DNA of 64,000 bases, from the NCBI RefSeq assembly GCF_950066645.1, contig NZ_CATMFB010000010.1:95139-159138 (forward strand), written 5' to 3'. Positions 1 to 64,000 of the stretch are shown in pieces. This DNA is from an uncultured Thalassolituus sp. (GTDB taxonomy: Bacteria; Pseudomonadota; Gammaproteobacteria; Pseudomonadales; Oceanobacteraceae). Numbering within the stretch: position 1 is the first letter of the stretch; each line of letters starts with the position of its first letter. The translations under genes and the position numbers were made by a program. Below the pieces are notes generated by a model, which was not told the origin of the DNA, did no database searches, and saw only the letters and a program-made list of their open reading frames with translations.

Positions 1-611
1 TGACGGATATCGTTGTATTCAAAGTATTTTTCAGCGTAGAGCCCGTAATATTCAGGGTGGTCTTTGATAATGTGTTTGGCAAGTGTTGCCAGGTCACGGG
101 CGGTGGTCAGATGACCTTCGGCTGGCCAGCCTGTTGCATTCTCAAAGTGAGTGCTGACCATACCAAACTCCTGCGCGTACTGGTTCATCCAGCCGGCAAA
201 TGCGCTTTCTGATCCGGCAAAATACTCAGCAACAGCAATCGATGCATCATTGCCTGACTGCACGATAATTCCGCGCAGCAGATCAATCAGACGTACCTCA
301 GTGCCTTCACGCACCCACATTTTCGAGCCGCCTTTTTTCCAGGCCGTCACACTGATAGGCACCATAGTGTCTTCGGTGACCTTGCCTTCCTGCAACTCAT
401 GCACGGCGATGTAGCTGGTCATCATCTTTGTCATGCTGGCAGGCGGCAGGCGCTCATCAGAATTTTTTTCTACCAGCACCTCACCACTGTCTGCATCAAC
501 CAGAATGTATGCAGTCGCATCGAGCGCAGGAGGATTAGGGATAAGAATTTCAGCAGACGCTGTAAACGAAACAAACAGAGCAACAGAAGCAAAAAATCGG
601 AATAAACGCAT
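1..611 (-). CDS. dacC: D-alanyl-D-alanine carboxypeptidase (PBP5/6 family), 3' end outside the window
   Basis: Manual translation from ATG 611: MRLFRFFASVALFVSFTASAEILIPNPPALDATAYILVDADSGEVLVEKNSDERLPPASMTKMMTSY... SxxK (SMTK), SGN (QSGNDA) and HFENATG motifs of peptidase S11. Confidence 0.93.
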   Translation of the reverse strand, partial: MRLFRFFASVALFVSFTASAEILIPNPPALDATAYILVDADSGEVLVEKNSDERLPPASMTKMMTSYIAVHELQEGKVTEDTMVPISVTAWKKGGSKMWVREGTEVRLIDLLRGIIVQSGNDASIAVAEYFAGSESAFAGWMNQYAQEFGMVSTHFENATGWPAEGHLTTARDLATLAKHIIKDHPEYYGLYAEKYFEYNDIR

Positions 612-738
612 TGTACCGGGACCAGAATAAAAACTTGCGCGGCATTGTACCACGCGCTCAGGAATTGTCAGGGGCGCCAGACGCGCCCACTGTGCGACCC
701 CGGAAGCGGCAGAAGGTTCCGCCTCCGGAAGGGTCCGA

Positions 739-1845
739 TCAGCCTGACACCTCTTCCACCAGAGAACTGGTGCGCGGTGGATGCAGGGTGACATTCGGGG
801 TTTCCCCAGCGGCCAGTGGCTCGTGGCTGTGACGCAGGCGATAACCGCGGTCAATACGACGACCACACAAGGTGAGACGAACGGCCAGCCAGCGGTAATC
901 CGACTTGCTGTCAGTGTGAATCACGACTGATGCGTCCTCATCCACCATTTTCTGACAGATATCACCCATCTGATCTGCAATACCACGGTCTTTGGAAGAC
1001 AGTGCCGGAGCTGGTACGTCGTAGCGCGCAATCGGCGCTGACTCTTCCCGGGCACCAGCCCACAGCTGAGTTGTTTTCGCCAGAGGTGTCGCGGCCACTT
1101 CGCGTTTTGGCTTCACCACAGGTGCAGGTTTCTGAACTCTGACCACAGGGGCAGGCTTCGCCGGCGCCGCAGGCTCCAGGATGTCCAGCGCGATATCGTC
1201 GATATCCACAGGGGATTTCTGGCTTGCCGCTTCCTGTTTTTTGGCTGCCGCCAGAGCCGCACGGCGTTCGCGCTCCTGTTGTTCACGCAGCGCCTTTTCT
1301 GCGGCGGCTTTACGGGCTTCTTCCGCACGACGCGCGGCTTCAGCCTGTTTCTGTTTCTCAGCTTCTACTTTGAGGCGCTCTTTCTCGCGGGCGGCCGCTT
1401 CAGCAAGCTTTCTCTGACGTTCCAGCTCCGCACGGGAGACGGCTTCTTCTTCGACAGCGGCGACCGGAGCCGAGCCTGCTGCACGGGCTTCGTCAATCGC
1501 GCGCTGAGCATCTTCAAGTCCGGGGGTCAGTGCGGCCACCGGCCAGACTTTATCCAGATATTCCTGAGCCTGTTCATACTTACCCTTTGCCAGCGCCTGA
1601 CGGGCAAGGCCGACGTACGCTTCGCCCCACTGGTAAGCAAGAGGAACCACACGGAAATCGAAGGGTGCCGCTTCACGGAATGACTCGATTTTATCCAGCG
1701 CATTATTGTTGGCCGGCGTGCTCAGGCGCATTTCAGAGATGTCTTGTTCAATCTTCGTAAGAAGTTGATCTAAATCTTCAGGAGTTGCCGTCCATGCCGG
1801 CGCAGCAAAAATCCATGCTGCTATTAAGAGCGAAATCTTTTTCAT
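739..1845 (-). CDS. Exported hypothetical protein (TPR-like N-terminus, Ala/Glu/Lys/Arg coiled-coil spacer, C-terminal globular domain)
   Basis: ORF 739..1968; more likely start MKKISLLIAAWIFAAPAWT (signal peptide) at 1845. Confidence 0.75.
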   Translation of the reverse strand: MKKISLLIAAWIFAAPAWTATPEDLDQLLTKIEQDISEMRLSTPANNNALDKIESFREAAPFDFRVVPLAYQWGEAYVGLARQALAKGKYEQAQEYLDKVWPVAALTPGLEDAQRAIDEARAAGSAPVAAVEEEAVSRAELERQRKLAEAAAREKERLKVEAEKQKQAEAARRAEEARKAAAEKALREQQERERRAALAAAKKQEAASQKSPVDIDDIALDILEPAAPAKPAPVVRVQKPAPVVKPKREVAATPLAKTTQLWAGAREESAPIARYDVPAPALSSKDRGIADQMGDICQKMVDEDASVVIHTDSKSDYRWLAVRLTLCGRRIDRGYRLRHSHEPLAAGETPNVTLHPPRTSSLVEEVSG

Positions 1846-1946
1846 GTCACTTGTTATCGTTGTGAAGAACTGCTGCAGACCGGTAAGATGCAGACTTTGC
1901 CGGAGTGATGTCAAGCTCCGTTGCCCTGTTTGGAGAAATCCCTCAC

Positions 1947-2222
1947 ATGTTGATGAGACTCGGTTCACTTATTTTTGCTGTTCCTGCCGTTTTACTGATC
2001 GTACTTTACGGCATAGAACTGAGCACAGTGACCAGCTGCATTGAAGCCGGCGGACACTATAATTTTGCCAGTGGCGAATGCGGAGAAGAGATTTCTGAGC
2101 GGATCAGTTTTTATCAACGTCACCGGCTGCTCGTTGATCTCACCTTATTATTATCGACTGCCGGTGCCCTGATGATGACCTGGGCCATGCTGAAAAAAGG
2201 CATGACACCAAAAAGCGACTGA
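1947..2222 (+). CDS. Small membrane protein (2 TM, periplasmic Cys pair)
   Basis: GGAGA RBS before ATG 1947; two hydrophobic segments flanking CIEAGGHYNFASGEC. Confidence 0.65.
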   Translation: MLMRLGSLIFAVPAVLLIVLYGIELSTVTSCIEAGGHYNFASGECGEEISERISFYQRHRLLVDLTLLLSTAGALMMTWAMLKKGMTPKSD

Positions 2223-2663
2223 TCAGCCACAGCATTTCTTCCACTTCCGGCCACTTCCACACGGACAAGCGTCATTGCGCCCGGGGCTGAGGGGCCGGAA
2301 ATCAGTGTTCCCTGCCAGATATTTCCAGTCGTCGTCTATCTTTTCGAAACGCGATTTTTCTTCGAGCTCAAACCACTCAGTCCCTTCACGGAAACGTGCG
2401 ATAAAATGCACATGCCCGGAATTCCCGTCTTCGCCGTGGTCCAGAATCAACAACTGAGTCCATTGTGTATCGGCGGCAAATTCCAAGGTGTCGGGGCAGT
2501 AATCCGGGTGCCAGGAGCGCTTCAGGTATTCTGCATTTTCGGTGACAAATGCCGTATACCGTGACCGCATAAGGGCCAGCGGCGACCCCGCCCGCGCCCC
2601 TGCCAGTATCGGTTCACAACATTCACTGGCAGAACGTCCGGAGTGACAGGAGCAGAGACTCAC
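2223..2663 (-). CDS. ychJ: YchJ family protein with SEC-C motifs
   Basis: N-terminal CSCHSG...CC, LMRSRYTAF, SRFEK, C-terminal GRNDACPCGSGRKWKKCC. Confidence 0.9.
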   Translation of the reverse strand: MSLCSCHSGRSASECCEPILAGARAGSPLALMRSRYTAFVTENAEYLKRSWHPDYCPDTLEFAADTQWTQLLILDHGEDGNSGHVHFIARFREGTEWFELEEKSRFEKIDDDWKYLAGNTDFRPLSPGRNDACPCGSGRKWKKCCG

Positions 2664-3670
2664 TGCACACCACCGCGGGCACCGGCCATCAGCGCACCAA
2701 TGGCGGTCGACAGTGTTTCACTGCGCTGCGGATGGCGGAAGGCTTCCAGAATCCGGCCCCGCATGCCCGGCAACGTCATCAGATCAGCCACCAGCGCCAT
2801 AAAGGTCTCGGCACCGGCCTTTGCCAGCGACTCGAGGTAGGAATTAAGACGCGCCCCCTCAAGGTCATGCCAGCAGCGACTTCCGATGGCACTGAGCAGT
2901 TCCAGTGAGCTGGCGTGCGGATGTGCAAGAACAACGTCGAGTATCTGTTGGCGGTGATCAACACTGACACTCGCAGACATCGCCCGACAATAGGCCGCCA
3001 GAGTGGCAGCATCTGCATTGGAGCGCATGGCCTCAGCCAGACCATCACTAAGAGCGATCGTAAGGGCAACATCCGGGCTGGCATTTTCAAGGAAGCCTAA
3101 AATCACATTGCGGGGCACCTCAGGCATATGCGGCAAGGCAGACGCCAGCAGGTTGCTGTTATTTTCCTGATCAAGCCGCGCAACCACTTCAGCAAGCCCC
3201 TGCAGGCCTAGCTGTTGCCAGTTGTCCCAACCGGTATCTCCGCTCAGATACGCCCGGGCGGTGGTATAAAAACGGGTAGCAGGCTGGTTCAGCTCGCGCA
3301 GAGCCTGAGAATGAAAATAGGCCATCCGGTTGCCATCCGGTTTAAAACTGCACGGTGCCTCACCATGTTCTTTGTCCGGCGCGGCAATCACCTGCAGCCA
3401 GTGCTGCAGAAAAGCATCTCTCGGCCCCGGCTGCAGAATATTCTGTTCGTCTAAAGGCAGTTTCAGAAACCAGATATTGTGCTGGCCCGGCTCCTGCGGA
3501 TTCCAGCTGAGAATGCCCACCCAGGCATGTCGCAGATAAGGTGAGTGATACGGGCGCGCGAGATTTTCAAAGGCTTCGAATTCAGCAACATCTATGGCAG
3601 AAATTCTGCGACCAAGATCAAACACCCGCATCTCGGCACCGGTACCTGCAACAAACTGACTGATCGACAT
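2660..3670 (-). CDS. DUF3549 family protein
   Basis: VFDLGRR...PY..P...HAW and IWFLKLPLDE pattern recalled for DUF3549; overlaps ychJ start. Confidence 0.8.
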   Translation of the reverse strand: MSISQFVAGTGAEMRVFDLGRRISAIDVAEFEAFENLARPYHSPYLRHAWVGILSWNPQEPGQHNIWFLKLPLDEQNILQPGPRDAFLQHWLQVIAAPDKEHGEAPCSFKPDGNRMAYFHSQALRELNQPATRFYTTARAYLSGDTGWDNWQQLGLQGLAEVVARLDQENNSNLLASALPHMPEVPRNVILGFLENASPDVALTIALSDGLAEAMRSNADAATLAAYCRAMSASVSVDHRQQILDVVLAHPHASSLELLSAIGSRCWHDLEGARLNSYLESLAKAGAETFMALVADLMTLPGMRGRILEAFRHPQRSETLSTAIGALMAGARGGVQ

Positions 3671-3774
3671 CTCATCTTCCCCGCATACTGAATTCAGGGG
3701 CGCGATGTTATCAGGTTTTGCCCCCGCATTGGATTCGTTATCATGGTGCAGAACCTTAACGCAGGAAGTCTGAC

Positions 3775-4023
3775 ATGTTGTTTGTTGCCGCCATTATCGC
3801 CGCCGCTGTCCTCGGTGGTGCACTGACCGCTATGGTATTGACCAACCGCTGGAGATCGATCGTCGACGAAACCAGACGTGAACTGGAAAGTATGACGGCG
3901 ACTTATCGCGAACACGAAGCGGAAAATCAACAGCTGAAACAGAAAGTTGCGGATCTTCAGTACGAAGCCAACAGCCTGAAAAAAGACCTCAACTACGAAC
4001 GCAGCCGGCGTCAGGAAGACTGA
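3775..4023 (+). CDS. Small single-TM coiled-coil protein
   Basis: N-terminal hydrophobic helix followed by a heptad-rich charged segment. Confidence 0.65.
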   Translation: MLFVAAIIAAAVLGGALTAMVLTNRWRSIVDETRRELESMTATYREHEAENQQLKQKVADLQYEANSLKKDLNYERSRRQED

Positions 4024-4595
4024 CGCCCACGCAATACCAGACTGACGGCGACCGCCACCAGGGTCGCCCCCGCAAGGAACATCAGCGCCGGACCCGGCTG
4101 CAGATACTGGCTGAACTCTTCTCCCAGCCAATACATCCCGAGAAGATAAACGCCTCCCCAGGCGGGTGAAGACAGAGCATTCGCCAGCCAGAACCGGGAA
4201 GCTGGCATGGCCAGTGCCCCGGCGGCTAACGGCACGACGGGTCGCAGCGGGCCGATAAAGCGTCCCAGCATAATGCTCCAGACACCGTAACGCAGAAAGA
4301 ACGTCTCGCCTTCGGCCAGCACCCGAGGGTGTCTGCGGAAGTATGCCCAATGACGTACCCCCGGCCCGGCCTTCTGCCCGAGCCAGAAACTGACACCGTC
4401 ACCGGCAAACGCGCCAACACTGCCTGCCAGAAACCATCCCCAGGCCGGCACCCCGGCATCAACCGCAACTAAGGTCAGTGCCAGCAGCATGGCGATCCCG
4501 GGCACCAGCAGACCAATTACGGCAAGCGACTCCAGCAAAGCCACCAAAAGCACGGCCAGCAGCAGACCCAGATTGCTGAGCTGTGAAAAATCCAC
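4011..4595 (-). CDS. DedA family membrane protein
   Basis: ESLAVIGLLVPG, GDGVSFWLG, GRFIGPLRPVVPLAAG motifs. Confidence 0.9.
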   Translation of the reverse strand: MDFSQLSNLGLLLAVLLVALLESLAVIGLLVPGIAMLLALTLVAVDAGVPAWGWFLAGSVGAFAGDGVSFWLGQKAGPGVRHWAYFRRHPRVLAEGETFFLRYGVWSIMLGRFIGPLRPVVPLAAGALAMPASRFWLANALSSPAWGGVYLLGMYWLGEEFSQYLQPGPALMFLAGATLVAVAVSLVLRGRQSS

Positions 4596-4763
4596 CGGTT
4601 ACCTCCTGTTCTGATTCATCTGTGACAAACTCCCATGATCCCGGTTCTGTCTCCGGTAAAGTTTGCGTCTGGCCGGATTAACCCGTTTAATACCAGACAA
4701 CCCCGTCAGGAAGAAACCCGGGGATTACCGGATAAATCCGGAGTCTCCCTAAGAAGAATAATT

Positions 4764-5621
4764 ATGAAGGCAGCATCTACCGACACATCCCGTATCAGTG
4801 TGAGTGCTCACTACACTGGCTACATCTGGTACAAACATGGTCTCTCCGCACGCGGCTTCGTGACGTCAGCCGGACGATTCGCCAATGCAACTCTGGCGCC
4901 GGTCAATGCACTGTTGCGCCTGCTTGCCGGTGCAGATATTGATATTTTTCTGCTACAGCGACATTCGGTGATCGACCACCAGGTGCAGGAGTTGATTGAA
5001 AAAGAAGGCGTGACTCAGATTGTCGAGCTGGCCTGTGGACTATCACCACGCGGCTACCGCCTGAAGAAAGCGTACCCACAGTTGCGCTATATCGAGGGGG
5101 ACCTCCCTGGAATGGCCGCACGTAAGCGCTCACTGCTCCAGCAGGTTGGCATGTCGGAAGGACACGAAGTGCGCGAGTGTAACATTCTGAATGCTGATGG
5201 CCCGGAGTCTCTCGGAGCACTGCTGGCTGAACTCGATCCTGAACAGCCCACCCTGATTATCACCGAAGGGCTGGTCAATTATTTCGAACTGGATGAAATC
5301 CGCGAAGTCTGGTCACGCATGGCCAGCGGCCTGAAGGTATTTCCGAAAGGCTGGTATGTGACCGATCTCTACCCTGATTTCGCCGAGCATCCGTCGTACC
5401 GCTATGTGAAGTTCGCCCAGAAACTGGTGGGGCTGTTCACCCGCGGACAATGGCCGCTGCACTACCCTTCTGACAAAGCCATCCGGGAAGGTTTTCAGGG
5501 AGACGGCTTCAGCCAGGTCGAGGTCCTCGACCCGGCCAGTTTTTATGGCAAGCTAAGCCATCTGCCACAAGTGAAAATCCAGACCCTCGTCCGGATCATC
5601 AAGGCTGGCGTCAGTCGCTGA
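4764..5621 (+). CDS. Class I SAM-dependent methyltransferase (leucine carboxyl methyltransferase-like)
   Basis: QIVELACGLSPR, IEGDLP, LIITEGLVNYF; start at ATG 4764. Confidence 0.8.
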   Translation: MKAASTDTSRISVSAHYTGYIWYKHGLSARGFVTSAGRFANATLAPVNALLRLLAGADIDIFLLQRHSVIDHQVQELIEKEGVTQIVELACGLSPRGYRLKKAYPQLRYIEGDLPGMAARKRSLLQQVGMSEGHEVRECNILNADGPESLGALLAELDPEQPTLIITEGLVNYFELDEIREVWSRMASGLKVFPKGWYVTDLYPDFAEHPSYRYVKFAQKLVGLFTRGQWPLHYPSDKAIREGFQGDGFSQVEVLDPASFYGKLSHLPQVKIQTLVRIIKAGVSR

Positions 5622-6594
5622 ACGCCGCGAGCTGCAGGCTGGTGCGTTGCTGCTTCTGCAAACGTGCCAGCAAGCGCTTCTCCAGTGAAGCCGTTGTCTC
5701 TTCATGATTGCGGGTGACCGCAGCAACGCTGATTGACAGCTCTGCGAAGGGCTTCCACGACTGCTCCTGAATCTTGCGTTTCATACGCTCCATCAGAACG
5801 ATCGCTCCTTCTTCACCGCAATTCGGCAACACCAGAATAATCAGGTCGTCGTCCATACGGAAAATATCGTCTTCCCCCCGGATCAACTGCCGGATGCGCC
5901 GCACGAAGCGTGGCAGAAACTGCAACACTGAACGGTTGCCGTGCAGATCAATCAACTGACGATAATCATCAAGCACGATACCGATCAGACTGACACTCTG
6001 ACGGGTTGCTTCACCTCGGGCGATCTCCCGTTCGAGCAGGTGATAAAAGTGTTCGCGGTTATAGGCGCCAGACACCTGATCCGTCAATGCCAGGCGCTGC
6101 AGTGACGCACCTTTCAACAAGGTCAGATAGGAAAAACACCAGGCCGAGACCACCAGCAGTGAAAAGTTAGTGGTGTACCTGAGAGCAACCAGTACATCCT
6201 CATGCACCCAGAGTACAGCAGCCATTAATACAGCGACCGTCATGTTGCACCAGGTCGCGTGCATCATTGGCAGACAGAAGTAGGTAAACATCGGAATCGC
6301 GAAGAGGTAGTGCGTCATCAGTTCCGGATAATCCGGTAGCTGAAACAGCGCCAGCCCGACCAACAAGCCGACGAGCGGGTAATTCACCCAGAGAAAAGCG
6401 TCTCTGTCGCGATTGATATAAATGTATATCGCGCTGAACAGGAAAGCCGGTATCGAGACCGCATTGGACAGCACCAGCGAATACAGGCCCTGACGATACT
6501 GATCGTAAATCAACAGCAGGAGTGCGGCGGCCACCAGGGTGTAGACCATGGCCTGAAGTCGCGGTAACAGCTGCTCCTGCGGCAGTTCATTCAT
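5611..6594 (-). CDS. Membrane-bound GGDEF-domain protein, degenerate active site, RxxD intact
   Basis: 5-6 TM helices, then LTDQVSGAYNRE...RGEDDIFRMDDDLI. Confidence 0.8.
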   Translation of the reverse strand: MNELPQEQLLPRLQAMVYTLVAAALLLLIYDQYRQGLYSLVLSNAVSIPAFLFSAIYIYINRDRDAFLWVNYPLVGLLVGLALFQLPDYPELMTHYLFAIPMFTYFCLPMMHATWCNMTVAVLMAAVLWVHEDVLVALRYTTNFSLLVVSAWCFSYLTLLKGASLQRLALTDQVSGAYNREHFYHLLEREIARGEATRQSVSLIGIVLDDYRQLIDLHGNRSVLQFLPRFVRRIRQLIRGEDDIFRMDDDLIILVLPNCGEEGAIVLMERMKRKIQEQSWKPFAELSISVAAVTRNHEETTASLEKRLLARLQKQQRTSLQLAAFSD

Positions 6595-7528
6595 TCGCAG
6601 CACGGAGCGCTCCTTCTATTCGTTCGATAATCGCCGACACGTCATCTTCCGGGTGGTAACGCTCGTGATGAATCCGGATGTTGGCCACCCCTTCGTATCG
6701 GTTACTGCCGGTCAGGTCATCCATCAGATTCTCAGCCAGAATTTCACCATCGGCTTCGTCGCTATGGGGCATCAGCACCACAAAATGATCCGAGTGCAGG
6801 CGGTAGCAGGTATCAAAACGGCGCAGGCAACGCTTGAGTTTCTTACCCAGATAACTGAGACGGGCTTCATATTCTTCCGTTTTCAGCATATCCCAGGCCT
6901 GAGGTACCGCAACGGCCACCAGGTTCAACTCATCACTCTGGCGATCGGCACGGGTCATTTCTTTCGTCATATCCAGGCGCAGCTGATACTCGTTATAGAC
7001 CTGAGTGACGGGGTCAGTGTTGACGATGGCACTGAGGTCACGATTATTGCGCTCGTTTATCAGAGCAAACATGACCGCGAAGGCGTAACAGGCACCGTAG
7101 GTAAACAGAATCTGCAGACGCAGGAAGCTGTCGAACTCGCTGAGAATCATCAGCACCATGGCCGTGCTGTACACCAGTGCAAGATAACTCGCGACATGAA
7201 AGGCAAACAGAAAATAGATATACCCCGGCACGAAGTACACCCAATGAACCACCTGCGCACTCTGCTGCATTCCGAACAGGGTAAACAAGGCCACTGATGT
7301 AATCAGAACCCATTCCGGCCAGGGAGACACTCTCTGCTTACCGCGCATCAGCAGCATCAGTGCATACAGCAGCAGTGTCAGTGAAAATCCGGCAGCCAGT
7401 GCTGCGAATATTGTGTGGGTTTCGACCAGGTCGATGACCGCAATCACACTCAGTGCCAGAGCAGCGAACAGGCAGTACAGCACTTTAACCTGCAGTACGA
7501 CGAGGCTGTGAAACTGGGCTTTTTCCAT
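6587..7528 (-). CDS. Membrane-bound GGDEF-domain protein, degenerate active site, RxxD intact
   Basis: 5-6 TM helices, then [10 protein letters not shown]...[14 protein letters not shown]. Confidence 0.8.
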
Positions 7529-7654
7529 GAAATAACAATCCTGTTGATGAACGGTCTTACGACCCTCGCTGAACAGTGTAGTAGTTCGTGTATACTATCG
7601 CACACTACGACCGTGCCATTCTGCGCACAGTCCCTCAGATTGAAGGAATTTCAG

Positions 7655-8911
7655 ATGAACGTTGCTGAATATATGCAGACACTGGGTCAGCAGGCCCGCG
7701 CTGCTTCCCGCGCCATGGCCCGGGCGTCCACCAACGACAAAAACCGCGCGCTGCTGGCCATCGCCGATGAAATCACCCGCCAGCGTGACGCACTGCGCGC
7801 CGCAAACGCCGAAGATATGGAACGTGGCCGGACCAACGGTCTCGACGCTGCGCTGCTGGATCGCCTGGAGCTGACCGACGGTCGCATCGACACTATGATC
7901 GAAGGCCTGCAGCAGGTCGCTACCCTGCCTGATCCCGTCGGCGAAATTACCGATATGAAATATCGCCCGAGTGGCATCCAGATTGGCAAAATGCGCGTGC
8001 CACTCGGAGTGATTGGCATTATTTACGAGAGCCGCCCGAACGTCACGATTGAAGCCGCCAGCCTGTGTCTGAAATCAGGTAACGCAGCCATTCTGCGCGG
8101 CGGCTCCGAAGCCATTGCCTCTAACCGGGCACTCGCCGATTGCATCCGCACGGGTCTGCAGGCAGCCGGTCTGCCTGATGGTGCCGTTCAGGTTGTCGAA
8201 ACCACCGACCGTGCTGCAGTTGGTAGTCTGATTACGATGCCCGAATACGTTGACGTCATCGTGCCTCGCGGAGGCAAAGGCCTGATTGAGCGCATCAGTG
8301 CTGAAGCCCGTGTGCCTGTTATCAAGCATCTGGACGGCATCTGTCACGTCTTTATCGATGCAGAAGCAGACCACACCAAAGCCATCAACATCGCGATCAA
8401 TGCCAAAACGCACCGCTATGGCACCTGTAACACCATGGAAACCCTGCTGGTGCACGCCGCTGTGGCCGAAAAAATTCTGCCTGAACTGGCGACTGCGTAC
8501 GGGCAACTGAACGTTGAGCTGCGCGGCTGCGAGAAAACCCGCGCTGTACTGAACGATATTATCGCGGCCACCGAGGAAGACTGGCACACCGAATACCTGG
8601 CGCCGGTCCTGTCTGTCAAAGTCGTCGCCGACATCGATGAAGCCATTGAGCACATTAATCATTACGGCTCTCATCACACCGACAGCATCATCACTGAAAA
8701 CTATACCCTGGCCCGTCAGTTCCTGACTGAGGTCGACAGCTCGTCAGTGATGGTCAATGCCTCGACACGCTTTGCTGATGGCTTCGAATATGGTCTGGGT
8801 GCTGAGATCGGTATTTCTACCGATAAGATCCACGCCCGTGGCCCGGTCGGTCTCGATGGCCTGACATCTCAGAAATACGTCGTTCTTGGCAATGGCGAAA
8901 TCCGCGAATAA
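7655..8911 (+). CDS. proA: Gamma-glutamyl phosphate reductase
   Basis: [52 protein letters not shown]; start ATG 7655 after GAAGGA. Confidence 0.97.
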
Positions 8912-9533
8912 CGCGGTAGCGCTGCTGGGCGGGACATTCGATCCCGTCCACATCGGCCACCTGCGCATCGCCATCCGCCTTCGTGAGGCTGGGTTCGGAC
9001 GGGTCATCATGATTCCGAACCGTACTCCACCGCACCGCGATCATCCCGGCGCCAGCGCTGAGCAGCGGTTGCAGATGCTGACCCTCGCGACAGAGAATCT
9101 GGAAGGCATTGAGGTCAGTGATATCGAACTGCAGCGCGAGCAGCTCAGCTACACCGCCGACACAGTGTCACTGCTGCGCCAGCAGTTGCCTGATACTCCC
9201 CTGACCTGGGTGATGGGTAACGATGCCTGGAATGGTCTGCCGCGCTGGCATCAGCCCGGGACCGTGCTCAACAACGTCAATTTGTTGGTCATTTCCCGCC
9301 CGGGAGAGTCTGCCAGTACAGCAGGCTGGCTGGGTACTCTGATCAGCGAACGACGCTGTGTTCCGTCAGACTTTCTGACGCTGAACCATGGCGGCATCTG
9401 CCATTTACAGTGGCCCGAACTGGATATCTCTGCGTCCGACTTGCGCGCGGCTATCAAGCGGGGCGACAATATCGCCTTTCTGACACCCCCTGAGGTGATC
9501 AGTTACATTGATCAACACCAACTATACCGATAG
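8892..9533 (+). CDS. nadD: Nicotinate-nucleotide adenylyltransferase
   Basis: [11 protein letters not shown] (HxGH), MGND, DISAS. Confidence 0.95.
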
Positions 9534-9539
9534 GACTGC

Positions 9540-9887
9540 ATGCAAACCGAGCAAATTAAAGAGCTGGTCATCGACGCGCTTGACGATATGAAAGCGCAGA
9601 ACATCACTGTTCTCGATGTCCGCGGCCGCACCTCAGTTACCGACTGGATGATCATCGCCAATGGTACATCCAGCCGCCACGTTAACGCCGTGGCGGGCAA
9701 CGTCGAAGAGAAGGCCAAGCACGCCGGTCTGCGCCCTAACGGCACGGAAGGCCGGGCGGCTTCAGACTGGGTTCTTATTGACCTCATTGATGTTGTTGTC
9801 CACGTCATGACCGAGCAGGCGCGTCATTTCTATGATCTGGAGCGTCTCTGGGGCGAACCCGGGAATTCCGGACAGAAAGACGCATGA
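9540..9887 (+). CDS. rsfS: Ribosome silencing factor
   Basis: DMKAQNI, DWMIIANGTS.RHV, WVLID..DVVVHVM...R.FYDLERLW. Confidence 0.95.
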   Translation: MQTEQIKELVIDALDDMKAQNITVLDVRGRTSVTDWMIIANGTSSRHVNAVAGNVEEKAKHAGLRPNGTEGRAASDWVLIDLIDVVVHVMTEQARHFYDLERLWGEPGNSGQKDA

Positions 9888-10351
9888 AGCTCCGGCTGCT
9901 TGCGGTCGGAAATAAGATGCCGGCGTGGGTAGAACAGGGCTACCAGGAATACGCACGCCGGATGCCAGCCGATTGCGCGCTGGAGCTGGTCGAACTCAGC
10001 CCGGGACACAGGGGCAAGAACGCCAGTATTGAAAAGGCCATGCAGCAGGAGGCAGAAGCCCTCCGCAAAGCGCTGCGGCCACAGGATCACGTCGTCGCAC
10101 TCGCCGTCGAAGGCAAAGCCTGGTCCACGGAACAACTCTCGCGAGAGCTGGAAGGCTGGCGCATGCAGGGTGGCGATGTTGCCCTGTTGATTGGTGGCCC
10201 GGATGGTATGACGCCAGAGATTATGAAGCTCGCGCAGCAGCGCTGGTCACTGTCAAACCTCACACTGCCCCACCCTCTGGTCCGCGTACTGATGGCCGAA
10301 CAACTCTACCGCGCCTGGACCATCCTCCAGGGCCACCCCTACCATAAGTAA
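9884..10351 (+). CDS. rlmH: 23S rRNA pseudouridine1915 N3-methyltransferase
   Basis: IGGPDG, WSLSNLTLPHPLVRVLMAEQLYRAWTILQGHPYHK. Confidence 0.97.
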   Translation: MKLRLLAVGNKMPAWVEQGYQEYARRMPADCALELVELSPGHRGKNASIEKAMQQEAEALRKALRPQDHVVALAVEGKAWSTEQLSRELEGWRMQGGDVALLIGGPDGMTPEIMKLAQQRWSLSNLTLPHPLVRVLMAEQLYRAWTILQGHPYHK

Positions 10352-10363
10352 GGGCACCGGCGC

Positions 10364-12217
10364 ATGTGGGAACAGTCTTTCAGGGATAAATCATTTGAGC
10401 GCCGTCTGTTCCGCGCCCGAGCCATTGTTGCCGCGATCATCGTCCTGATCGCACTGGGGGGCCTGACCTGGCGCATGGTCTACCTGCAGGTCGAGCTGCA
10501 CGAAAAATACAAAGACCTGTCAGACAATAACCGCGTACAGATTCGTCCGGTCGGCCCCAACCGCGGTCTTATCTATGATCGTAACGGCGTTCTGCTGGCA
10601 GAGAACATTCCCTATTACTCTCTGACCATAGTGCCGGAGCGCACCCGGGACCTCGAAGAGACGCTGCAGTTTCTCAATGATCTGGTCGGCGTCAGCGAGC
10701 GTGACCGCGAACAGTTTGAAAAGCGCCTGAGTTACCGCCGCCGTCCATTTGAGCCCGTGGTGCTCCGCCACAAACTCAGCGAAGAAGAAATCGCTGCAGT
10801 CGCAGTCAATCGTTATTACCTGCCCGGTGTCGACGTAGAAGCTCAGCTCGTACGTCACTACCCTCAGGGCAAAGCCTTCGCCCACGTCCTTGGGTACGTT
10901 GGCCGGATCAACCAGATGGATCAGGAAAAACTGGAGCAGGATGAAGAAAACAAACGACGCTACAGTGCAACCCAGTACATCGGAAAAACCGGCATTGAGC
11001 GGCGTTATGAACACCTGCTGCACGGCAACGTCGGCTATGAAAAAGTAGAAACGAATGCCCGTGGGCGTCTGCTGAGAACTCTGGAGCGTCAGAACCCGGA
11101 GCCAGGCACTGACCTGACTCTGCACCTCGACAGTCGCCTGCAGTTACTGGCCGCAGAGCTGATGGAAGGGCGTCGTGGCGCCGTCGTCGCCATCGAAGTG
11201 GAAACCGGCGGCATACTGGCTCACTTCAGCAATCCGTCGTTTGATCCTAACGCGTTCGTGACCGGCATTTCTTATGCTGACTACGGTCTGCTGAACAATG
11301 ACCCCGACAAGCCGCTGATTGACCGGGCGGGTTACGGCACCTATCCACCGGCTTCCACGCTGAAACCTTTTATTGGTCTCGCCGCCCTGCAGGCAGGCGC
11401 CACGTCCTGGAATTACCGCATCAAAGATCCCGGCTGGTACCAGCTGGAAAACGATGAACGCTTCTATCGTGACTGGAAACGCGAAGGTCATGGTACGGTC
11501 GATCTGGAAGCCGCCGTGGTTGAATCCTGCGATACCTATTTCTACGATATTGCTGTACGCACCGGGATCGACCGCCTGACCCCCTTTCTGGGCAAATTTG
11601 GGTTTGGCCGCGATATGTCACTTGATGTCATCACAGCCACCTCCGGACTGCTGCCAGACAAAGAATGGAAACGGGCTTACCGTCGCAGCGCCTGGTATCC
11701 GGGCGATACGGTCAACCTCGGGATTGGCCAGGGCTTTATGCTGGTCACGCCATTGCAGATGGCAACGGCCACCGCCGTATTAGCTAACCGCGGTAAGTGG
11801 CAGGTGCCTCACCTGTTACTGGCTGAAAACGATGAGCCCATTGCCATAGAGCATGGCCCCATTGACGATATTCAACTGAATGACGAACGCAACTGGGATC
11901 GCATGTTCACCGCCATGGAGCACGTTATTACAGGACGGCACGGTACAGCACGCAGCCTGCTGAAGAATCTGCGTTTCCCGATTGCTGGCAAAACCGGCAC
12001 CGCTCAGGTGGTCAGTATTCCCCAGGGGGAGAAATACGATTCCGAGGCCCTGAAAGAACGTCAGCGTGATCATGCCTGGTTCATGGGCTTCGGACCGGTC
12101 GAAAATCCTCAGATTGCGGTGGCTGTCCTGGTAGAAAATGGTGAGTCATCCGGGCGTACCGCTGCTCCGATTGCTCAGGCTCTTATCAACGAATATCTCG
12201 GAGGCGCAGAAGGCTGA
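10364..12217 (+). CDS. mrdA: Penicillin-binding protein 2
   Basis: N-terminal TM, RGLIYDRNG, PASTLK (SxxK), SCD (SxN variant), KTG. Confidence 0.96.
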   Translation: MWEQSFRDKSFERRLFRARAIVAAIIVLIALGGLTWRMVYLQVELHEKYKDLSDNNRVQIRPVGPNRGLIYDRNGVLLAENIPYYSLTIVPERTRDLEETLQFLNDLVGVSERDREQFEKRLSYRRRPFEPVVLRHKLSEEEIAAVAVNRYYLPGVDVEAQLVRHYPQGKAFAHVLGYVGRINQMDQEKLEQDEENKRRYSATQYIGKTGIERRYEHLLHGNVGYEKVETNARGRLLRTLERQNPEPGTDLTLHLDSRLQLLAAELMEGRRGAVVAIEVETGGILAHFSNPSFDPNAFVTGISYADYGLLNNDPDKPLIDRAGYGTYPPASTLKPFIGLAALQAGATSWNYRIKDPGWYQLENDERFYRDWKREGHGTVDLEAAVVESCDTYFYDIAVRTGIDRLTPFLGKFGFGRDMSLDVITATSGLLPDKEWKRAYRRSAWYPGDTVNLGIGQGFMLVTPLQMATATAVLANRGKWQVPHLLLAENDEPIAIEHGPIDDIQLNDERNWDRMFTAMEHVITGRHGTARSLLKNLRFPIAGKTGTAQVVSIPQGEKYDSEALKERQRDHAWFMGFGPVENPQIAVAVLVENGESSGRTAAPIAQALINEYLGGAEG

Positions 12218-13368
12218 TGGCCAGTACCGATTTCAGTCGCACCGTATCAACGCCTTCGCACCACTACAGTTTCAGTGGCAGTGATGCTTTTTTTGCGCGT
12301 ATCCATATTGATCTGATTCTGCTGCTGTTGATTCTGGCGCTGGCGGCCACGGGCCTGTTGATACTCTACAGCGGCAGCGGACAGGACTTCGGAATGGTAC
12401 GTCGTCAGGCCATTCACTTCGGGATCGGTATCGTTCTGCTGATCATTACCGCCCAGATTCCTCCACGTCTGTTTCAGCTGATCGCACCCTGGGCCTGGGG
12501 TACGGGTGTTCTGCTATTGATCGGGGTATTGCTGTTCGGGGTGGGCGCCAAAGGGGCGCAGCGCTGGCTGGACCTTCCAGGCGCCTTGCCGCGTTTTCAG
12601 CCATCAGAACTGGTGAAACTGGCACTGCCTCTGACCGTCGCCTGGTTTATGGCAAAACGGCCGGTCCCGCCGCGCTTTAAAGATCTGCTTCAGGCGATGA
12701 TCATTATCGTCGTGCCGACGGTTCTGATTCTCAAGCAGCCCGACCTGGGCACCTCCATTCTGATCAGCACATCGGGAATGCTGGTGCTGTTTTTTGCGGG
12801 TATGTCCTGGGCGCTGATCCTGTCGATGATCAGCATCGTTGCGGCGATGGCACCGGTGATGTGGTTTTTCGTTATGCACGATTATCAGAAACAACGGGTT
12901 CTGACCTTCCTGGACCCGGAATCTGACCCACTGGGCACCGGCTGGAACATTATTCAATCAAAAACTGCGATCGGTTCCGGAGGCATCCATGGCAAGGGCT
13001 ATCTCATGGGATCACAGTCTCAGCTGGAGTTTCTGCCTGAGAGCCACACCGATTTTATTATCGCGGTACTCGCTGAAGAAACCGGACTGATTGGTGTCTG
13101 TCTGCTGCTCACGCTTTATGCCCTGATTATTCTGCGCTGCCTTTATATTTCGTCCCGTTGTGAAACCCTGTTCGGACGTTTATTGTCAGGTAGTATGTCG
13201 ATTACATTCTTTATTTATGTTTTCGTGAACATCGGCATGGTCAGCGGTATTCTGCCCGTCGTCGGCGTTCCTCTTCCCCTGGTCAGCTATGGCGGGACCT
13301 CAGTGGTCAGCCTGCTGTTGGGCTTCGGACTTATTATGTCGATGTACACCCATCGACAGAGGAAATAA
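12217..13368 (+). CDS. rodA: Rod shape-determining SEDS glycosyltransferase RodA
   Basis: GAQRWL, FQPSELVK, QPDLGT, LPESHTDFI, PLPLVSYGG. Confidence 0.96.
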   Translation: MASTDFSRTVSTPSHHYSFSGSDAFFARIHIDLILLLLILALAATGLLILYSGSGQDFGMVRRQAIHFGIGIVLLIITAQIPPRLFQLIAPWAWGTGVLLLIGVLLFGVGAKGAQRWLDLPGALPRFQPSELVKLALPLTVAWFMAKRPVPPRFKDLLQAMIIIVVPTVLILKQPDLGTSILISTSGMLVLFFAGMSWALILSMISIVAAMAPVMWFFVMHDYQKQRVLTFLDPESDPLGTGWNIIQSKTAIGSGGIHGKGYLMGSQSQLEFLPESHTDFIIAVLAEETGLIGVCLLLTLYALIILRCLYISSRCETLFGRLLSGSMSITFFIYVFVNIGMVSGILPVVGVPLPLVSYGGTSVVSLLLGFGLIMSMYTHRQRK

Positions 13369-13380
13369 AAGGATAGTTTT

Positions 13381-14343
13381 ATGCGTTTTTCATTCCTTAC
13401 AGGCACCCTCCTCGCCAGCGTCATTTCGGTATCTCATGCTGGCTACGATACTCATCCCCGCTTTGCCGAGTTTGCTGCTGAAGTGGAAAAGGAATATCAG
13501 ATTCCAGCGGCAGAAGTGAAAAAATGGCTGAGTCAGGCTGAGCGCATGGATTCGGTTCTTGAAGCCATTCAACGCCCTGCTGAAGGGGTTCTTAACTGGG
13601 ACCGCTACCAGGATATATTTCTGACCCGCAAGCGGATCGAGGCTGGCAGAAATTTCCTTGAAACTCACAAGGACACGCTGGCCGATGCTGAGCAGAAATA
13701 CGGTGTGCCGAAGGAAATCATCGGGGCCATTATCGGTGTCGAAACCTTTTACGGAACCCGTCAGGGTGGCTACCGCGTACTCGATTCTCTGTCGACGCTG
13801 GCATTTGATTATCCGAAACGTCCACTGTTCTGGCGCGAACTGAAAGCCATGTTTGCACTGGCCGAAGCGGAAGGTGTCGACCCGGGCACGATCAAAGGCT
13901 CTTACGCCGGTGCCATGGGTTACGGACAGTTTATTCCGACCAGCTACCTGGCCTATGCCGTAGACGGCGATGGTGACGGAAAACGCGACCTCTGGGGAAA
14001 TCCTGTCGATGCGATTCACAGCGTAGCGAACTACTTCAGCGAACACGGCTGGCGTACCGGCGAGCCGGTCACGCAGCGGGTAACGGTCGCCGGGGATAAC
14101 TACCAGGCGCTGGTTAATACAGGGCGTAAGCCGGATTCTACCGTCGGCGCACTGACGTCTGCAGGTGTGACCCTGTCAGTACCGTCCGCAGCTGAACGAC
14201 CAGCCAACCTGATGATGCTCGAGGGCAAGCAAGGTGAAGAATACTGGTTGGGTGAATACAACTTCTACGTCATCACCCAGTACAACCACAGCAAGCTTTA
14301 CGCGATGGCAGTCTACCAGCTGAGTGAGGCTCTGACTCAGTGA
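13381..14343 (+). CDS. mltB: Lytic murein transglycosylase B (SltB1-like)
   Basis: IIGVETFYG, GSYAGAMGYGQFIPTSY, EF-hand DGDGDGKRD, YN.S..YAMAV. Confidence 0.95.
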   Translation: MRFSFLTGTLLASVISVSHAGYDTHPRFAEFAAEVEKEYQIPAAEVKKWLSQAERMDSVLEAIQRPAEGVLNWDRYQDIFLTRKRIEAGRNFLETHKDTLADAEQKYGVPKEIIGAIIGVETFYGTRQGGYRVLDSLSTLAFDYPKRPLFWRELKAMFALAEAEGVDPGTIKGSYAGAMGYGQFIPTSYLAYAVDGDGDGKRDLWGNPVDAIHSVANYFSEHGWRTGEPVTQRVTVAGDNYQALVNTGRKPDSTVGALTSAGVTLSVPSAAERPANLMMLEGKQGEEYWLGEYNFYVITQYNHSKLYAMAVYQLSEALTQ

Positions 14344-15116
14344 AATTTCTGATCTGTGCAGCGACCGCAGTATTTCTGCTCGGTGGCTGCAGCACGACCT
14401 CACGCTATCAGCACGCTGACGATTTCACTCCGGACGCAATCGCCGACCCAGGCAAGATTGTCGACGCGGTTCCTGTCTCTGAACCAAAGAGCCCTCTGGG
14501 TAATCCCAAACGCTATAAGGTCCGGGGCATCGAATATGAGGTCATGGACAACGCAGAAGGCTTCAGCGAAAACGGGATTGCCTCCTGGTATGGCATGAAG
14601 TTTCATGGGCACCGCACGTCCAATGGCGAGATATTTGATGTGTATCAGATGACCGCTGCCCATAAGCATCTGCCGCTTCCCAGTTACGTACGGGTCACCC
14701 GTCAGGACACAGGTGATTCTGTCGTCGTCAGAGTGAACGACCGCGGGCCATTCCACGAAGGCCGGGTGATCGATCTTTCATACGCAGCGGCCGTCAGACT
14801 GGGCATAGACAAAGCAGGAACGGCGCCCGTGCGGGTGGAAGTGATTGCCGCCCCACTGATGAATTCAGTCCACTGGTTGCAGATCGGTGCCGTCAGCACA
14901 CCGGAATCCGCGCAGACACTGAGCACACGAGTTCAGGAAGCAACCTCTCATAAATGGCCAGTGATGGTTGCGGAAAAGCGTTCGGGTGATCGTACGCTAC
15001 ACAGGGTACGTCTGGGCCCCGTAAAAGACACCGATCTGGAATCAGCCATCGCCTCTCTGAAAAATGCAGGTTTTGACTCGCCTTTGCGGCTGTCGCAGCA
15101 CCAGCTGGAAGACTGA
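14340..15116 (+). CDS. rlpA: Septal ring lytic transglycosylase RlpA lipoprotein with SPOR domain
   Basis: Lipobox LGGC, GIASWYG, TAAHK.LPLPSYVRVT, NDRGPF, C-terminal SPOR. Confidence 0.95.
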   Translation: MKFLICAATAVFLLGGCSTTSRYQHADDFTPDAIADPGKIVDAVPVSEPKSPLGNPKRYKVRGIEYEVMDNAEGFSENGIASWYGMKFHGHRTSNGEIFDVYQMTAAHKHLPLPSYVRVTRQDTGDSVVVRVNDRGPFHEGRVIDLSYAAAVRLGIDKAGTAPVRVEVIAAPLMNSVHWLQIGAVSTPESAQTLSTRVQEATSHKWPVMVAEKRSGDRTLHRVRLGPVKDTDLESAIASLKNAGFDSPLRLSQHQLED

Positions 15117-15134
15117 ACAGAAATCCCAGGCCCC

Positions 15135-15162
15135 AAAAAAGGCCATCAGAAAACCGATGGCC
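15135..15162 (-). terminator. Intrinsic terminator downstream of the ccoM-like gene
   Basis: Minus strand GGCCATC-loop-GATGGCC followed by TTTTTT. Confidence 0.7.
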
Positions 15163-15201
15163 AATCAGGTACTCTTCATACGGTTTAAAAGCAGTAGCGG
15201 G

Positions 15202-15321
15202 TTACTCACCAGTGCCATGCTTTTTAATATCATTTTTCACTGCGATGTAGACCCCTACGAAAAACGCACAGGTCAGTCCAACGATTGCCAGGCCAGAAAA
15301 TACCACTTCATCCATAAACAT
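15202..15321 (-). CDS. ccoM: Cytochrome c oxidase cbb3 accessory subunit CcoM-like small membrane protein (39 aa)
   Basis: MFMDEVVFSGLAIVGLTCAFFVGVYIAVKNDIKKHGTGE; GAGGTG RBS; single TM; pattern recalled from CcoM; below the ORF-track cutoff. Confidence 0.78.
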   Translation of the reverse strand: MFMDEVVFSGLAIVGLTCAFFVGVYIAVKNDIKKHGTGE

Positions 15322-15398
15322 AATCATCACCTCTTGATGTCAGATGCAGGGAGTACTGCGTTACTGATTTCAATGTAGCAAGGTGCTGCAGGATGAAA

Positions 15399-15412
15399 TT
15401 GATCTGTATCAA
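15399..15412 (-). promoter_or_regulatory. FNR/ANR box of the ccoM promoter
   Basis: Perfect TTGAT-CTGT-ATCAA; -10-like TACATT at 15377..15372 gives class II geometry (box centre about -41). Confidence 0.85.
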
Positions 15413-15440
15413 AAGAAAAACCGGGCAGAGCGAAGCCCGG
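15411..15440 (-). terminator. Intrinsic terminator of the GT4-hypothetical operon
   Basis: Minus strand CCGGGC-TTCGCTCT-GCCCGG followed by TTTTTCTTTT. Confidence 0.7.
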
Positions 15441-15558
15441 TCCCGGTCTTGATGTGCATCAACTTTGAAGGCAGGAAAGTCAGACTCTGCACTGCTGATG
15501 CGTTAACGAGCACTATTATTGATCACACTATCAATAATTGCACCAGCGTAAAGCACAA

Positions 15559-15873
15559 TCAGGCAGTGATCATCTGCCCCCGATAACGTCTTCCAGAATC
15601 CCCCCGAACTCTGTCAGCGTCGTCGATCAGTAATTCACAACCCCGGTATACCCGACGGGTTTCTTCAAACTGAGGCTGAACTGCAGGCTCCTGTGTTGGC
15701 AGAAAATCCTCCACAATCCCAAGCAATTCAGCGCTCACACCGCTCTGCACCAGTAGACGAAGGTCCTTTTCGAGTGTGGGCGAATCGAAGTGAATTTCAC
15801 AACCGGCTTCGTCCTTCGCCAGTTTTTTTATCTGTCGGAGCAAAGCAATACTGCGTCGATTGAACTCAACCAT
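15559..15873 (-). CDS. Hypothetical protein with two YRG motifs
   Basis: GGAGA RBS; 104 aa; RRVYRGC and RRYRGQ. Confidence 0.65.
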   Translation of the reverse strand: MVEFNRRSIALLRQIKKLAKDEAGCEIHFDSPTLEKDLRLLVQSGVSAELLGIVEDFLPTQEPAVQPQFEETRRVYRGCELLIDDADRVRGDSGRRYRGQMITA

Positions 15874-15893
15874 ATCTCCCCCTGATATAATTA

Positions 15894-17057
15894 TCAGTGG
15901 GAGTTCTGCAAGGCCTGTACCATATCGTCGTGATGTTGGCTGCGCATCAGAACCGCCGCAAAATTTTCAAAACGACTGGCCACAGATTCCCAGGACATTG
16001 TTTCAGCCTGAGCCCGGGCATCGAGTCCCATCAGCGTTGTATCCAGTCTGAGCGCTGCAACAAGGGCATGACTGAAGTCGCGACTCTCAAGCCCCCCTGC
16101 CAGTACACCATCCACGCCCTGTCGCACGCATTCTGCGGCTGCCGCTAATGGGTAAGCAACCACCGGAAGGCCACTGGCCATCGCCTCCAGTGTCACCAGA
16201 CCGAAGGTCTCTGTCTTGCTCGGCATCAGAAAAATATCGGCCGATGCAAAGCATTGCGACAGCGCCTCGCCGGTCTGAACGCCCATAAATATCGCATCAG
16301 GAAATTCGGTTTCCAGCACGTCACGCTGCGGCCCATCGCCCACCACAACCATACGGATCTTACGTCCCTGCCGGCGTAACTCATCGGCGGCTTCCATAGC
16401 GACACGAATATTTTTTTCGGCGGCCAGGCGACCAACGTACAGAGCCACCTGCTCCCCTGGCTGACACTGCCATTGCTGACGCAACTGCGCAGACCGGTGA
16501 GCAGGGTTAAAGGTATGGCAGTCCACCCCATGCGGAAGACAACTCACATTGGTAATACCTGCCTCCTGAAGCTCGCGCACCATCACCCGTGAGGGCACCA
16601 GTGTCATGGCTGTGCGATTATGAAAACGCCGCATCCAGGCCATGACTGTACTTTTAATCCAGCTCAGGCCGTAATAACCGCTGTAGTGATGAAAATTCGT
16701 ATGAAATGCGCTGACGACAGGAATCCCCATCGTCCGGGCAACAGCCACAGCAGACGCACCCATCAAGCCCTCGGTCGCCACATAAACAATATCGGGCCGG
16801 TCCTGCTCCCAGAACCTGCGGATTTTTCTGTACGCCGGGAGTCCCAGCTGAAGTTCAGGGTATTGAGGGATAGTCACCCCACGCAGACGCAGTTCGTGCC
16901 CCTGTGCCGGATACTCCGTGCGCGGGGTCGTGCGGACAAGACTGGTGCGGAACGCTTCAGGTGATAAATGAGAAATAAGGCGCTGCAGAGAGTTAGCAAC
17001 GCCATTAACTTCAGGTAGGTACGTTTCTGTTACAACGCACAGGTGCTGAACTGTCAT
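15894..17057 (-). CDS. GT4 glycosyltransferase (Agt-like, putative glycolipid synthase)
   Basis: VVTETYLPEVNGVA, FHTNFHHY, YVGRLAAEKN, ETFGLVTLEAMASGLP (EX7E). Confidence 0.88.
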   Translation of the reverse strand: MTVQHLCVVTETYLPEVNGVANSLQRLISHLSPEAFRTSLVRTTPRTEYPAQGHELRLRGVTIPQYPELQLGLPAYRKIRRFWEQDRPDIVYVATEGLMGASAVAVARTMGIPVVSAFHTNFHHYSGYYGLSWIKSTVMAWMRRFHNRTAMTLVPSRVMVRELQEAGITNVSCLPHGVDCHTFNPAHRSAQLRQQWQCQPGEQVALYVGRLAAEKNIRVAMEAADELRRQGRKIRMVVVGDGPQRDVLETEFPDAIFMGVQTGEALSQCFASADIFLMPSKTETFGLVTLEAMASGLPVVAYPLAAAAECVRQGVDGVLAGGLESRDFSHALVAALRLDTTLMGLDARAQAETMSWESVASRFENFAAVLMRSQHHDDMVQALQNSH

Positions 17058-17106
17058 AAATAATCCGACGGACTGCTTTGTTAAGCTGAAGTGTGCCGTG
17101 TTATCA

Positions 17107-17124
17107 ATGACAGTTTCATTAAGG
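17107..17124 (-). promoter_or_regulatory. Pho box-like site upstream of GT4
   Basis: Minus strand CCTTAAT-GAAA-CTGTCAT, half-sites 11 bp apart, about 50 bp before the ATG. Confidence 0.55.
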
Positions 17125-17153
17125 CACCCGCTTTTCCCGGGCGCCAGCCGACG

Positions 17154-17855
17154 TTATGCTTCTGCTTCTTCACCCAGTTTTGACAGGCGGTAACGCAGTT
17201 GGCGAGGGGTCAGACCCAGCACCTTCGCAGCCATCGTTTTATTGCCGTTGCACTTATCAATGGCAGCGTAAATATCACCCAGTTCGTCTTCCTGAACCCG
17301 CTGATATGGACGTGCATAAAGCGTTTTAAAATTCGGCACGACCTGAGTCGCGAGAATATTTGCGATCTGTGCACCGATAAAATGGATCAGAGTCACATCC
17401 ACGGATGCTGGTGTGCAACCACGCAGATCAAGAACCATCACCGCCAGTACTGACTGACGAAGAGTCAGTGGCACCAGCAGGCAGCGGGGAGCGCCTGTCA
17501 GCTTATCCAGCTGCGGATCAAAACGTTCCGGACGCTCGCTGTTTTCCTGAATGACCAGCCACTCACGGCTTTCAAACTGACGACACAGAGCGTGCTGCAC
17601 TGCGAAGCTGTAAACACCGTTGGTGATTCCGGTTGAACAGTACTGCGCCTTGAAGCGGCTTGGAGAATCGGGAATGGCAACAGAGATATTGCTCAGTCCG
17701 GTGAGCTCGGTCGCCAGAGTCAGCATCTGCTGAATGCAGTCTTCATCGTGGTAACGGGTTTCGAGAATGTGCGCCAGGCCATCCATCCAGGCAAATGGGG
17801 ATGAATCGCTGGAAGCGTTCTTACGGTAATCCTGAATATCTGCGATCTTGTACAT
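17154..17855 (-). CDS. GAF domain + Fis-type HTH regulator with no AAA+ domain
   Basis: GAF-like LLVPLTLRQSVLAVMVLD; C-terminal GNKTMAAKVLGLTPRQLRYRL; no GAFTGA or Walker A. Confidence 0.75.
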   Translation of the reverse strand: MYKIADIQDYRKNASSDSSPFAWMDGLAHILETRYHDEDCIQQMLTLATELTGLSNISVAIPDSPSRFKAQYCSTGITNGVYSFAVQHALCRQFESREWLVIQENSERPERFDPQLDKLTGAPRCLLVPLTLRQSVLAVMVLDLRGCTPASVDVTLIHFIGAQIANILATQVVPNFKTLYARPYQRVQEDELGDIYAAIDKCNGNKTMAAKVLGLTPRQLRYRLSKLGEEAEA

Positions 17856-18087
17856 AGGCTGCTCCTCCTGAATGCATATGCTGTCGCAAAACCCGTACCA
17901 GCTTTAAAAATAGTTTTAAATACCTCTGGTACAGCCCCGTCTGCCTCACCGACACACATGAACTCAAAGCTTTCGAAACAGCGGAAACAGGCTAACCCAT
18001 TGTCGATGAAAGCTTTTTTTCATCTATATGACAGTTTGCTTATTTTGCAGAGAATTTCGGTGGAAAATCAGACGGCTCAGTGGATCA

Positions 18088-18118
18088 TAAAAGTGCGCCC
18101 CATAACAAGGCACTTTTA
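18088..18118 (-). terminator. Probable terminator after the CBS gene
   Basis: TAAAAGTGC-N13-GCACTTTTA inverted repeat. Confidence 0.45.
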
Positions 18119-18161
18119 GAGAACGCAGCTCCCAAAGAGTGCAGGTATTACCTGACGGGCG

Positions 18162-18596
18162 TCAGGCAATTTCCGGGTCGTCGTCAGGCAGGTATTCTTT
18201 TTTCAACCAGCGGGAAAAACCGCGTACGGCATCCTGCGCGGTAAAAATGCCAGCCAGGCGGTCGCGCTTCATAATCAGAACGGCATCAAGATCATCATCA
18301 AGCATCCGATCCAGCACAACATCAGCGCGGGTGTGCAGGTCAAAACGCATCAGATCACGCTGACACATATCTCCTGCGGTCAGCTCACTGACGTCACTGA
18401 GGGCGTGACCGGGCTGACGGGCTAATTCCAGATCGGTTCTGGAAAGCAGTCCGACCACCTCATGATGATTCATCACAGGGAGGTGGTGACAATGGTGTTT
18501 TTCCATTTGTCTGGACGCATCCGCCAGGCTGGTTTCTTCATCAACATGCACAGGAAATGCAGTCATCAGTTCTGTCAGAGTAGGCATATGTCGCAT
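18162..18596 (-). CDS. CBS domain-containing protein
   Basis: Two CBS repeats (HLPVMNHHEVVGLLSRTDL; LAGIFTAQD); GAGGAG RBS. Confidence 0.88.
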   Translation of the reverse strand: MRHMPTLTELMTAFPVHVDEETSLADASRQMEKHHCHHLPVMNHHEVVGLLSRTDLELARQPGHALSDVSELTAGDMCQRDLMRFDLHTRADVVLDRMLDDDLDAVLIMKRDRLAGIFTAQDAVRGFSRWLKKEYLPDDDPEIA

Positions 18597-18605
18597 AACG
18601 ACTCC

Positions 18606-18863
18606 TCAGACGCCCATGCGCCCCAGTGTATCTATTAGCTGACGTAACGTAGCCGACAGCGCAGGGTGCTCCTGATCAAAGCGGATCGCCTGCTCCTGAA
18701 TCAGATCAGACAGATCGGACGTATCGTCTGCATCGATATCCAGTGAATCAATATCGCCGGCGATGCGGCTGAGCAGTTCGCGGCTTTCGTCGTCCAGTTC
18801 AGGGCCTGATGATAAGGCCTGATGAAGCTGTTCGAGTTGTGCTTTAAGCTGAGTATCTGGCAT
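18606..18863 (-). CDS. DUF4404 family protein
   Basis: LEQLHQAL...RFDQEHPALSATLRQLIDTLGRMGV. Confidence 0.8.
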   Translation of the reverse strand: MPDTQLKAQLEQLHQALSSGPELDDESRELLSRIAGDIDSLDIDADDTSDLSDLIQEQAIRFDQEHPALSATLRQLIDTLGRMGV

Positions 18864-18992
18864 ATCTCTCTCCTTAGCATCCCCTGTTGCAGAGGAACCA
18901 TAGTAAACAGTCAGAGTAAGAAAAAACGGGATCGTTTCACTCTCTGCGCCTGATCAGTCTAGCGCAGTGAGAGAAACGGTTACCAACACAGA

Positions 18993-19559
18993 TCAGTAAA
19001 GCGCGTGAAAACAGTAGCCCATGCCATGATTTCTGGCGAGAAGCTCCAGTCCGGGGTGCAGTGCGTTATCACCGATGTGCAGCAACGTCAGTGACGACAA
19101 CTCAAGGCCGACGAGCTGTGGCAGGCTCAGCAACAGGGTATGCATCATCATCGTATGGCTGCTTGAGAGTGGCAGCCAGGTGCGGTGGGTTCCGGCGAGA
19201 CTCCGCAGAAAATCGACCAGGCGGTCGACATTGGACTCTAACGGCTCTTTAGGGTTGATATAAAAAAGATGTAACGGCTGATCAGCCGCAGCTTTCTGCC
19301 GGTCGAGCACGTGCCAGGCAAACGGCATTGCCTCGGCAATCAGTTCCTGCAACTGAGGGGTATACCCTACCAGTCCGGAGCGGCCTGACTGCGCCGGGAG
19401 GTTGGTCAGAAACACCTGCTTACCGGATTGTCCGGTCAGGGCGACAGGTACCAGGTGTCCGGTACTCAGGGAATACTCTTGGTCGAGATCGACTGCGGCC
19501 ATCATTCTGTCCCTCGGTTCGGGAATTGAACGCCCCATCCTTAAGCGGCGTCGCTTCAT
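18993..19559 (-). CDS. Hypothetical protein
   Basis: Long ORF; likely ATG 19559 (MKRRRL); no recognised motif. Confidence 0.55.
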   Translation of the reverse strand: MKRRRLRMGRSIPEPRDRMMAAVDLDQEYSLSTGHLVPVALTGQSGKQVFLTNLPAQSGRSGLVGYTPQLQELIAEAMPFAWHVLDRQKAAADQPLHLFYINPKEPLESNVDRLVDFLRSLAGTHRTWLPLSSSHTMMMHTLLLSLPQLVGLELSSLTLLHIGDNALHPGLELLARNHGMGYCFHALY

Positions 19560-19712
19560 GCGGCTCTCTGTCGGTGCACGGGTCGCTACCAATGGACATC
19601 AGAGACGCATACAGAGGTATAGACAAGTATTGTGCCAGTCGCTCCCTATCAGGACGGACACTGACGACATTACCCTGAAATTCCCGGAATCAGGCGCAGT
19701 CTGTCAGATATT

Positions 19713-19913
19713 TCAGATATCCAGAACGCGGATCAGTACTTCTTTAATAATGAACCCCATCATTCCGACCCCAAGACCGATCAGAAGGATCATAGTGCCG
19801 AATTTTCCTGCACCAGAACGGCGCCCCAGATCAAAAATGATGAAAAACATAAACGCGATGAGTACGAACACACCGATGTACATACCCACTTCTTCAAAAT
19901 TCGCTAGGTTCAT
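19713..19913 (-). CDS. DUF2788 family small membrane protein
   Basis: FMFFIIFDLGRRSGAGKFGTMIL..GLGVGMMGFIIK. Confidence 0.85.
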   Translation of the reverse strand: MNLANFEEVGMYIGVFVLIAFMFFIIFDLGRRSGAGKFGTMILLIGLGVGMMGFIIKEVLIRVLDI

Positions 19914-20077
19914 AGCTCAAACCGGACAATAAAAGAACGAAGGCGCTATGGTACTGAAACTGCTTCTGCAGGGACAGCCAGGCCTCAGGAAACGGCGCTT
20001 TTTTTTGTGGGTGGTTTTTGAGTATCATTACCGGCCAACTCACCTCACACCAGAAAAATAACATTGAGGATATTGTC

Positions 20078-21079
20078 ATGCGTATGATCGCGGCCATGCT
20101 GGCCTTATTCAGCATTTCGCTCACCGCATATGGAAAGGAGCTTCCGCAGAAGACTTTCTGTGTGTTCGATCCCGTCGGCGCTAACGGCCCTGTCTTTATG
20201 CGTATGCAGGATTACAAGACCGCGGCACTCGCCTGGGGCGTCGAGGCCGAAATGAAGGCCTACACCAACGAGGCTGTCGCCATCGCCGACTTTCAGTCGG
20301 GCGTCTGCGACGCAGCGCTGGTCACTGGCACCCGGGTACGCCCTTTCAATGTATTTACCGGTAGCCTGGAAGCCGTCGGCGGCCTTACCAGCTATCAGCA
20401 GTTACGCGAACTGATCTCAATGCTGGCACGCCCGCAGGCAGCCAAGTACATGGCCGATGGCCGCTATGAGGTGTCAGGCATCATGCCCGGCGGTTCGGTA
20501 TATGTCTTCGTCCGGGACCGCGCTATCAACTCCGTGGAAACCGCTGCCGGACGTAAAGTCGCTACACTGGACTATGACCTGGCATCCAAAAAAGTCGTTG
20601 AGCACATCGGCGCCACTATGGTTCCGGCCACAGTTGCTACGTTTGCTCCCCGCTTCAATAACGGCGATGTCGACATTGCTTACGCACCGGCGGTCGCCTA
20701 CGAGCCTTTTGAAATGTACAAAGGTCTCGGCGAACAGGGCGGCATCTACCGTTTCTCGTTCGCGCAGATGAACTTTCAGCTGATTAACTACCGCGACCAG
20801 TTTCCTGCAGGATTCGGCCAGAAGAGCCGCGAGTATGTTGCCAGCGAGTTCGACAAAGGCATGGATCACATCCGTACCGCTGAGCAGGGCATTCCTGAGA
20901 ACTACTGGATAGACCTGCCGGATGAGCAGGAGCTGGAGTATCTGGACATGCTGGCAGGTATTCGCGACGAGCTTGCGTCAGAAGGAGTCTACGACACCCA
21001 GATGATGAAGCTGATGAAGAAGCTGCGTTGTCGCTCCAACCCGATGCACCACGAGTGCGCCTCTGACCTTCTCTTCTGA
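20078..21079 (+). CDS. Putative solute-binding protein (AdeT/DUF6091-like)
   Basis: Signal peptide; FCVFDPVGANG, YTNEAVAIADF, RPFN.FTGS, RKLRC..NPMHHEC. Confidence 0.75.
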   Translation: MRMIAAMLALFSISLTAYGKELPQKTFCVFDPVGANGPVFMRMQDYKTAALAWGVEAEMKAYTNEAVAIADFQSGVCDAALVTGTRVRPFNVFTGSLEAVGGLTSYQQLRELISMLARPQAAKYMADGRYEVSGIMPGGSVYVFVRDRAINSVETAAGRKVATLDYDLASKKVVEHIGATMVPATVATFAPRFNNGDVDIAYAPAVAYEPFEMYKGLGEQGGIYRFSFAQMNFQLINYRDQFPAGFGQKSREYVASEFDKGMDHIRTAEQGIPENYWIDLPDEQELEYLDMLAGIRDELASEGVYDTQMMKLMKKLRCRSNPMHHECASDLLF

Positions 21080-21082
21080 GCC

Positions 21083-22195
21083 ATGCCCGCCGACTTTGAT
21101 ATCACAATCATTGGCGGCGGTGTTATCGGGCTGGCCTGTGCCCGCGCACTGGCCAGCGACGCGAGTGTGCTGCTGGTCGAACAGCATGCTTTATTCGGCA
21201 GCGAAACCAGCTCCCGCAACAGTGAAGTAATACACGCGGGGCTCTACTACCCCAGCGGTTCTCTGAAGGAGCGTCTGTGCATTCACGGCCGTGAAGCCCT
21301 CTACAGGTACTGCGACACCGCGGATATTCCCCACAGAAAGACCGGAAAGCTGATTGTGGCGCCCTACCGGCACCATCCGGAACTGGCGCGTCTGCAAACG
21401 AAAGGGGCTGCACTGGGCATCCCACTGCAGCGCCTTGATGCGACCTCCATTCGTGAGCTTGAGCCTCTTGTCGAGGCGCAGGAAGCACTCTATTCGCCAG
21501 AGACCGGGATCATCGACAGCCACCTTTATATGCAACGACTGGCTCAGGATGCTGAGCGTCTGGGTGGCGTTCTGATGAAACAGACTGGCTTCGTCTCTGC
21601 CCATCCTGAAGAAAGTCACTGGCGGCTGTCACTGAACACCGACGATGGCCTCTGCAATATCACCAGCAAAAAGATTATCAACGCCGCAGGTCTGCACAGC
21701 CACAGGGTCGCCCTTGCCTGTGGAACGCCTTCAGGACAGCTACCTCCCCTGTATTTCTGCCGCGGTCACTACTTCAGTTATCAGGCCAAAGCGCCGTTTC
21801 AGCACCTGATCTACCCACTGCCGGAGAAAAATCTGGCGGGCCTGGGCATACATGCAACACTCGATCTGGGTGGTCAGGTCCGGTTTGGCCCCGATACGGA
21901 ATACCTTAATACGACAGAAGCAGACTACTCCGTATCACCGGCACTCAGAGACCAGTTCGCGAGTGCTGTCAGATCGTACTTTCCTGCACTTGATGCTGAG
22001 CAGCTGCAACCCGCCTATGCAGGCATCCGCCCCAAGCTTTCCGGGCCTGGCGAGGCTTCCGCCGATTTTGCACTGATCGTCGATGAACGTGACGGCATCC
22101 CTCCCCTGCTGCACCTGCTGGGGATAGAAAGCCCAGGCCTGACAAGCTCTCTGGCCCTGGCAGATGAGGTTCGTCAGCGCCTGATTACAATGTAA
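21083..22195 (+). CDS. FAD-dependent oxidoreductase, L-2-hydroxyglutarate oxidase-like
   Basis: GGGVIG, ETSSRNSEVIHAG, GIHATLDL.G..RFGPD, GIESPGLTSS. Confidence 0.85.
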   Translation: MPADFDITIIGGGVIGLACARALASDASVLLVEQHALFGSETSSRNSEVIHAGLYYPSGSLKERLCIHGREALYRYCDTADIPHRKTGKLIVAPYRHHPELARLQTKGAALGIPLQRLDATSIRELEPLVEAQEALYSPETGIIDSHLYMQRLAQDAERLGGVLMKQTGFVSAHPEESHWRLSLNTDDGLCNITSKKIINAAGLHSHRVALACGTPSGQLPPLYFCRGHYFSYQAKAPFQHLIYPLPEKNLAGLGIHATLDLGGQVRFGPDTEYLNTTEADYSVSPALRDQFASAVRSYFPALDAEQLQPAYAGIRPKLSGPGEASADFALIVDERDGIPPLLHLLGIESPGLTSSLALADEVRQRLITM

Positions 22196-22383
22196 TCAAC
22201 TTTTTTGTAACAGACTGTGCAGGCAAATTACAAAGGGACTACACTGTAATGAATTGAAGTCAGGCGCGGACTGATAAGTTTTACAATTGTTCACTATAAA
22301 ACGCAGTCCGGATACTGGCGGTAAGGGATTAACTGCTAATCTGAAAGTACGTTCAGAAAACGAGAAAGAATAAAGGGCGAACC

Positions 22384-22629
22384 ATGACTCAAGCGATGCG
22401 ACTCACAGCAGAATCAGATCACGACTTCAGTACCATCCTGTCCGATCGTGCAATGATTCCGGTCACCTGTGATCACTGTGAAAAAGATACCGACGTAAGC
22501 CTCGAAACACTCAAGAGTACGAGTACCGTAATGTGTGAACATTGCTACCACGTACGTCCCTTTTCCAATGCCGAACTGCAGGTTCTGACTACGGTTCTGC
22601 AACGCGTTGGATATCGCGTAACGGCATAA
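22384..22629 (+). CDS. Small zinc-ribbon protein (CxxC...CxxC)
   Basis: CDHC-x18-CEHC; AAAGGG RBS. Confidence 0.65.
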   Translation: MTQAMRLTAESDHDFSTILSDRAMIPVTCDHCEKDTDVSLETLKSTSTVMCEHCYHVRPFSNAELQVLTTVLQRVGYRVTA

Positions 22630-22726
22630 CCAGCGCTCCGACAGCGGCATACGGGTGCCATGAATCCGGCGTGAGCGGCAATAATCGTCACCACGCCCGT
22701 TCACCCCGGATGAATTTTCTCAGATA

Positions 22727-22739
22727 AATCAATAACTTG
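22727..22739. promoter_or_regulatory. IHF binding site
   Basis: AATCAATAACTTG matches WATCAANNNNTTR exactly, just upstream of a sigma54 promoter. Confidence 0.6.
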
Positions 22740-22745
22740 AGAGAT

Positions 22746-22761
22746 TGGCACAGAGCCTGCA
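22746..22761 (+). promoter_or_regulatory. Sigma54 (-24/-12) promoter
   Basis: TGGCACAGAGCCTGCA, GG-N10-GC spacing. Confidence 0.7.
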
Positions 22762-22788
22762 ATCCTACTGATAACCAGGAGAATTGCT

Positions 22789-23247
22789 ATGCTGCTGAAC
22801 GCTCTGACCAACTATCTGCAGAATCAGCCCGCGACCACCGACGCTGCAGCGGGGGCCGCGCAGGCGCCATCCGCCGCTGACCCCGTCAAAGAAAGAGACC
22901 CTGCCGCAGACAGCGGTCCGTCACTCTACGAAGTGTCAGACCGGGCTGTGATGGTCAGCGCCGTGGCGGCCGATTTTGATGTGACTGCGCTGAAAGCCGG
23001 AGAACTGGGCTCATTCCAGTCCAGGTTGCAGGAGTTCGGACTGCTTCAGGGGGCAGGGCTCAATGCCCTCGGCATGGTCCACACGGCGCGGGCCGGTCTC
23101 AGCGACTCAGATACCATTAACGCTATGGCACTGATAGACGATGCCCGCAGCACCGCGGTCAGCGAAGGTGCGAGTTATACAAGGAAGCAGCAGATCAGTC
23201 AGCTGCACACCCTCTTCAGCAATCTCGCATCAGCACGTCCTCACTGA
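22789..23247 (+). CDS. Hypothetical protein, no signal peptide, low-complexity N-terminus
   Basis: CAGGAG RBS; Ala/Pro-rich linker, then YEVSDRAVMVSAVAADFDV. Confidence 0.7.
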   Translation: MLLNALTNYLQNQPATTDAAAGAAQAPSAADPVKERDPAADSGPSLYEVSDRAVMVSAVAADFDVTALKAGELGSFQSRLQEFGLLQGAGLNALGMVHTARAGLSDSDTINAMALIDDARSTAVSEGASYTRKQQISQLHTLFSNLASARPH

Positions 23248-23295
23248 CCGCACTGGCATGGTACACTGGCGTCTCTGTTCTTACTGGAGACATTT

Positions 23296-24042
23296 ATGCG
23301 CCACGCTGTACTGGCCTTCCTTCTGCTTCCCCTTACTCAGGCTCACGCCATCACCAATATTGAAGAAAAACGCCGCGACCAGGACGCCGATGGCTGGCTT
23401 AATTCCGTTGCCGCAGGCTTTGATGCTGAGTCAGGTAATACGAAAAAACGACTCTGGAATGTCGGCCTGAATACCAGCTGGCAGAATCAGGATCACCGTG
23501 TGTTCGGATGGTATACCCGGACCTATGAGTCGATTAACGATGAACGCGCCAGTGATGACACCTTCGCGCATCTCCGTTATGTGCGCCATCACCGTGAATT
23601 CTTCGGTCAGGAAGCTTTCCTGCAGTACGAGCGCGATCCCTTCGCTTCCCTGCAGTACCGTTTTCTTGCCGGTGCTGGTGTCCGCCTGCAGAAACGCTGG
23701 GAAAGCGGCACTCTGGTGCGCCAGGGCGTCGGTTTTTTCCATGAGCAGGTAAAAGAAGATGGGGGAGATGGCAGCTACACCAATCAGCTGACGCGCCTGA
23801 ACCTCTACACCCACGGAGAAACTGCGCTGGGCTACAGCGATCTGCTCGCGACCGTCTACCTACAGCCGTCTGTAGACGATACGGACGATGTCCGCGCGCT
23901 CGCGCGTTTCACTCTGCGCATTCCTGTCAGCAAACAGACAGATCTGCGCTGGCAGTGGCAGAGCCGCTGGGACAGCATGCCTCCGGAAGGCGCTGAGCAC
24001 CACAACCATCAGACTCAGCTGGCGGTCAGCATTCGCTTCTGA
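23296..24042 (+). CDS. DUF481 (YdiY-like) outer-membrane beta-barrel
   Basis: Signal peptide, SGNT near the N-terminus, alternating beta pattern, C-terminal Phe. Confidence 0.8.
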   Translation: MRHAVLAFLLLPLTQAHAITNIEEKRRDQDADGWLNSVAAGFDAESGNTKKRLWNVGLNTSWQNQDHRVFGWYTRTYESINDERASDDTFAHLRYVRHHREFFGQEAFLQYERDPFASLQYRFLAGAGVRLQKRWESGTLVRQGVGFFHEQVKEDGGDGSYTNQLTRLNLYTHGETALGYSDLLATVYLQPSVDDTDDVRALARFTLRIPVSKQTDLRWQWQSRWDSMPPEGAEHHNHQTQLAVSIRF

Positions 24043-24501
24043 TTACGCCGGAAAAACGGCGTCGGTCCACTCTTTCAGCCAGAAAAGTGCGTCCACTTCC
24101 GGTGTCCGGGTTTCTGTTGCATCAATAGTGACCCGCGGCACCGGCGCCCGCCCCTGTAACTCACAGAAACGCTCTTCCATCAGCGCGCCACCCTGACAGA
24201 AAGTACGGTCATGTGAGCTGTCGCCCAGACTGATGACACCAAAGGGGCGGCCATTCTGCAATGGCGACTGCGACTTAAGATCATCATAGAAAGGCACCAG
24301 ATTACCGGGAAGCGCTCCCTTGCCGGTGGTTGACGTCACGATCAGCACGGCATCCCAGGCGCCATCGTTCAGCGCGGTAACGGACGCATCACTGTCAACC
24401 ACGGCCTCATGGCCATCTTTTACCAGTTGTGCTGCGCACGCCTGCGCTACGGCCGTCGCAGTACCTCTGACGGAACCCACCGGTATATATACTTTTGCCA
24501 T
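24043..24501 (-). CDS. Flavodoxin (MioC/YqcA-like)
   Basis: GSVRGTA, TSTTGKGALPGN, LGDSS..TFCQGG. Confidence 0.88.
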   Translation of the reverse strand: MAKVYIPVGSVRGTATAVAQACAAQLVKDGHEAVVDSDASVTALNDGAWDAVLIVTSTTGKGALPGNLVPFYDDLKSQSPLQNGRPFGVISLGDSSHDRTFCQGGALMEERFCELQGRAPVPRVTIDATETRTPEVDALFWLKEWTDAVFPA

Positions 24502-24604
24502 AACCCCTCCGAGAAAGGTGCGCAGTATACCAGCTGCGCGCAGATTCGCTGGAAGGTGCTTAACTTATAGACACAAAGCAGCACTGCAGGCGGTTGATAT
24601 TGCT

Positions 24605-25468
24605 ATGACCAGTTCGACATTCGGACGCATTGAAATCTGGATAAACCGTACCCTGATGCGGGTAGTGCCCACCTGGTATGCCGCGCAGATCATACGCACC
24701 ATTCCTATGCCCGCGTTTGGTGTAATCAACCCTGCTGACGTCAATGCCGGGCAATGGCTTAACCTGAGAGCCCATCTCCTTCATGCTGCAAACCACCTTG
24801 AGGCTTCGCCCGGTGCCTGGAATGTTCTGGCAAAGGACCTGAAACGCCTGCTGAGTCTGAAAGAGCTGCAACGCCATGTGAGCCTCAACCGCCTGAACGG
24901 CATCAGTGGAATGACAGAAAAAGAGGGCGAATACGCCTCATTGCGCGACTGGGTGCTGGCACAATCTGACCTTGGAGAACCAGAATCGGCGGATGAGTTC
25001 GATCAGGCCGTTCATGCCTTCAATACCAGTGATGCTGGTGCACTCCCACTGATCTACCGGGAATGGGACGGGCGCATGTACAGTACCGCTCGCGCCAGAC
25101 TCCCTGAAATCGGGTCTCTCTATCGCTATGCCATGACCCACGGACGCGATATCAGTGCCCGCTGCGCTCTGACACTGGAAACGGTTAACCCCAAAGTGCT
25201 CGAGCACATCCGCGGTAACTACTGGTGGTTTATCATGCACAGAAAGAGCGCCATTCAGGTCGCGAGCCTGCTGGAGGACTGTGGTTTCCCGGCAATTTCT
25301 GTTACCGCTCTGCCCGGTCGCCCCGATATGGCTTATCTGTTTACCACCAAAGTAAACCGTAAGCTGAACCGGGTCGTACTCAATCTAATGACCCATCACG
25401 CCAGCAGTGGCCTGACGGAATTCGGACGCTACCTGAGCCGTCACAGGTACAGCTTCCGCAACGGCTGA
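24605..25468 (+). CDS. Hypothetical protein (possibly DUF6685-like)
   Basis: ATG 24605 within ORF 24320..25468; EWDGR motif. Confidence 0.55.
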   Translation: MTSSTFGRIEIWINRTLMRVVPTWYAAQIIRTIPMPAFGVINPADVNAGQWLNLRAHLLHAANHLEASPGAWNVLAKDLKRLLSLKELQRHVSLNRLNGISGMTEKEGEYASLRDWVLAQSDLGEPESADEFDQAVHAFNTSDAGALPLIYREWDGRMYSTARARLPEIGSLYRYAMTHGRDISARCALTLETVNPKVLEHIRGNYWWFIMHRKSAIQVASLLEDCGFPAISVTALPGRPDMAYLFTTKVNRKLNRVVLNLMTHHASSGLTEFGRYLSRHRYSFRNG

Positions 25469-25632
25469 TACATACTGTTACAATCTGATCTGGCGTTAAA
25501 TGCCCTGTTTATTGTAACGTTGTGGCGGTATCTAACACGCTTCTGGTATTCTGGTGACATTTTATGACTGTCACCTGTAGCCGCAGTCTGCGATTCAGCG
25601 ATTGCTCCACATAACAATAAACTGGACAACCA

Positions 25633-26658
25633 ATGATTAGAGGCACCTGGAGTCTTACCGATCCGCTCGTACCGGTGAACATCCCGGCGACTATGCTTAA
25701 GGTCGGCGAAGAAAAAGGCGTCAGCAGAGAAGATCTGCTGAAGAACACGGGCATCAATGCAGATGTTCTCAGTGATCCGTCTGCGCGTCTGACCTATCAG
25801 CAGCTGTTGTTTCTGGCAGAAAACCTGATTCGCCATTACCCGGACGACAGTGTCGGACTTGATCTTGGTGCAGCCATCAATATCAATCAGTTCGGCATGC
25901 TGGGCTACGCCGTACTGAGTTGTGCCGATCTGCGCAGCGCGCTTGAACTGGGAATCAAATACCATACTCTGGTCGATCCGGCGTTTACCTTTGAAGTCGT
26001 CAATATGGGCGATAAGTCAGCGGTACGTCTGACCAGCCATATCCCCTTCGAGCATATCTATCGCATGATCTGCGATGTGTTCGTGGCTGCTTTCTCGACG
26101 CTGGCGCGCTTCCTGACCGGCAAATACGAAGCACAACCCATTGAAGTTCACCTGAATCATCCGGAACCGGCCTACGCCGAGCGTTACCGCGAATACTTCG
26201 ACTGCCCGATTCTGTTCGATCAGCCACGCACCGAATTCGTGGTTGAGAACGAAGTTCTGGATTTCAAACTGGTCATGGCTGACCGGGCAACCGCAGCAAT
26301 GGCAGAAAGCCAGTGCGAAGAGATTCTCGCCCGCATGGGGCCAAAAGAAGGCATCATCGCTAAGGTCCGCAGAATTCTGCTCAGCAACCCCGGCCACTTC
26401 CCCCCTGTCGACGATGTTGCCAGTCAGCTGGCGACCTCAACCCGGACTCTGAGCCGGAGCCTGCAGGACGTGGGCACGTCTTACCAGCGGATTCTGGATG
26501 AAGTGCGTAAGGAAATGGCCATCGAATACCTGCGCAACTCCAATCTGCCAATTGAAGAAATTGCGGCCCTCGTCGGCTACAGCGACCCGTCCAATTTCCG
26601 CAAAGCCTTCCGCCGCTGGACACAGAACGCCCCTTCGTACTACCGCGACGAGAAATAA
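25633..26658 (+). CDS. AraC family transcriptional regulator (N-terminal arabinose-binding-2 type)
   Basis: FGMLGYAVLSCADLRSAL; C-terminal IEEIAALVGYSDPSNFRKAFRRWT. Confidence 0.9.
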   Translation: MIRGTWSLTDPLVPVNIPATMLKVGEEKGVSREDLLKNTGINADVLSDPSARLTYQQLLFLAENLIRHYPDDSVGLDLGAAININQFGMLGYAVLSCADLRSALELGIKYHTLVDPAFTFEVVNMGDKSAVRLTSHIPFEHIYRMICDVFVAAFSTLARFLTGKYEAQPIEVHLNHPEPAYAERYREYFDCPILFDQPRTEFVVENEVLDFKLVMADRATAAMAESQCEEILARMGPKEGIIAKVRRILLSNPGHFPPVDDVASQLATSTRTLSRSLQDVGTSYQRILDEVRKEMAIEYLRNSNLPIEEIAALVGYSDPSNFRKAFRRWTQNAPSYYRDEK

Positions 26659-26673
26659 TCTCCTGCCATTATT

Positions 26674-26698
26674 CTGTGGCACCCAGCGGGTGCCACAG
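26674..26698. terminator. Perfect 11-bp hairpin after araC (possible terminator)
   Basis: CTGTGGCACCC-AGC-GGGTGCCACAG; no U tract. Confidence 0.45.
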
Positions 26699-26705
26699 TC
26701 GCCTC

Positions 26706-26756
26706 TGGTCATCATAGCTTCACTGCAATGAAACATATGTGTCACATTGCAGGCAC
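26706..26756 (+). promoter_or_regulatory. Phased Pho box-like array upstream of GT4-PAP2
   Basis: GTCAT (26708), TTCAC (26719), GTCAC (26741), GGCAC (26752), all on an 11-bp register. Confidence 0.55.
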
Positions 26757-26768
26757 AAAGTAGATGTC

Positions 26769-27989
26769 ATGAATACGGTAAAGACCAGAACCATGGCATC
26801 AGAATTATCCCGCGTCTGTATTGTGACCGAAACCTATGCGCCCGAAGTCAACGGTGTTGCTCATACCCTCTCGACCCTGGTCAATGGGATGCGCGACCGG
26901 GGAATTCAGGTTCAGATCATCCGGCCGCGTCAGAACAAACTTGATAAAGATGACGACTTCACCCTGACCTTGCCCGGCCTGCCAATTCCCGGCTACCCGG
27001 AGCTTAAATTCGGGCTCCCCTACTACCGTCGCGTACTGAACACCCTGACCCGGTTCCGTCCCGAGGCCGTGTATGTGGCCACCGAAGGGCCACTCGGATG
27101 GGTTGCAACCAAAGCCGCTGAAAAACTGGGGATCCGTGTCATCAGTGGATTCCACACTAATTTTCACCAGTACGGTAAGCACTACCGGATCGGCGCACTC
27201 GAAAACCTTGGCTACCGCTATCTGCGCTGGTTTCACAACACAACCTCCGCAACGCTTGTTCCTACGTCAGCCCAGGCCAGTGAACTCACTGCTCACGGTT
27301 TCGAGCGTGTGCGTGTGATGGCCCGTGGAGTAAACAGCCGTCAGTTCTCCCCTGATCACCGCAGCCCTGAGTTACGTGCCGGGTGGGGGGCACAACCGGA
27401 AGATCTGGTACTGCTCTACGTTGGCCGTATCGCTGCCGAGAAGAATCTCCAGCTGGTACTGCGTACCTACGAACAACTGCGTTCGCAGGATGACACGGTC
27501 AAGCTGGTGCTGGTCGGCAATGGACCAGAACTTCAGGGCATTCGCGAACGCCACCCCGAAGTGATCTGCGCAGGAGTGCGACGCGGTGAAGAGCTGTCCC
27601 GTTTTTACGCCAGTGGCGATATTTTTCTGTTTCCGAGCCTGACCGACACCTTCGGCAATGTCGTCACTGAGGCGCTCGCGTCGGGCCTGGGCCTGGTTGC
27701 CTTTGACTACGCCGCAGCCCATGAACATACCCAACACGAGAAAAGTGCCATGCTGGCCAGTTTCGGTGACGAGAAAGCCTTTATCCGTCACGCCGCCTCC
27801 CTGCTTGAGCGCCCGAATCTGCTGCGCACTATCCGCCTGCAGGCCAGACAACTGGCCTGCACTATCTCCTGGGACAGCATTATTGATGAGTTTACGCAGC
27901 ACCTGAGTGCTGCCCGGACTGAGGTAACTGAAAATGGATTTAATGAAACAGCGTCAGGCAAGAGCCGAGTTTCTGTTCCGCAGAGCTGA
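26769..27989 (+). CDS. GT4 glycosyltransferase (Agt-like, putative glycolipid synthase)
   Basis: IVTETYAPEVNGVA, FHTNFHQY, YVGRIAAEKN, DTFGNVVTEALASGL; start 26769 or 26793. Confidence 0.9.
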   Translation: MNTVKTRTMASELSRVCIVTETYAPEVNGVAHTLSTLVNGMRDRGIQVQIIRPRQNKLDKDDDFTLTLPGLPIPGYPELKFGLPYYRRVLNTLTRFRPEAVYVATEGPLGWVATKAAEKLGIRVISGFHTNFHQYGKHYRIGALENLGYRYLRWFHNTTSATLVPTSAQASELTAHGFERVRVMARGVNSRQFSPDHRSPELRAGWGAQPEDLVLLYVGRIAAEKNLQLVLRTYEQLRSQDDTVKLVLVGNGPELQGIRERHPEVICAGVRRGEELSRFYASGDIFLFPSLTDTFGNVVTEALASGLGLVAFDYAAAHEHTQHEKSAMLASFGDEKAFIRHAASLLERPNLLRTIRLQARQLACTISWDSIIDEFTQHLSAARTEVTENGFNETASGKSRVSVPQS

Positions 27990-28515
27990 TCATTTCGAAC
28001 TCAGCGTCTGCCAACGTCTTAACCGCATGGGCCACCAGCGTGCGATCCGCCTGTTTTTTAAAGGCGTAAGCCGACTGGGGGATGGTGTCTTCTGGTATAC
28101 CCTGGCTCTGGCACTGCCGCTGCTGGCAGGCACCGAAGGACTGCTGGCTCTGGCGCACATCACTGTGACAGGCCTGTTGTGTCTGTTGATTTACAGCCAG
28201 TTGAAAAACCGCCTGGTTCGCCAGCGTCCCTTTATTTCATTTCCGGATATTCACGCTCATACGGCGCCGTTAGATAAGTACAGCTTTCCATCAGGGCATA
28301 CGATGAATGCCGTTAACTTTGCTGTACTGTTCAGCTGGGCATACCCACCCCTGATGTGGATCGTTGTTCCCTTCGCAATCCTTGTCGGTCTGTCGCGCGT
28401 CATCCTTGGAATGCACTATCCGACCGACGTTACTGTTGGGGCGGCCCTGGGCTTTACCCTGAGTTATGGCTCTCTGATCCTGTTTCCACTTGGCATATTT
28501 GCCGGCCTGATCTGA
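27934..28515 (+). CDS. PAP2 family phosphatase
   Basis: K....RQRP, YSFPSGH, SRVILGMHYPTDV. Confidence 0.92.
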   Translation: MDLMKQRQARAEFLFRRADHFELSVCQRLNRMGHQRAIRLFFKGVSRLGDGVFWYTLALALPLLAGTEGLLALAHITVTGLLCLLIYSQLKNRLVRQRPFISFPDIHAHTAPLDKYSFPSGHTMNAVNFAVLFSWAYPPLMWIVVPFAILVGLSRVILGMHYPTDVTVGAALGFTLSYGSLILFPLGIFAGLI

Positions 28516-28517
28516 GT

Positions 28518-29561
28518 TCAGAACAGGCTCAGCTGCTGCTCACTGATCTGAGGAAAGCGTCCTCCGATGCCCAGTAACCTGACGGGCTTGTCATCGCGCT
28601 GCAGGGCATCCTGCAACAGACGCCGGAACCCCTCCGGTGTTGCCTGCTCACTGACATCGGCCAATGTCGTCTGAGTAAAATCTGCAAACTTCACTTTCAC
28701 GAAAGGTGCCAGTGCTTCGGGCTGCCAGGCGGTTCGTGCAACCCGTTGGCGCCAGCGCTGGTACAGATCATTCACTTCTGCGAGACAGGCATCGTGCTGA
28801 GTCAGATCCTGAGCGTACGTTCGCTCAACGCTGACAGATTTACGGGTTCGCTCCATCACCAGAGGCCTGCTGTCGATGCCCCGGCAACGCTGAAACAGAT
28901 GCACACCACCCCGGCCGAAACGCCTGACCAGTTCTTTCAGTTCCCAGTCACGGGCCTCTGCACAGGTATTGATGCCGATTGCTGCAAGGCGTTTCTGAAA
29001 AGCAGGCCCCACGCCGGGGATTTTTCTGACCGGCAGGGCCGCCACAAAATCATCCACCTGTTCAGGCGGAATAACCATCTGCCCGTTGGGCTTATTCCAG
29101 TCACTCGCAACCTTTGCCAGAAACTTATTTGGTGCGGCACCGACGGATACGGTAATTCCCAGCTCACGGGCGACCCGCTCACGTATCTGGCGGGCAATGC
29201 GGTTGGCATGCTGCGACGGTTCTAGCTCCAGATAGGCTTCATCAACCGAAACCTGCTCCAGCAGTGGAGAATACTCACTGAGAATCTCCATGACGCTGGC
29301 AGAAACCTCCCGATACAAAGCCATGCGACCGGGAATGACCATCAGATCGGGACACAGTCGACGCGCTGAAGCGGTCGACATTGCCGAACGGACGCCGTAC
29401 TGACGGGCGGGATAGTTGCAGGTGGCAATCACACCACGGCGGTCAGACTCACCACCGATGGCCAGAGGAATGTCGCGCAGTTCAGGTCGCTCGCGCATCT
29501 CTACTGCGGCAAAGAAACAATCACAATCAATATGCAGAACTTTACGACCGGAATCACTCAT
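28518..29561 (-). CDS. dinB: DNA polymerase IV
   Basis: HIDCDCFFAAVE, TCNY.AR.YGVRSAM, VSVDEAYL, KVASDWNKPNG. Confidence 0.95.
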   Translation of the reverse strand: MSDSGRKVLHIDCDCFFAAVEMRERPELRDIPLAIGGESDRRGVIATCNYPARQYGVRSAMSTASARRLCPDLMVIPGRMALYREVSASVMEILSEYSPLLEQVSVDEAYLELEPSQHANRIARQIRERVARELGITVSVGAAPNKFLAKVASDWNKPNGQMVIPPEQVDDFVAALPVRKIPGVGPAFQKRLAAIGINTCAEARDWELKELVRRFGRGGVHLFQRCRGIDSRPLVMERTRKSVSVERTYAQDLTQHDACLAEVNDLYQRWRQRVARTAWQPEALAPFVKVKFADFTQTTLADVSEQATPEGFRRLLQDALQRDDKPVRLLGIGGRFPQISEQQLSLF

Positions 29562-29579
29562 AACCGCCACCGCCATACA

Positions 29580-29595
29580 CTGTATATAAAAACAG
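29580..29595. promoter_or_regulatory. LexA (SOS) box upstream of dinB
   Basis: CTGT-ATATAAAA-ACAG, overlapping a TATACT -10 on the minus strand (29599..29594). Confidence 0.88.
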
Positions 29596-29637
29596 TATAC
29601 TGTCATTCTACAGAAAGCAAGACGGCCAGTGCGCTTT

Positions 29638-30561
29638 TCAGTTAATGCCCATGTCCTGAGAAAGCTGGCGGATATCCTTTAAGGGAGGTGCACCGAACAA
29701 CCGGCTGTATTCCCGACTGAACTGCGACGGGCTCTCATAACCGACTTCGTAGGCCGCGCGGGAGGCATCGACCTGCCCGGCGAGCATCAGCCGGCGCGCC
29801 TCGTTGAGACGTATTTTCTTCTGGAACTGCAACGGCGACATCGCCGTCATTGCGCGGAAATGACTGTGAAAAGAAGACACACTCATGCCCGCGTGCTGCG
29901 CCAGCTCTTCGACTTTTACCGGCCGGCTGAAATTCGCTTTCAGCCAGTCGACCACTTTTGAAATCTGATAACTGTGATTACCGCTGGTGACCAGATTCCG
30001 CAGGCGTGGCCCCTGATCACTCTGCAGTAAGCGATAGTAGATTTCCTGCTTAATCAGGGGGGCAAGTGCGGCTATGTCCTGTGGCTGCTCAAGTAACGAC
30101 AGCAACCGCGTGAAGGCTCCCTTCAGGGGCTCCGTCAGTTGACCGACCGCTACACCGCGTTTATCTCCGGGCGTCACACTGTCCAACGGAGGATGATCGA
30201 CCATCAGCTGCGAGATCACCCGAAGGTCCAGCTCCATTGTAAGACTGACGAAAGGCCGCTCTTCGCTGGCCTCCAGAATCTGGGACACCACCGGCAATTC
30301 GAGTGAGGTAATCAGAAAATGATCGGCGTCGTACACAAACGCCTCTTCGCCCAGAAACAGTCGTTTACTCCCTTGCCCGATCAGACAGATACTTGGCGCA
30401 AGCATGTAACTGACAGGCGCCGTTGGTTGCGTCCAGCGATGCAGGCTGAGTCCCTCAACGTCAGTGTCGAGGTGGAACTTCTGTTCAATCCGGGAAGCAA
30501 TCAACCCGGCCAGTGAGTTGCCGGCGTCGTGTTTTCTGGAGGATACATCAGTCATTTTCAA
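29638..30561 (-). CDS. AraC family regulator (YqhC-like)
   Basis: PSICLIGQGSK, MSPLQFQKKIRLNEARRLM, VGYESPSQFSREYSRLFGAPP. Confidence 0.9.
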   Translation of the reverse strand: MKMTDVSSRKHDAGNSLAGLIASRIEQKFHLDTDVEGLSLHRWTQPTAPVSYMLAPSICLIGQGSKRLFLGEEAFVYDADHFLITSLELPVVSQILEASEERPFVSLTMELDLRVISQLMVDHPPLDSVTPGDKRGVAVGQLTEPLKGAFTRLLSLLEQPQDIAALAPLIKQEIYYRLLQSDQGPRLRNLVTSGNHSYQISKVVDWLKANFSRPVKVEELAQHAGMSVSSFHSHFRAMTAMSPLQFQKKIRLNEARRLMLAGQVDASRAAYEVGYESPSQFSREYSRLFGAPPLKDIRQLSQDMGIN

Positions 30562-30643
30562 TCAGTACCAATAGCAACAGGGAAGCCTCTCAGATGATAG
30601 CACCGGGTGTCCGGCAGGCGAACCTGTGTATCCACAGTTTTGT

Positions 30644-30678
30644 AGAATCAGGCAAGAATGACCTATGATCCAGCAAGA
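30644..30678 (+). promoter_or_regulatory. Tandem direct repeat, candidate operator of the YqhC-like regulator
   Basis: AGAATCAGGCAAGA and ATGATCCAGCAAGA, 21 bp apart. Confidence 0.45.
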
Positions 30679-30738
30679 GACTGGCCAGTCTCGCCTGTGC
30701 CCTGTTAACCTGCCTTCTACTCCATCAGGTTCGCTACT

Positions 30739-31260
30739 ATGTTCGTTTTACGGCCCCTTCTGGTTCTGCTTTTTCTGATACTGTCTGGTTGCGCATCATA
30801 TTCATCGCTTCCCGACAGCTACCGCAGTGCGCAGATGCCGGCCGCCAGCGGCCAGATGCCCCGCCAGGATTATCCGGACGGCGACAGCAACATACTCAGT
30901 CTGCTATACGGGCAGTATCAGGAATGGCAGGGCACTCCCTACCGCTGGGGTGGAGAAACCCGGGGTGGCATCGACTGCTCTGGACTGGTGCAGGTGACGT
31001 ACCGCGACCTGTTTGGTGTGAGTCTGCCCCGCTCAACCGCCCAACAGGTCCACGCGGGCGACTTTGTCTCCCGCGATCAGTTACAACCGGGCGACCTGAT
31101 CTTTTTCCGCACAGGCTTTGATAACCGCCATGTTGGCATATACATGGAAGGCGAGCGCTTTATGCATGCTTCAGCGAATGGCGGTGTGATGATTTCTGAT
31201 CTTAATGATCCGTACTGGCGCCAGCATTACTGGAAAGCCAAACGCATTCCCTCTGAGTGA
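30739..31260 (+). CDS. NlpC/P60 family lipoprotein endopeptidase
   Basis: Lipobox LSGC; GTPYRWGG, IDCSG, HVGIY, FMHAS. Confidence 0.92.
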   Translation: MFVLRPLLVLLFLILSGCASYSSLPDSYRSAQMPAASGQMPRQDYPDGDSNILSLLYGQYQEWQGTPYRWGGETRGGIDCSGLVQVTYRDLFGVSLPRSTAQQVHAGDFVSRDQLQPGDLIFFRTGFDNRHVGIYMEGERFMHASANGGVMISDLNDPYWRQHYWKAKRIPSE

Positions 31261-31261
31261 C

Positions 31262-31836
31262 TCAGTTTACATCGACCTGAATCGCCTTGTACGCGAGCAT
31301 TGAGCCGTCCTACTGCTGTTCCACCGCAAACTGGTAATCCTCATAACCGTCTGACGGAAACACGGTATCCCGGCTGTTCGTAGTATCTTTTGACTGCCCG
31401 GTGTAGTCCGAGTGGTTCTCATAGATGTCGTTGCAGAGATCGTCGTCAAAGCAGAATTGCGACACCAGCTGCTGAGTTCCGGCCAGCACAATCCGGAAAT
31501 GAATATGCGTCGTACGGCTGGGATACCAGCCCGGGAAACACGCCTTAAAGTACACGTTGCCATCGCTGTCGGTGGTTTTAATGCCCCGGAACCAGCGCGC
31601 AGCCAGAGCCTCACTGTCGTTGTCTGTACAGAACGACGTGCTGAACCGGCTTGCCGAGCCGGTACTGTCGGAATTATCCCCCGAATAAAGCCCTTCTGCG
31701 TTACACCACCAGACTTCAATCTGCGCGTTCTCTATCGGCTGGCAATTGTTATCCACCAGCTTCAGCGCCAGCGTCATGGGCACCCCATTCTCCGGATCAG
31801 GGCACGACGGGTTGCTGATATGCACAAATCTTTCAT
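31262..31836 (-). pseudogene. Decayed Tat-exported intradiol ring-cleavage dioxygenase-like gene
   Basis: GGAGGAG RBS + MKDLCISATRRALIRRMG in one frame joins GVPMTLAL...WFRG...FPGWYPSRTTHIH in another frame; in-frame TAG at 31310-31312 followed by DGSMLAYKAIQVDVN*. Confidence 0.8.
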
Positions 31837-31996
31837 CTTTCTGTTCTCCTCCACCAGACCGCAACAGGCTAAAGCGGAAATGCACAGGAAATATCAACCC
31901 AGCGTTAGGATTTTGCAAAGACCCTGCCCCCTGCGGCCGTGGCTCACACCCGCGCTTTCTGATACCTTTTGCCGCCAGATAATAAAGGAGCCACGC

Positions 31997-32350
31997 ATGA
32001 CTGATTTTCATACCGCCAAAGACGCATTTTTTACTTCTGTTGCCAGCGACGAGCATGTGTTTTCTGACACTCTGGCATTTATTGAAACCTGGTATGACTT
32101 CACCCCAACAGGCTTTAATAACGGGGGTGTTGTGAATGCTGCGGATCAGAATCAGGGCAGCGCAAAAGTGTTTGCCCTGGGCCAGCTGCTCCAGCTGGAT
32201 AAAGACACCACGTTGCGCCTGTTTGGTGAGCACTACCGTGATGTCGTGGCAACGCCTGACGTCGACAACCATCACAACCTGCGCCGTGTATTACGCGAGG
32301 GTACCAGCAACATTACGTTCGATCAGTTCCCGCTGAAGGCAAAAGCATGA
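31997..32350 (+). CDS. HopJ-domain protein
   Basis: AAGGAG RBS; YDFTPTGFNNG, NQGSAKVF, FGEHYRDV, HHNLR. Confidence 0.85.
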   Translation: MTDFHTAKDAFFTSVASDEHVFSDTLAFIETWYDFTPTGFNNGGVVNAADQNQGSAKVFALGQLLQLDKDTTLRLFGEHYRDVVATPDVDNHHNLRRVLREGTSNITFDQFPLKAKA

Positions 32351-32856
32351 ACCGCCTGACGAACAGCTGGGCTGTTTCGACCTGGGCACAGCGGGTCGGA
32401 CTGTTACTGGCGATCGCCAGCTATATCATTCTCTGGCCTGGGATTACCGAGCCTATCATGACCATCAAAGCCTCAATGAGCATGTTTGGCATGAAGGCAG
32501 AGCTGTTCAATGAGACGCGTTCCATCTGGGAAACCGTCGTCACCCTGAACAAACAGGGCTACGCGCTGGTTGCATTTCTCATTGTCACCTTCAGTGTGGT
32601 GATCCCGGTGCTGAAAGGGCTGATGATTCTGTTTACCTGGCTCTGGCCGACGGAGCTGCGCTGGAAGATAGTTGCAGCCGTCAGCAAGTGGTCGATGGTC
32701 GACGTTTTTGTCGTCGGTATTCTGGTGGCTTTCCTGACCGCCAAAGCGACTGCTGAGTTGCAGGCGAGCCTGCTCGAAGGCTTCTGGTGGTTCCTCGGCT
32801 TCTGCCTTCTGTCCATTATTTCCGGGCAGCTGCTGGCAGCCACCCGACGCACCTGA
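32347..32856 (+). CDS. Paraquat-inducible protein A (PqiA)-like membrane protein
   Basis: FSVVIPVLK, SKWSMVDVFVVGI; ATGA overlap with hopJ. Confidence 0.85.
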   Translation: MNRLTNSWAVSTWAQRVGLLLAIASYIILWPGITEPIMTIKASMSMFGMKAELFNETRSIWETVVTLNKQGYALVAFLIVTFSVVIPVLKGLMILFTWLWPTELRWKIVAAVSKWSMVDVFVVGILVAFLTAKATAELQASLLEGFWWFLGFCLLSIISGQLLAATRRT

Positions 32857-32900
32857 GTGGTCTATACTGGGGGCTGTTTCCGCACAGAGGAAGGCCCCCG

Positions 32901-33239
32901 GTGACCGATATCGCGCTTCATCATATTCTCCTGAAAAGCCCATTACTGGCAGAAGATATTCTGAATGAACTCAGTCTGGGTGCCCGTTTTGAAGATCTCG
33001 CCAATGAGCACTCTGCCTGCCCATCCGGCAAACAGCAGGGCTTTGCCGGATTCCACGATGGCGACCGCCTGCCACCTGAGCTTTATCAGGCGCTGCTGGA
33101 TTACGACGGTACATCCCCGTGGATTGGCCCGGTGCGGACCCGCTATGGCTATCATGTAATCCGGCCAGCAGGTCAGATTGGCGAAAACCGGGTCCGGATC
33201 GATGATCCTGACGCCGTCAGCTCTGAGTCAGAACACTGA
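32901..33239 (+). CDS. ppiC: Parvulin-type peptidyl-prolyl isomerase
   Basis: HHILLK, FEDLANEHSACPSG, GPVRTRYGYHVI; GTG start after GAGGAAGG. Confidence 0.8.
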   Translation: MTDIALHHILLKSPLLAEDILNELSLGARFEDLANEHSACPSGKQQGFAGFHDGDRLPPELYQALLDYDGTSPWIGPVRTRYGYHVIRPAGQIGENRVRIDDPDAVSSESEH

Positions 33240-33573
33240 GCAAGGCAGCATCGGCGGACGCAGCACCATAGACGGTTCTGACAAGCGACATCTCGCCCCA
33301 GCAGATAAATTCCAGCCGTGGCAGGCGAATCTGCCATTGCGGCACGCCCTGATGATCCGCCAGCTGAGTAATACCGTCCGCTTCGCCTTCAGCCGCTTCC
33401 GTCCAGTCAAAGTCAAACTCTGACGTCAGCCGGCAGACAGCGAACGTTCGTGGTGCCGACAGGAAATCCCGTGCAACTTCATACACCAGCCAGTGTGGCG
33501 ACATATCGTCGCCACGACTGATGAGAAAACAGTTATCGGCCTGCGCCTGAGTGTCTGCCTCCGGAAAGCTCAT
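33217..33573 (-). CDS. Hypothetical protein
   Basis: ATG 33573 overlaps the upstream peptidase stop. Confidence 0.55.
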   Translation of the reverse strand: MSFPEADTQAQADNCFLISRGDDMSPHWLVYEVARDFLSAPRTFAVCRLTSEFDFDWTEAAEGEADGITQLADHQGVPQWQIRLPRLEFICWGEMSLVRTVYGAASADAALLSVLTQS

Positions 33574-34631
33574 ACCGGCGACCCGATACCGGACAGACGA
33601 CAGAGCACCCGAAGAAATGCTTCGCACGCAAACACCGATGCTGACTCATTCATGGTGTGGTACCCAGTGGTCGGAATCTGCAGTGTCGTACCGTCCACCA
33701 GGCCACCAGACGACGCTGTAATACGTCCCATTTCGGTGGAACCCAGCGACTTGGGCGGCAAGCCCTGTGCGGCAAGCTTCTGGTTCTCAGCCTGAATGTA
33801 GTCATCCTTAAACTGGTAACTGATGCCCAGCTCATCGCAGGTATCGGCCAGCTGCTGAGTCATTGCCGGGTTAAACGCCGCGTTAGCATCACGATGACGC
33901 AGCACCAGAGTCTGCGCACGCGCCGCTGCAGTGTCGGGGAAAGGACTGGTATCCACCACCACCAGCTGGTTGGTTGAACCACCAAAACGACGGAACCACT
34001 CCAGCAGGTAACGCCAGCTCCGCCCGGCTTCCTCCTGAGCGGTAAAAAATGCAGTGCCCTGAAAGCCCAGTTCGAACAGATATACCAACATGGCCGCCGT
34101 CAGTACGTTATCCAGCTGACCGGTAAGGCTGTCTTCAGTAATTCTCAGATCGTCATGAAACGCCACCGGCGTGCCTGCCACCAGATGACTCATGCCATCC
34201 AGCTCAAAAATCAGGTTGTTACGGTACGGACAGACGTAGGTATTGCGTATACGACCACGACCACGATAAGCGCCAGACCAGGGCTCATAGGCGTACACAC
34301 TCTCGTCACCGAAACGATCGACGATCATTTTCATCAGTTCTTCAGAAACTGAGTTACCCAACAGGTCTGAACGTCCGCCAGAGACGAACGCCGCATACTG
34401 AAACTCATCCGGCCCGGTACAGACCAGACCATGACGGTCGATGTGGGCCGAGAACATAATGGAATCGGGCTGATTGCCCTGAGCCACCAGTAAGCCTTCA
34501 TACCAGGTGACATTGGCACCGCGCTCTTCCAGCTCACGCTGAAGGACACGGAAGAAAGAATGCTCTGCGCCTACCACAGACGGGCTGCGCACTAATATTT
34601 TGAGAATATCCTGAAATGACTCGCCGAGCAC
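33570..34631 (-). CDS. M42/M28-like zinc peptidase
   Basis: FSAHIDRHG, GQLDN, AQEEAG, C-terminal GYHT; GTG start after GGAGG. Confidence 0.8.
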   Translation of the reverse strand: MLGESFQDILKILVRSPSVVGAEHSFFRVLQRELEERGANVTWYEGLLVAQGNQPDSIMFSAHIDRHGLVCTGPDEFQYAAFVSGGRSDLLGNSVSEELMKMIVDRFGDESVYAYEPWSGAYRGRGRIRNTYVCPYRNNLIFELDGMSHLVAGTPVAFHDDLRITEDSLTGQLDNVLTAAMLVYLFELGFQGTAFFTAQEEAGRSWRYLLEWFRRFGGSTNQLVVVDTSPFPDTAAARAQTLVLRHRDANAAFNPAMTQQLADTCDELGISYQFKDDYIQAENQKLAAQGLPPKSLGSTEMGRITASSGGLVDGTTLQIPTTGYHTMNESASVFACEAFLRVLCRLSGIGSPV

Positions 34632-34660
34632 CGGCCCCACCTCCAAAAAACAACCGGGGC

Positions 34661-34849
34661 TTACTGCCCCGGTTCAGCATCACTGTAGTCTATATCCATT
34701 CCCAGAAGTTCACGTATCCGTGACTGTTCGAGTATACGTTCTGCACGACGACGCTTCTTGTCGTAGTCCATGCTGCGCCCCTGGGGTTTGCGCTCTGGCC
34801 AGCCTTGATCGTCTGACCAGTTATCATCGTCAAAACCGTGTTTTTTCAC
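34661..34849 (-). CDS. Small acidic/basic protein (PA3496-like)
   Basis: GGAGG RBS + GTG; KKRRRAERILEQSRIRELLG. Confidence 0.55.
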   Translation of the reverse strand: MKKHGFDDDNWSDDQGWPERKPQGRSMDYDKKRRRAERILEQSRIRELLGMDIDYSDAEPGQ

Positions 34850-34987
34850 AGAGCCTCCGCGAAGTAAAGACACTTGTAAGACAGGCGCATAGTTTCACCT
34901 CAAAATGCAGGGGTAAAACGAAATAATTTTATCTACGGGATAAGCAAATATTCTGGCCCCCCCCCATGATGGGTGATAGGATGCTCA

Positions 34988-35092
34988 GACTCTTGGGGGA
35001 GTAATCTGCCTTCCGGTGTCTGTATCAACATAATTGAACCTCATTGTTCATGGTGCAGGCGTCCCGCACGCGGGATTGATGAGACCTGAGAC
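34988..35092 (+). ncRNA. yybP-ykoY manganese riboswitch
   Basis: GGGGAGTA...TCAACATA...TGG...GAGACC signature upstream of a UPF0016 transporter. Confidence 0.8.
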
Positions 35093-35159
35093 ACGACTGC
35101 AGTCGCTGGGCGATGCTGCAGGCGTGTCTTATGGAAACCATCATCGCCCGGTACTTTTT

Positions 35160-35756
35160 ATGTCTGACTTTTCATTTCTGAGCGATTCACCCTTCGTTGC
35201 CTCTACACTGGCTGTCACCCTGGCAGAAATCGGCGATAAGACCCAGTTGTTATCTCTGCTACTGATCGCACGCTTCCGCAATCGAACGGCCATCATTGCC
35301 GGTATTCTGCTGGCGACGCTGATCAATCATGGTCTGTCGGCCTGGGGCGGGCTGTGGCTGGGCCAGACCATGGATACGTTTTTCAGCAGTGATACTGCCA
35401 GCTGGATTCTGGTCGCGTCCTTTCTGCTGATGGCCGGTTGGGTGCTGATCCCCGATAAAGAAGATGATGGCACATCGGAATACGGTCAGTGGGGCGCATT
35501 TATCGCCACCACACTGCTCTTTTTTCTGGCAGAAATCGGCGACAAAACCCAGGTAGCAACTGTATTACTGGCCGCTGAATTTCAGGACGTACTCTGGGTC
35601 ACGGCAGGAACAACCCTGGGCATGATGCTGGCCAACGTGCCTGTCATCCTCTGGGGCAATGCACTGATGCAACGGCTGCCACTGACGCTGGCGCGCTACA
35701 TTACCTGCGCGATATTTCTGGCACTCGCGGCCTGGGTTGCTGCGGGTCTGCTGTAA
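35160..35756 (+). CDS. TMEM165/GDT1 (UPF0016) family Mn/Ca exporter
   Basis: Two EIGDKTQ motifs. Confidence 0.92.
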   Translation: MSDFSFLSDSPFVASTLAVTLAEIGDKTQLLSLLLIARFRNRTAIIAGILLATLINHGLSAWGGLWLGQTMDTFFSSDTASWILVASFLLMAGWVLIPDKEDDGTSEYGQWGAFIATTLLFFLAEIGDKTQVATVLLAAEFQDVLWVTAGTTLGMMLANVPVILWGNALMQRLPLTLARYITCAIFLALAAWVAAGLL

Positions 35757-35852
35757 CCAGAACAAAGGATGCTTATGGTATGGAGAAAATTATTTCTCTG
35801 TACCCCCTCACGGGTGTTGCGTACAAGGGCTCTTCGCTTTTAAGGACGCCCG

Positions 35853-36500
35853 ATGAACGCGCCAGTACTCAACCACTTTCTGATTTTTTCCCGCATCGCT
35901 GAGCGCCTGCGCTCACACGGTTATTGTGTCATCGACCAGGCATTCGATCCGGCACTGACAAACAGCCTGCAGCAGTATGCCGCAGAGCTGCAAGCTGAGG
36001 GTGATATGCAGCGGGCCGGCATCGGTCGTGGCGACGACCAGATACTGAAAAGTGATGTCCGCAAAGACCGCATTCACTGGCTGACCGCAGGCACCCCTGC
36101 AGCAGCACAATGGCTGACAACCATGGAAAGTATGCGCCTCTTCCTGAATCAGGAGCTGCTCCTTGGCCTGTTTTCTTACGAGAGCCACATTGCGCACTAC
36201 GCCCCCGGAGATTTCTATCGTAAACATCTGGATGCCTTTCGGGGCGAATCTAACCGGGTTCTCAGTACGGTGTACTATCTCAATGCCGACTGGCAGCCGG
36301 AAAACGGTGGAGAGCTGGTGATTTATGACACAGACGACCGTGAACTGGAGCGGGTCAGCCCTGCGTTTAACCGTCTGGTGATCTTTCTGTCAGAAGAGTT
36401 TCCCCATGAGGTGAAACCGGCCCTCGCAGACCGCTACAGCATCGCAGGCTGGTTCCGCCTCAATGGCTCAAACCGGGACAGAGTCGATCCTCCGCGCTGA
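35853..36500 (+). CDS. 2OG-Fe(II) oxygenase, EGLN/PHD-like prolyl hydroxylase family
   Basis: YRKHLD (HxD), VYYLN..W....[17 protein letters not shown]. Confidence 0.85.
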
Positions 36501-36562
36501 TTACTGGCAAGGCGCTCAGGGAGAGCTATTCTTTAACGAGACATACTCCCTGGAGCCTTTTT

Positions 36563-38191
36563 ATGAACTGGTCCGATCTGAGCATTGCTCACAAGCTCCG
36601 ACTGCCTCTGATAGTCGTCGCCGTCCTTGTGATACTGCTGTCTGCTCTGCAACTCAACAGTTTCAGCCGTATTACTGAGGGTTCGAATAACATCGAAGCC
36701 GTGATAATTCCGGCCCTCGATAAAGCACTGAACGCCGACCGTGACCTGTACCAGGCCCAGATTGCTGAACGCAGTATGGCCATGGGTGGCAGTGTTGCCG
36801 ATTACGCCGAGAGCCATGCAGAAAACCTGGATCAGGTGGCCGGGCGTATCACCGCGATCACCGAAATGCAGGTCAGCGCTGACATACGCAACAACGCTCA
36901 GCGCTTTCTTACTGCGTTTAATGAATGGCGCCCGAAATCTGAAAAGCTGATCAAAAATCTGCGCAATGGCGCAACAGGCACAGCCGAAGCGACCCGCCTG
37001 AGCACCGGCCCACTGGCCGATGAATTTGAAGCCATGCGCGAAATTCTTGATACCCTGGGCGAAGGTATCGGGGCTGAGATCGCCCGCCTGCACAAAGACA
37101 ATAAAGACGTGCAGAGCAGCAGCAGCCGCGACATGCTGATCCTCTCTCTGATATCTATCGGGATTATTGTGGCCATTCTGCTGATACTGCCACCACTGAT
37201 TCTGGCGCCTGTCCGTCGCATCACTCAGTCTCTGACTGACCTGGCCAAAGGCGAAGGCGATCTGACCCGCCGTCTGCCAGTCGATGGCAGAGATGAAATC
37301 GGCCGGATGGCCTGCAGCTTTAATAGCTTTCTGGAAGGAATGCAGGGTCTGATCCGTAATATTCAGAAGGTCGCACACGACGTGTCTGAAACATCCGTCA
37401 AACTCGAGTCTGGTGTGCGCAGTACCAGTGACATTTCCACGCACTATGTCCGCGAACTTGAGCATGTTGCTAACGCAAACAATGAGATGGCGCTGGCCAT
37501 TGACGAAGTCTCCCGCTCTACCTCGGATGTCACAGATGAAGCACGCTCTGCAGACACCCGCGTCAAAGAGGTTGCCAGTCAGTTCCGGGCCGCGGTGACT
37601 GACATCACCACCCTGGCCGGTACCGTTAACGACGCCTCTCAGGTCATTCGCGAACTGGAAGCCGAAACCACCAGTATCGTCTCACTGCTTGATGTGATTA
37701 AGGGAATTGCCGAACAGACCAACCTGCTCGCACTTAATGCAGCCATTGAAGCCGCCCGCGCTGGTGAACAGGGCCGTGGTTTTGCTGTGGTTGCTGACGA
37801 AGTACGCACTCTGGCAGGTAAAACCCAGCAGGCGACCAGCGATATCAACAATATGATTGAGCGCCTTCAGTCGGGTGTGCAGAAAGCCGTTACCAGTATG
37901 CAGGGCGGTGAAGAAGCGGCAGGAAAAACCGTCGATGCAGCGCGCGACTCAGAGAAAAATATCAGTGAAATTTCTGGTGCTCTGCTACGAATCAGCGATC
38001 GGGTGCTTCAGGTGGCGACTGCCATTGAAGAGCAGACCAGTGTGATTAACGGCATCAATCACAATCTGGAAGAAGCACGTCAGATGAGTAAGAAAGGAAT
38101 GCAGGGAACTGAGGCTCTCGTGGACTCAGTCGGAAATCTGAACCGCGCTTCCAACGTCATGCAGGAAAGCATCGCCAACTTCCGGGTATAA
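36563..38191 (+). CDS. Methyl-accepting chemotaxis protein
   Basis: 2 TM, HAMP (GDLTRRL...DEIG), [34 protein letters not shown]. Confidence 0.95.
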
Positions 38192-38196
38192 CACTG

Positions 38197-38223
38197 TTCC
38201 GCGCCAGCATCGCTGGCGCGGAA
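38197..38223. terminator. Perfect 12-bp hairpin between convergent genes
   Basis: TTCCGCGCCAGC-ATC-GCTGGCGCGGAA. Confidence 0.6.
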
Positions 38224-38228
38224 TCGCT

Positions 38229-38606
38229 TCACGCAAACACGACCGCCAGCCACGACAGCGCACTGTGCGCCTTCGCCGTTCCGATCAGGTAAGCAAACAC
38301 CACCAGCGCTGCAACAAACATCTTCAGGCTGGCCTTTTTCATAGCGATGACACCCAGCACCACATAAACCACCAGCCCCAGGAATTTTGCCGTCACCCAA
38401 CCGTCGGTAAACGGGTATTGCTGCAGCTGCAGACACAGCATGGCTGCAGTAATCAGCAACAACGCATTAATACCGTGCGTTACGATATTAAGAACCTTAT
38501 TACTGTTGAGCGCTGGCTTGTAATAAGCCAGAGCAAAACGCAGAACAAAGAGAATCACGGAGAGATAGGCAAACCCCATATGGGAATGCTTAAGAGCCAT
38601 ATACAT
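38229..38606 (-). CDS. SirB2 family membrane protein
   Basis: MY.ALKHSH, PFTDGWVTAK..GLVVYVVLG. Confidence 0.85.
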   Translation of the reverse strand: MYMALKHSHMGFAYLSVILFVLRFALAYYKPALNSNKVLNIVTHGINALLLITAAMLCLQLQQYPFTDGWVTAKFLGLVVYVVLGVIAMKKASLKMFVAALVVFAYLIGTAKAHSALSWLAVVFA

Positions 38607-38770
38607 TGCTATAACCTTATTTTTCTTTATTTAGCCCACTAGAGGCGTCCAGTAACCAGCGTTACCCAGCATTAATTCACAACAACCTGAGCCCCCTGTT
38701 CAGGCTGATGACCGGCCTGACAGACGGCGGCCAAGCATAGCAGATTGTTCCGGCTGGCAACTGACAGAAA

Positions 38771-39205
38771 TCAAACTTCGAGCCAGAAGGTCACAGGGCC
38801 GTCATTGACGAGGCTCACCTGCATATCAGCACCAAACTGGCCTGTGGCAACAGTGACCTTCTGCGCCGCCTGTGCACTGAAGTAATCGTACAGAAGCTCT
38901 GCATCCGCCGGGGCTGCCGCCGTTGAGAATCCGGGCCGGGTTCCCTTACGGGTATCGGCGGCCAGCGTAAATTGTGACACCACCAACATCTCTCCCCCGA
39001 CATCCATCAGACTCAGATTCATGCGACCTTCGGGGTCACTGAACACCCGATAGTTGAGTACTTTTTTCAGCAACCGGTCTGCCTTCTCTTCTGAATCGCC
39101 TTTCTGAACCCCCAACAGCACGAGCAGCCCGGGGCCAGTCTGCCCCACTACATTGTCCGAGACAGTCACGGACGCAGACCGCACTCTCTGAATTAAGGCA
39201 ATCAT
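38771..39205 (-). CDS. dtd: D-aminoacyl-tRNA deacylase
   Basis: [32 protein letters not shown]. Confidence 0.96.
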
Positions 39206-39279
39206 ATTTGTATCTCCTGTGTTTGCCGCGGCAGGATAGCGCGTTCTATACTCAGAGCAAGCACACAGGGAGAACCAAT

Positions 39280-39822
39280 ATGCTGAGCCATGCCGGCCTG
39301 ATTACCGCAGCCATAGTGACCACACTGGGCCTGACATTACCTGCCCTTGCCGAAACCCGGGTATATATCACCAAAGACGCCGACGGCAATCCCGTGTTCA
39401 GCGACAGGCGCACGCAGGGTTCGGAAGCCCACATAGTACGTGAACTTCCTTCCATGCCGGCCTTTGAAGCTGAAACCACCACTCCCACGGCGGCCCCGGC
39501 AGAGCGTAATCAGGATCAGTTTTCCTACACCAGCCTGACGATAGTGTCGCCCGCAGCCGGAGCAACCCTGCCCACAGGTCAGGCGGGCAATCTCGAAGTC
39601 TCGGGAGTCCTCAGCCCTGGTCTGCGCGACAGTGACAGCCTGGTACTGGTACAAAATGGTGTTGAGGTCGCCAGTGGCCGCCAGACGGCCTTTCAGCTGA
39701 ACAACATGAACCGCGGTGAACACGAGCTACAGATGCTGGTGAAAAACGCACAGGGGAAGACAATCATACGCAGCCAGACCGTCACAATTTTCGTTCAGCG
39801 CAATTCATCCCTCGCCAGATAA
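39280..39822 (+). CDS. DUF4124 domain-containing exported protein
   Basis: Signal peptide; [15 protein letters not shown]; C-terminal Ig-like RGEHEL. Confidence 0.82.
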
Positions 39823-39869
39823 GCACCAAATAGATCCACATTTTTGATGGATCGCATCATTATGGTGCG
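39822..39869. promoter_or_regulatory. Tandem NtrC binding sites
   Basis: AGCACCA-AAT-AGATCCA (39822, weak) and CGCATCA-TTA-TGGTGCG (39853, strong) versus TGCACCA-N3-TGGTGCA; 31 bp apart. Confidence 0.65.
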
Positions 39870-39953
39870 ATTTTTCCTGTATATTTTTTCTTCTGACCAA
39901 GTTAGCAGCATGAAGAATCGGCTTCCGCGCCATTTCTGTGCATGACAGGAATA

Positions 39954-39969
39954 TGGCTTGTTTTTTGCT
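39954..39969 (+). promoter_or_regulatory. Sigma54 promoter of ntrBC
   Basis: TGGCTTGTTTTTTGCT, GG-N10-GC. Confidence 0.7.
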
Positions 39970-39994
39970 GTAACGGATGCAAACGGAGACAACT

Positions 39995-41077
39995 ATGCTG
40001 GCCAACGCAATCACCAATCAACGTCTGCTGGATCACCTGAACACTGGGGTGCTGCTGCTGGATGCCGATCTGCTCGTCATCTACATGAACCCCGCCGCAG
40101 AAGCATTATTGGAGATGAGCGGCTCAAGAGGCCTTGGCACCCCCTTTCCCGAACTGGCCCACGAATCCGATGAGTCCACGGCGTCTCTGCAGGAATCCCT
40201 GATCACCGGGCACTCGTTCACCAAGCGCGAAGCCACGATTCATCTGCACAATATGCAGGCGATCACTCTGGATTACAGTGTCAGTCCGATTTCGCATCCC
40301 GAGACCCGCCTTCCCTGCCTGCTGATTGAACTTCAGGGGCGCGACCGGCTGATGCGTATCAGTCGTGAAGAGCAGTTAATCGCCAAACAGGAAACAACAC
40401 GCAGTCTGGTGCGGGGCCTTGCTCACGAGATTAAAAACCCGCTGGGCGGAATCCGCGGTGCCGCACAGCTGCTAGAGCGGGAATTGCCCGAAAATGATAT
40501 GCGTGAATACACCAATATCATTATCGAAGAAGCTGACCGCCTTCGCGATCTGGTCGACCGCCTGTTAGGGCCCCGCGCCATCCCGAAATGCGAAGAAGTA
40601 AATATTCACGAAGTGCTCGAGCGTGTGTGTCAGCTGATTGAAGTTGAATCGGCCAACCAGATCAGACTTACCCGCGACTACGATCCTTCGATTCCGGAAC
40701 TGGAAGCAGATAAAGGCCAGCTGATCCAGGCGTTGCTTAATATCTGTCGTAACGCAATGCAGGCGATGCTGGAAAACCCCGGGCAGAGCGAGCGCCCTGC
40801 CCTGCATATTAAAACCCGTACTATCCGTCAGTTTACGATCGGTCACCACCGCCATCGCCTGGTAGCCCAGATCGATATTACCGATAACGGCCCGGGGATT
40901 CCCGAGGGCATCCGCGAAGATCTGTTTTATCCCATGGTCAGCGGTCGTGCAGAAGGCACAGGCCTGGGCCTGTCTATTTCGCAATCCATTATTAATCAGA
41001 GCAACGGCATTATTGAATTTACCTCCACTGCCGGATGCACCACATTCTCAATCTATTTACCTTTGGAACCGCTATGA
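39995..41077 (+). CDS. ntrB: Nitrogen regulation sensor kinase NtrB (GlnL)
   Basis: PAS; GLAHEIKNPLGGIRGAAQLL; DNGPGIP; GTGLGL. Confidence 0.96.
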   Translation: MLANAITNQRLLDHLNTGVLLLDADLLVIYMNPAAEALLEMSGSRGLGTPFPELAHESDESTASLQESLITGHSFTKREATIHLHNMQAITLDYSVSPISHPETRLPCLLIELQGRDRLMRISREEQLIAKQETTRSLVRGLAHEIKNPLGGIRGAAQLLERELPENDMREYTNIIIEEADRLRDLVDRLLGPRAIPKCEEVNIHEVLERVCQLIEVESANQIRLTRDYDPSIPELEADKGQLIQALLNICRNAMQAMLENPGQSERPALHIKTRTIRQFTIGHHRHRLVAQIDITDNGPGIPEGIREDLFYPMVSGRAEGTGLGLSISQSIINQSNGIIEFTSTAGCTTFSIYLPLEPL

Positions 41078-42504
41078 GCACTGTCTGGATCATTGATGAT
41101 GATAAATCCATCCGTTGGGTTCTCGAAAAAGCCCTGCAACAGGCGAATATCCAGACCCGCGTATTTGAGCAGGCGGAACCAGCGTTAAATCAGCTCCGCC
41201 GCGAGCATCCGGATGCCATCATTACCGATATCCGTATGCCCGGTATGGACGGCCTGACACTGCTAAAGCACGCCAATGAAGCGCACCCGGATCTGCCTGT
41301 GATTATCATGACAGCGCACTCCGATCTTGAAAGTGCCGTTTCGTCCTATCAGAGCGGCGCGTTCGAATATCTACCTAAGCCATTTGATGTCGATGAAGCA
41401 GTCAGCCTGATCCAGAGAGCGATTGATCATTTCGCTGAAATTTCGGCACAGGCGCCGGCTGAAATTCCGGATATGCCGACGCAGGAAATCATCGGTGAAG
41501 CGCCAGCCATGCAGGAAGTTTTCCGCGCGATCGGCCGGCTCTCACAAAGCAATATTACGGTTCTGATCAACGGTGAATCCGGTACCGGTAAAGAACTGGT
41601 TGCACATGCCCTGCACAAACACAGCCCACGCTCATCCGAACCTTTTATCGCACTTAACATGGCGGCGATTCCGAAAGATCTGATCGAGTCTGAACTGTTC
41701 GGCCACGAAAAAGGCTCATTTACCGGAGCCGGTGGGCAGCGTCGCGGGCGCTTTGAACAAGCCAATGGCGGCACTCTGTTTCTTGACGAAATCGGGGACA
41801 TGCCCGCTGACACTCAGACCCGGCTGCTGCGTGTTCTCGCCGACGGTGAGTTCTATCGCGTCGGGGGCACAACACCGGTCAAAGTAAACGTCCGTATTAT
41901 TGCCGCGACTCACCAGAACCTGGAAACACTGGTAAAAGAAGGCCGCTTCCGGGAAGACCTTTTTCACCGCCTGAATGTGATCCGCATTCACCTTCCTCGT
42001 CTGGCAGACCGCCGTGAGGACATACCGAAACTGCTGACGCATTTCCTGAAGCGCGCTGCCGAAGAGCTGGAGGTCGAATACAAGACTCTGCGTCCGGAAA
42101 CCGAGGAGTTTCTGAGCACTCTGGACTGGCCAGGTAACGTTCGTCAGCTGGAAAATACCTGCCGCTGGATCACAGTAATGGCGTCTGGTCGCGAAGTTCT
42201 GATCAATGACCTTCCACCAGAATTGCTGGAGCAGAAGAGTGACGTTCAGACGTCAGGCAACTGGGAACAGAGCCTGCGCTTCTGGGCCGACCAGCAGCTG
42301 GCGAGTGGTGTTGATCACCTGCTGGACACTGCTGTGCCCGCCTTTGAACGAATTATGATTGAAACAGCGCTGAAACATACGGCTGGCCGTCGTCGTGATG
42401 CCGCCAACCTGCTTGGCTGGGGTCGTAATACTCTGACACGCAAAATTAAAGAGCTGCAGATGGACACTGACGAACATCACGATGATGACGACAGTGAGGA
42501 ATAA
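41074..42504 (+). CDS. ntrC: Nitrogen regulation response regulator NtrC (GlnG)
   Basis: REC domain; GESGTGKE; ESELFGHEKGSFTGA; HTAGRRRDAANLLGWGRNTLTRK. Confidence 0.97.
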   Translation: MSTVWIIDDDKSIRWVLEKALQQANIQTRVFEQAEPALNQLRREHPDAIITDIRMPGMDGLTLLKHANEAHPDLPVIIMTAHSDLESAVSSYQSGAFEYLPKPFDVDEAVSLIQRAIDHFAEISAQAPAEIPDMPTQEIIGEAPAMQEVFRAIGRLSQSNITVLINGESGTGKELVAHALHKHSPRSSEPFIALNMAAIPKDLIESELFGHEKGSFTGAGGQRRGRFEQANGGTLFLDEIGDMPADTQTRLLRVLADGEFYRVGGTTPVKVNVRIIAATHQNLETLVKEGRFREDLFHRLNVIRIHLPRLADRREDIPKLLTHFLKRAAEELEVEYKTLRPETEEFLSTLDWPGNVRQLENTCRWITVMASGREVLINDLPPELLEQKSDVQTSGNWEQSLRFWADQQLASGVDHLLDTAVPAFERIMIETALKHTAGRRRDAANLLGWGRNTLTRKIKELQMDTDEHHDDDDSEE

Positions 42505-42520
42505 CAGACGCTTCTGTTGA

Positions 42521-42551
42521 AATAAAAAAGGGCTGAACGCCCTTTTTTATT
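42521..42551. terminator. Bidirectional intrinsic terminator between ntrC and the msh operon
   Basis: AATAAAAAAGGGC-TGAAC-GCCCTTTTTTATT. Confidence 0.85.
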
Positions 42552-42560
42552 GTCTGTATT

Positions 42561-45125
42561 TCAACGTATTTCCCGGGTAAATATTATCCGTTCATGACCT
42601 CGGGCAACGCCAAAAGCCGCTTCTGCCCCCGGGTCTTCTTCACTGCCATTACTGTCATAATCAAATTGCAGCCAGGCAGGGGCATCGTAATTAATTTTCG
42701 CAGTGCCCGTGAATTTATACCCGAGTACAGTCAGAGGGGACTGAAGAATCAAACCACTCCCTGAAGACGTGCCTGCCGACAACATGCCAGAGCTCGCAAG
42801 CAGATTCGTTATCCAGGTGGCCGGAGACACAGTAAAGGGGTCCACCGTTGCATCCGCACTGCTCCATGCCGTGCAATAATCATCATCATTTAAGATATAC
42901 CGGCCTCCCGAGAAGTACTCGGTACGCAATGGCACTACCATATCAATGGTGCTGCTACCGTGATTGTTTTCCAGCCACATCCGGCCGTAACGCATCTCGA
43001 AACCCGAGGCAGGATTAAATGTCTGCGAGGCCGATAATGTGACACCGTCGGAGTCTGTCACCGTAGCAAGGACATACGTCAGCGCCGGGCTGAAAGGCTC
43101 GACCTCAGAATCCGCCGTGCGGGCATACGTAATCTCATCCGACGGATCCATGATGTACTGCATCACTCCCGGCGCAGACACATTAAGTATTCCCACCGAA
43201 GCATCAACAGAGACCGGCATCGCTGCCCCCGCAGTATTCACCTTTGCATCATCTTCCGACGGTGACGTCACACTGACCCCGGCATTGGTCAGTTTCCGGT
43301 AGGCGTCCGCGGTATAGTTCAGCGTTGTGCTTCCGGCCAGGTTACGGGCGGTTATTTCAAATTCAGGCGCCACAAACCAATGCACCGGCTCGCCGATATA
43401 GGCATAGGCGTCACTGATGGCACAGGTAGGCGCCAATGTCCCCTGATCAACAACCGTCGCTGTAAAATGATCGGGGTAAAACCGTCCCCCCGGAGAGCTG
43501 CTGTATGTGCCCATAGCATACCCCCGGTACGCTGGTGTGGTGACATCGAAACGAAAGACCCCGACGTCGCTCTCCGTCACACTGACGGTATTCCGCCCTC
43601 CTGTGGACGACGGAGCATCCCAGGCCGGCGTATGATCGTAACTCACCGGAAACACGGTACCATCTGAATTCGCAGGCGCCGGGGACACCGCCACAGAAGA
43701 GAGGGTAAGACCGTTCTCCCGATAACTTGGCGTTCCACTGTTACCCGCACAGAAATCCGTGTCTGTATCTGATTCCCAGGCTACCGCCGTGACATCCAGT
43801 GTGAAGGGGGCACCAGCCTTCACAGCAGCCGGACAGGTTTCATCGGCATCCGTGCAGGCTACCGATGACGTGACACACAGTCCGGCGGGATAGGCAACGA
43901 AGTCGCCGCTGCCACTCATCACCAACCCGCTGTCGTTGTATACGGCACTGAGCCTGGTATTGCCGACGTCAGCGTAATTCAGTGCCAGGGTAGCAACACC
44001 ATCACCATCAAAATTCAGAGGCCTCGCCACCGCACCCGACACTGAATTGCCGATTGCACTGCCATCGACATCGACATTCCAGTTCACCACCCTGCCGCTG
44101 TCGTCTGGTGGCAGATAGTCACTCCAGAGCATCACCGAGCGGGTGACATTAGCGAAGGCTGGAACACATTTCTGCGTCGCGTCGTCTTTTTTTACCGCTT
44201 TGATCTGTGCGCTTGTTGCACGCCGGGCAGGAAAATCCGGGACCTCAACAACAAAGCCACTGTCGGCAAAAAACAGGGAGCAGGCCGCACTGGCTGCACC
44301 ACCATTGATGGCGCACTGAGTCGCCCCACCAATCGTCGCCGGGAGTGATGACGTCACCGACAGTGTCACCGGTTCAGGGGTGGTGTGACTCAGAGACAGG
44401 GAAGCCGTACCGCCATTAAACGATACCGTGCTGCCTCCCACCCAGCCACTGGGGCTCAACTGCACAGTCACTGGGTCTGTGTACAGAGACGAGCAGCTGG
44501 CATCAGCACAGGCCTGCAGGGTTACAGGTTGTGGCGAGCAGGTCAGTGCAGGAGACGCGTAGACAAACTGATAATGATCCGGCCCGGTAGGCACCAGATC
44601 GGCAGCGATATTAATATTACTGACGTACCAGTTATCCCCCAGAAGATCGAAAAGGCTATAACCGCCGCCAAGCATCACATACCGTATCTGAAAGCTGTCG
44701 TGATAGGCGTCGGTCGGTAGACTGGCACTGTAGGTAAACCAGTTGCCCAATGAAATCAGCCCCAGAAACCCGTTGTTAGCAACAAAGGTATTCAGTGTTT
44801 TCCAGCTGCCATCATCAGCACGGTAATCAACCCGAAGATTTTCGCCGGGATTCGGTGCCGAACCGATCAGCCCCAGAAGATTAAAGGGCACAGTGACATC
44901 AAACGACAGGTCGACTGAGTTGGCATTGGCAAAATCGTACTGCTGCGATTCAACTTCGACGTAGCCGTTATGAATACGCAGCTCGTTCAGGCCATTGATT
45001 TCGGCACGGGAAGGTACGGAGGCAATCCAGTCCACTCCCATAGTGGCTCCCTGCAGCAGATTCAGATTCTGCAGAAGCGCCTGCCCCGGCAGGCTGACGC
45101 TCAGAAGCACCACACACAGGGGCAT
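42561..45125 (-). CDS. mshQ: MshQ-like pilus adhesin 3 (single jelly-roll head with hydrophobic loops + DUF6701-type C-terminus)
   Basis: DHY..ALTC, AVKKDD..CVPAF, YGRMWLE, FGVARGHERIIFTRE; start uncertain (45125 or 45188). Confidence 0.8.
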   Translation of the reverse strand: MPLCVVLLSVSLPGQALLQNLNLLQGATMGVDWIASVPSRAEINGLNELRIHNGYVEVESQQYDFANANSVDLSFDVTVPFNLLGLIGSAPNPGENLRVDYRADDGSWKTLNTFVANNGFLGLISLGNWFTYSASLPTDAYHDSFQIRYVMLGGGYSLFDLLGDNWYVSNINIAADLVPTGPDHYQFVYASPALTCSPQPVTLQACADASCSSLYTDPVTVQLSPSGWVGGSTVSFNGGTASLSLSHTTPEPVTLSVTSSLPATIGGATQCAINGGAASAACSLFFADSGFVVEVPDFPARRATSAQIKAVKKDDATQKCVPAFANVTRSVMLWSDYLPPDDSGRVVNWNVDVDGSAIGNSVSGAVARPLNFDGDGVATLALNYADVGNTRLSAVYNDSGLVMSGSGDFVAYPAGLCVTSSVACTDADETCPAAVKAGAPFTLDVTAVAWESDTDTDFCAGNSGTPSYRENGLTLSSVAVSPAPANSDGTVFPVSYDHTPAWDAPSSTGGRNTVSVTESDVGVFRFDVTTPAYRGYAMGTYSSSPGGRFYPDHFTATVVDQGTLAPTCAISDAYAYIGEPVHWFVAPEFEITARNLAGSTTLNYTADAYRKLTNAGVSVTSPSEDDAKVNTAGAAMPVSVDASVGILNVSAPGVMQYIMDPSDEITYARTADSEVEPFSPALTYVLATVTDSDGVTLSASQTFNPASGFEMRYGRMWLENNHGSSTIDMVVPLRTEYFSGGRYILNDDDYCTAWSSADATVDPFTVSPATWITNLLASSGMLSAGTSSGSGLILQSPLTVLGYKFTGTAKINYDAPAWLQFDYDSNGSEEDPGAEAAFGVARGHERIIFTREIR

Positions 45126-45153
45126 TAATACCCCGAAAGAATATATCGGGGAT

Positions 45154-48100
45154 TTAGCGCAGTTCTCTCCGGTAGATGACTTTTTCATGCCCACGATATA
45201 CACCAAAGGTTGCCGTTCCCTGAGGGTTCTCAAAACTTCCATCATTATCGTAATCACCCGTCAGCCATGACGGTGCCGCATATTCAACGGTGGCTTCACC
45301 TGTGTCGGGCGTACCCGGCGCATTGACAGGAGCCTGCAACAGAATGCCGCCGCTACCACTCAATCCACTGCCCACTGTCCCAGAGGATGCCTGAATCGCT
45401 GTGAGCGTCGCAGGCGAGACTGAGGCATTCACGCTGTCCCAGGTCGTACAGGAGTCATCATCAGACACCAGATAGCGACCTCCATCGTAGTACTCAATCC
45501 GTAGCGGCATCACCAGATCACTGGTTTCCGGCCCGTAGGTGTCTTCAAGCCACATACGTCCGAATCTCAACCAGAGACTTGCCACCGGAGTGGCACTGTA
45601 GGGGCCACCCGTCAGCGCGGCATCAAGGTCACTGGCAGCAGTAAGCTGATAGGTAATATCCGGCTGAAAACTGGCTACTTCTGCCGTTGCTGAACGCGTG
45701 TAAGTCCAGTCGTCCAGAGCACTCATCGTATAGGTCACTACCCCACCAGGACCGGCTGGAACGCTGACAGTGCCCTCATTCACCGTCGTAACCACCGGCA
45801 GCGGTGTCGTGGCGTCAGTGGCTACTGCATTGTTGTCCTGCGTCGGGCCACTCACTGTAACGCCCGACGGCAATAACCTCATAAACCCACCTTGAGTGTA
45901 GTTCAGCGTGACGTCATTTGCCGCATTTTCAGCCCGAATGGAAAACTCAGGAGCAACCAGCCAACCCGAGCTCTGGCCGCTGTAAGTCAATGGGGTGCCC
46001 ACGGTGCAGGCACCCAACAGCTCGCCCGGCTCACTGACAGACGCCGTAAAGTGATGAGGATAAAAACGGCCAGTCGCCGGACTGCTGTATGTACCCATCG
46101 GATAGCCCCGGTAGGCAGGCGCAGTCACATCGAAGCGGAACACCCCGACCTCCGACTGACTGGCAGACACAGTGTTTGATCCACCTGTGCCGCTGCCAGC
46201 ATCGTACGATGCAGTATGAGCGTAGGAGGCCGGCGACACAGTGCCGTTGCTGTTTGCCGGAGAGGGCGCGAGCACGACAGATGACAACGCGAGAGTGTCG
46301 CGATAATTAGGTGTGCCGGCATTGCCTGAACACAGGTCTGTGTCGCCATCACTTTCCCACGCCACGGCAGTGACGGTCAGATCGAAACTGTCGCCAGCCG
46401 CGACAAACGCCGGGCAACTGCTGTTAGCTGCTGCGCAGGTTCCGGCACTGCTCACGCAGAGCCCTGCCGGATACACGACAAAATCATCATTGCCTGTCAT
46501 CACAAGTCCGGCGTCGACACCACTGCCATCGTAGCGGACGTTAAGCTGGGTATTCCCCACGTCCTGGTAGTTCACGGTGACGGTCGCCTGCCCCGTTGCA
46601 TCAAAATTCAGATTCTGCGTCGGCGCAGTTGCCAGACTGGAACCGATCGCGGCTCCGTTCACACTGACCGGCCAGTTAACGACTCTGCCGGTATTGTCAG
46701 GCGCCAGATAATCGGACCACAGACGCACAGGCTTAGTCACGCTGGCAAAGGCAGGCACGCACTGTTGAGTTGCATCATCTTTCCTGACCGCGCGGACCGT
46801 CGCTGATGTAGCGCGATTCGCCACAAAATCATTCACATCCACAGCAAAGCCGCTGTCGGCAAACGTAAGATCACAGAAGGTGCTCTCTGCACCCCCGTCG
46901 ATCACACAGGTGTTAGCAGCCCCCGAAATAGCGGGCGTCGCAGAAGATGCGCCTATAGTCACCGTACCCGGAGTGGTATGCGCCAGCGACACTGTAGTAC
47001 TGCCACCACTGAAATTAACGGTGTCACCGCCGACCCAGCCGGTCGGTGTCAGCGTCAGACTGACAGGGTCGGTATAGAGGGTTGAACAGGAAGCATCCTG
47101 ACAGGCCTCAATGGTCACCGAATGCGTATTACAGGTCAGCGCTGACGAGCCATAACTGAAGCGGTAATGATCGACACCGTCCGTACGCAGCGTCCGGGTA
47201 CCGATATAGACCTCGTCAATGTGGTACATATCGTAGCGGCGCAGTCCCGAAACCGTCCCATCCACCTGATAAAAACGTATTTTGAACGCACTGTGCAGGC
47301 CCTCAGGAGGGATACGAGCGCTGAAATTACGGACACGCCCGGCATCCCCGCCTTCAGCCTCGTAGAAAGCAATCGGGCGCCATGTGCCGTCTGACAGGTA
47401 CATCTCCGTATACAGATGGTCATTACCCGAGGGGTCTTCACTATCGTAATTTCCTACCGTCAGTGCATCGGTACCGCTCAGCGAGTCCAGGCCATTTCTG
47501 ATCCAGTAGGAAATTTCCGCATACTCTTCGCCACTGAGGTCAATATCACGCGTGGTGGTATAACGCACACCGCAACAGGTATAAAAACTCTTCGATCCCG
47601 CCGCTGACGTGTGATTACTGATTTCGGAGGTAAAGTTGCCGTCGATTCTCAGGAAGGTCCAGTCGAGCGTAGAGAGCAACAGATTGCGCTCGAAGCCATC
47701 GTAGAATATAGGCGTTTCATCGGCGGGAATAATATCGGCGATTTCGATATCGTCGATATGCCAGAAGTCGCGGTTATTGCCAGAACCATCAATCTGATAA
47801 AACCGGAAGCGGAAATTCGCATGTTTCGCATTGGCCGGCAGCGTCATAAAAAAGGGATAAATATCACCTTCTGATGCTCCTCCCCCTTCAAACGTTTCGA
47901 CCCTCTGCCAGGTTCCATTCGACAGATAGATTTCGAAATGCAGATCGTCTCCAGAAGACGTCCACTCACTGAAATCATCGGAGCCCTGGCGCAACCAGAA
48001 ACGCAGACGGGCTGTTCCCATGGCGGAAGTATCGATCACGGGTGAGGTGACAATAATCTCACCGCAGCACAGATAGAGGCTGTAAGAACCGGATATTTTC

Positions 48101-48282
48101 GCCTGAGTGCCAAAACCGGCCTGGCCATCATCAAGCACTGTGGCTGTGTAAGTATAGCTGTCTCCGCCAGGCTCGAAGTCATCAAAGAATACAATGGTCT
48201 GAGCAGCAAATACCGGGGAGGACAGCGCCAGCAGCAACCATAATGCTGACTGGATAAAACGTCTGGAGTAATCGCTCAGCAT
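45154..48282 (-). CDS. mshQ: MshQ-like pilus adhesin 2 (two tandem reelin-like jelly-roll repeats + DUF6701-type C-terminus)
   Basis: Signal peptide; repeats aa ~30-182 and ~192-361; AVRKDD, FGRMWLE, FGVYRGHEKVIYRRE. Confidence 0.82.
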   Translation of the reverse strand: MLSDYSRRFIQSALWLLLALSSPVFAAQTIVFFDDFEPGGDSYTYTATVLDDGQAGFGTQAKISGSYSLYLCCGEIIVTSPVIDTSAMGTARLRFWLRQGSDDFSEWTSSGDDLHFEIYLSNGTWQRVETFEGGGASEGDIYPFFMTLPANAKHANFRFRFYQIDGSGNNRDFWHIDDIEIADIIPADETPIFYDGFERNLLLSTLDWTFLRIDGNFTSEISNHTSAAGSKSFYTCCGVRYTTTRDIDLSGEEYAEISYWIRNGLDSLSGTDALTVGNYDSEDPSGNDHLYTEMYLSDGTWRPIAFYEAEGGDAGRVRNFSARIPPEGLHSAFKIRFYQVDGTVSGLRRYDMYHIDEVYIGTRTLRTDGVDHYRFSYGSSALTCNTHSVTIEACQDASCSTLYTDPVSLTLTPTGWVGGDTVNFSGGSTTVSLAHTTPGTVTIGASSATPAISGAANTCVIDGGAESTFCDLTFADSGFAVDVNDFVANRATSATVRAVRKDDATQQCVPAFASVTKPVRLWSDYLAPDNTGRVVNWPVSVNGAAIGSSLATAPTQNLNFDATGQATVTVNYQDVGNTQLNVRYDGSGVDAGLVMTGNDDFVVYPAGLCVSSAGTCAAANSSCPAFVAAGDSFDLTVTAVAWESDGDTDLCSGNAGTPNYRDTLALSSVVLAPSPANSNGTVSPASYAHTASYDAGSGTGGSNTVSASQSEVGVFRFDVTAPAYRGYPMGTYSSPATGRFYPHHFTASVSEPGELLGACTVGTPLTYSGQSSGWLVAPEFSIRAENAANDVTLNYTQGGFMRLLPSGVTVSGPTQDNNAVATDATTPLPVVTTVNEGTVSVPAGPGGVVTYTMSALDDWTYTRSATAEVASFQPDITYQLTAASDLDAALTGGPYSATPVASLWLRFGRMWLEDTYGPETSDLVMPLRIEYYDGGRYLVSDDDSCTTWDSVNASVSPATLTAIQASSGTVGSGLSGSGGILLQAPVNAPGTPDTGEATVEYAAPSWLTGDYDNDGSFENPQGTATFGVYRGHEKVIYRRELR

Positions 48283-48291
48283 AGATACCTC

Positions 48292-50409
48292 TCAGTATCG
48301 TTCACGCCACAGAATAATCCTCTCGTGGCCACGGTACACGCCAAAACGGGCTGTGCCTTCAGGGTCTTCGTCGGTACCGTCATTGTCATAATCACCTTCC
48401 AGCCAGGACGGCGCATCAAAGGTGACACCAACCGATCCCGTATCCGGTGTGCCCGGTACCAGGACCGGCGCACGTAATAAAATTCCACCCTGACTTCGCC
48501 CCGCAGAAAGAATCCCGGCGCTGGTCATAGTGTCTGTCAGTCCGGAGGCAGACAGCGTTGCTGCCGCTGCGTCCCAACTGGTGCCAGTATCGTCTTCATT
48601 CAGACGATAGCGGCTACCGTCAAAATATTCTGTCCTCAGGGGAACAGCCAGATTCTGTGTTTCCGGTCCGTAAGTATCTTCTATCCATAAACGGCCATAT
48701 TTAATGGAGAGTGGCGCACCAGGTGTCAGGATAACCGGAGAATCGAGACCAACGCTGTCACTGTCTGTAACATCAGTTAACCGGAAACTCAGAGCAGGAC
48801 CGAAGGGAGCCACTTCTGCCACCTGACTGCGCTGGTAGCGCATCGCATCCAGAGGGCTCATGACATAACTGAAGGTACCATTATCCGACACACTGAGCGC
48901 GCCTTGTTGAAGGTCCGCACCGAATGCCAGCGCATTGCTGTCTGTACCCGTCGCAACCGAGTCAGCAAGCGGGGCTGCCACGGTAATGCCCGTATCCGCA
49001 AGACGCTGAAATCCGGTCTGCGTATAGTTTTCGGTGATGCCTCCGGCAGCGTTTCGAGCCGTGATTTCAAACTCCGGCGCCACCAGCCAGTCCATATCCT
49101 GACCGCTGTATGTGAAGGCACCCGCTGTGTTACAAAAAGGCCTGATTTCGCCCATTTCAAGGGCCGTTCCAGAGAAGTGATCCGGAATAAACCGACCGGC
49201 CGGCACCGCAGAGTAGGTTCCCAGCGGATAGCCAAAGTAGTCAGGCGCTGTGACATCGAATCTGAACACCCCGACTTCGCTTTCCGTCATCGATACCTGA
49301 CGCGTCCCTCCGGCAACAGGATTGTGGTCGTAGGAAACCGGGCTGATTACCCCCGGGTGATTGGCCGGTGACGGCGACAGTACGGTCGCAGACAGCCCGA
49401 GGCCGGTAGCGCTGTAGCTCGCAAGGGCACTGTTACCGCTACAGAAATCGCTGTCGCCATCCCCGCCCCAGCCGACAGCAGTCACTGAGAGGTTGAATGG
49501 CTGTCCGGCTACCGCTGCCGCCGGACAGCTTGCATCAGCGTCTGTGCAGGCGAATCCGGTCGCGACACACAACCCCTGCGGCCGCGCGATAAAGTCATCA
49601 CTGCCCGTCATCAGCAGTCCGGCATCGACCCCAGTGCCGCTGTATAGCAGGTTCAGGCGAAGCTGCCCGGCATCGGCATAATTGAGCGTCACCTGTGTTT
49701 CGCCCTGCGCATCGAACGGGAGACTCACAGGCACCGCCGTGCCCGCCGATATACCCACAGGCGTCGAATTAACCTCTGCCGCCAGACTTGCAACGCGCCC
49801 CGCCGGGCCAGGATCGAGGTAGTCTGTCCATAGAGACAGCGCACGGGTAACTGAAGAAAACGCCGGCACACACTGCTGCGTGACATCGTCTTTACGCACT
49901 GCCGCAATTGTTACTGTCGTGCCACGACCCGCAATAAACGAGATACTGTTGACGTAACTCGTGGCGTTGTCAGAATAAAAATGAAAATAGAAATTCCGCG
50001 TAAAATTGAGAGGATTAACAAAGTTAATATGAAAATCTTCCATAATATCCCGCGCCCGAGTGAGATTGGTGCTGTTACCAATCACATAGCCTGACTCTGT
50101 GACTTCACGCCAGAGGTTATCGCTCGACTGCTTATTATTGCCGTCACCGACCAGTAGCCAGGGGTGCATGGAGCGCCACTCCTGATGTGGACGGACATCA
50201 TATCCCTGATATGGGAAAAACTGCTCAGGGTACTTTTTATAGACCGCAGTATTCAGAGGCGCGTCCTCACGCCAACGTGTTGCCTGAGTCCACTCGTAGG
50301 TGGCCGCAATGACGGGCGCGGCGATTAATACCAACAGACATAACACCAGGTAGAAGCTACCCAGAAATACGACTTTACACCCAAAACCCAACGCCGCCAG
50401 TCTACTCAT
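48292..50409 (-). CDS. mshQ: MshQ-like pilus adhesin 1 (short aromatic-rich head + DUF6701-type C-terminus)
   Basis: Follows mshP with a 1-nt overlap; AVRKDD..CVPAF, YGRLWIE, FGVYRGHERII. Confidence 0.82.
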   Translation of the reverse strand: MSRLAALGFGCKVVFLGSFYLVLCLLVLIAAPVIAATYEWTQATRWREDAPLNTAVYKKYPEQFFPYQGYDVRPHQEWRSMHPWLLVGDGNNKQSSDNLWREVTESGYVIGNSTNLTRARDIMEDFHINFVNPLNFTRNFYFHFYSDNATSYVNSISFIAGRGTTVTIAAVRKDDVTQQCVPAFSSVTRALSLWTDYLDPGPAGRVASLAAEVNSTPVGISAGTAVPVSLPFDAQGETQVTLNYADAGQLRLNLLYSGTGVDAGLLMTGSDDFIARPQGLCVATGFACTDADASCPAAAVAGQPFNLSVTAVGWGGDGDSDFCSGNSALASYSATGLGLSATVLSPSPANHPGVISPVSYDHNPVAGGTRQVSMTESEVGVFRFDVTAPDYFGYPLGTYSAVPAGRFIPDHFSGTALEMGEIRPFCNTAGAFTYSGQDMDWLVAPEFEITARNAAGGITENYTQTGFQRLADTGITVAAPLADSVATGTDSNALAFGADLQQGALSVSDNGTFSYVMSPLDAMRYQRSQVAEVAPFGPALSFRLTDVTDSDSVGLDSPVILTPGAPLSIKYGRLWIEDTYGPETQNLAVPLRTEYFDGSRYRLNEDDTGTSWDAAAATLSASGLTDTMTSAGILSAGRSQGGILLRAPVLVPGTPDTGSVGVTFDAPSWLEGDYDNDGTDEDPEGTARFGVYRGHERIILWRERY

Positions 50410-50807
50410 TATTTAGCCCGGACCTCCAGTATCCGTTGCGCCGCATCCTCACCGCTGCCGCAGGTGCCCGTTGATGTCAGAGTAAAATAATCCACCGTAT
50501 CAACGGTGACCGATTCACAGGTCACTGAGGTACTGCAGCCACGCAGGCCATCAACATTAAAGGCGGCAGAAAAGAAAGGTGCCGTGGCACAGGCCCGTCC
50601 CGGCGACCCGTCCGGAGGCAAAAGAAGATTCAGCGCAGCTTCGGTGCCGCTCTCTGCGGCATAAAATGCGCGGTGTGCCTGTACCTGCAGACTGACCGAC
50701 GCGGAAGAATCGGTCTGCACTGACGACATCGAGGCAATAATAATGGCGAGCACAGTGACAACAAACAATGCCATTGGCAGGCCGAAACCCTGCTGCTTAC
50801 GGTACAT
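50409..50807 (-). CDS. mshP: MSHA biogenesis protein MshP (PilX-like minor pilin)
   Basis: QQGFGLPMALF, RAFYAAESG, C-terminal RILEV. Confidence 0.85.
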   Translation of the reverse strand: MYRKQQGFGLPMALFVVTVLAIIIASMSSVQTDSSASVSLQVQAHRAFYAAESGTEAALNLLLPPDGSPGRACATAPFFSAAFNVDGLRGCSTSVTCESVTVDTVDYFTLTSTGTCGSGEDAAQRILEVRAK

Positions 50808-51591
50808 TGTGAATCCTCACTTGTTGCGCAAGTTCCAGTGATTCTCCGGTCGAAGGATGCACCAGTGCGTACTGAAAGGTAACCAGACCATTGCGTTGTA
50901 ACGTCGGTGGCAGATAGCGGAAATTCAGTGATGCGGTTTCAAGCGGATACGCGAGAACCGTCCGGCCACCAGCACGATTAGAAGGCAGGCCGGCCTTCAG
51001 ATTACTGACATCACTGATAAAGCCATAGCCGCGGTAGCGGTAGAGAAAATCACCATCCTGACAGATGGCTTCGGGTGCCAGCGAGACATAAAAACGTCGT
51101 TCCGGGGAGTCCGTCGGAAACGTATGACTACTCCCCAGGGTGACCGTTATTTCCGCCGTTGAAGCTGGAACACTGCCGGTGTCAGGAGTGAGAGGACCCG
51201 GATCATTCTGAGTATAGATATTGGCGGCCGTCATAGGGTAAACAGAAATATACCCGCTGACGGCGGTAGCCGTTGAGTAAGGTACCGCAAGAAACTGTGT
51301 TACCGCGCTGCCGACCTCCAGGTCGGTATAGGTTGACGCTGCGACCACCGGCATATACTCAATACACTGGCCATCAGAGGTGGTGCGGATACTTCCGGGC
51401 AACGCGTCGCGGATCGCGCGGCTGACCTGCTCGTTAACAACATACCCCGCACCAGCCAGCTGCTGACGACCCGCCGTATCTATCATGCCCTGGCTCGTAG
51501 ACTGAATAAACTGCACTGAAATCATCGCCACAATACCTGCAACCGCGATCGTCAGTACCAGTTCAACCAGAGTAAAGCCACGGGCCCGCAT
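50797..51591 (-). CDS. mshO: MSHA minor pilin MshO
   Basis: RGFTLVELV; EQVSRAIRDALPGSIR; QVRIHNVP. Confidence 0.88.
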   Translation of the reverse strand: MRARGFTLVELVLTIAVAGIVAMISVQFIQSTSQGMIDTAGRQQLAGAGYVVNEQVSRAIRDALPGSIRTTSDGQCIEYMPVVAASTYTDLEVGSAVTQFLAVPYSTATAVSGYISVYPMTAANIYTQNDPGPLTPDTGSVPASTAEITVTLGSSHTFPTDSPERRFYVSLAPEAICQDGDFLYRYRGYGFISDVSNLKAGLPSNRAGGRTVLAYPLETASLNFRYLPPTLQRNGLVTFQYALVHPSTGESLELAQQVRIHNVP

Positions 51592-52079
51592 CAGTAATTC
51601 CCCTTATACACGGAGAAAATACTGTTCTGCCCCCGGGGGTCAACAATATTCACCTGTACCAGCTTGGCGCCCTCAGTATTTACACCAATCGAGTCGTCGC
51701 AGGTGACCGTCACACTGACGGAAAAACCAGCGTAATCCGCTGCCAGTGACGAATCGATCAGCGCCGGGGACTCACTGTCGATTTCATCGAAATCATCGAC
51801 ATCGTCATAATCGTCCCGGTCTTCACCATCGTCTGTTATCCGACAGGCTCCGGTATATGCAGGCACCCCATACGGCCCGGTTGCTTCATCAAAACGATGA
51901 GACAGGATTTCATCAAAATAGAGTTGGGCAAGATCAAGCGCCCGACTCTGAACCATCGCATCGGAAGAGCGACCACTCAGCACCTGAAACGCCTGTAGCG
52001 ATGCCACAAGGGCGACAGAAATAATGACAATGGTTAACACCATTTCAACAAGAGACAGACCCCGCGTATGTCGGATCAT
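51591..52079 (-). CDS. mshD: MSHA minor pilin MshD
   Basis: RGLSLVEMV; RALDLAQLYFDEILSHRFDE; YKGNY. Confidence 0.88.
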   Translation of the reverse strand: MIRHTRGLSLVEMVLTIVIISVALVASLQAFQVLSGRSSDAMVQSRALDLAQLYFDEILSHRFDEATGPYGVPAYTGACRITDDGEDRDDYDDVDDFDEIDSESPALIDSSLAADYAGFSVSVTVTCDDSIGVNTEGAKLVQVNIVDPRGQNSIFSVYKGNY

Positions 52080-52091
52080 GCTTCGCTCCCT

Positions 52092-52565
52092 TTATGGCTG
52101 GCAGGTACCGGTGTAAGAAAAGCCACTGGCAGAAATACACAAGGAATGACTGTTGCCAGAAGCGAAAACAAACTGTGTGGCACTGCCCGTTTCTGCGTTT
52201 TCATCGAAACTGAGAGAGACTGACCCACCGTTTGCCAGGGCAGAACCATTGACCGTAAGCGTCGCTCCGGCACGTTCCGCACTGCGAGGAGGATTGAATG
52301 TCACCGTTCCCTGAGAAACGCTGAACAACCAGAGGTCGGAGGTTTGGGAAATGGTGAGATTAACCGGGGTTCCGTTGACAACATTCGCCAACGCTTTTTT
52401 CTGAGCCAGCAGCGCCGAAGCAACCAGCTGCTCACGTGCTCCCAGTGTGGCAAACCGATCTGTGTTGATAAACAGACCACTTGCCGTTGCTGCCAGGATG
52501 GCGATCAGAGCGATCACCATCACCAGCTCAACCAGAGTAAAACCTTTGCTCCCTGGCTTGGTCAT
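52092..52565 (-). CDS. mshC: MSHA minor pilin MshC
   Basis: KGFTLVELVMVI; AREQL....LAQ..A; position between mshA and mshD. Confidence 0.8.
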   Translation of the reverse strand: MTKPGSKGFTLVELVMVIALIAILAATASGLFINTDRFATLGAREQLVASALLAQKKALANVVNGTPVNLTISQTSDLWLFSVSQGTVTFNPPRSAERAGATLTVNGSALANGGSVSLSFDENAETGSATQFVFASGNSHSLCISASGFSYTGTCQP

Positions 52566-52569
52566 GTAA

Positions 52570-53037
52570 TCAGCAACCGCTGTCGGTCACCTGCACATCC
52601 GGAGATGCACCAATCGGTGAAGTGTTCGCGCCGCCTGTACCATCGGTAGCCGCGGTATAAGTTACCAGACAGTTGGTCTGCAGTGTGTAGGTAATATTGT
52701 TACCACCTGACGCACCACCGGTACTGATCGTATACTCACCCGCAACCTGGGCCGCCTCCGTAATACCCGCCGCATTCGCGGTTGGGTAACCGTTCACCAT
52801 AGTAATCGCCTGCCCCTCCAGCGTAACGCCGGTACCGAGAGTTGATCCATCCGCCAATTGCTGCGCATGTGCAATATTCGCCGCTGACCGTAACGCACCC
52901 GCCAGGGCCTGAAGACTCGCTTCCCGTGCCTGTTCACCGAAATCTGCAAAACGGGGCAGAGCAAAGGCAGAAAGCACACCGAGAATAACGATTACCATGA
53001 TCAGTTCAATCAGAGTAAAACCTGCTTGTTTTTTCAT
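52570..53037 (-). CDS. mshA: MSHA major pilin
   Basis: MKKQAGFTLIELIMVIVILGVLSAFALPRF; GYPTA; GGAGT RBS. Confidence 0.92.
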   Translation of the reverse strand: MKKQAGFTLIELIMVIVILGVLSAFALPRFADFGEQAREASLQALAGALRSAANIAHAQQLADGSTLGTGVTLEGQAITMVNGYPTANAAGITEAAQVAGEYTISTGGASGGNNITYTLQTNCLVTYTAATDGTGGANTSPIGASPDVQVTDSGC

Positions 53038-53054
53038 ATCCCGACTCCTGTGTG

Positions 53055-53558
53055 TTATCGGATGTTCCAGCTTACACGGCCATTTGCCGCATCATATTCA
53101 ATGTAATATCTGTTGCCGCTCAACTGGTGGTAATAACGGCAGCGTCCTTCAACTTCCTCGACCCGGAAATCAGCACTCAGGCTGTCGCCGGAAGTCAGTG
53201 TCGGAACTTCGATGTCCAGCAGGCTTGTCCATAATCCCGTACAGCGCTCTGCACCTGTCACCTCAGAAGACGCATCCACATCTTCTTTCCTGCCCAGCGG
53301 CCAGCCACTTTCTGTCATTTTCATGGCAATCAGTAACTGACTGTTCCGGTCCGTCAGCCACACTTTGTGAAATGTATGAGCACTCACTTGTATGGCACTG
53401 CCGACGGCCTTCACATGGGCGCGGTACGCTTCATCAATCAGGTCGTCTAACCTCGGCACCAGGAACAGCATTCCCAGTGCCATGACTGCTAAGGCAACCG
53501 CGCTCTGCAGCAGGCTGAATCCTCTGAACCTTTCAGCGGACAGCAACAGCATTGGCAT
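53055..53558 (-). CDS. mshB: MSHA pilin-like protein MshB/MshF
   Basis: RGFSLLQ (Gln at +5); GWP...C..LW..LL; CRYY. Confidence 0.65.
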   Translation of the reverse strand: MPMLLLSAERFRGFSLLQSAVALAVMALGMLFLVPRLDDLIDEAYRAHVKAVGSAIQVSAHTFHKVWLTDRNSQLLIAMKMTESGWPLGRKEDVDASSEVTGAERCTGLWTSLLDIEVPTLTSGDSLSADFRVEEVEGRCRYYHQLSGNRYYIEYDAANGRVSWNIR

Positions 53559-53653
53559 AATTAAACCTTAGTAGAGGCCGGATGCTTCGCAGGTCTTTTT
53601 TACGAAATAAAACATAATTCATATACATTCCCTGTCTTGAAAACCGACGAAAA

Positions 53654-54871
53654 TTACTTGCCTGTTACAGCACCGCTGAGTTCCCACACAGGCAGGAACA
53701 CACCAAGCGCCAGTAACAGCACCAGAGCACCTAAAAACACCAGCAGAATCGGCTCAATGGCGTCTGCGAGTTGTTTCAGCTCGTAATCGATTTCCTGTTC
53801 GTAAAAATCTGCAACTTCATCCAGAAGTTTGTCGATTGAGCCAGTTTCTTCACCAACGGCCATCATCTGTAGAACCAGTGGTGTAAACAGGCCAGTCTGC
53901 ATCGCCGTATTTGTTAACCGCTCACCGCGCTGTACCCCATCACCCATCGAAGTAATGGCCTTACCGATAAATAAATTACCGACACTGCCCGCTACAATAG
54001 TCAGGGTATTCAGGATTGGCACACCAGCGGTGAGCATCATAGAAAATGACCGCGAGAAACGGGCCAGGGCAATTCGTTCAAAAATACTTCCGATCAGTGG
54101 CAGTCTGAGCTTCGCTCTGTCCCACCATAGCCCACCGGCGTCGGTTGAAATGTATTGTCGGAAACCAACAAACCCCACAATCGTGCCGACCAGCAGCAGG
54201 TGCCACCAGTTCTGCATAAACTCAGATGTCGCGATAAGAATTAATGTCGCGAAAGGCAAGTCGGCCCCCAATTTACTGAACACCGCTGAAAAGCTTGGAA
54301 TCACAAACATGGTGATGACCACCATGGCCACGACTATGGCCGAGACCACCATAATCGGATACCGCAATGCGGATTTAATCCGTTTTTTGGTCTCCCTCTC
54401 CATTTCAAGGTGACCCACAAGGCGTATCAACGCATGATCGAGATTACCTGTGCTCTCACCGATGTGGATCATGCTGATATAAATCGGCGAAAACAGCTTA
54501 GGATGACGACGGAAGCCCGAAGCCAGGTCGGAGCCCGACACCAACACCTGACTGATATCATCCAGTACTACTTTCAGCGCCTCATTGCTGGCAGATTCCG
54601 CCAACCCAGACAGCGCCCGGATAATAGGCACCCCGGCTTTAGTTAACGCATAAAGCTGACGGGTGAAGAGAATCAGTTCTTCTGCGCTGATTTTCGCAGA
54701 ACGCAGTGACACAGGTTTTGAGGCCTGAGCTGTTGCCTGCTCTGCAATTTTCAGAGGGGTAACCCCCTTCTGCATCAGCTGCGCGATGGCCATATCCCTG
54801 TTGCCGGCCTGCAGATTCCCTTCGACCGCATTGCCGCTCTGATCGCGGCCCCGGTAAAGGAAAGTCGCCAT
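53654..54871 (-). CDS. mshG: MSHA inner-membrane platform protein (GspF/PilC family)
   Basis: FTRQL..L.KAGVPI, GESTGNLD, MM.VGEETG. Confidence 0.93.
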   Translation of the reverse strand: MATFLYRGRDQSGNAVEGNLQAGNRDMAIAQLMQKGVTPLKIAEQATAQASKPVSLRSAKISAEELILFTRQLYALTKAGVPIIRALSGLAESASNEALKVVLDDISQVLVSGSDLASGFRRHPKLFSPIYISMIHIGESTGNLDHALIRLVGHLEMERETKKRIKSALRYPIMVVSAIVVAMVVITMFVIPSFSAVFSKLGADLPFATLILIATSEFMQNWWHLLLVGTIVGFVGFRQYISTDAGGLWWDRAKLRLPLIGSIFERIALARFSRSFSMMLTAGVPILNTLTIVAGSVGNLFIGKAITSMGDGVQRGERLTNTAMQTGLFTPLVLQMMAVGEETGSIDKLLDEVADFYEQEIDYELKQLADAIEPILLVFLGALVLLLALGVFLPVWELSGAVTGK

Positions 54872-56586
54872 CAGATATCCTCACCGTCGAGAGTGGCAGA
54901 TACCCTGAATACTTCGTCGAGAGACGTCACCCCTTGTCGGGCAAGATCCAGCGCTGACAACGCCAGCGGCCGGAAGTATTCGGAACGCATGGCCGCTTCA
55001 CTGAACGCCTGCTGATCGCCGCGACGCAACGCAGCGACCATGTCACTGTTTACCTCCAGCAATTCGTAGATACCGACGCGCCCCTGATAGCCCGTATTAT
55101 GACAGTGATGACATCCACGACCATGCAGGTAAGGTGCTGAAGCGGACTCCGGTTCCATAGATTCCAGCCAGGCTTTTTCCTGAGCATCCGGCTGATACGG
55201 CTGAGTACAGTGATGACACAGTTTCTTAATCAGTCGTTGTGCCATTACAGCCCGCAGCGACGACGCCACCAGGTAAGAATCAACGCCCATGTCCATCAGA
55301 CGCGCTGGTGCAGATACCGCATCGTTGGTGTGCAGTGTTGACAGCACCATGTGACCAGTCATCGCTGCACGAAGACCAATTTCAGCGGTTTCGTGATCAC
55401 GCATCTCACCAATCAGTACGATATCAGGGTCCTGACGCAGCGCCGCACGCAGCACAGTAGAGAATTCCAGCCCGATCTTTGTATTTACCTGTACCTGATT
55501 AATGCGCGGCAGACGGTATTCAATCGGATCTTCGGCAGTAATGATTTTCTGCTCAGCCTGATTAAGCTGAGTCAGTGCCGCATAAAGCGTAGTTGTTTTA
55601 CCCGACCCTGTCGGGCCCGTCACCAGAATCAGACCATGCGGCCGTGATATCAGATATTCGAAACGCTTCTGAATTTTTTCGCCCATACCCAGCGACGCCA
55701 TACTGAGAATGCCGCCGCTCTGATCCAGCAGACGCATCACCACTGACTCACCAAACTGAACAGGCATGGTCGAGAGACGGACGTCGATATTTTTATTGCG
55801 TACGCGAATATTGAAACGTCCATCCTGAGGAAGACGTTTTTCAGAAATATCCAGCCCCGACATAATTTTGAGCCTGGAAACGAGCGCTGAAGCCACTCGT
55901 TTTTCTTTCATCACCTGTTCCTGCAGCTCACCATCGACCCGCAGCCGGATACGCAGCTGGCTCTCTTCAGGCTCAATATGTACATCCGATGCCTTGACCT
56001 GCACGGCGTCCTCAAACAGATTCTGCAGCAGACGTACCACAGGCGCTTCGGAGGTATCAGAAGAAGAAACGATGGCATTGATATCAAAATCACTGCTCTG
56101 CAGCTCACCGGCTAACTCACCGGCGATCGTTGCCATCTGTTCCTGACGACGGTACACATTATCAAGAATTGAAAGAAGTTCGGTCTCCTGCACGAAGGCG
56201 GGCATGACCGGCTTTTTCAGAATCCGCTGCAGATCATCGATAATCATCAGATCTGTCGGATCTGCCATACCGACCAGTATTCCCTGAGGGTCTTCTGACA
56301 GCAGCAGACAACGGTAGCGGCGCGCCTGAGTTTCAGGCAGACGCTGAATCAAAGCGTTATCGAGGCGGAAACGCGACAGATCAATATACGGATAACCAAA
56401 ATAATCCGACAGGATCTGTAACAGTTTTACCTCAGTAACAAAACCGAGGTCGGTAATGGCTTTACCGAGTTTTTTTCCGGTACGTTTCTGTTCTGCCAGG
56501 GCCATCATCAGCTGTTCCTGATTAATCAGCTGACGCTCTAACAGCAGATCCCCGACACGGACTTTTTTACTGACTCTGGTTTCCAT
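54871..56586 (-). CDS. mshE: MSHA extension ATPase with MshEN domain
   Basis: RVGDLLL N-terminus; GPTGSGKTTT; EDPIEY; RQDPD..LIGEMRD; STLHTND. Confidence 0.95.
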   Translation of the reverse strand: METRVSKKVRVGDLLLERQLINQEQLMMALAEQKRTGKKLGKAITDLGFVTEVKLLQILSDYFGYPYIDLSRFRLDNALIQRLPETQARRYRCLLLSEDPQGILVGMADPTDLMIIDDLQRILKKPVMPAFVQETELLSILDNVYRRQEQMATIAGELAGELQSSDFDINAIVSSSDTSEAPVVRLLQNLFEDAVQVKASDVHIEPEESQLRIRLRVDGELQEQVMKEKRVASALVSRLKIMSGLDISEKRLPQDGRFNIRVRNKNIDVRLSTMPVQFGESVVMRLLDQSGGILSMASLGMGEKIQKRFEYLISRPHGLILVTGPTGSGKTTTLYAALTQLNQAEQKIITAEDPIEYRLPRINQVQVNTKIGLEFSTVLRAALRQDPDIVLIGEMRDHETAEIGLRAAMTGHMVLSTLHTNDAVSAPARLMDMGVDSYLVASSLRAVMAQRLIKKLCHHCTQPYQPDAQEKAWLESMEPESASAPYLHGRGCHHCHNTGYQGRVGIYELLEVNSDMVAALRRGDQQAFSEAAMRSEYFRPLALSALDLARQGVTSLDEVFRVSATLDGEDI

Positions 56587-56589
56587 AAC

Positions 56590-57591
56590 TTAACGTAATA
56601 CTCCCTGCTGATATGACACCCAGCGACGCTGATCAGTCGTCAGTTCGTATTCTGCTACCAGGTGTCGCAGATTGCGTTTCGCGGCTTCAATCTGGCCTGC
56701 GTCTATCTGCGCCTGCGTCTGAGCAATCGCCCATTCGGCACGTTTTGGCTGGATCGTCATCAATACGCCGTACTGCTGTACCGCAGCGCTGTAAATCCCG
56801 AACATATGCAGGCCCGGTGCCACCACGCTGAGCCAGTTAATATCGCGTTCAGCGGAGTGCGCATCAAACAGTGCAAGAAAGTCGTCGCGCATTCCCTGTT
56901 CCAGATAAATCCGCTCTTTCAGAGTGATAAATTCCATACGTGGCTCGGCACTGATCGCATCATCAAGCGCAACAATCGCGGCCTGCCAGTCGCCACTGCG
57001 ATAGCGGTGAATCGCCTTGCCATAGTGGTCATCCGGAGACAGACGGCGTACGACAGACACCTCAGAGCTCTGCACTGGCGTGACTGCCTTGCGCGTCGCT
57101 GGCGCTTTTACTGCGACAGAGGCACGGTCCTGAACGACAGGCGCTATTGCCTCTGCAACGGGGACCGACACCTGATCGCTGCCTGATGCCAATGGCGCCT
57201 GAGCGACCGCCTGAGCAACCACTTCCGCATCCGATTTATGCACGCTGGCGGCCACCTGATGACTTTCGAGGTCGGCCAGTTCGCTGGTAAGCACGACGGC
57301 CGGGGCTTTATTTTCTGGTATCACTGTCACCGTCTCTGGCACCAGCTGAGTGACTGGAGGAGCAGGTGCTACCGGAAGCTCCGGCAGAACGCTTGTATCA
57401 ATGATCGCCGGCGTCGCCTTAAGGTAATCACTGAAATAAACCACCATGCCCGCACTGAGAAGTGATACCAACACTGCTGGCCAGATAACCAGACGATGAT
57501 TGCCCGCGTCGTTGGCATACCCCTCAACGTCGCTGCCCTGCACATCCCGGCGTTCGTCGAGATCCTGTAATACCTGATGAATTAGACTCAC
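56590..57591 (-). CDS. mshN: MSHA biogenesis protein MshN (TPR)
   Basis: MSLIHQVLQDLDERR, TM, Pro/Ala linker, C-terminal TPR-like helices. Confidence 0.8.
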   Translation of the reverse strand: MSLIHQVLQDLDERRDVQGSDVEGYANDAGNHRLVIWPAVLVSLLSAGMVVYFSDYLKATPAIIDTSVLPELPVAPAPPVTQLVPETVTVIPENKAPAVVLTSELADLESHQVAASVHKSDAEVVAQAVAQAPLASGSDQVSVPVAEAIAPVVQDRASVAVKAPATRKAVTPVQSSEVSVVRRLSPDDHYGKAIHRYRSGDWQAAIVALDDAISAEPRMEFITLKERIYLEQGMRDDFLALFDAHSAERDINWLSVVAPGLHMFGIYSAAVQQYGVLMTIQPKRAEWAIAQTQAQIDAGQIEAAKRNLRHLVAEYELTTDQRRWVSYQQGVLR

Positions 57592-57601
57592 GCTCTACTC
57601 C

Positions 57602-58483
57602 TTAAAAGCCGATGGCAACCCGGACCCGTTCGCGCCAACCGAGCACCGGTTTTACACTCTCGGTATCTGCAGCAGCGGCTTCGACGTGTTTTTCTGTGAT
57701 TGTGTTGTGTCCCTTGCCGAATGCCACCAGCAAGGCTTTATTAGCCAACACATTAATAAGACGCGGTGTGCCTTCACTGCTTAACCAGATAAGCCTGACA
57801 GCCGCACGTGTGAACAAAGGGGTTCCCTGATAACCTGCGCAGGAAAGACGATGATTCAGGTAGGTTCCGATCAACTCCGGAGCGCTGAGTGGCACGAGAG
57901 ACGCAGAGGTAGTAATCCGCTGCTTAAGCTGACGGAACGCCTGCTTATTCAGAATCACATCCAGTTCAGGCTGACCAAAAAGGACGATCTGAATCAACTT
58001 GCGACGTTCGGTCTCAAGGTTAGAAATCAGGCGTATCGCCTCAAGGGTTTCCGCCGGAAGTGTCTGCGCTTCATCGATCACCAGAACCAGGGGTTTACCG
58101 CTTCGGGCAATCTCAATTAACTGCTTTTCTACCGCATGGCGCAGTTCGCTCAGACGCTTATACCCGGACAGACCAATCTCAGCCCCCAGGGCCACCCAAA
58201 GGCCAGCGGGCGAGAGCGTCGGATTAGGAATATAGGCAGTTTCCGACTGATGAGAAGCAAGATAATTCAGCAGGCGACGACAAAGCAGTGTCTTTCCAGT
58301 GCCGACTTCGCCCGTCACTTTCACGAAGCCTTCCCCTGAAGACAGTGCAAAAAGGACAGACTCGAACGCCGCATCATGATGCGGCAGTTCGCAGTAGTAC
58401 CCGGTATCGGGTGTCAGTGAGAAGGGTGACTCTACAAGACCATAATGTGCTTCACAGGCCTGTTTAACTTCAGCAACGTCCAT
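57602..58483 (-). CDS. mshM: MSHA ExeA-family AAA ATPase
   Basis: PFSLTPDT, GEVGTGKTLLCR, IDEAQ, LFGQPEL, G.PRLIN. Confidence 0.92.
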   Translation of the reverse strand: MDVAEVKQACEAHYGLVESPFSLTPDTGYYCELPHHDAAFESVLFALSSGEGFVKVTGEVGTGKTLLCRRLLNYLASHQSETAYIPNPTLSPAGLWVALGAEIGLSGYKRLSELRHAVEKQLIEIARSGKPLVLVIDEAQTLPAETLEAIRLISNLETERRKLIQIVLFGQPELDVILNKQAFRQLKQRITTSASLVPLSAPELIGTYLNHRLSCAGYQGTPLFTRAAVRLIWLSSEGTPRLINVLANKALLVAFGKGHNTITEKHVEAAAADTESVKPVLGWRERVRVAIGF

Positions 58484-58486
58484 GGC

Positions 58487-60070
58487 TTACCACTCCGGCA
58501 GCAGTACACGGGAATAACGCTTATTCAGTTGATCGATCCGCTCCTGAGGAAGCTGTGTATCAATAATTCTTGGCTGGATAAGAATCACTAACTCGCTCTG
58601 TACTTTCGACTCGCGTTTCTGAGTAAACAGGCGACCGAGTAATGGAATATCCCCAAGCAGTGGAACCTTAGCGACGGTATCCGACGTACGGTTCTGCATC
58701 AGACCGCCGATCACTACAATCTGACCTGAGCGCGCGCGGATAATCGAGTCAGTTTCCCGTACCGTGCTGAACGCGAGTGGTAACGAGTACTGATCATCAT
58801 TCAGCTCAATCTTTTTAACTTTCTCTTCGACTTCCGTCACAGTCGGGTGCACATGAAGTGTTACGTCACCGTCGTCACCAATCTGAGGGGTGACATCGAG
58901 TGCAATACCTGAAAAGAAGGGCGTCAGTTCAATCTCAGGGGTATCAGACGTTCCGGTCACGGTCGCTGTTGTTGTGCTCTTGATGTCGGTGACAAAGAAC
59001 TCGTCGCTCCCCACTTTAATAACCGCTTTCTGGTTATTTACCGTGGCAATACGGGGACTGGACAGGACCTCCAGGTCACCCTGAGTTTCCAGCAGGCTGA
59101 GTGCGCCGCTGAAATCACCTGAATCGACACTCAGAGTGAATATACCGCTGATCAGATCAGGGTTTGCCAATGCGGTGGAGTTTTGCTGTGCATAGACAGC
59201 GTTGCTGTCAGACTGATTCGCGAGAGTGTCCCAGTTGATACCCGCCTGATAGCCTTTGTTTAATGTTACTTCGACGATCTTAGCTTCGATCAGAACCTGT
59301 TTCTGGACAGTCAACTCAGCCTGATCAAGGTATTTCTCGACCATATTCAGGGTCATGGGTAATGCCCGCGCAATCACCAGACCAGCATGAGCATCGACAA
59401 CTATCTGAGCCCCCTCTTCCCGGGAAATCATCAGATTCAGGGTTGAATTAAGCTCTTTCCAGAATTCTGAACCGGACGACGTTTCAACTTCGCTGGAGCT
59501 TTTCTGAGACGTTGCACCACCCGTAGACGCTGCATCGTCGGAGCTGTAATCCTGTGTTGCCGTGCCATTGCTGACGCGCATTCCTGAACGGCCACTGCGC
59601 TTAACGTTCAGGTAATTAATCGGAAACATCCGGGTCTGGGGGGCTTTGGGAAGAATCTGAATGCCATAGCCAGATTCAACAAAGTCGTACCCATACAGGT
59701 CACGAACCGCAGTCAGCGCTTCACGGACAGTGACGTCTTTCAGGTTCAGTGACACATTGCCATCAACATCCGGGTGAACGACCATGTTATAGCCTGTGCC
59801 ATCCACGAGACTGTTGAAGAATGCCCCTGCCGGGACTTTCGTTGCCGTCACATCGAAGCGTTCTTCCGCCTGCTTTGGCATCGCCACCGGCGGCAGGAGG
59901 CTCTGTGGATTCACCCCACCGACGACGGGCGCATCAGGAACAAGCAATGGACCTGCAACCGGCTCCTGAGAGGCTTCTTCACGGGGTGCATTAGCCGCAC
60001 ATGACGCCAGTAGTACAGACATCAGCAGTGTGGTAATTTTCAGCGTATCGTTCCGCATAATTCTGTTCAC
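58487..60070 (-). CDS. mshL: MSHA secretin
   Basis: Lipobox LASC; QVLIEAKIVEV; LSSPRI..VNNQKAVIKVG; KVPLLGDIP. Confidence 0.95.
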   Translation of the reverse strand: MNRIMRNDTLKITTLLMSVLLASCAANAPREEASQEPVAGPLLVPDAPVVGGVNPQSLLPPVAMPKQAEERFDVTATKVPAGAFFNSLVDGTGYNMVVHPDVDGNVSLNLKDVTVREALTAVRDLYGYDFVESGYGIQILPKAPQTRMFPINYLNVKRSGRSGMRVSNGTATQDYSSDDAASTGGATSQKSSSEVETSSGSEFWKELNSTLNLMISREEGAQIVVDAHAGLVIARALPMTLNMVEKYLDQAELTVQKQVLIEAKIVEVTLNKGYQAGINWDTLANQSDSNAVYAQQNSTALANPDLISGIFTLSVDSGDFSGALSLLETQGDLEVLSSPRIATVNNQKAVIKVGSDEFFVTDIKSTTTATVTGTSDTPEIELTPFFSGIALDVTPQIGDDGDVTLHVHPTVTEVEEKVKKIELNDDQYSLPLAFSTVRETDSIIRARSGQIVVIGGLMQNRTSDTVAKVPLLGDIPLLGRLFTQKRESKVQSELVILIQPRIIDTQLPQERIDQLNKRYSRVLLPEW

Positions 60071-60080
60071 AATCTGCTTC

Positions 60081-60410
60081 CTACTTCTTCTCAGAATGTT
60101 TAGTTCTTTTAATTAAAGACAGGGGTTGGTGTTTTTTCCTGATTTTCACGACAACCTGATCAGGAGTAATGCGCACAACGCGTGCGCCACTCACCGTATC
60201 CCCTTCCCGGACCAGAGTGCCGTTGATCACCGCACTCCGTTTTTCACCAGCCACCAGAATCTGCTGAAGCTCCAGTGATCGCTTCACGGCTGCCCTGGGC
60301 TTCACCTCGACCGGCGCGAACTGCGGCGGCCGCGTCGGATCACCGACGGCAAACAGAGTCGCAGGAAGAAACAACACAGCGGCCACCAGGCCTGTCAGAA
60401 TTTTATTCAC
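60081..60410 (-). CDS. mshK: MSHA biogenesis protein MshK
   Basis: DPTRPP, LQQI, AVING..V.EGD. Confidence 0.88.
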   Translation of the reverse strand: MNKILTGLVAAVLFLPATLFAVGDPTRPPQFAPVEVKPRAAVKRSLELQQILVAGEKRSAVINGTLVREGDTVSGARVVRITPDQVVVKIRKKHQPLSLIKRTKHSEKK

Positions 60411-61062
60411 TGAGAATTTCCTCCCGCGTACTTAATGTGAACACCTCCAGCAGAAGTTCGCCGTTGGGATATTCATCAATGCGGTAGTCAAGGGTCTGCC
60501 AGTAGAGCTTCCAGTTCATGGAATCGAGCCGGCGCAGGTAAGTCAGTAGCGACGGATAATCCGCCTGCATCCGGATTTCCACGCCGTGACGGTACAGGTC
60601 AACATCGGAGAATTCGGAATCTATGGCTACATTTTGGCCGGCTATATTTTTCAGACTGATCAGCTTCAGGCGCTGATCCTGAGTCATCATATTCTCGAAT
60701 ATCTCAGGCATATTTTCGGGTGCCACCAGAGTGTCGGTCAGCCCCTGAATTCGCTCATCAATGGTCTGTTTCTGCGCCGATATTTTCTGAATGTCATCAC
60801 GTACAGGTTCGTTCGGATCAAGCTGAGGAGAGTTGCGCAAACGCTCCAGGTGAGCCTGCATCCGCAGCACATTAGTTTCAATTTCGTTTGCCTGACGTCG
60901 CTCAGTCAGAGAGGAGTTCCACATAGGGCCAAAAATAAACAGCAGATAGACGCCCGCGACCAGAATGTGGCCGGTAATTACTGCCAGTTTTCTTTCGCGA
61001 GGATTTAAAGCCCGGTATTTTTCCAGCAGGTTGTCGACCTTGGGATTCTGCCACCACATCAT
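60403..61062 (-). CDS. mshJ: MSHA biogenesis protein MshJ (PilO/GspM-like)
   Basis: LNPRERKL, LYRHG, LYWQ..DY....YP, EVFTLS. Confidence 0.88.
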   Translation of the reverse strand: MMWWQNPKVDNLLEKYRALNPRERKLAVITGHILVAGVYLLFIFGPMWNSSLTERRQANEIETNVLRMQAHLERLRNSPQLDPNEPVRDDIQKISAQKQTIDERIQGLTDTLVAPENMPEIFENMMTQDQRLKLISLKNIAGQNVAIDSEFSDVDLYRHGVEIRMQADYPSLLTYLRRLDSMNWKLYWQTLDYRIDEYPNGELLLEVFTLSTREEILSE

Positions 61063-61742
61063 ATTCTTCCCTCCCGCGCGCGACGCATAATTTCTGCACT
61101 CGTGGTTACCTGAGCGGCGGGCTGAGCACTGTTTTTATCCGTGGGACGGGTATCCAGACGGAAACTCAACCAGGGTTTACCATCCGTTTTATGTACATCG
61201 ACAAAGCGGAACGCATGGTTACGGTAGCCACTGCGGCCCAGCAGGCTTGAGACATAGCGGGAAACCTTAGCGGGATCATCGGTAAAGCCTTCAATATTGA
61301 TCTGCTTACCTTCCTCGTAAAACGCAAAGCGTTGTAACCAGACTCCCCGCACGTCCTGTTCGCCCAGTTGCGAGACCATCGTCGTGAAGGAATGACTGCT
61401 GCGGAGATCCTGCTGAGTAAGAAAACGCAGAATTTTCTGGCTGCTTTCCAGGTTGCGCCTTGCCCTGTCCCGCTCGCTTACCAGAGCCTCATCCAGAGAA
61501 AGGGGTGGACGCTCGCGCTCGATATTCGCCACCTGCTGCTCGACCTCTGCCTGACGCAGAGTCATGCCATCAAGCCGGTGGCCCTGATAATAGAAATTGA
61601 TCATCAGGCCGAAGAGCACAATGACAAAAAGTACGGCATGCACAGCAACGCCGATAATCAGTCGCTCAAGATCGGAAGGAATTCTTGGAGGCTGGAACTC
61701 TTCCAGATAAAAATTAATTCTCTGTTTAACCTGCCAGTTCAT
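61059..61742 (-). CDS. MSHA biogenesis PilN-like protein (MshI2)
   Basis: KQRINFY, single TM, GVWLQRF; position between mshI and mshJ. Confidence 0.8.
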   Translation of the reverse strand: MNWQVKQRINFYLEEFQPPRIPSDLERLIIGVAVHAVLFVIVLFGLMINFYYQGHRLDGMTLRQAEVEQQVANIERERPPLSLDEALVSERDRARRNLESSQKILRFLTQQDLRSSHSFTTMVSQLGEQDVRGVWLQRFAFYEEGKQINIEGFTDDPAKVSRYVSSLLGRSGYRNHAFRFVDVHKTDGKPWLSFRLDTRPTDKNSAQPAAQVTTSAEIMRRAREGRI

Positions 61743-62670
61743 AGCTGAGCGCCCCTCCCAGTGCCATCACCAGTGAAGCAGTCAGGGGGGCCTCCCCTTC
61801 CTGGCGGTTAAAGCCACTTTCCAGGGACATCAGCCGGACCGGCGTGTTAATACGGTCTTCGATTTCACCGAGGGCGTCTGTGATTTCGACAAAGTCGGGC
61901 TGCATTACCCACAACTGCTCAACGGCACCTAAACCAAGCTGACTTTCGAAATAATCCATCGACCGCTGCAACTCCAGTGCGAGCACGTCGATACGGCTGT
62001 TTGGCTCCAGCATCAGGCCGCCTTCCTCGACGTTGAGCGTACTCAACCCAAGATCTTCGGTGCCCAAAGAAATCTGACGGGTAAAATAGAGAGCGCCGTT
62101 GCGATAGAGATAAATCACTCCGGCGTTGGCCTCCAGTCGCAACACAGCAACGCTGTCAGCTCGATCGACACTCGCAAGCAGATTGAGCGTGCACATTTCG
62201 TTGATGGTGATCTGCTGCAGATCAAGTTCGTACTCACGGCAGAAATCGACAATTTCCTGCAGATAAGCACGATCGGTGATCGCTGCAAAGGCCATATGCA
62301 TCCGCCCACGGTAAGCATCCCCGGGCAAAGGAAATGCCTGCAGAACTTTCTCTGCGGCACGTTCACTGACAATCTCATTGATGCGGAAACTGAGAGCGGC
62401 ACTGAGTTCGTCTTCCTCAACAGGAGGCGCCTCTACCAGCTGTAGCTCGTAGCGCATGGCATCCATACAGACCACCACCGGGATACCTGTAAGCTGATGC
62501 TCAGTCAGCCAGGCTCCCAGCGTATCAAACCCCTGTTCTTCGAAATCCGGAGCGAAACTGTTGATCACTCCACGGTCAGTGCGATGGACCGCCCAGACAC
62601 GGCCATGGTTGAGTTCGATACCGAGACAACCCTGCGCTGATAACTTCTTTCTGAGCCACGGCAGATGCAT
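61726..62670 (-). CDS. mshI: MSHA biogenesis protein MshI (PilM-like)
   Basis: YELQLVEAP.V...E...A, LALELQRSMDYFESQ. Confidence 0.88.
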   Translation of the reverse strand: MHLPWLRKKLSAQGCLGIELNHGRVWAVHRTDRGVINSFAPDFEEQGFDTLGAWLTEHQLTGIPVVVCMDAMRYELQLVEAPPVEEDELSAALSFRINEIVSERAAEKVLQAFPLPGDAYRGRMHMAFAAITDRAYLQEIVDFCREYELDLQQITINEMCTLNLLASVDRADSVAVLRLEANAGVIYLYRNGALYFTRQISLGTEDLGLSTLNVEEGGLMLEPNSRIDVLALELQRSMDYFESQLGLGAVEQLWVMQPDFVEITDALGEIEDRINTPVRLMSLESGFNRQEGEAPLTASLVMALGGALSYELAG

Positions 62671-62812
62671 GGCGATCCTCGCTTTCAGTAATACCCTGAA
62701 AATGAGTGTAGACCATGCTCAGAAGCTTGATGGTCTAAGCATAACGACCTGACTATAATGCGACTCACCCCTCATCCATACCGACCTGACTGGATAAATA
62801 ATCGCCGCTGTT

Positions 62813-63277
62813 ATGTTCAATATTGTTCTGTTTGAACCAGAGATTCCGCCCAATACAGGCAACATTATCCGCCTCTGTGCCAACACTGGCTGTCAGCTTC
62901 ACCTGATAGAGCCTTTGGGGTTCAGTATGGAAGAAAAGGCACTGCGTCGGGCAGGGCTCGACTATAGCGAGTTCACCAGCATCCGCATCCATGAGAGTTA
63001 CAGCGCCTTCCTGACCAGCGAACAGCCACAACGCCTGTTTGCCCTCACGACCAAAGGCACAGTGACCCATTCAGACGTTCGCTTTGACGCGGGTGATTAC
63101 CTGATGTTCGGCCCGGAAACCCGAGGGTTACCAGAAGACATCCGTCTGCAGATACCCCGGAATCAATGGCTACGGCTACCGATGCTGCCTGTCAGCCGCA
63201 GCATGAACCTGTCTAATGCGGTCTCCGTAATGGTATATGAAGCATGGCGTCAGAACGGGTATAATGGCGGGGAATAG
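62813..63277 (+). CDS. trmL: tRNA (cytidine/uridine34-2'-O)-methyltransferase
   Basis: [40 protein letters not shown]. Confidence 0.96.
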
Positions 63278-63309
63278 CTAACCCATTATTACCTCTGAGA
63301 GTCACACGG

Positions 63310-64000
63310 ATGTACAAGTCAGTTGCCACAGCGCTCGCCTGCGCCGTTTCCTGCCCGGCCGGCGCCAGTGTTTTCCCCTTTATCGATCCTATCAGCGCCG
63401 AAGACACTTCAATCCTCGGTCAGGTTGAGAGCTCAAAGTCCGTGTTTCAATGTATGGACGCACCTCTTGAGCACTTCAACGAGACCTCCGCAAAATTCGA
63501 TCGGCAAGGTTACCTGACGTCCCGTTCAACCATTTCCCAGAACCTGAATTACTTCCTGCACCCACTGGCTTCCATGGGCGAACTCAAGCAAGTGGTTTCG
63601 GGTGGTATTACCCAAAGCTATTCTATGCGCAATGATAGCCAGGGCGACGTTATGATCTTCGAAGGTGAGACCTTAAAAAGCGACGAGCGCCGCAGACCGA
63701 CCATCATTAAAGCGACAGCGACTACCCGGGATATCCGCGGCGAAGAGCGAAGAGTACAGATGGTACACGGACTGAAATATCAGCCGGGCCTGATTGTGAT
63801 CGACAACAGAATCAAAAGCACTGGGATTCCCACCGTTGCCTATAAATCTGTCGCCGAAGTTTCATCAACTGGTCGATTACTTCGACACACAGCCCAGAAC
63901 CCTGAAACAAAGGCCCTTCTTACTGACTACGAAGCGAAGTTCGAAGACGAACGCCCTACAGAAGAAGACACTTGGACTGGGGGCAAAGTACGTTTCTATT
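63310..64000 (+). CDS. Exported hypothetical protein, runs off the window end
   Basis: Manual translation open to the end: MYKSVATALACAVSCPAGASVFPFIDP...; signal-like N-terminus. Confidence 0.65.
   Translation, partial: MYKSVATALACAVSCPAGASVFPFIDPISAEDTSILGQVESSKSVFQCMDAPLEHFNETSAKFDRQGYLTSRSTISQNLNYFLHPLASMGELKQVVSGGITQSYSMRNDSQGDVMIFEGETLKSDERRRPTIIKATATTRDIRGEERRVQMVHGLKYQPGLIVIDNRIKSTGIPTVAYKSVAEVSSTGRLLRHTAQNPETKALLTDYEAKFEDERPTEEDTWTGGKVRFY

Follow-up and report, generated by a model that had tools for sequence, protein, structure and literature searches.

Three tandem MshQ genes behind one minor-pilin set: candidate alternative tips for an MSHA-type pilus

Why should an operon for one MSHA-type pilus end in three mshQ genes, when Vibrio cholerae has a single mshQ of ~1200 aa (PMC13533445)? 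The question is raised by a 64-kb stretch of DNA, here called the window, in which three adjacent DUF6701/MshQ genes (Q1, Q2 and Q3) occupy positions 42561-50409 of the minus strand, directly after mshP, and encode proteins of only 705-1042 aa. That three large genes follow mshP had been predicted from the letters of the DNA, and the ORFs, the PF20419 matches and the operon order all confirm it. Like the three proteins here, V. cholerae MshQ, encoded by the last gene of mshBACDOPQ, matches PF20419 over the whole core, and its gene likewise lies directly after mshP. The operon ahead of the Q genes is complete, with a secretin, an MshE-type ATPase, a platform protein, five prepilin-like genes and, at the end, mshP, and within the 64-kb window a single minor-pilin set stands upstream of Q1-Q3. 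The role of MshP is assigned by analogy with the V. cholerae system (PMC13533445), and the MshO/PilW-like and MshD/PilV-like names are given from position and size only. The locus comprises the following features:

53055..62670, minus: remaining msh operon, with MshF-like ORF, platform MshG, ATPase MshE, MshN, MshM, secretin MshL and MshK/J/I (ORFs; Pfam families on the identical public contig L001)
52092..53037, minus: two pilin genes, 157 aa and 155 aa, the probable major pilin among them (prepilin motif)
50797..52079, minus: two more minor pilins, 264 aa (MshO/PilW-like) and 162 aa (MshD/PilV-like) (N-terminal methylation motif)
50409..50807, minus: MshP-like minor pilin, 132 aa, presumed docking partner (PilX_N/GspK-like N-terminus)
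48292..50409, minus: Q1, MshQ paralogue 1, 705 aa (ORF; PF20419 match)
45154..48282, minus: Q2, MshQ paralogue 2, 1042 aa (ORF; PF20419 match)
42561..45125, minus: Q3, MshQ paralogue 3, 854 aa from the ATG at 45125 (ORF; PF20419 match)
42521..42551, bidirectional: intrinsic terminator hairpin at the operon end, 13-bp stem with T runs on both sides, 10 nt past the Q3 stop

Each of the three genes is a complete ORF with a Sec signal peptide and a ribosome-binding site, and each product matches PF20419 (DUF6701) nearly end to end, with E-values of 4e-125, 1.5e-139 and 1.6e-129 and scores of 419.5, 467.3 and 434.1 bits for Q1, Q2 and Q3 against a gathering cut-off of 27; the profile positions matched, out of 577, are 24-577, 5-576 and 2-577, respectively. 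At the junctions, the Q1 start codon and the mshP stop codon share 1 nt (TAATG), Q2 follows Q1 after 9 nt with GAGAGG ahead of its ATG, and 28 nt lie between Q2 and Q3. The start codon of Q3 is uncertain, with in-frame upstream starts running into Q2: a mechanical ORF list places it at a GTG at 45257, a 104 nt overlap with Q2, and the gene callers on public contigs use the ATG at 45125, which yields 854 aa. Candidate terminators within the Q array were no more frequent than expected by chance. A sigma54 promoter upstream of the pilin genes was considered and rejected, since matches to its pattern are no commoner than chance.

Contigs of two marine metatranscriptomes, a kind of data set that can contain DNA, cover all of Q1, Q2 and Q3, and 100%-identical metatranscriptome contigs span the mshP/Q1, Q1/Q2 and Q2/Q3 junctions; their depth varies along the locus and is highest over the pilin genes, contig depth being a poor measure of expression. 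Expression of only one paralogue would have spoken against a choice of tips, and at the RNA level, to which this result extends, all three are transcribed. Co-transcription from one operon and the tight junctions would equally suit a joint hetero-oligomeric tip in which Q1, Q2 and Q3 assemble together and all are needed. Relatives with one or two MshQs, in varied head combinations and orders, are hard to reconcile with such a fixed trio, however, and a common docking-type tail on all three points to proteins that compete for a single site, not to interfaces that complement one another; a joint complex is therefore quite improbable.

That tail belongs to the part of the proteins that the paralogues have in common. 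The four motifs quoted in the original prediction, AV(R/K)KDD.TQ.CVPAF, (Y/F)GR(M/L)W(L/I)E...PLR.EY, DYD(N/S)(D/N)G and FGV.RGHE.(I/V)I, are all present in 3/3 proteins, and the shared region divides as follows:

48295..49953, minus: Q1 DUF6701 core, predicted all-β chain of Ig-like domains, the putative stalk (AlphaFold, Foldseek)
48376..48393, minus: Q1 DYDNDG loop, aa 673-678, a DxDxDG calcium-type motif (sequence motif)
48295..48345, minus: Q1 C-terminal tail FGVYRGHERIILWRERY, aa 689-705, candidate docking plug (family tail alignment, AlphaFold)
45157..46908, minus: Q2 DUF6701 core, with DYDNDG at 45238-45255 and tail FGVYRGHEKVIYRRELR at 45157-45207
42564..44324, minus: Q3 DUF6701 core, with DYDSNG at 42645-42662 and tail FGVARGHERIIFTREIR at 42564-42614

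In an AlphaFold monomer the Q1 core (residues 155-690) is modelled with pLDDT mostly >85, and its Foldseek matches are RTX-adhesin repeats, invasin, S-layer, cadherin and complement MG domains; as modelled, the DUF6701 core resembles the stalk of an adhesin. Ahead of the tail, and 10 residues away from it, stands a DxDxDG-type motif (DYDNDG or DYDSNG) in which D673, Y674, D675 and G678 (Q1 numbering) are invariant in the three paralogues; the loop is kept in most close relatives and, judged by its motif, may bind calcium. No part of the MshQ family sampled is better conserved than the last 17 residues, and among Q1, Q2 and Q3 the tails are 65-71% identical by hand count, as against 49-54% for the cores. 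The tail motif FG.(Y/F)RG..R.I..RE.. occurs in all three and is discernible in 35/35 tails listed (most weakly in P0039 and P0043), with the chain always ending 1-3 residues beyond RE..; across 30 homologues of 25-45% overall identity, F689, G690, G694 and E703 never vary, and the conservation of I699 is 90% or more. The tail is likewise shared with the wider DUF6701 family sampled, in an alignment that left out V. cholerae MshQ itself. In the Q1 monomer model it is detached and of low confidence, the last two 10-residue blocks having mean pLDDT values of 59 and 48. A conserved tail that is unstructured in the monomer fits the strand-addition idea published for V. cholerae, an AlphaFold prediction in which the MshQ C-terminus adds a β-strand to MshP, mshDOPQ being syntenic with pilVWXY1 (PMC13533445).

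Ahead of the core, the features are different in each protein:

49954..50304, minus: Q1 head, ~aa 36-152, part 1 of a rare 'type A' unit (sequence comparison)
47179..48204, minus: Q2 head 'BB', two tandem jelly-roll β-sandwiches, aa 27-186 and 187-368 (sequence, AlphaFold, Foldseek)
46909..47178, minus: Q2 pre-core Ig-like module, aa 369-458, modelled as a β-sandwich
44586..45077, minus: Q3 head 'C', single β-sandwich, aa 17-180, distant relative of the Q2 sandwiches
44325..44585, minus: Q3 pre-core Ig-like module, aa 181-267 (sequence comparison)

The description of the N-termini as unrelated or only distantly related proves accurate: the two Q2 sandwiches are 34% identical to one another (E = 7e-27), the Q3 head is 25% identical to Q2 domain 1 (E = 1e-8), and the Q1 head has no similarity to the head of either. 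Given that the Q2 and Q3 heads are related, there are, on sequence comparison, only two unrelated types of head in the array, together with a duplication, and not three. The Q2 head has weak Pfam Reelin_subrepeat-B matches and an AlphaFold model of moderate confidence (pLDDT 70), whose Foldseek matches include reelin repeats, tandem CBM22 (4xup), meprin MAM, CBM51 and the Eph ligand-binding domain; this double CBM/MAM-like head is probably glycan-binding, although fold likeness alone names no ligand. The Q3 head, which has no Pfam match of its own, is orthologous to heads in two homologues (P0008 and P0012). Without a Pfam match too, the Q1 head matches just 19 representatives among 1.84 billion proteins; its AlphaFold pLDDT is ~30, homologues in the alignment being too few. 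The three long representatives scanned (P0035, P0039 and P0043) have this head at the N-terminus of a DUF6701 protein, and in the alignment of other proteins the full type A unit is ~290 aa. Type A units were also found in stand-alone ~300 aa proteins with PEP-CTERM-like tails. A sequence search against solved structures gave no match for Q1 or Q2.

Between head and core, Q2 and Q3 carry an Ig-like module (DH(Y/F)..ALTC...C.DA.C...) that is 58% identical between the two and is present in 33/35 homologues, Q1 being the sole full-length member without it; L057, added later, is also without it. Part 2 of the type A unit and the first ~20 DUF6701 profile positions are likewise missing from Q1, which is thus, by its sequence, an atypical shortened MshQ, with its family assignment unaffected. 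With half a unit for a head, and neither the Ig module nor the start of the profile, Q1 may therefore not be an adhesin at all.

Given three tails with the same motif and one MshP in the locus, one of the three proteins would be expected per pilus, and we lean, with modest confidence, to the reading that the three genes of this operon supply one MSHA-type pilus with alternative MshQ tips. Each MshQ, built as a variable N-terminal head, an Ig-like stalk, the DxDxDG loop and the conserved 17-residue tail, would be exported via its Sec signal peptide, and by analogy with PilC/PilY1 the tail would complete the β-sheet of the last minor pilin, MshP. This contact might stabilise the MshD/O/P priming complex, the MshQ staying on the tip of the pilus that it had primed, and with one of three MshQs per pilus the pili of a cell would form a mixed population that displays different heads: the double CBM/MAM-like head of Q2, the single related sandwich of Q3, or the short rare module of Q1. 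That MshQ sits at the tip, one molecule to each, that the three compete for MshP and that their ligands differ is what we infer here. The original prediction, that one minor-pilin platform loads any of three tips, is partly supported, by the shared tail, the single minor-pilin set in the window, transcription and purifying selection; it needs amending in that the heads are not three unrelated ones, Q1 is shortened, and multiple MshQ genes are not a one-off.

Published work on MshQ and PilC bears on this scheme at several points. Deletion of mshQ reduces surface piliation in V. cholerae (PMC7096442), a swap of mshQ between V. fischeri strains alters squid colonisation (PMC4094467), and tip localisation and pilus biogenesis both require the PilC plug, which also suffices for them (10.64898/2026.09.18.752573). 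Yet MshQ is termed a 'putative adhesin' (PMC7096442) and its placement at the tip is predicted only, in V. cholerae by AlphaFold; Sec signal peptides, Ig-like adhesin-type folds in all three proteins and the stand-alone occurrence of type A units with PEP-CTERM-like tails would also suit surface or secreted adhesins or matrix proteins that are no part of the tip and are merely co-regulated with, or exported by, the MSHA machinery. Such a role appears improbable, as the MshQ gene lies directly downstream of a PilK/GspK-like minor pilin in every locus examined (L009, L010, L011 and L014 among them), the extreme C-terminus is the most conserved part, as in PilC/PilY1, and loss of mshQ alters piliation itself (PMC7096442).

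The state of Q1 invites a different division of tasks, in which one paralogue primes assembly via its plug and the others adhere, or else the three are largely redundant. Head-reduced and leading the array, with its translation coupled to that of mshP, whose stop its start overlaps, Q1 would be the best candidate for priming: it is without head part 2, the Ig module and the core start, yet conserved and under purifying selection. A 12-residue plug alone restores piliation in Neisseria (10.64898/2026.09.18.752573), and piliation falls in V. cholerae when mshQ is deleted (PMC7096442). Against this, all four of the listed strain variants in the Q1 head region are synonymous, which suggests that the half-module is conserved and more than a spacer, and relatives with two MshQs are usually without the shortened form, so that priming needs none. 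A division of labour is an unlikely alternative to three alternative tips.

Each of Q1, Q2 and Q3 is under purifying selection, strain differences being synonymous:nonsynonymous 29:11, 35:5 and 27:8, respectively, where the expected synonymous fraction is 0.26. Between the paralogues, pS is 0.77-0.80, that is, saturated, in keeping with the claim that synonymous sites had diverged; dN is ~0.5, and the longest exact nucleotide matches are 12-14 nt. With synonymous sites saturated and no exact match >14 nt, the genes are old paralogues, not cassettes. The companion claim, that no recombinase or reverse transcriptase lies nearby, was borne out in the 10 largest ORFs between 26.7 and 42.5 kb; further, the interval 42000-51000 has neither near-identical repeats nor good inverted ones, and no rearranged joints were seen in four metagenomes. 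Tandem surface-protein paralogues look at first sight like a variation system, whether one expressed gene with silent cassettes (pilS-like antigenic or phase variation) or a diversity-generating or invertible switch. Such a system is very improbable indeed for three complete ORFs with signal peptides and ribosome-binding sites, all transcribed and all under purifying selection, whose longest exact match of 14 nt is too short for homologous exchange and which are without repeats, neighbouring recombinase or reverse transcriptase, or rearranged metagenome joints. The sole apparent frameshift, a split of Q2 into 161 + 897 aa on public contig L002, is a scaffold N-gap with foreign filler and no frameshift tract, and phase variation was rejected on that ground. 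Gene conversion or cassette exchange was likewise rejected on the saturated synonymous sites, exact matches of at most 14 nt and lack of repeats, and a diversity-generating or invertible switch on the lack of a reverse transcriptase or recombinase neighbour and of metagenome joints.

The idea of alternative tips is itself already known from other type IV pili. Neisseria likewise has paralogous tip adhesins, PilC1 and PilC2, which share one minor-pilin set and whose genes are unlinked and phase-variable; the Q1-Q3 genes, unlike pilC1 and pilC2, are tandem and co-transcribed and give no sign of phase variation. As is proposed here for Q1-Q3, PilC docks by a short C-terminal plug on a PilK-type minor pilin, its last 12 residues being crystallographically shown as the plug on PilK (10.64898/2026.09.18.752573). 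The C-terminal domain of PilC is a β-propeller, whereas MshQ is a chain of Ig-like domains; Q1-Q3 have no Pfam match to the PilC/PilY1 β-propeller, and the top 50 Foldseek matches of the modelled core include no PilY1 or PilC structure. They do not belong to the PilY1/PilC family, though they may function as PilY1 does. Myxococcus xanthus, similarly, has three tip proteins (PilY1.1, PilY1.2 and PilY1.3) with a conserved C-terminal part and differing N-terminal parts, differences that have been read as functional specialisation (PMC13190605, PMC9109919), but there each PilY1, of the propeller family and not DUF6701, has its own minor-pilin gene cluster, whereas here the three Q genes follow a single cluster. 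The Myxococcus Kil (Tad) pilus is one fibre that can be fitted with different tip modules, whose variable domains are exposed (PMC12075869); in that Tad pilus a tip consists of an entire minor-pilin complex, while the variable part here is a large non-pilin protein on a constant MSHA-type minor-pilin set. A literature search for tandem mshQ found no array described; its one result was a gene called 'mshQ2' in a transcriptome paper on Vibrio fischeri. With the role of MshQ still only predicted, the locus is a natural test of the C-terminal plug model outside PilC/PilY1, offering three different cargoes on one docking tail. If the head ligands differ, it would explain a wider surface range per pilus in particle- or biofilm-associated marine bacteria without duplication of the machine.

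Among relatives, searched in metagenomes with a query alignment of 13 sequences, genomes carry one, two or three MshQs drawn from the same three head classes (A, BB and C) in varying order. The statement that MSHA operons normally end in one mshQ is right for the more distant msh loci sampled, which have one each, and wrong for this clade, in which two is the commonest number; multiple MshQ genes per operon are the rule here. The head classes of Q1-Q3 were not seen in the distant single-copy relatives sampled, from which Q1 differs also in being without the Ig module. It is a tentative and rather doubtful extension of the alternative-tip reading that these marine Gammaproteobacteria form a clade with combinatorial tips, in which heads A, BB and C have repeatedly moved onto lineage-specific MshQ stalks and any MshQ could plug into the single MshD/O/P platform via the universal tail, for a programmable mixture of pili that differ in surface specificity, with Q1 as a minimal tip. 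Head classes shuffled on lineage-specific stalks would suggest, in turn, that MshQ might be engineered to carry chosen binding domains on pilus tips. In a tree of the MshQ cores, the window trio cluster together at a bootstrap of just 56%, the clade uniting all type A cores has a bootstrap of 0%, and the cores group by lineage, not by head class, with two lineages at 96.5% and 90%.

The original prediction of three MshQ-like genes at 42561-50409 is borne out, the start of Q3 being uncertain, and every motif quoted for them is found in Q1, Q2 and Q3 alike. These genes, numbered in their order after mshP, end a complete MSHA-type type IV pilus operon, as delimited from open reading frames and Pfam matches:

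42561-62670, minus strand: complete MSHA-type type IV pilus operon
48292-50409, minus strand: Q1, 705 aa
45154-48282, minus strand: Q2, 1042 aa
42561-45125, minus strand: Q3, 854 aa; start codon uncertain
42521-42551, both strands: strong bidirectional terminator hairpin closing the operon

Ahead of the Q genes the operon holds MshI/J/K-like genes, a secretin, MshM, MshN, an MshE-type ATPase, a platform protein, an MshF-like ORF and five prepilin-like genes, the fifth and final of which is MshP, a 132-aa PilX_N/GspK-like minor pilin; individual minor-pilin names are assigned here from order and size only. Just these five lie between the MshF-like ORF and Q1 (50409-53037); V. cholerae has six prepilin genes (mshB, A, C, D, O and P). 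Spacing between the genes is tight: mshP overlaps Q1 by a single nucleotide at TAATG, a 9-nt gap separates Q1 from Q2, whose ATG is preceded by GAGAGG, and 28 nt separate Q2 from Q3. Candidate terminators and promoters within the array are in no excess over shuffled sequence. Further, 100%-identical contigs cover all three Q genes in two marine metatranscriptomes, some metatranscriptome contigs span the mshP/Q1, Q1/Q2 and Q2/Q3 junctions, and the depth is uneven with a peak over the pilin genes, as expected of RNA and not of contaminating DNA. One base is missing within the Q2 head (window 47474) in a metatranscriptome contig of run X7; as the loss is known from this one contig, either a misassembly or a frameshifted variant could account for it.

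Q1, Q2 and Q3 are members of the MshQ/DUF6701 family, Q1 being an atypical one. Each matches Pfam DUF6701 (PF20419; E = 1e-125 to 1e-139), the Q1 match beginning about 20 positions late, and the cores, predicted to be Ig-like chains forming the stalk, are 49-54% identical in pairs. Upstream of its core Q2 carries two tandem β-sandwiches (34% identical to one another) followed by a roughly 90-aa Ig-like module; in Q3 a single sandwich, distantly related to the Q2 pair (25% identity, E = 1e-8), precedes an Ig module 58% identical to that of Q2; Q1, without an Ig module, has a head of about 115 aa unrelated to the other two. Only 19 of 1.84 billion representative proteins matched the Q1 head in an exhaustive HMMER search, and in each of three long matches scanned the head stands at the N-terminus of a DUF6701 protein, there as a two-part unit of about 290 aa (type A). 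Given that Q1 retains only part one, it is a shortened form. The main rival reading builds on this head-reduced Q1, making it mainly an assembly primer within a division of labour or a redundancy among the three, and is rather unlikely. The full type A unit is carried as well by stand-alone proteins of some 300 aa with PEP-CTERM-like tails (P0037 and P0044; Q1 counterpart 49954-50304), and is thus a mobile extracellular module not confined to MshQ.

In its AlphaFold model the Q1 core is an all-β chain (pLDDT mostly >85 over residues 155-690), which Foldseek matches to Ig-like chains of adhesins and surface layers (RTX adhesin 6xi1, invasin 1cwv, SbsC, cadherin, complement MG domains); no PilY1-type propeller is among these matches. 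Because the propeller is absent, the Q proteins fall outside the PilY1/PilC family, and they probably work like its members. The Q2 head is modelled as two jelly-rolls (mean pLDDT 70), predicted to be of a carbohydrate- or ligand-binding class, the best Foldseek matches being reelin repeats, tandem CBM22, meprin MAM domains, CBM51 and the Eph ligand-binding domain.

The family's most widely conserved feature is the tail, the last 17 residues (Q1, FGVYRGHERIILWRERY; Q2, FGVYRGHEKVIYRRELR; Q3, FGVARGHERIIFTREIR), within which fall 4 of the 23 columns that are invariant when 30 sequences at 25-45% identity are aligned. In every homologue RE.. is followed by 1-3 further residues, where the protein stops. 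The tail is detached and of low confidence in the monomer AlphaFold model, and 10 residues ahead of it comes a loop of DxDxDG type, reading DYDNDG or DYDSNG. For V. cholerae, AlphaFold models predict that MshP receives a β-strand from the C-terminus of MshQ, and synteny links mshDOPQ to pilVWXY1 (PMC13533445). In Neisseria, tip localisation and pilus biogenesis both require the C-terminal plug of PilC, and the plug suffices for them (10.64898/2026.09.18.752573). Surface piliation falls when mshQ is lost (PMC7096442), and exchanging the gene among V. fischeri strains changes how the host is colonised (PMC4094467). In light of the published work on MshQ and PilC tails and on piliation, the best-supported reading, and on balance a probable one, is that Q1, Q2 and Q3 are alternative tip proteins that would compete by their common tail for a single MshP. 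The pili would then form a mixture in which different heads are displayed. That the Q proteins act away from the pilus tip is improbable.

Syntenic loci, which share a flank of σ54 response regulator, PAS kinase, DUF4124 protein and Dtd/SirB, hold one MshQ (L010, L011), two (L009) or, in the window's own lineage, three. A metagenome scan added 46 further loci. In the close clade (core identity at least 44%), with heads classified by the window's own modules (A, Q1 type; B, Q2 type, BB when doubled; C, Q3 type), the arrays are C-BB, BB-C, AA-BB, BB-AA, B-BB-A, A-BB-C and single C, A-BB-C being seen only in the window lineage. With near-duplicates removed, roughly one close-clade lineage has one gene, six have two and two have three; the search patterns bias this sample, which should not be read as a census. 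Each of the nine lineages further off (31-36% identity, plus L011 and L051) has just one MshQ, a long one with a head of another kind. Relatives with one or two MshQ in varied combinations are hard to reconcile with an obligate three-part complex of Q1, Q2 and Q3, which is very unlikely.

In a neighbour-joining tree the cores group by lineage and not by head class: the AA protein of L014 joins its BB and C neighbours at 96.5% bootstrap, the genes of L012 and L019 group at 90% and the window trio at 56%, and a clade of all type A cores receives 0%. Consequently, either heads moved between stalks or stalks were homogenised within lineages. Among close relatives L010 alone has just one MshQ (10001-12562); its one-sandwich head sits on a core that shares 74-78% identity with the cores of the BB-type proteins in L009 and L014 (bootstrap 100), so the head was remodelled while the stalk stayed conserved, within a short evolutionary distance. 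In L021 (11791-14869) and L023 (10709-13597) a BB-type MshQ comes in two pieces (896 aa + 147 aa) or ends at profile position 505/570, through either gene decay or assembly error. Small ORFs without a Pfam match lie inside or just ahead of MshQ arrays (152 aa, L012 6043-6501; 126 aa, L009 9575-9955).

The three genes are old paralogues without recent gene conversion, their synonymous sites being saturated (pS 0.77-0.80) and their longest exact nucleotide match 14 nt; no near-identical or good inverted repeats were found in the Q region. A strain about 98% identical, from biofilm and estuary metagenomes, has the same three Q genes, with no deletion joints in them. Cassette-type variation is contradicted by the data and barely credible. 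The best-supported differences from that strain, synonymous to nonsynonymous, are 29:11 in Q1, 35:5 in Q2 and 27:8 in Q3, against an expected synonymous fraction of 0.26 (p <1e-9 for each); each gene is thus under purifying selection. An apparently split Q2 in L002, a public scaffold from the same organism, was rejected as an artefact, an N-gap with foreign filler (L002 4430-4500) making gene callers cut the gene.

Neisseria PilC1 and PilC2 are tip adhesins with a common docking part and differing outer parts. Myxococcus has three PilY1 proteins, each with its own minor-pilin cluster (PMC13190605), and the Kil Tad pilus has interchangeable tips (PMC12075869). All these systems have multiple tip adhesins with common docking and differing outer parts, as proposed here; unlike the Myxococcus proteins, the Q array sits behind one minor-pilin set. 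What is new is the setting and layout, a tandem co-transcribed array behind one minor-pilin set in an MSHA-type pilus, together with the clade-wide mix-and-match of three head classes; no description of a tandem MshQ array or of head-class mixing was found in the literature searched.

The terminator hairpin at 42521-42551 reaches about 10x the depth of its flanks in metagenome X8, with a smaller excess in X5; given that in both it is joined to unrelated flanks, this hairpin sequence is present at other places too in those communities or genomes. A search for σ54 promoter patterns gave matches no commoner than chance. A PAS histidine kinase and a σ54-dependent response regulator (39977-42504, plus strand) converge on the Q3 end, and since this pair adjoins the msh operon in synteny in L009, L010, L011 and L001 (an identical public contig), it is a candidate pilus regulator.
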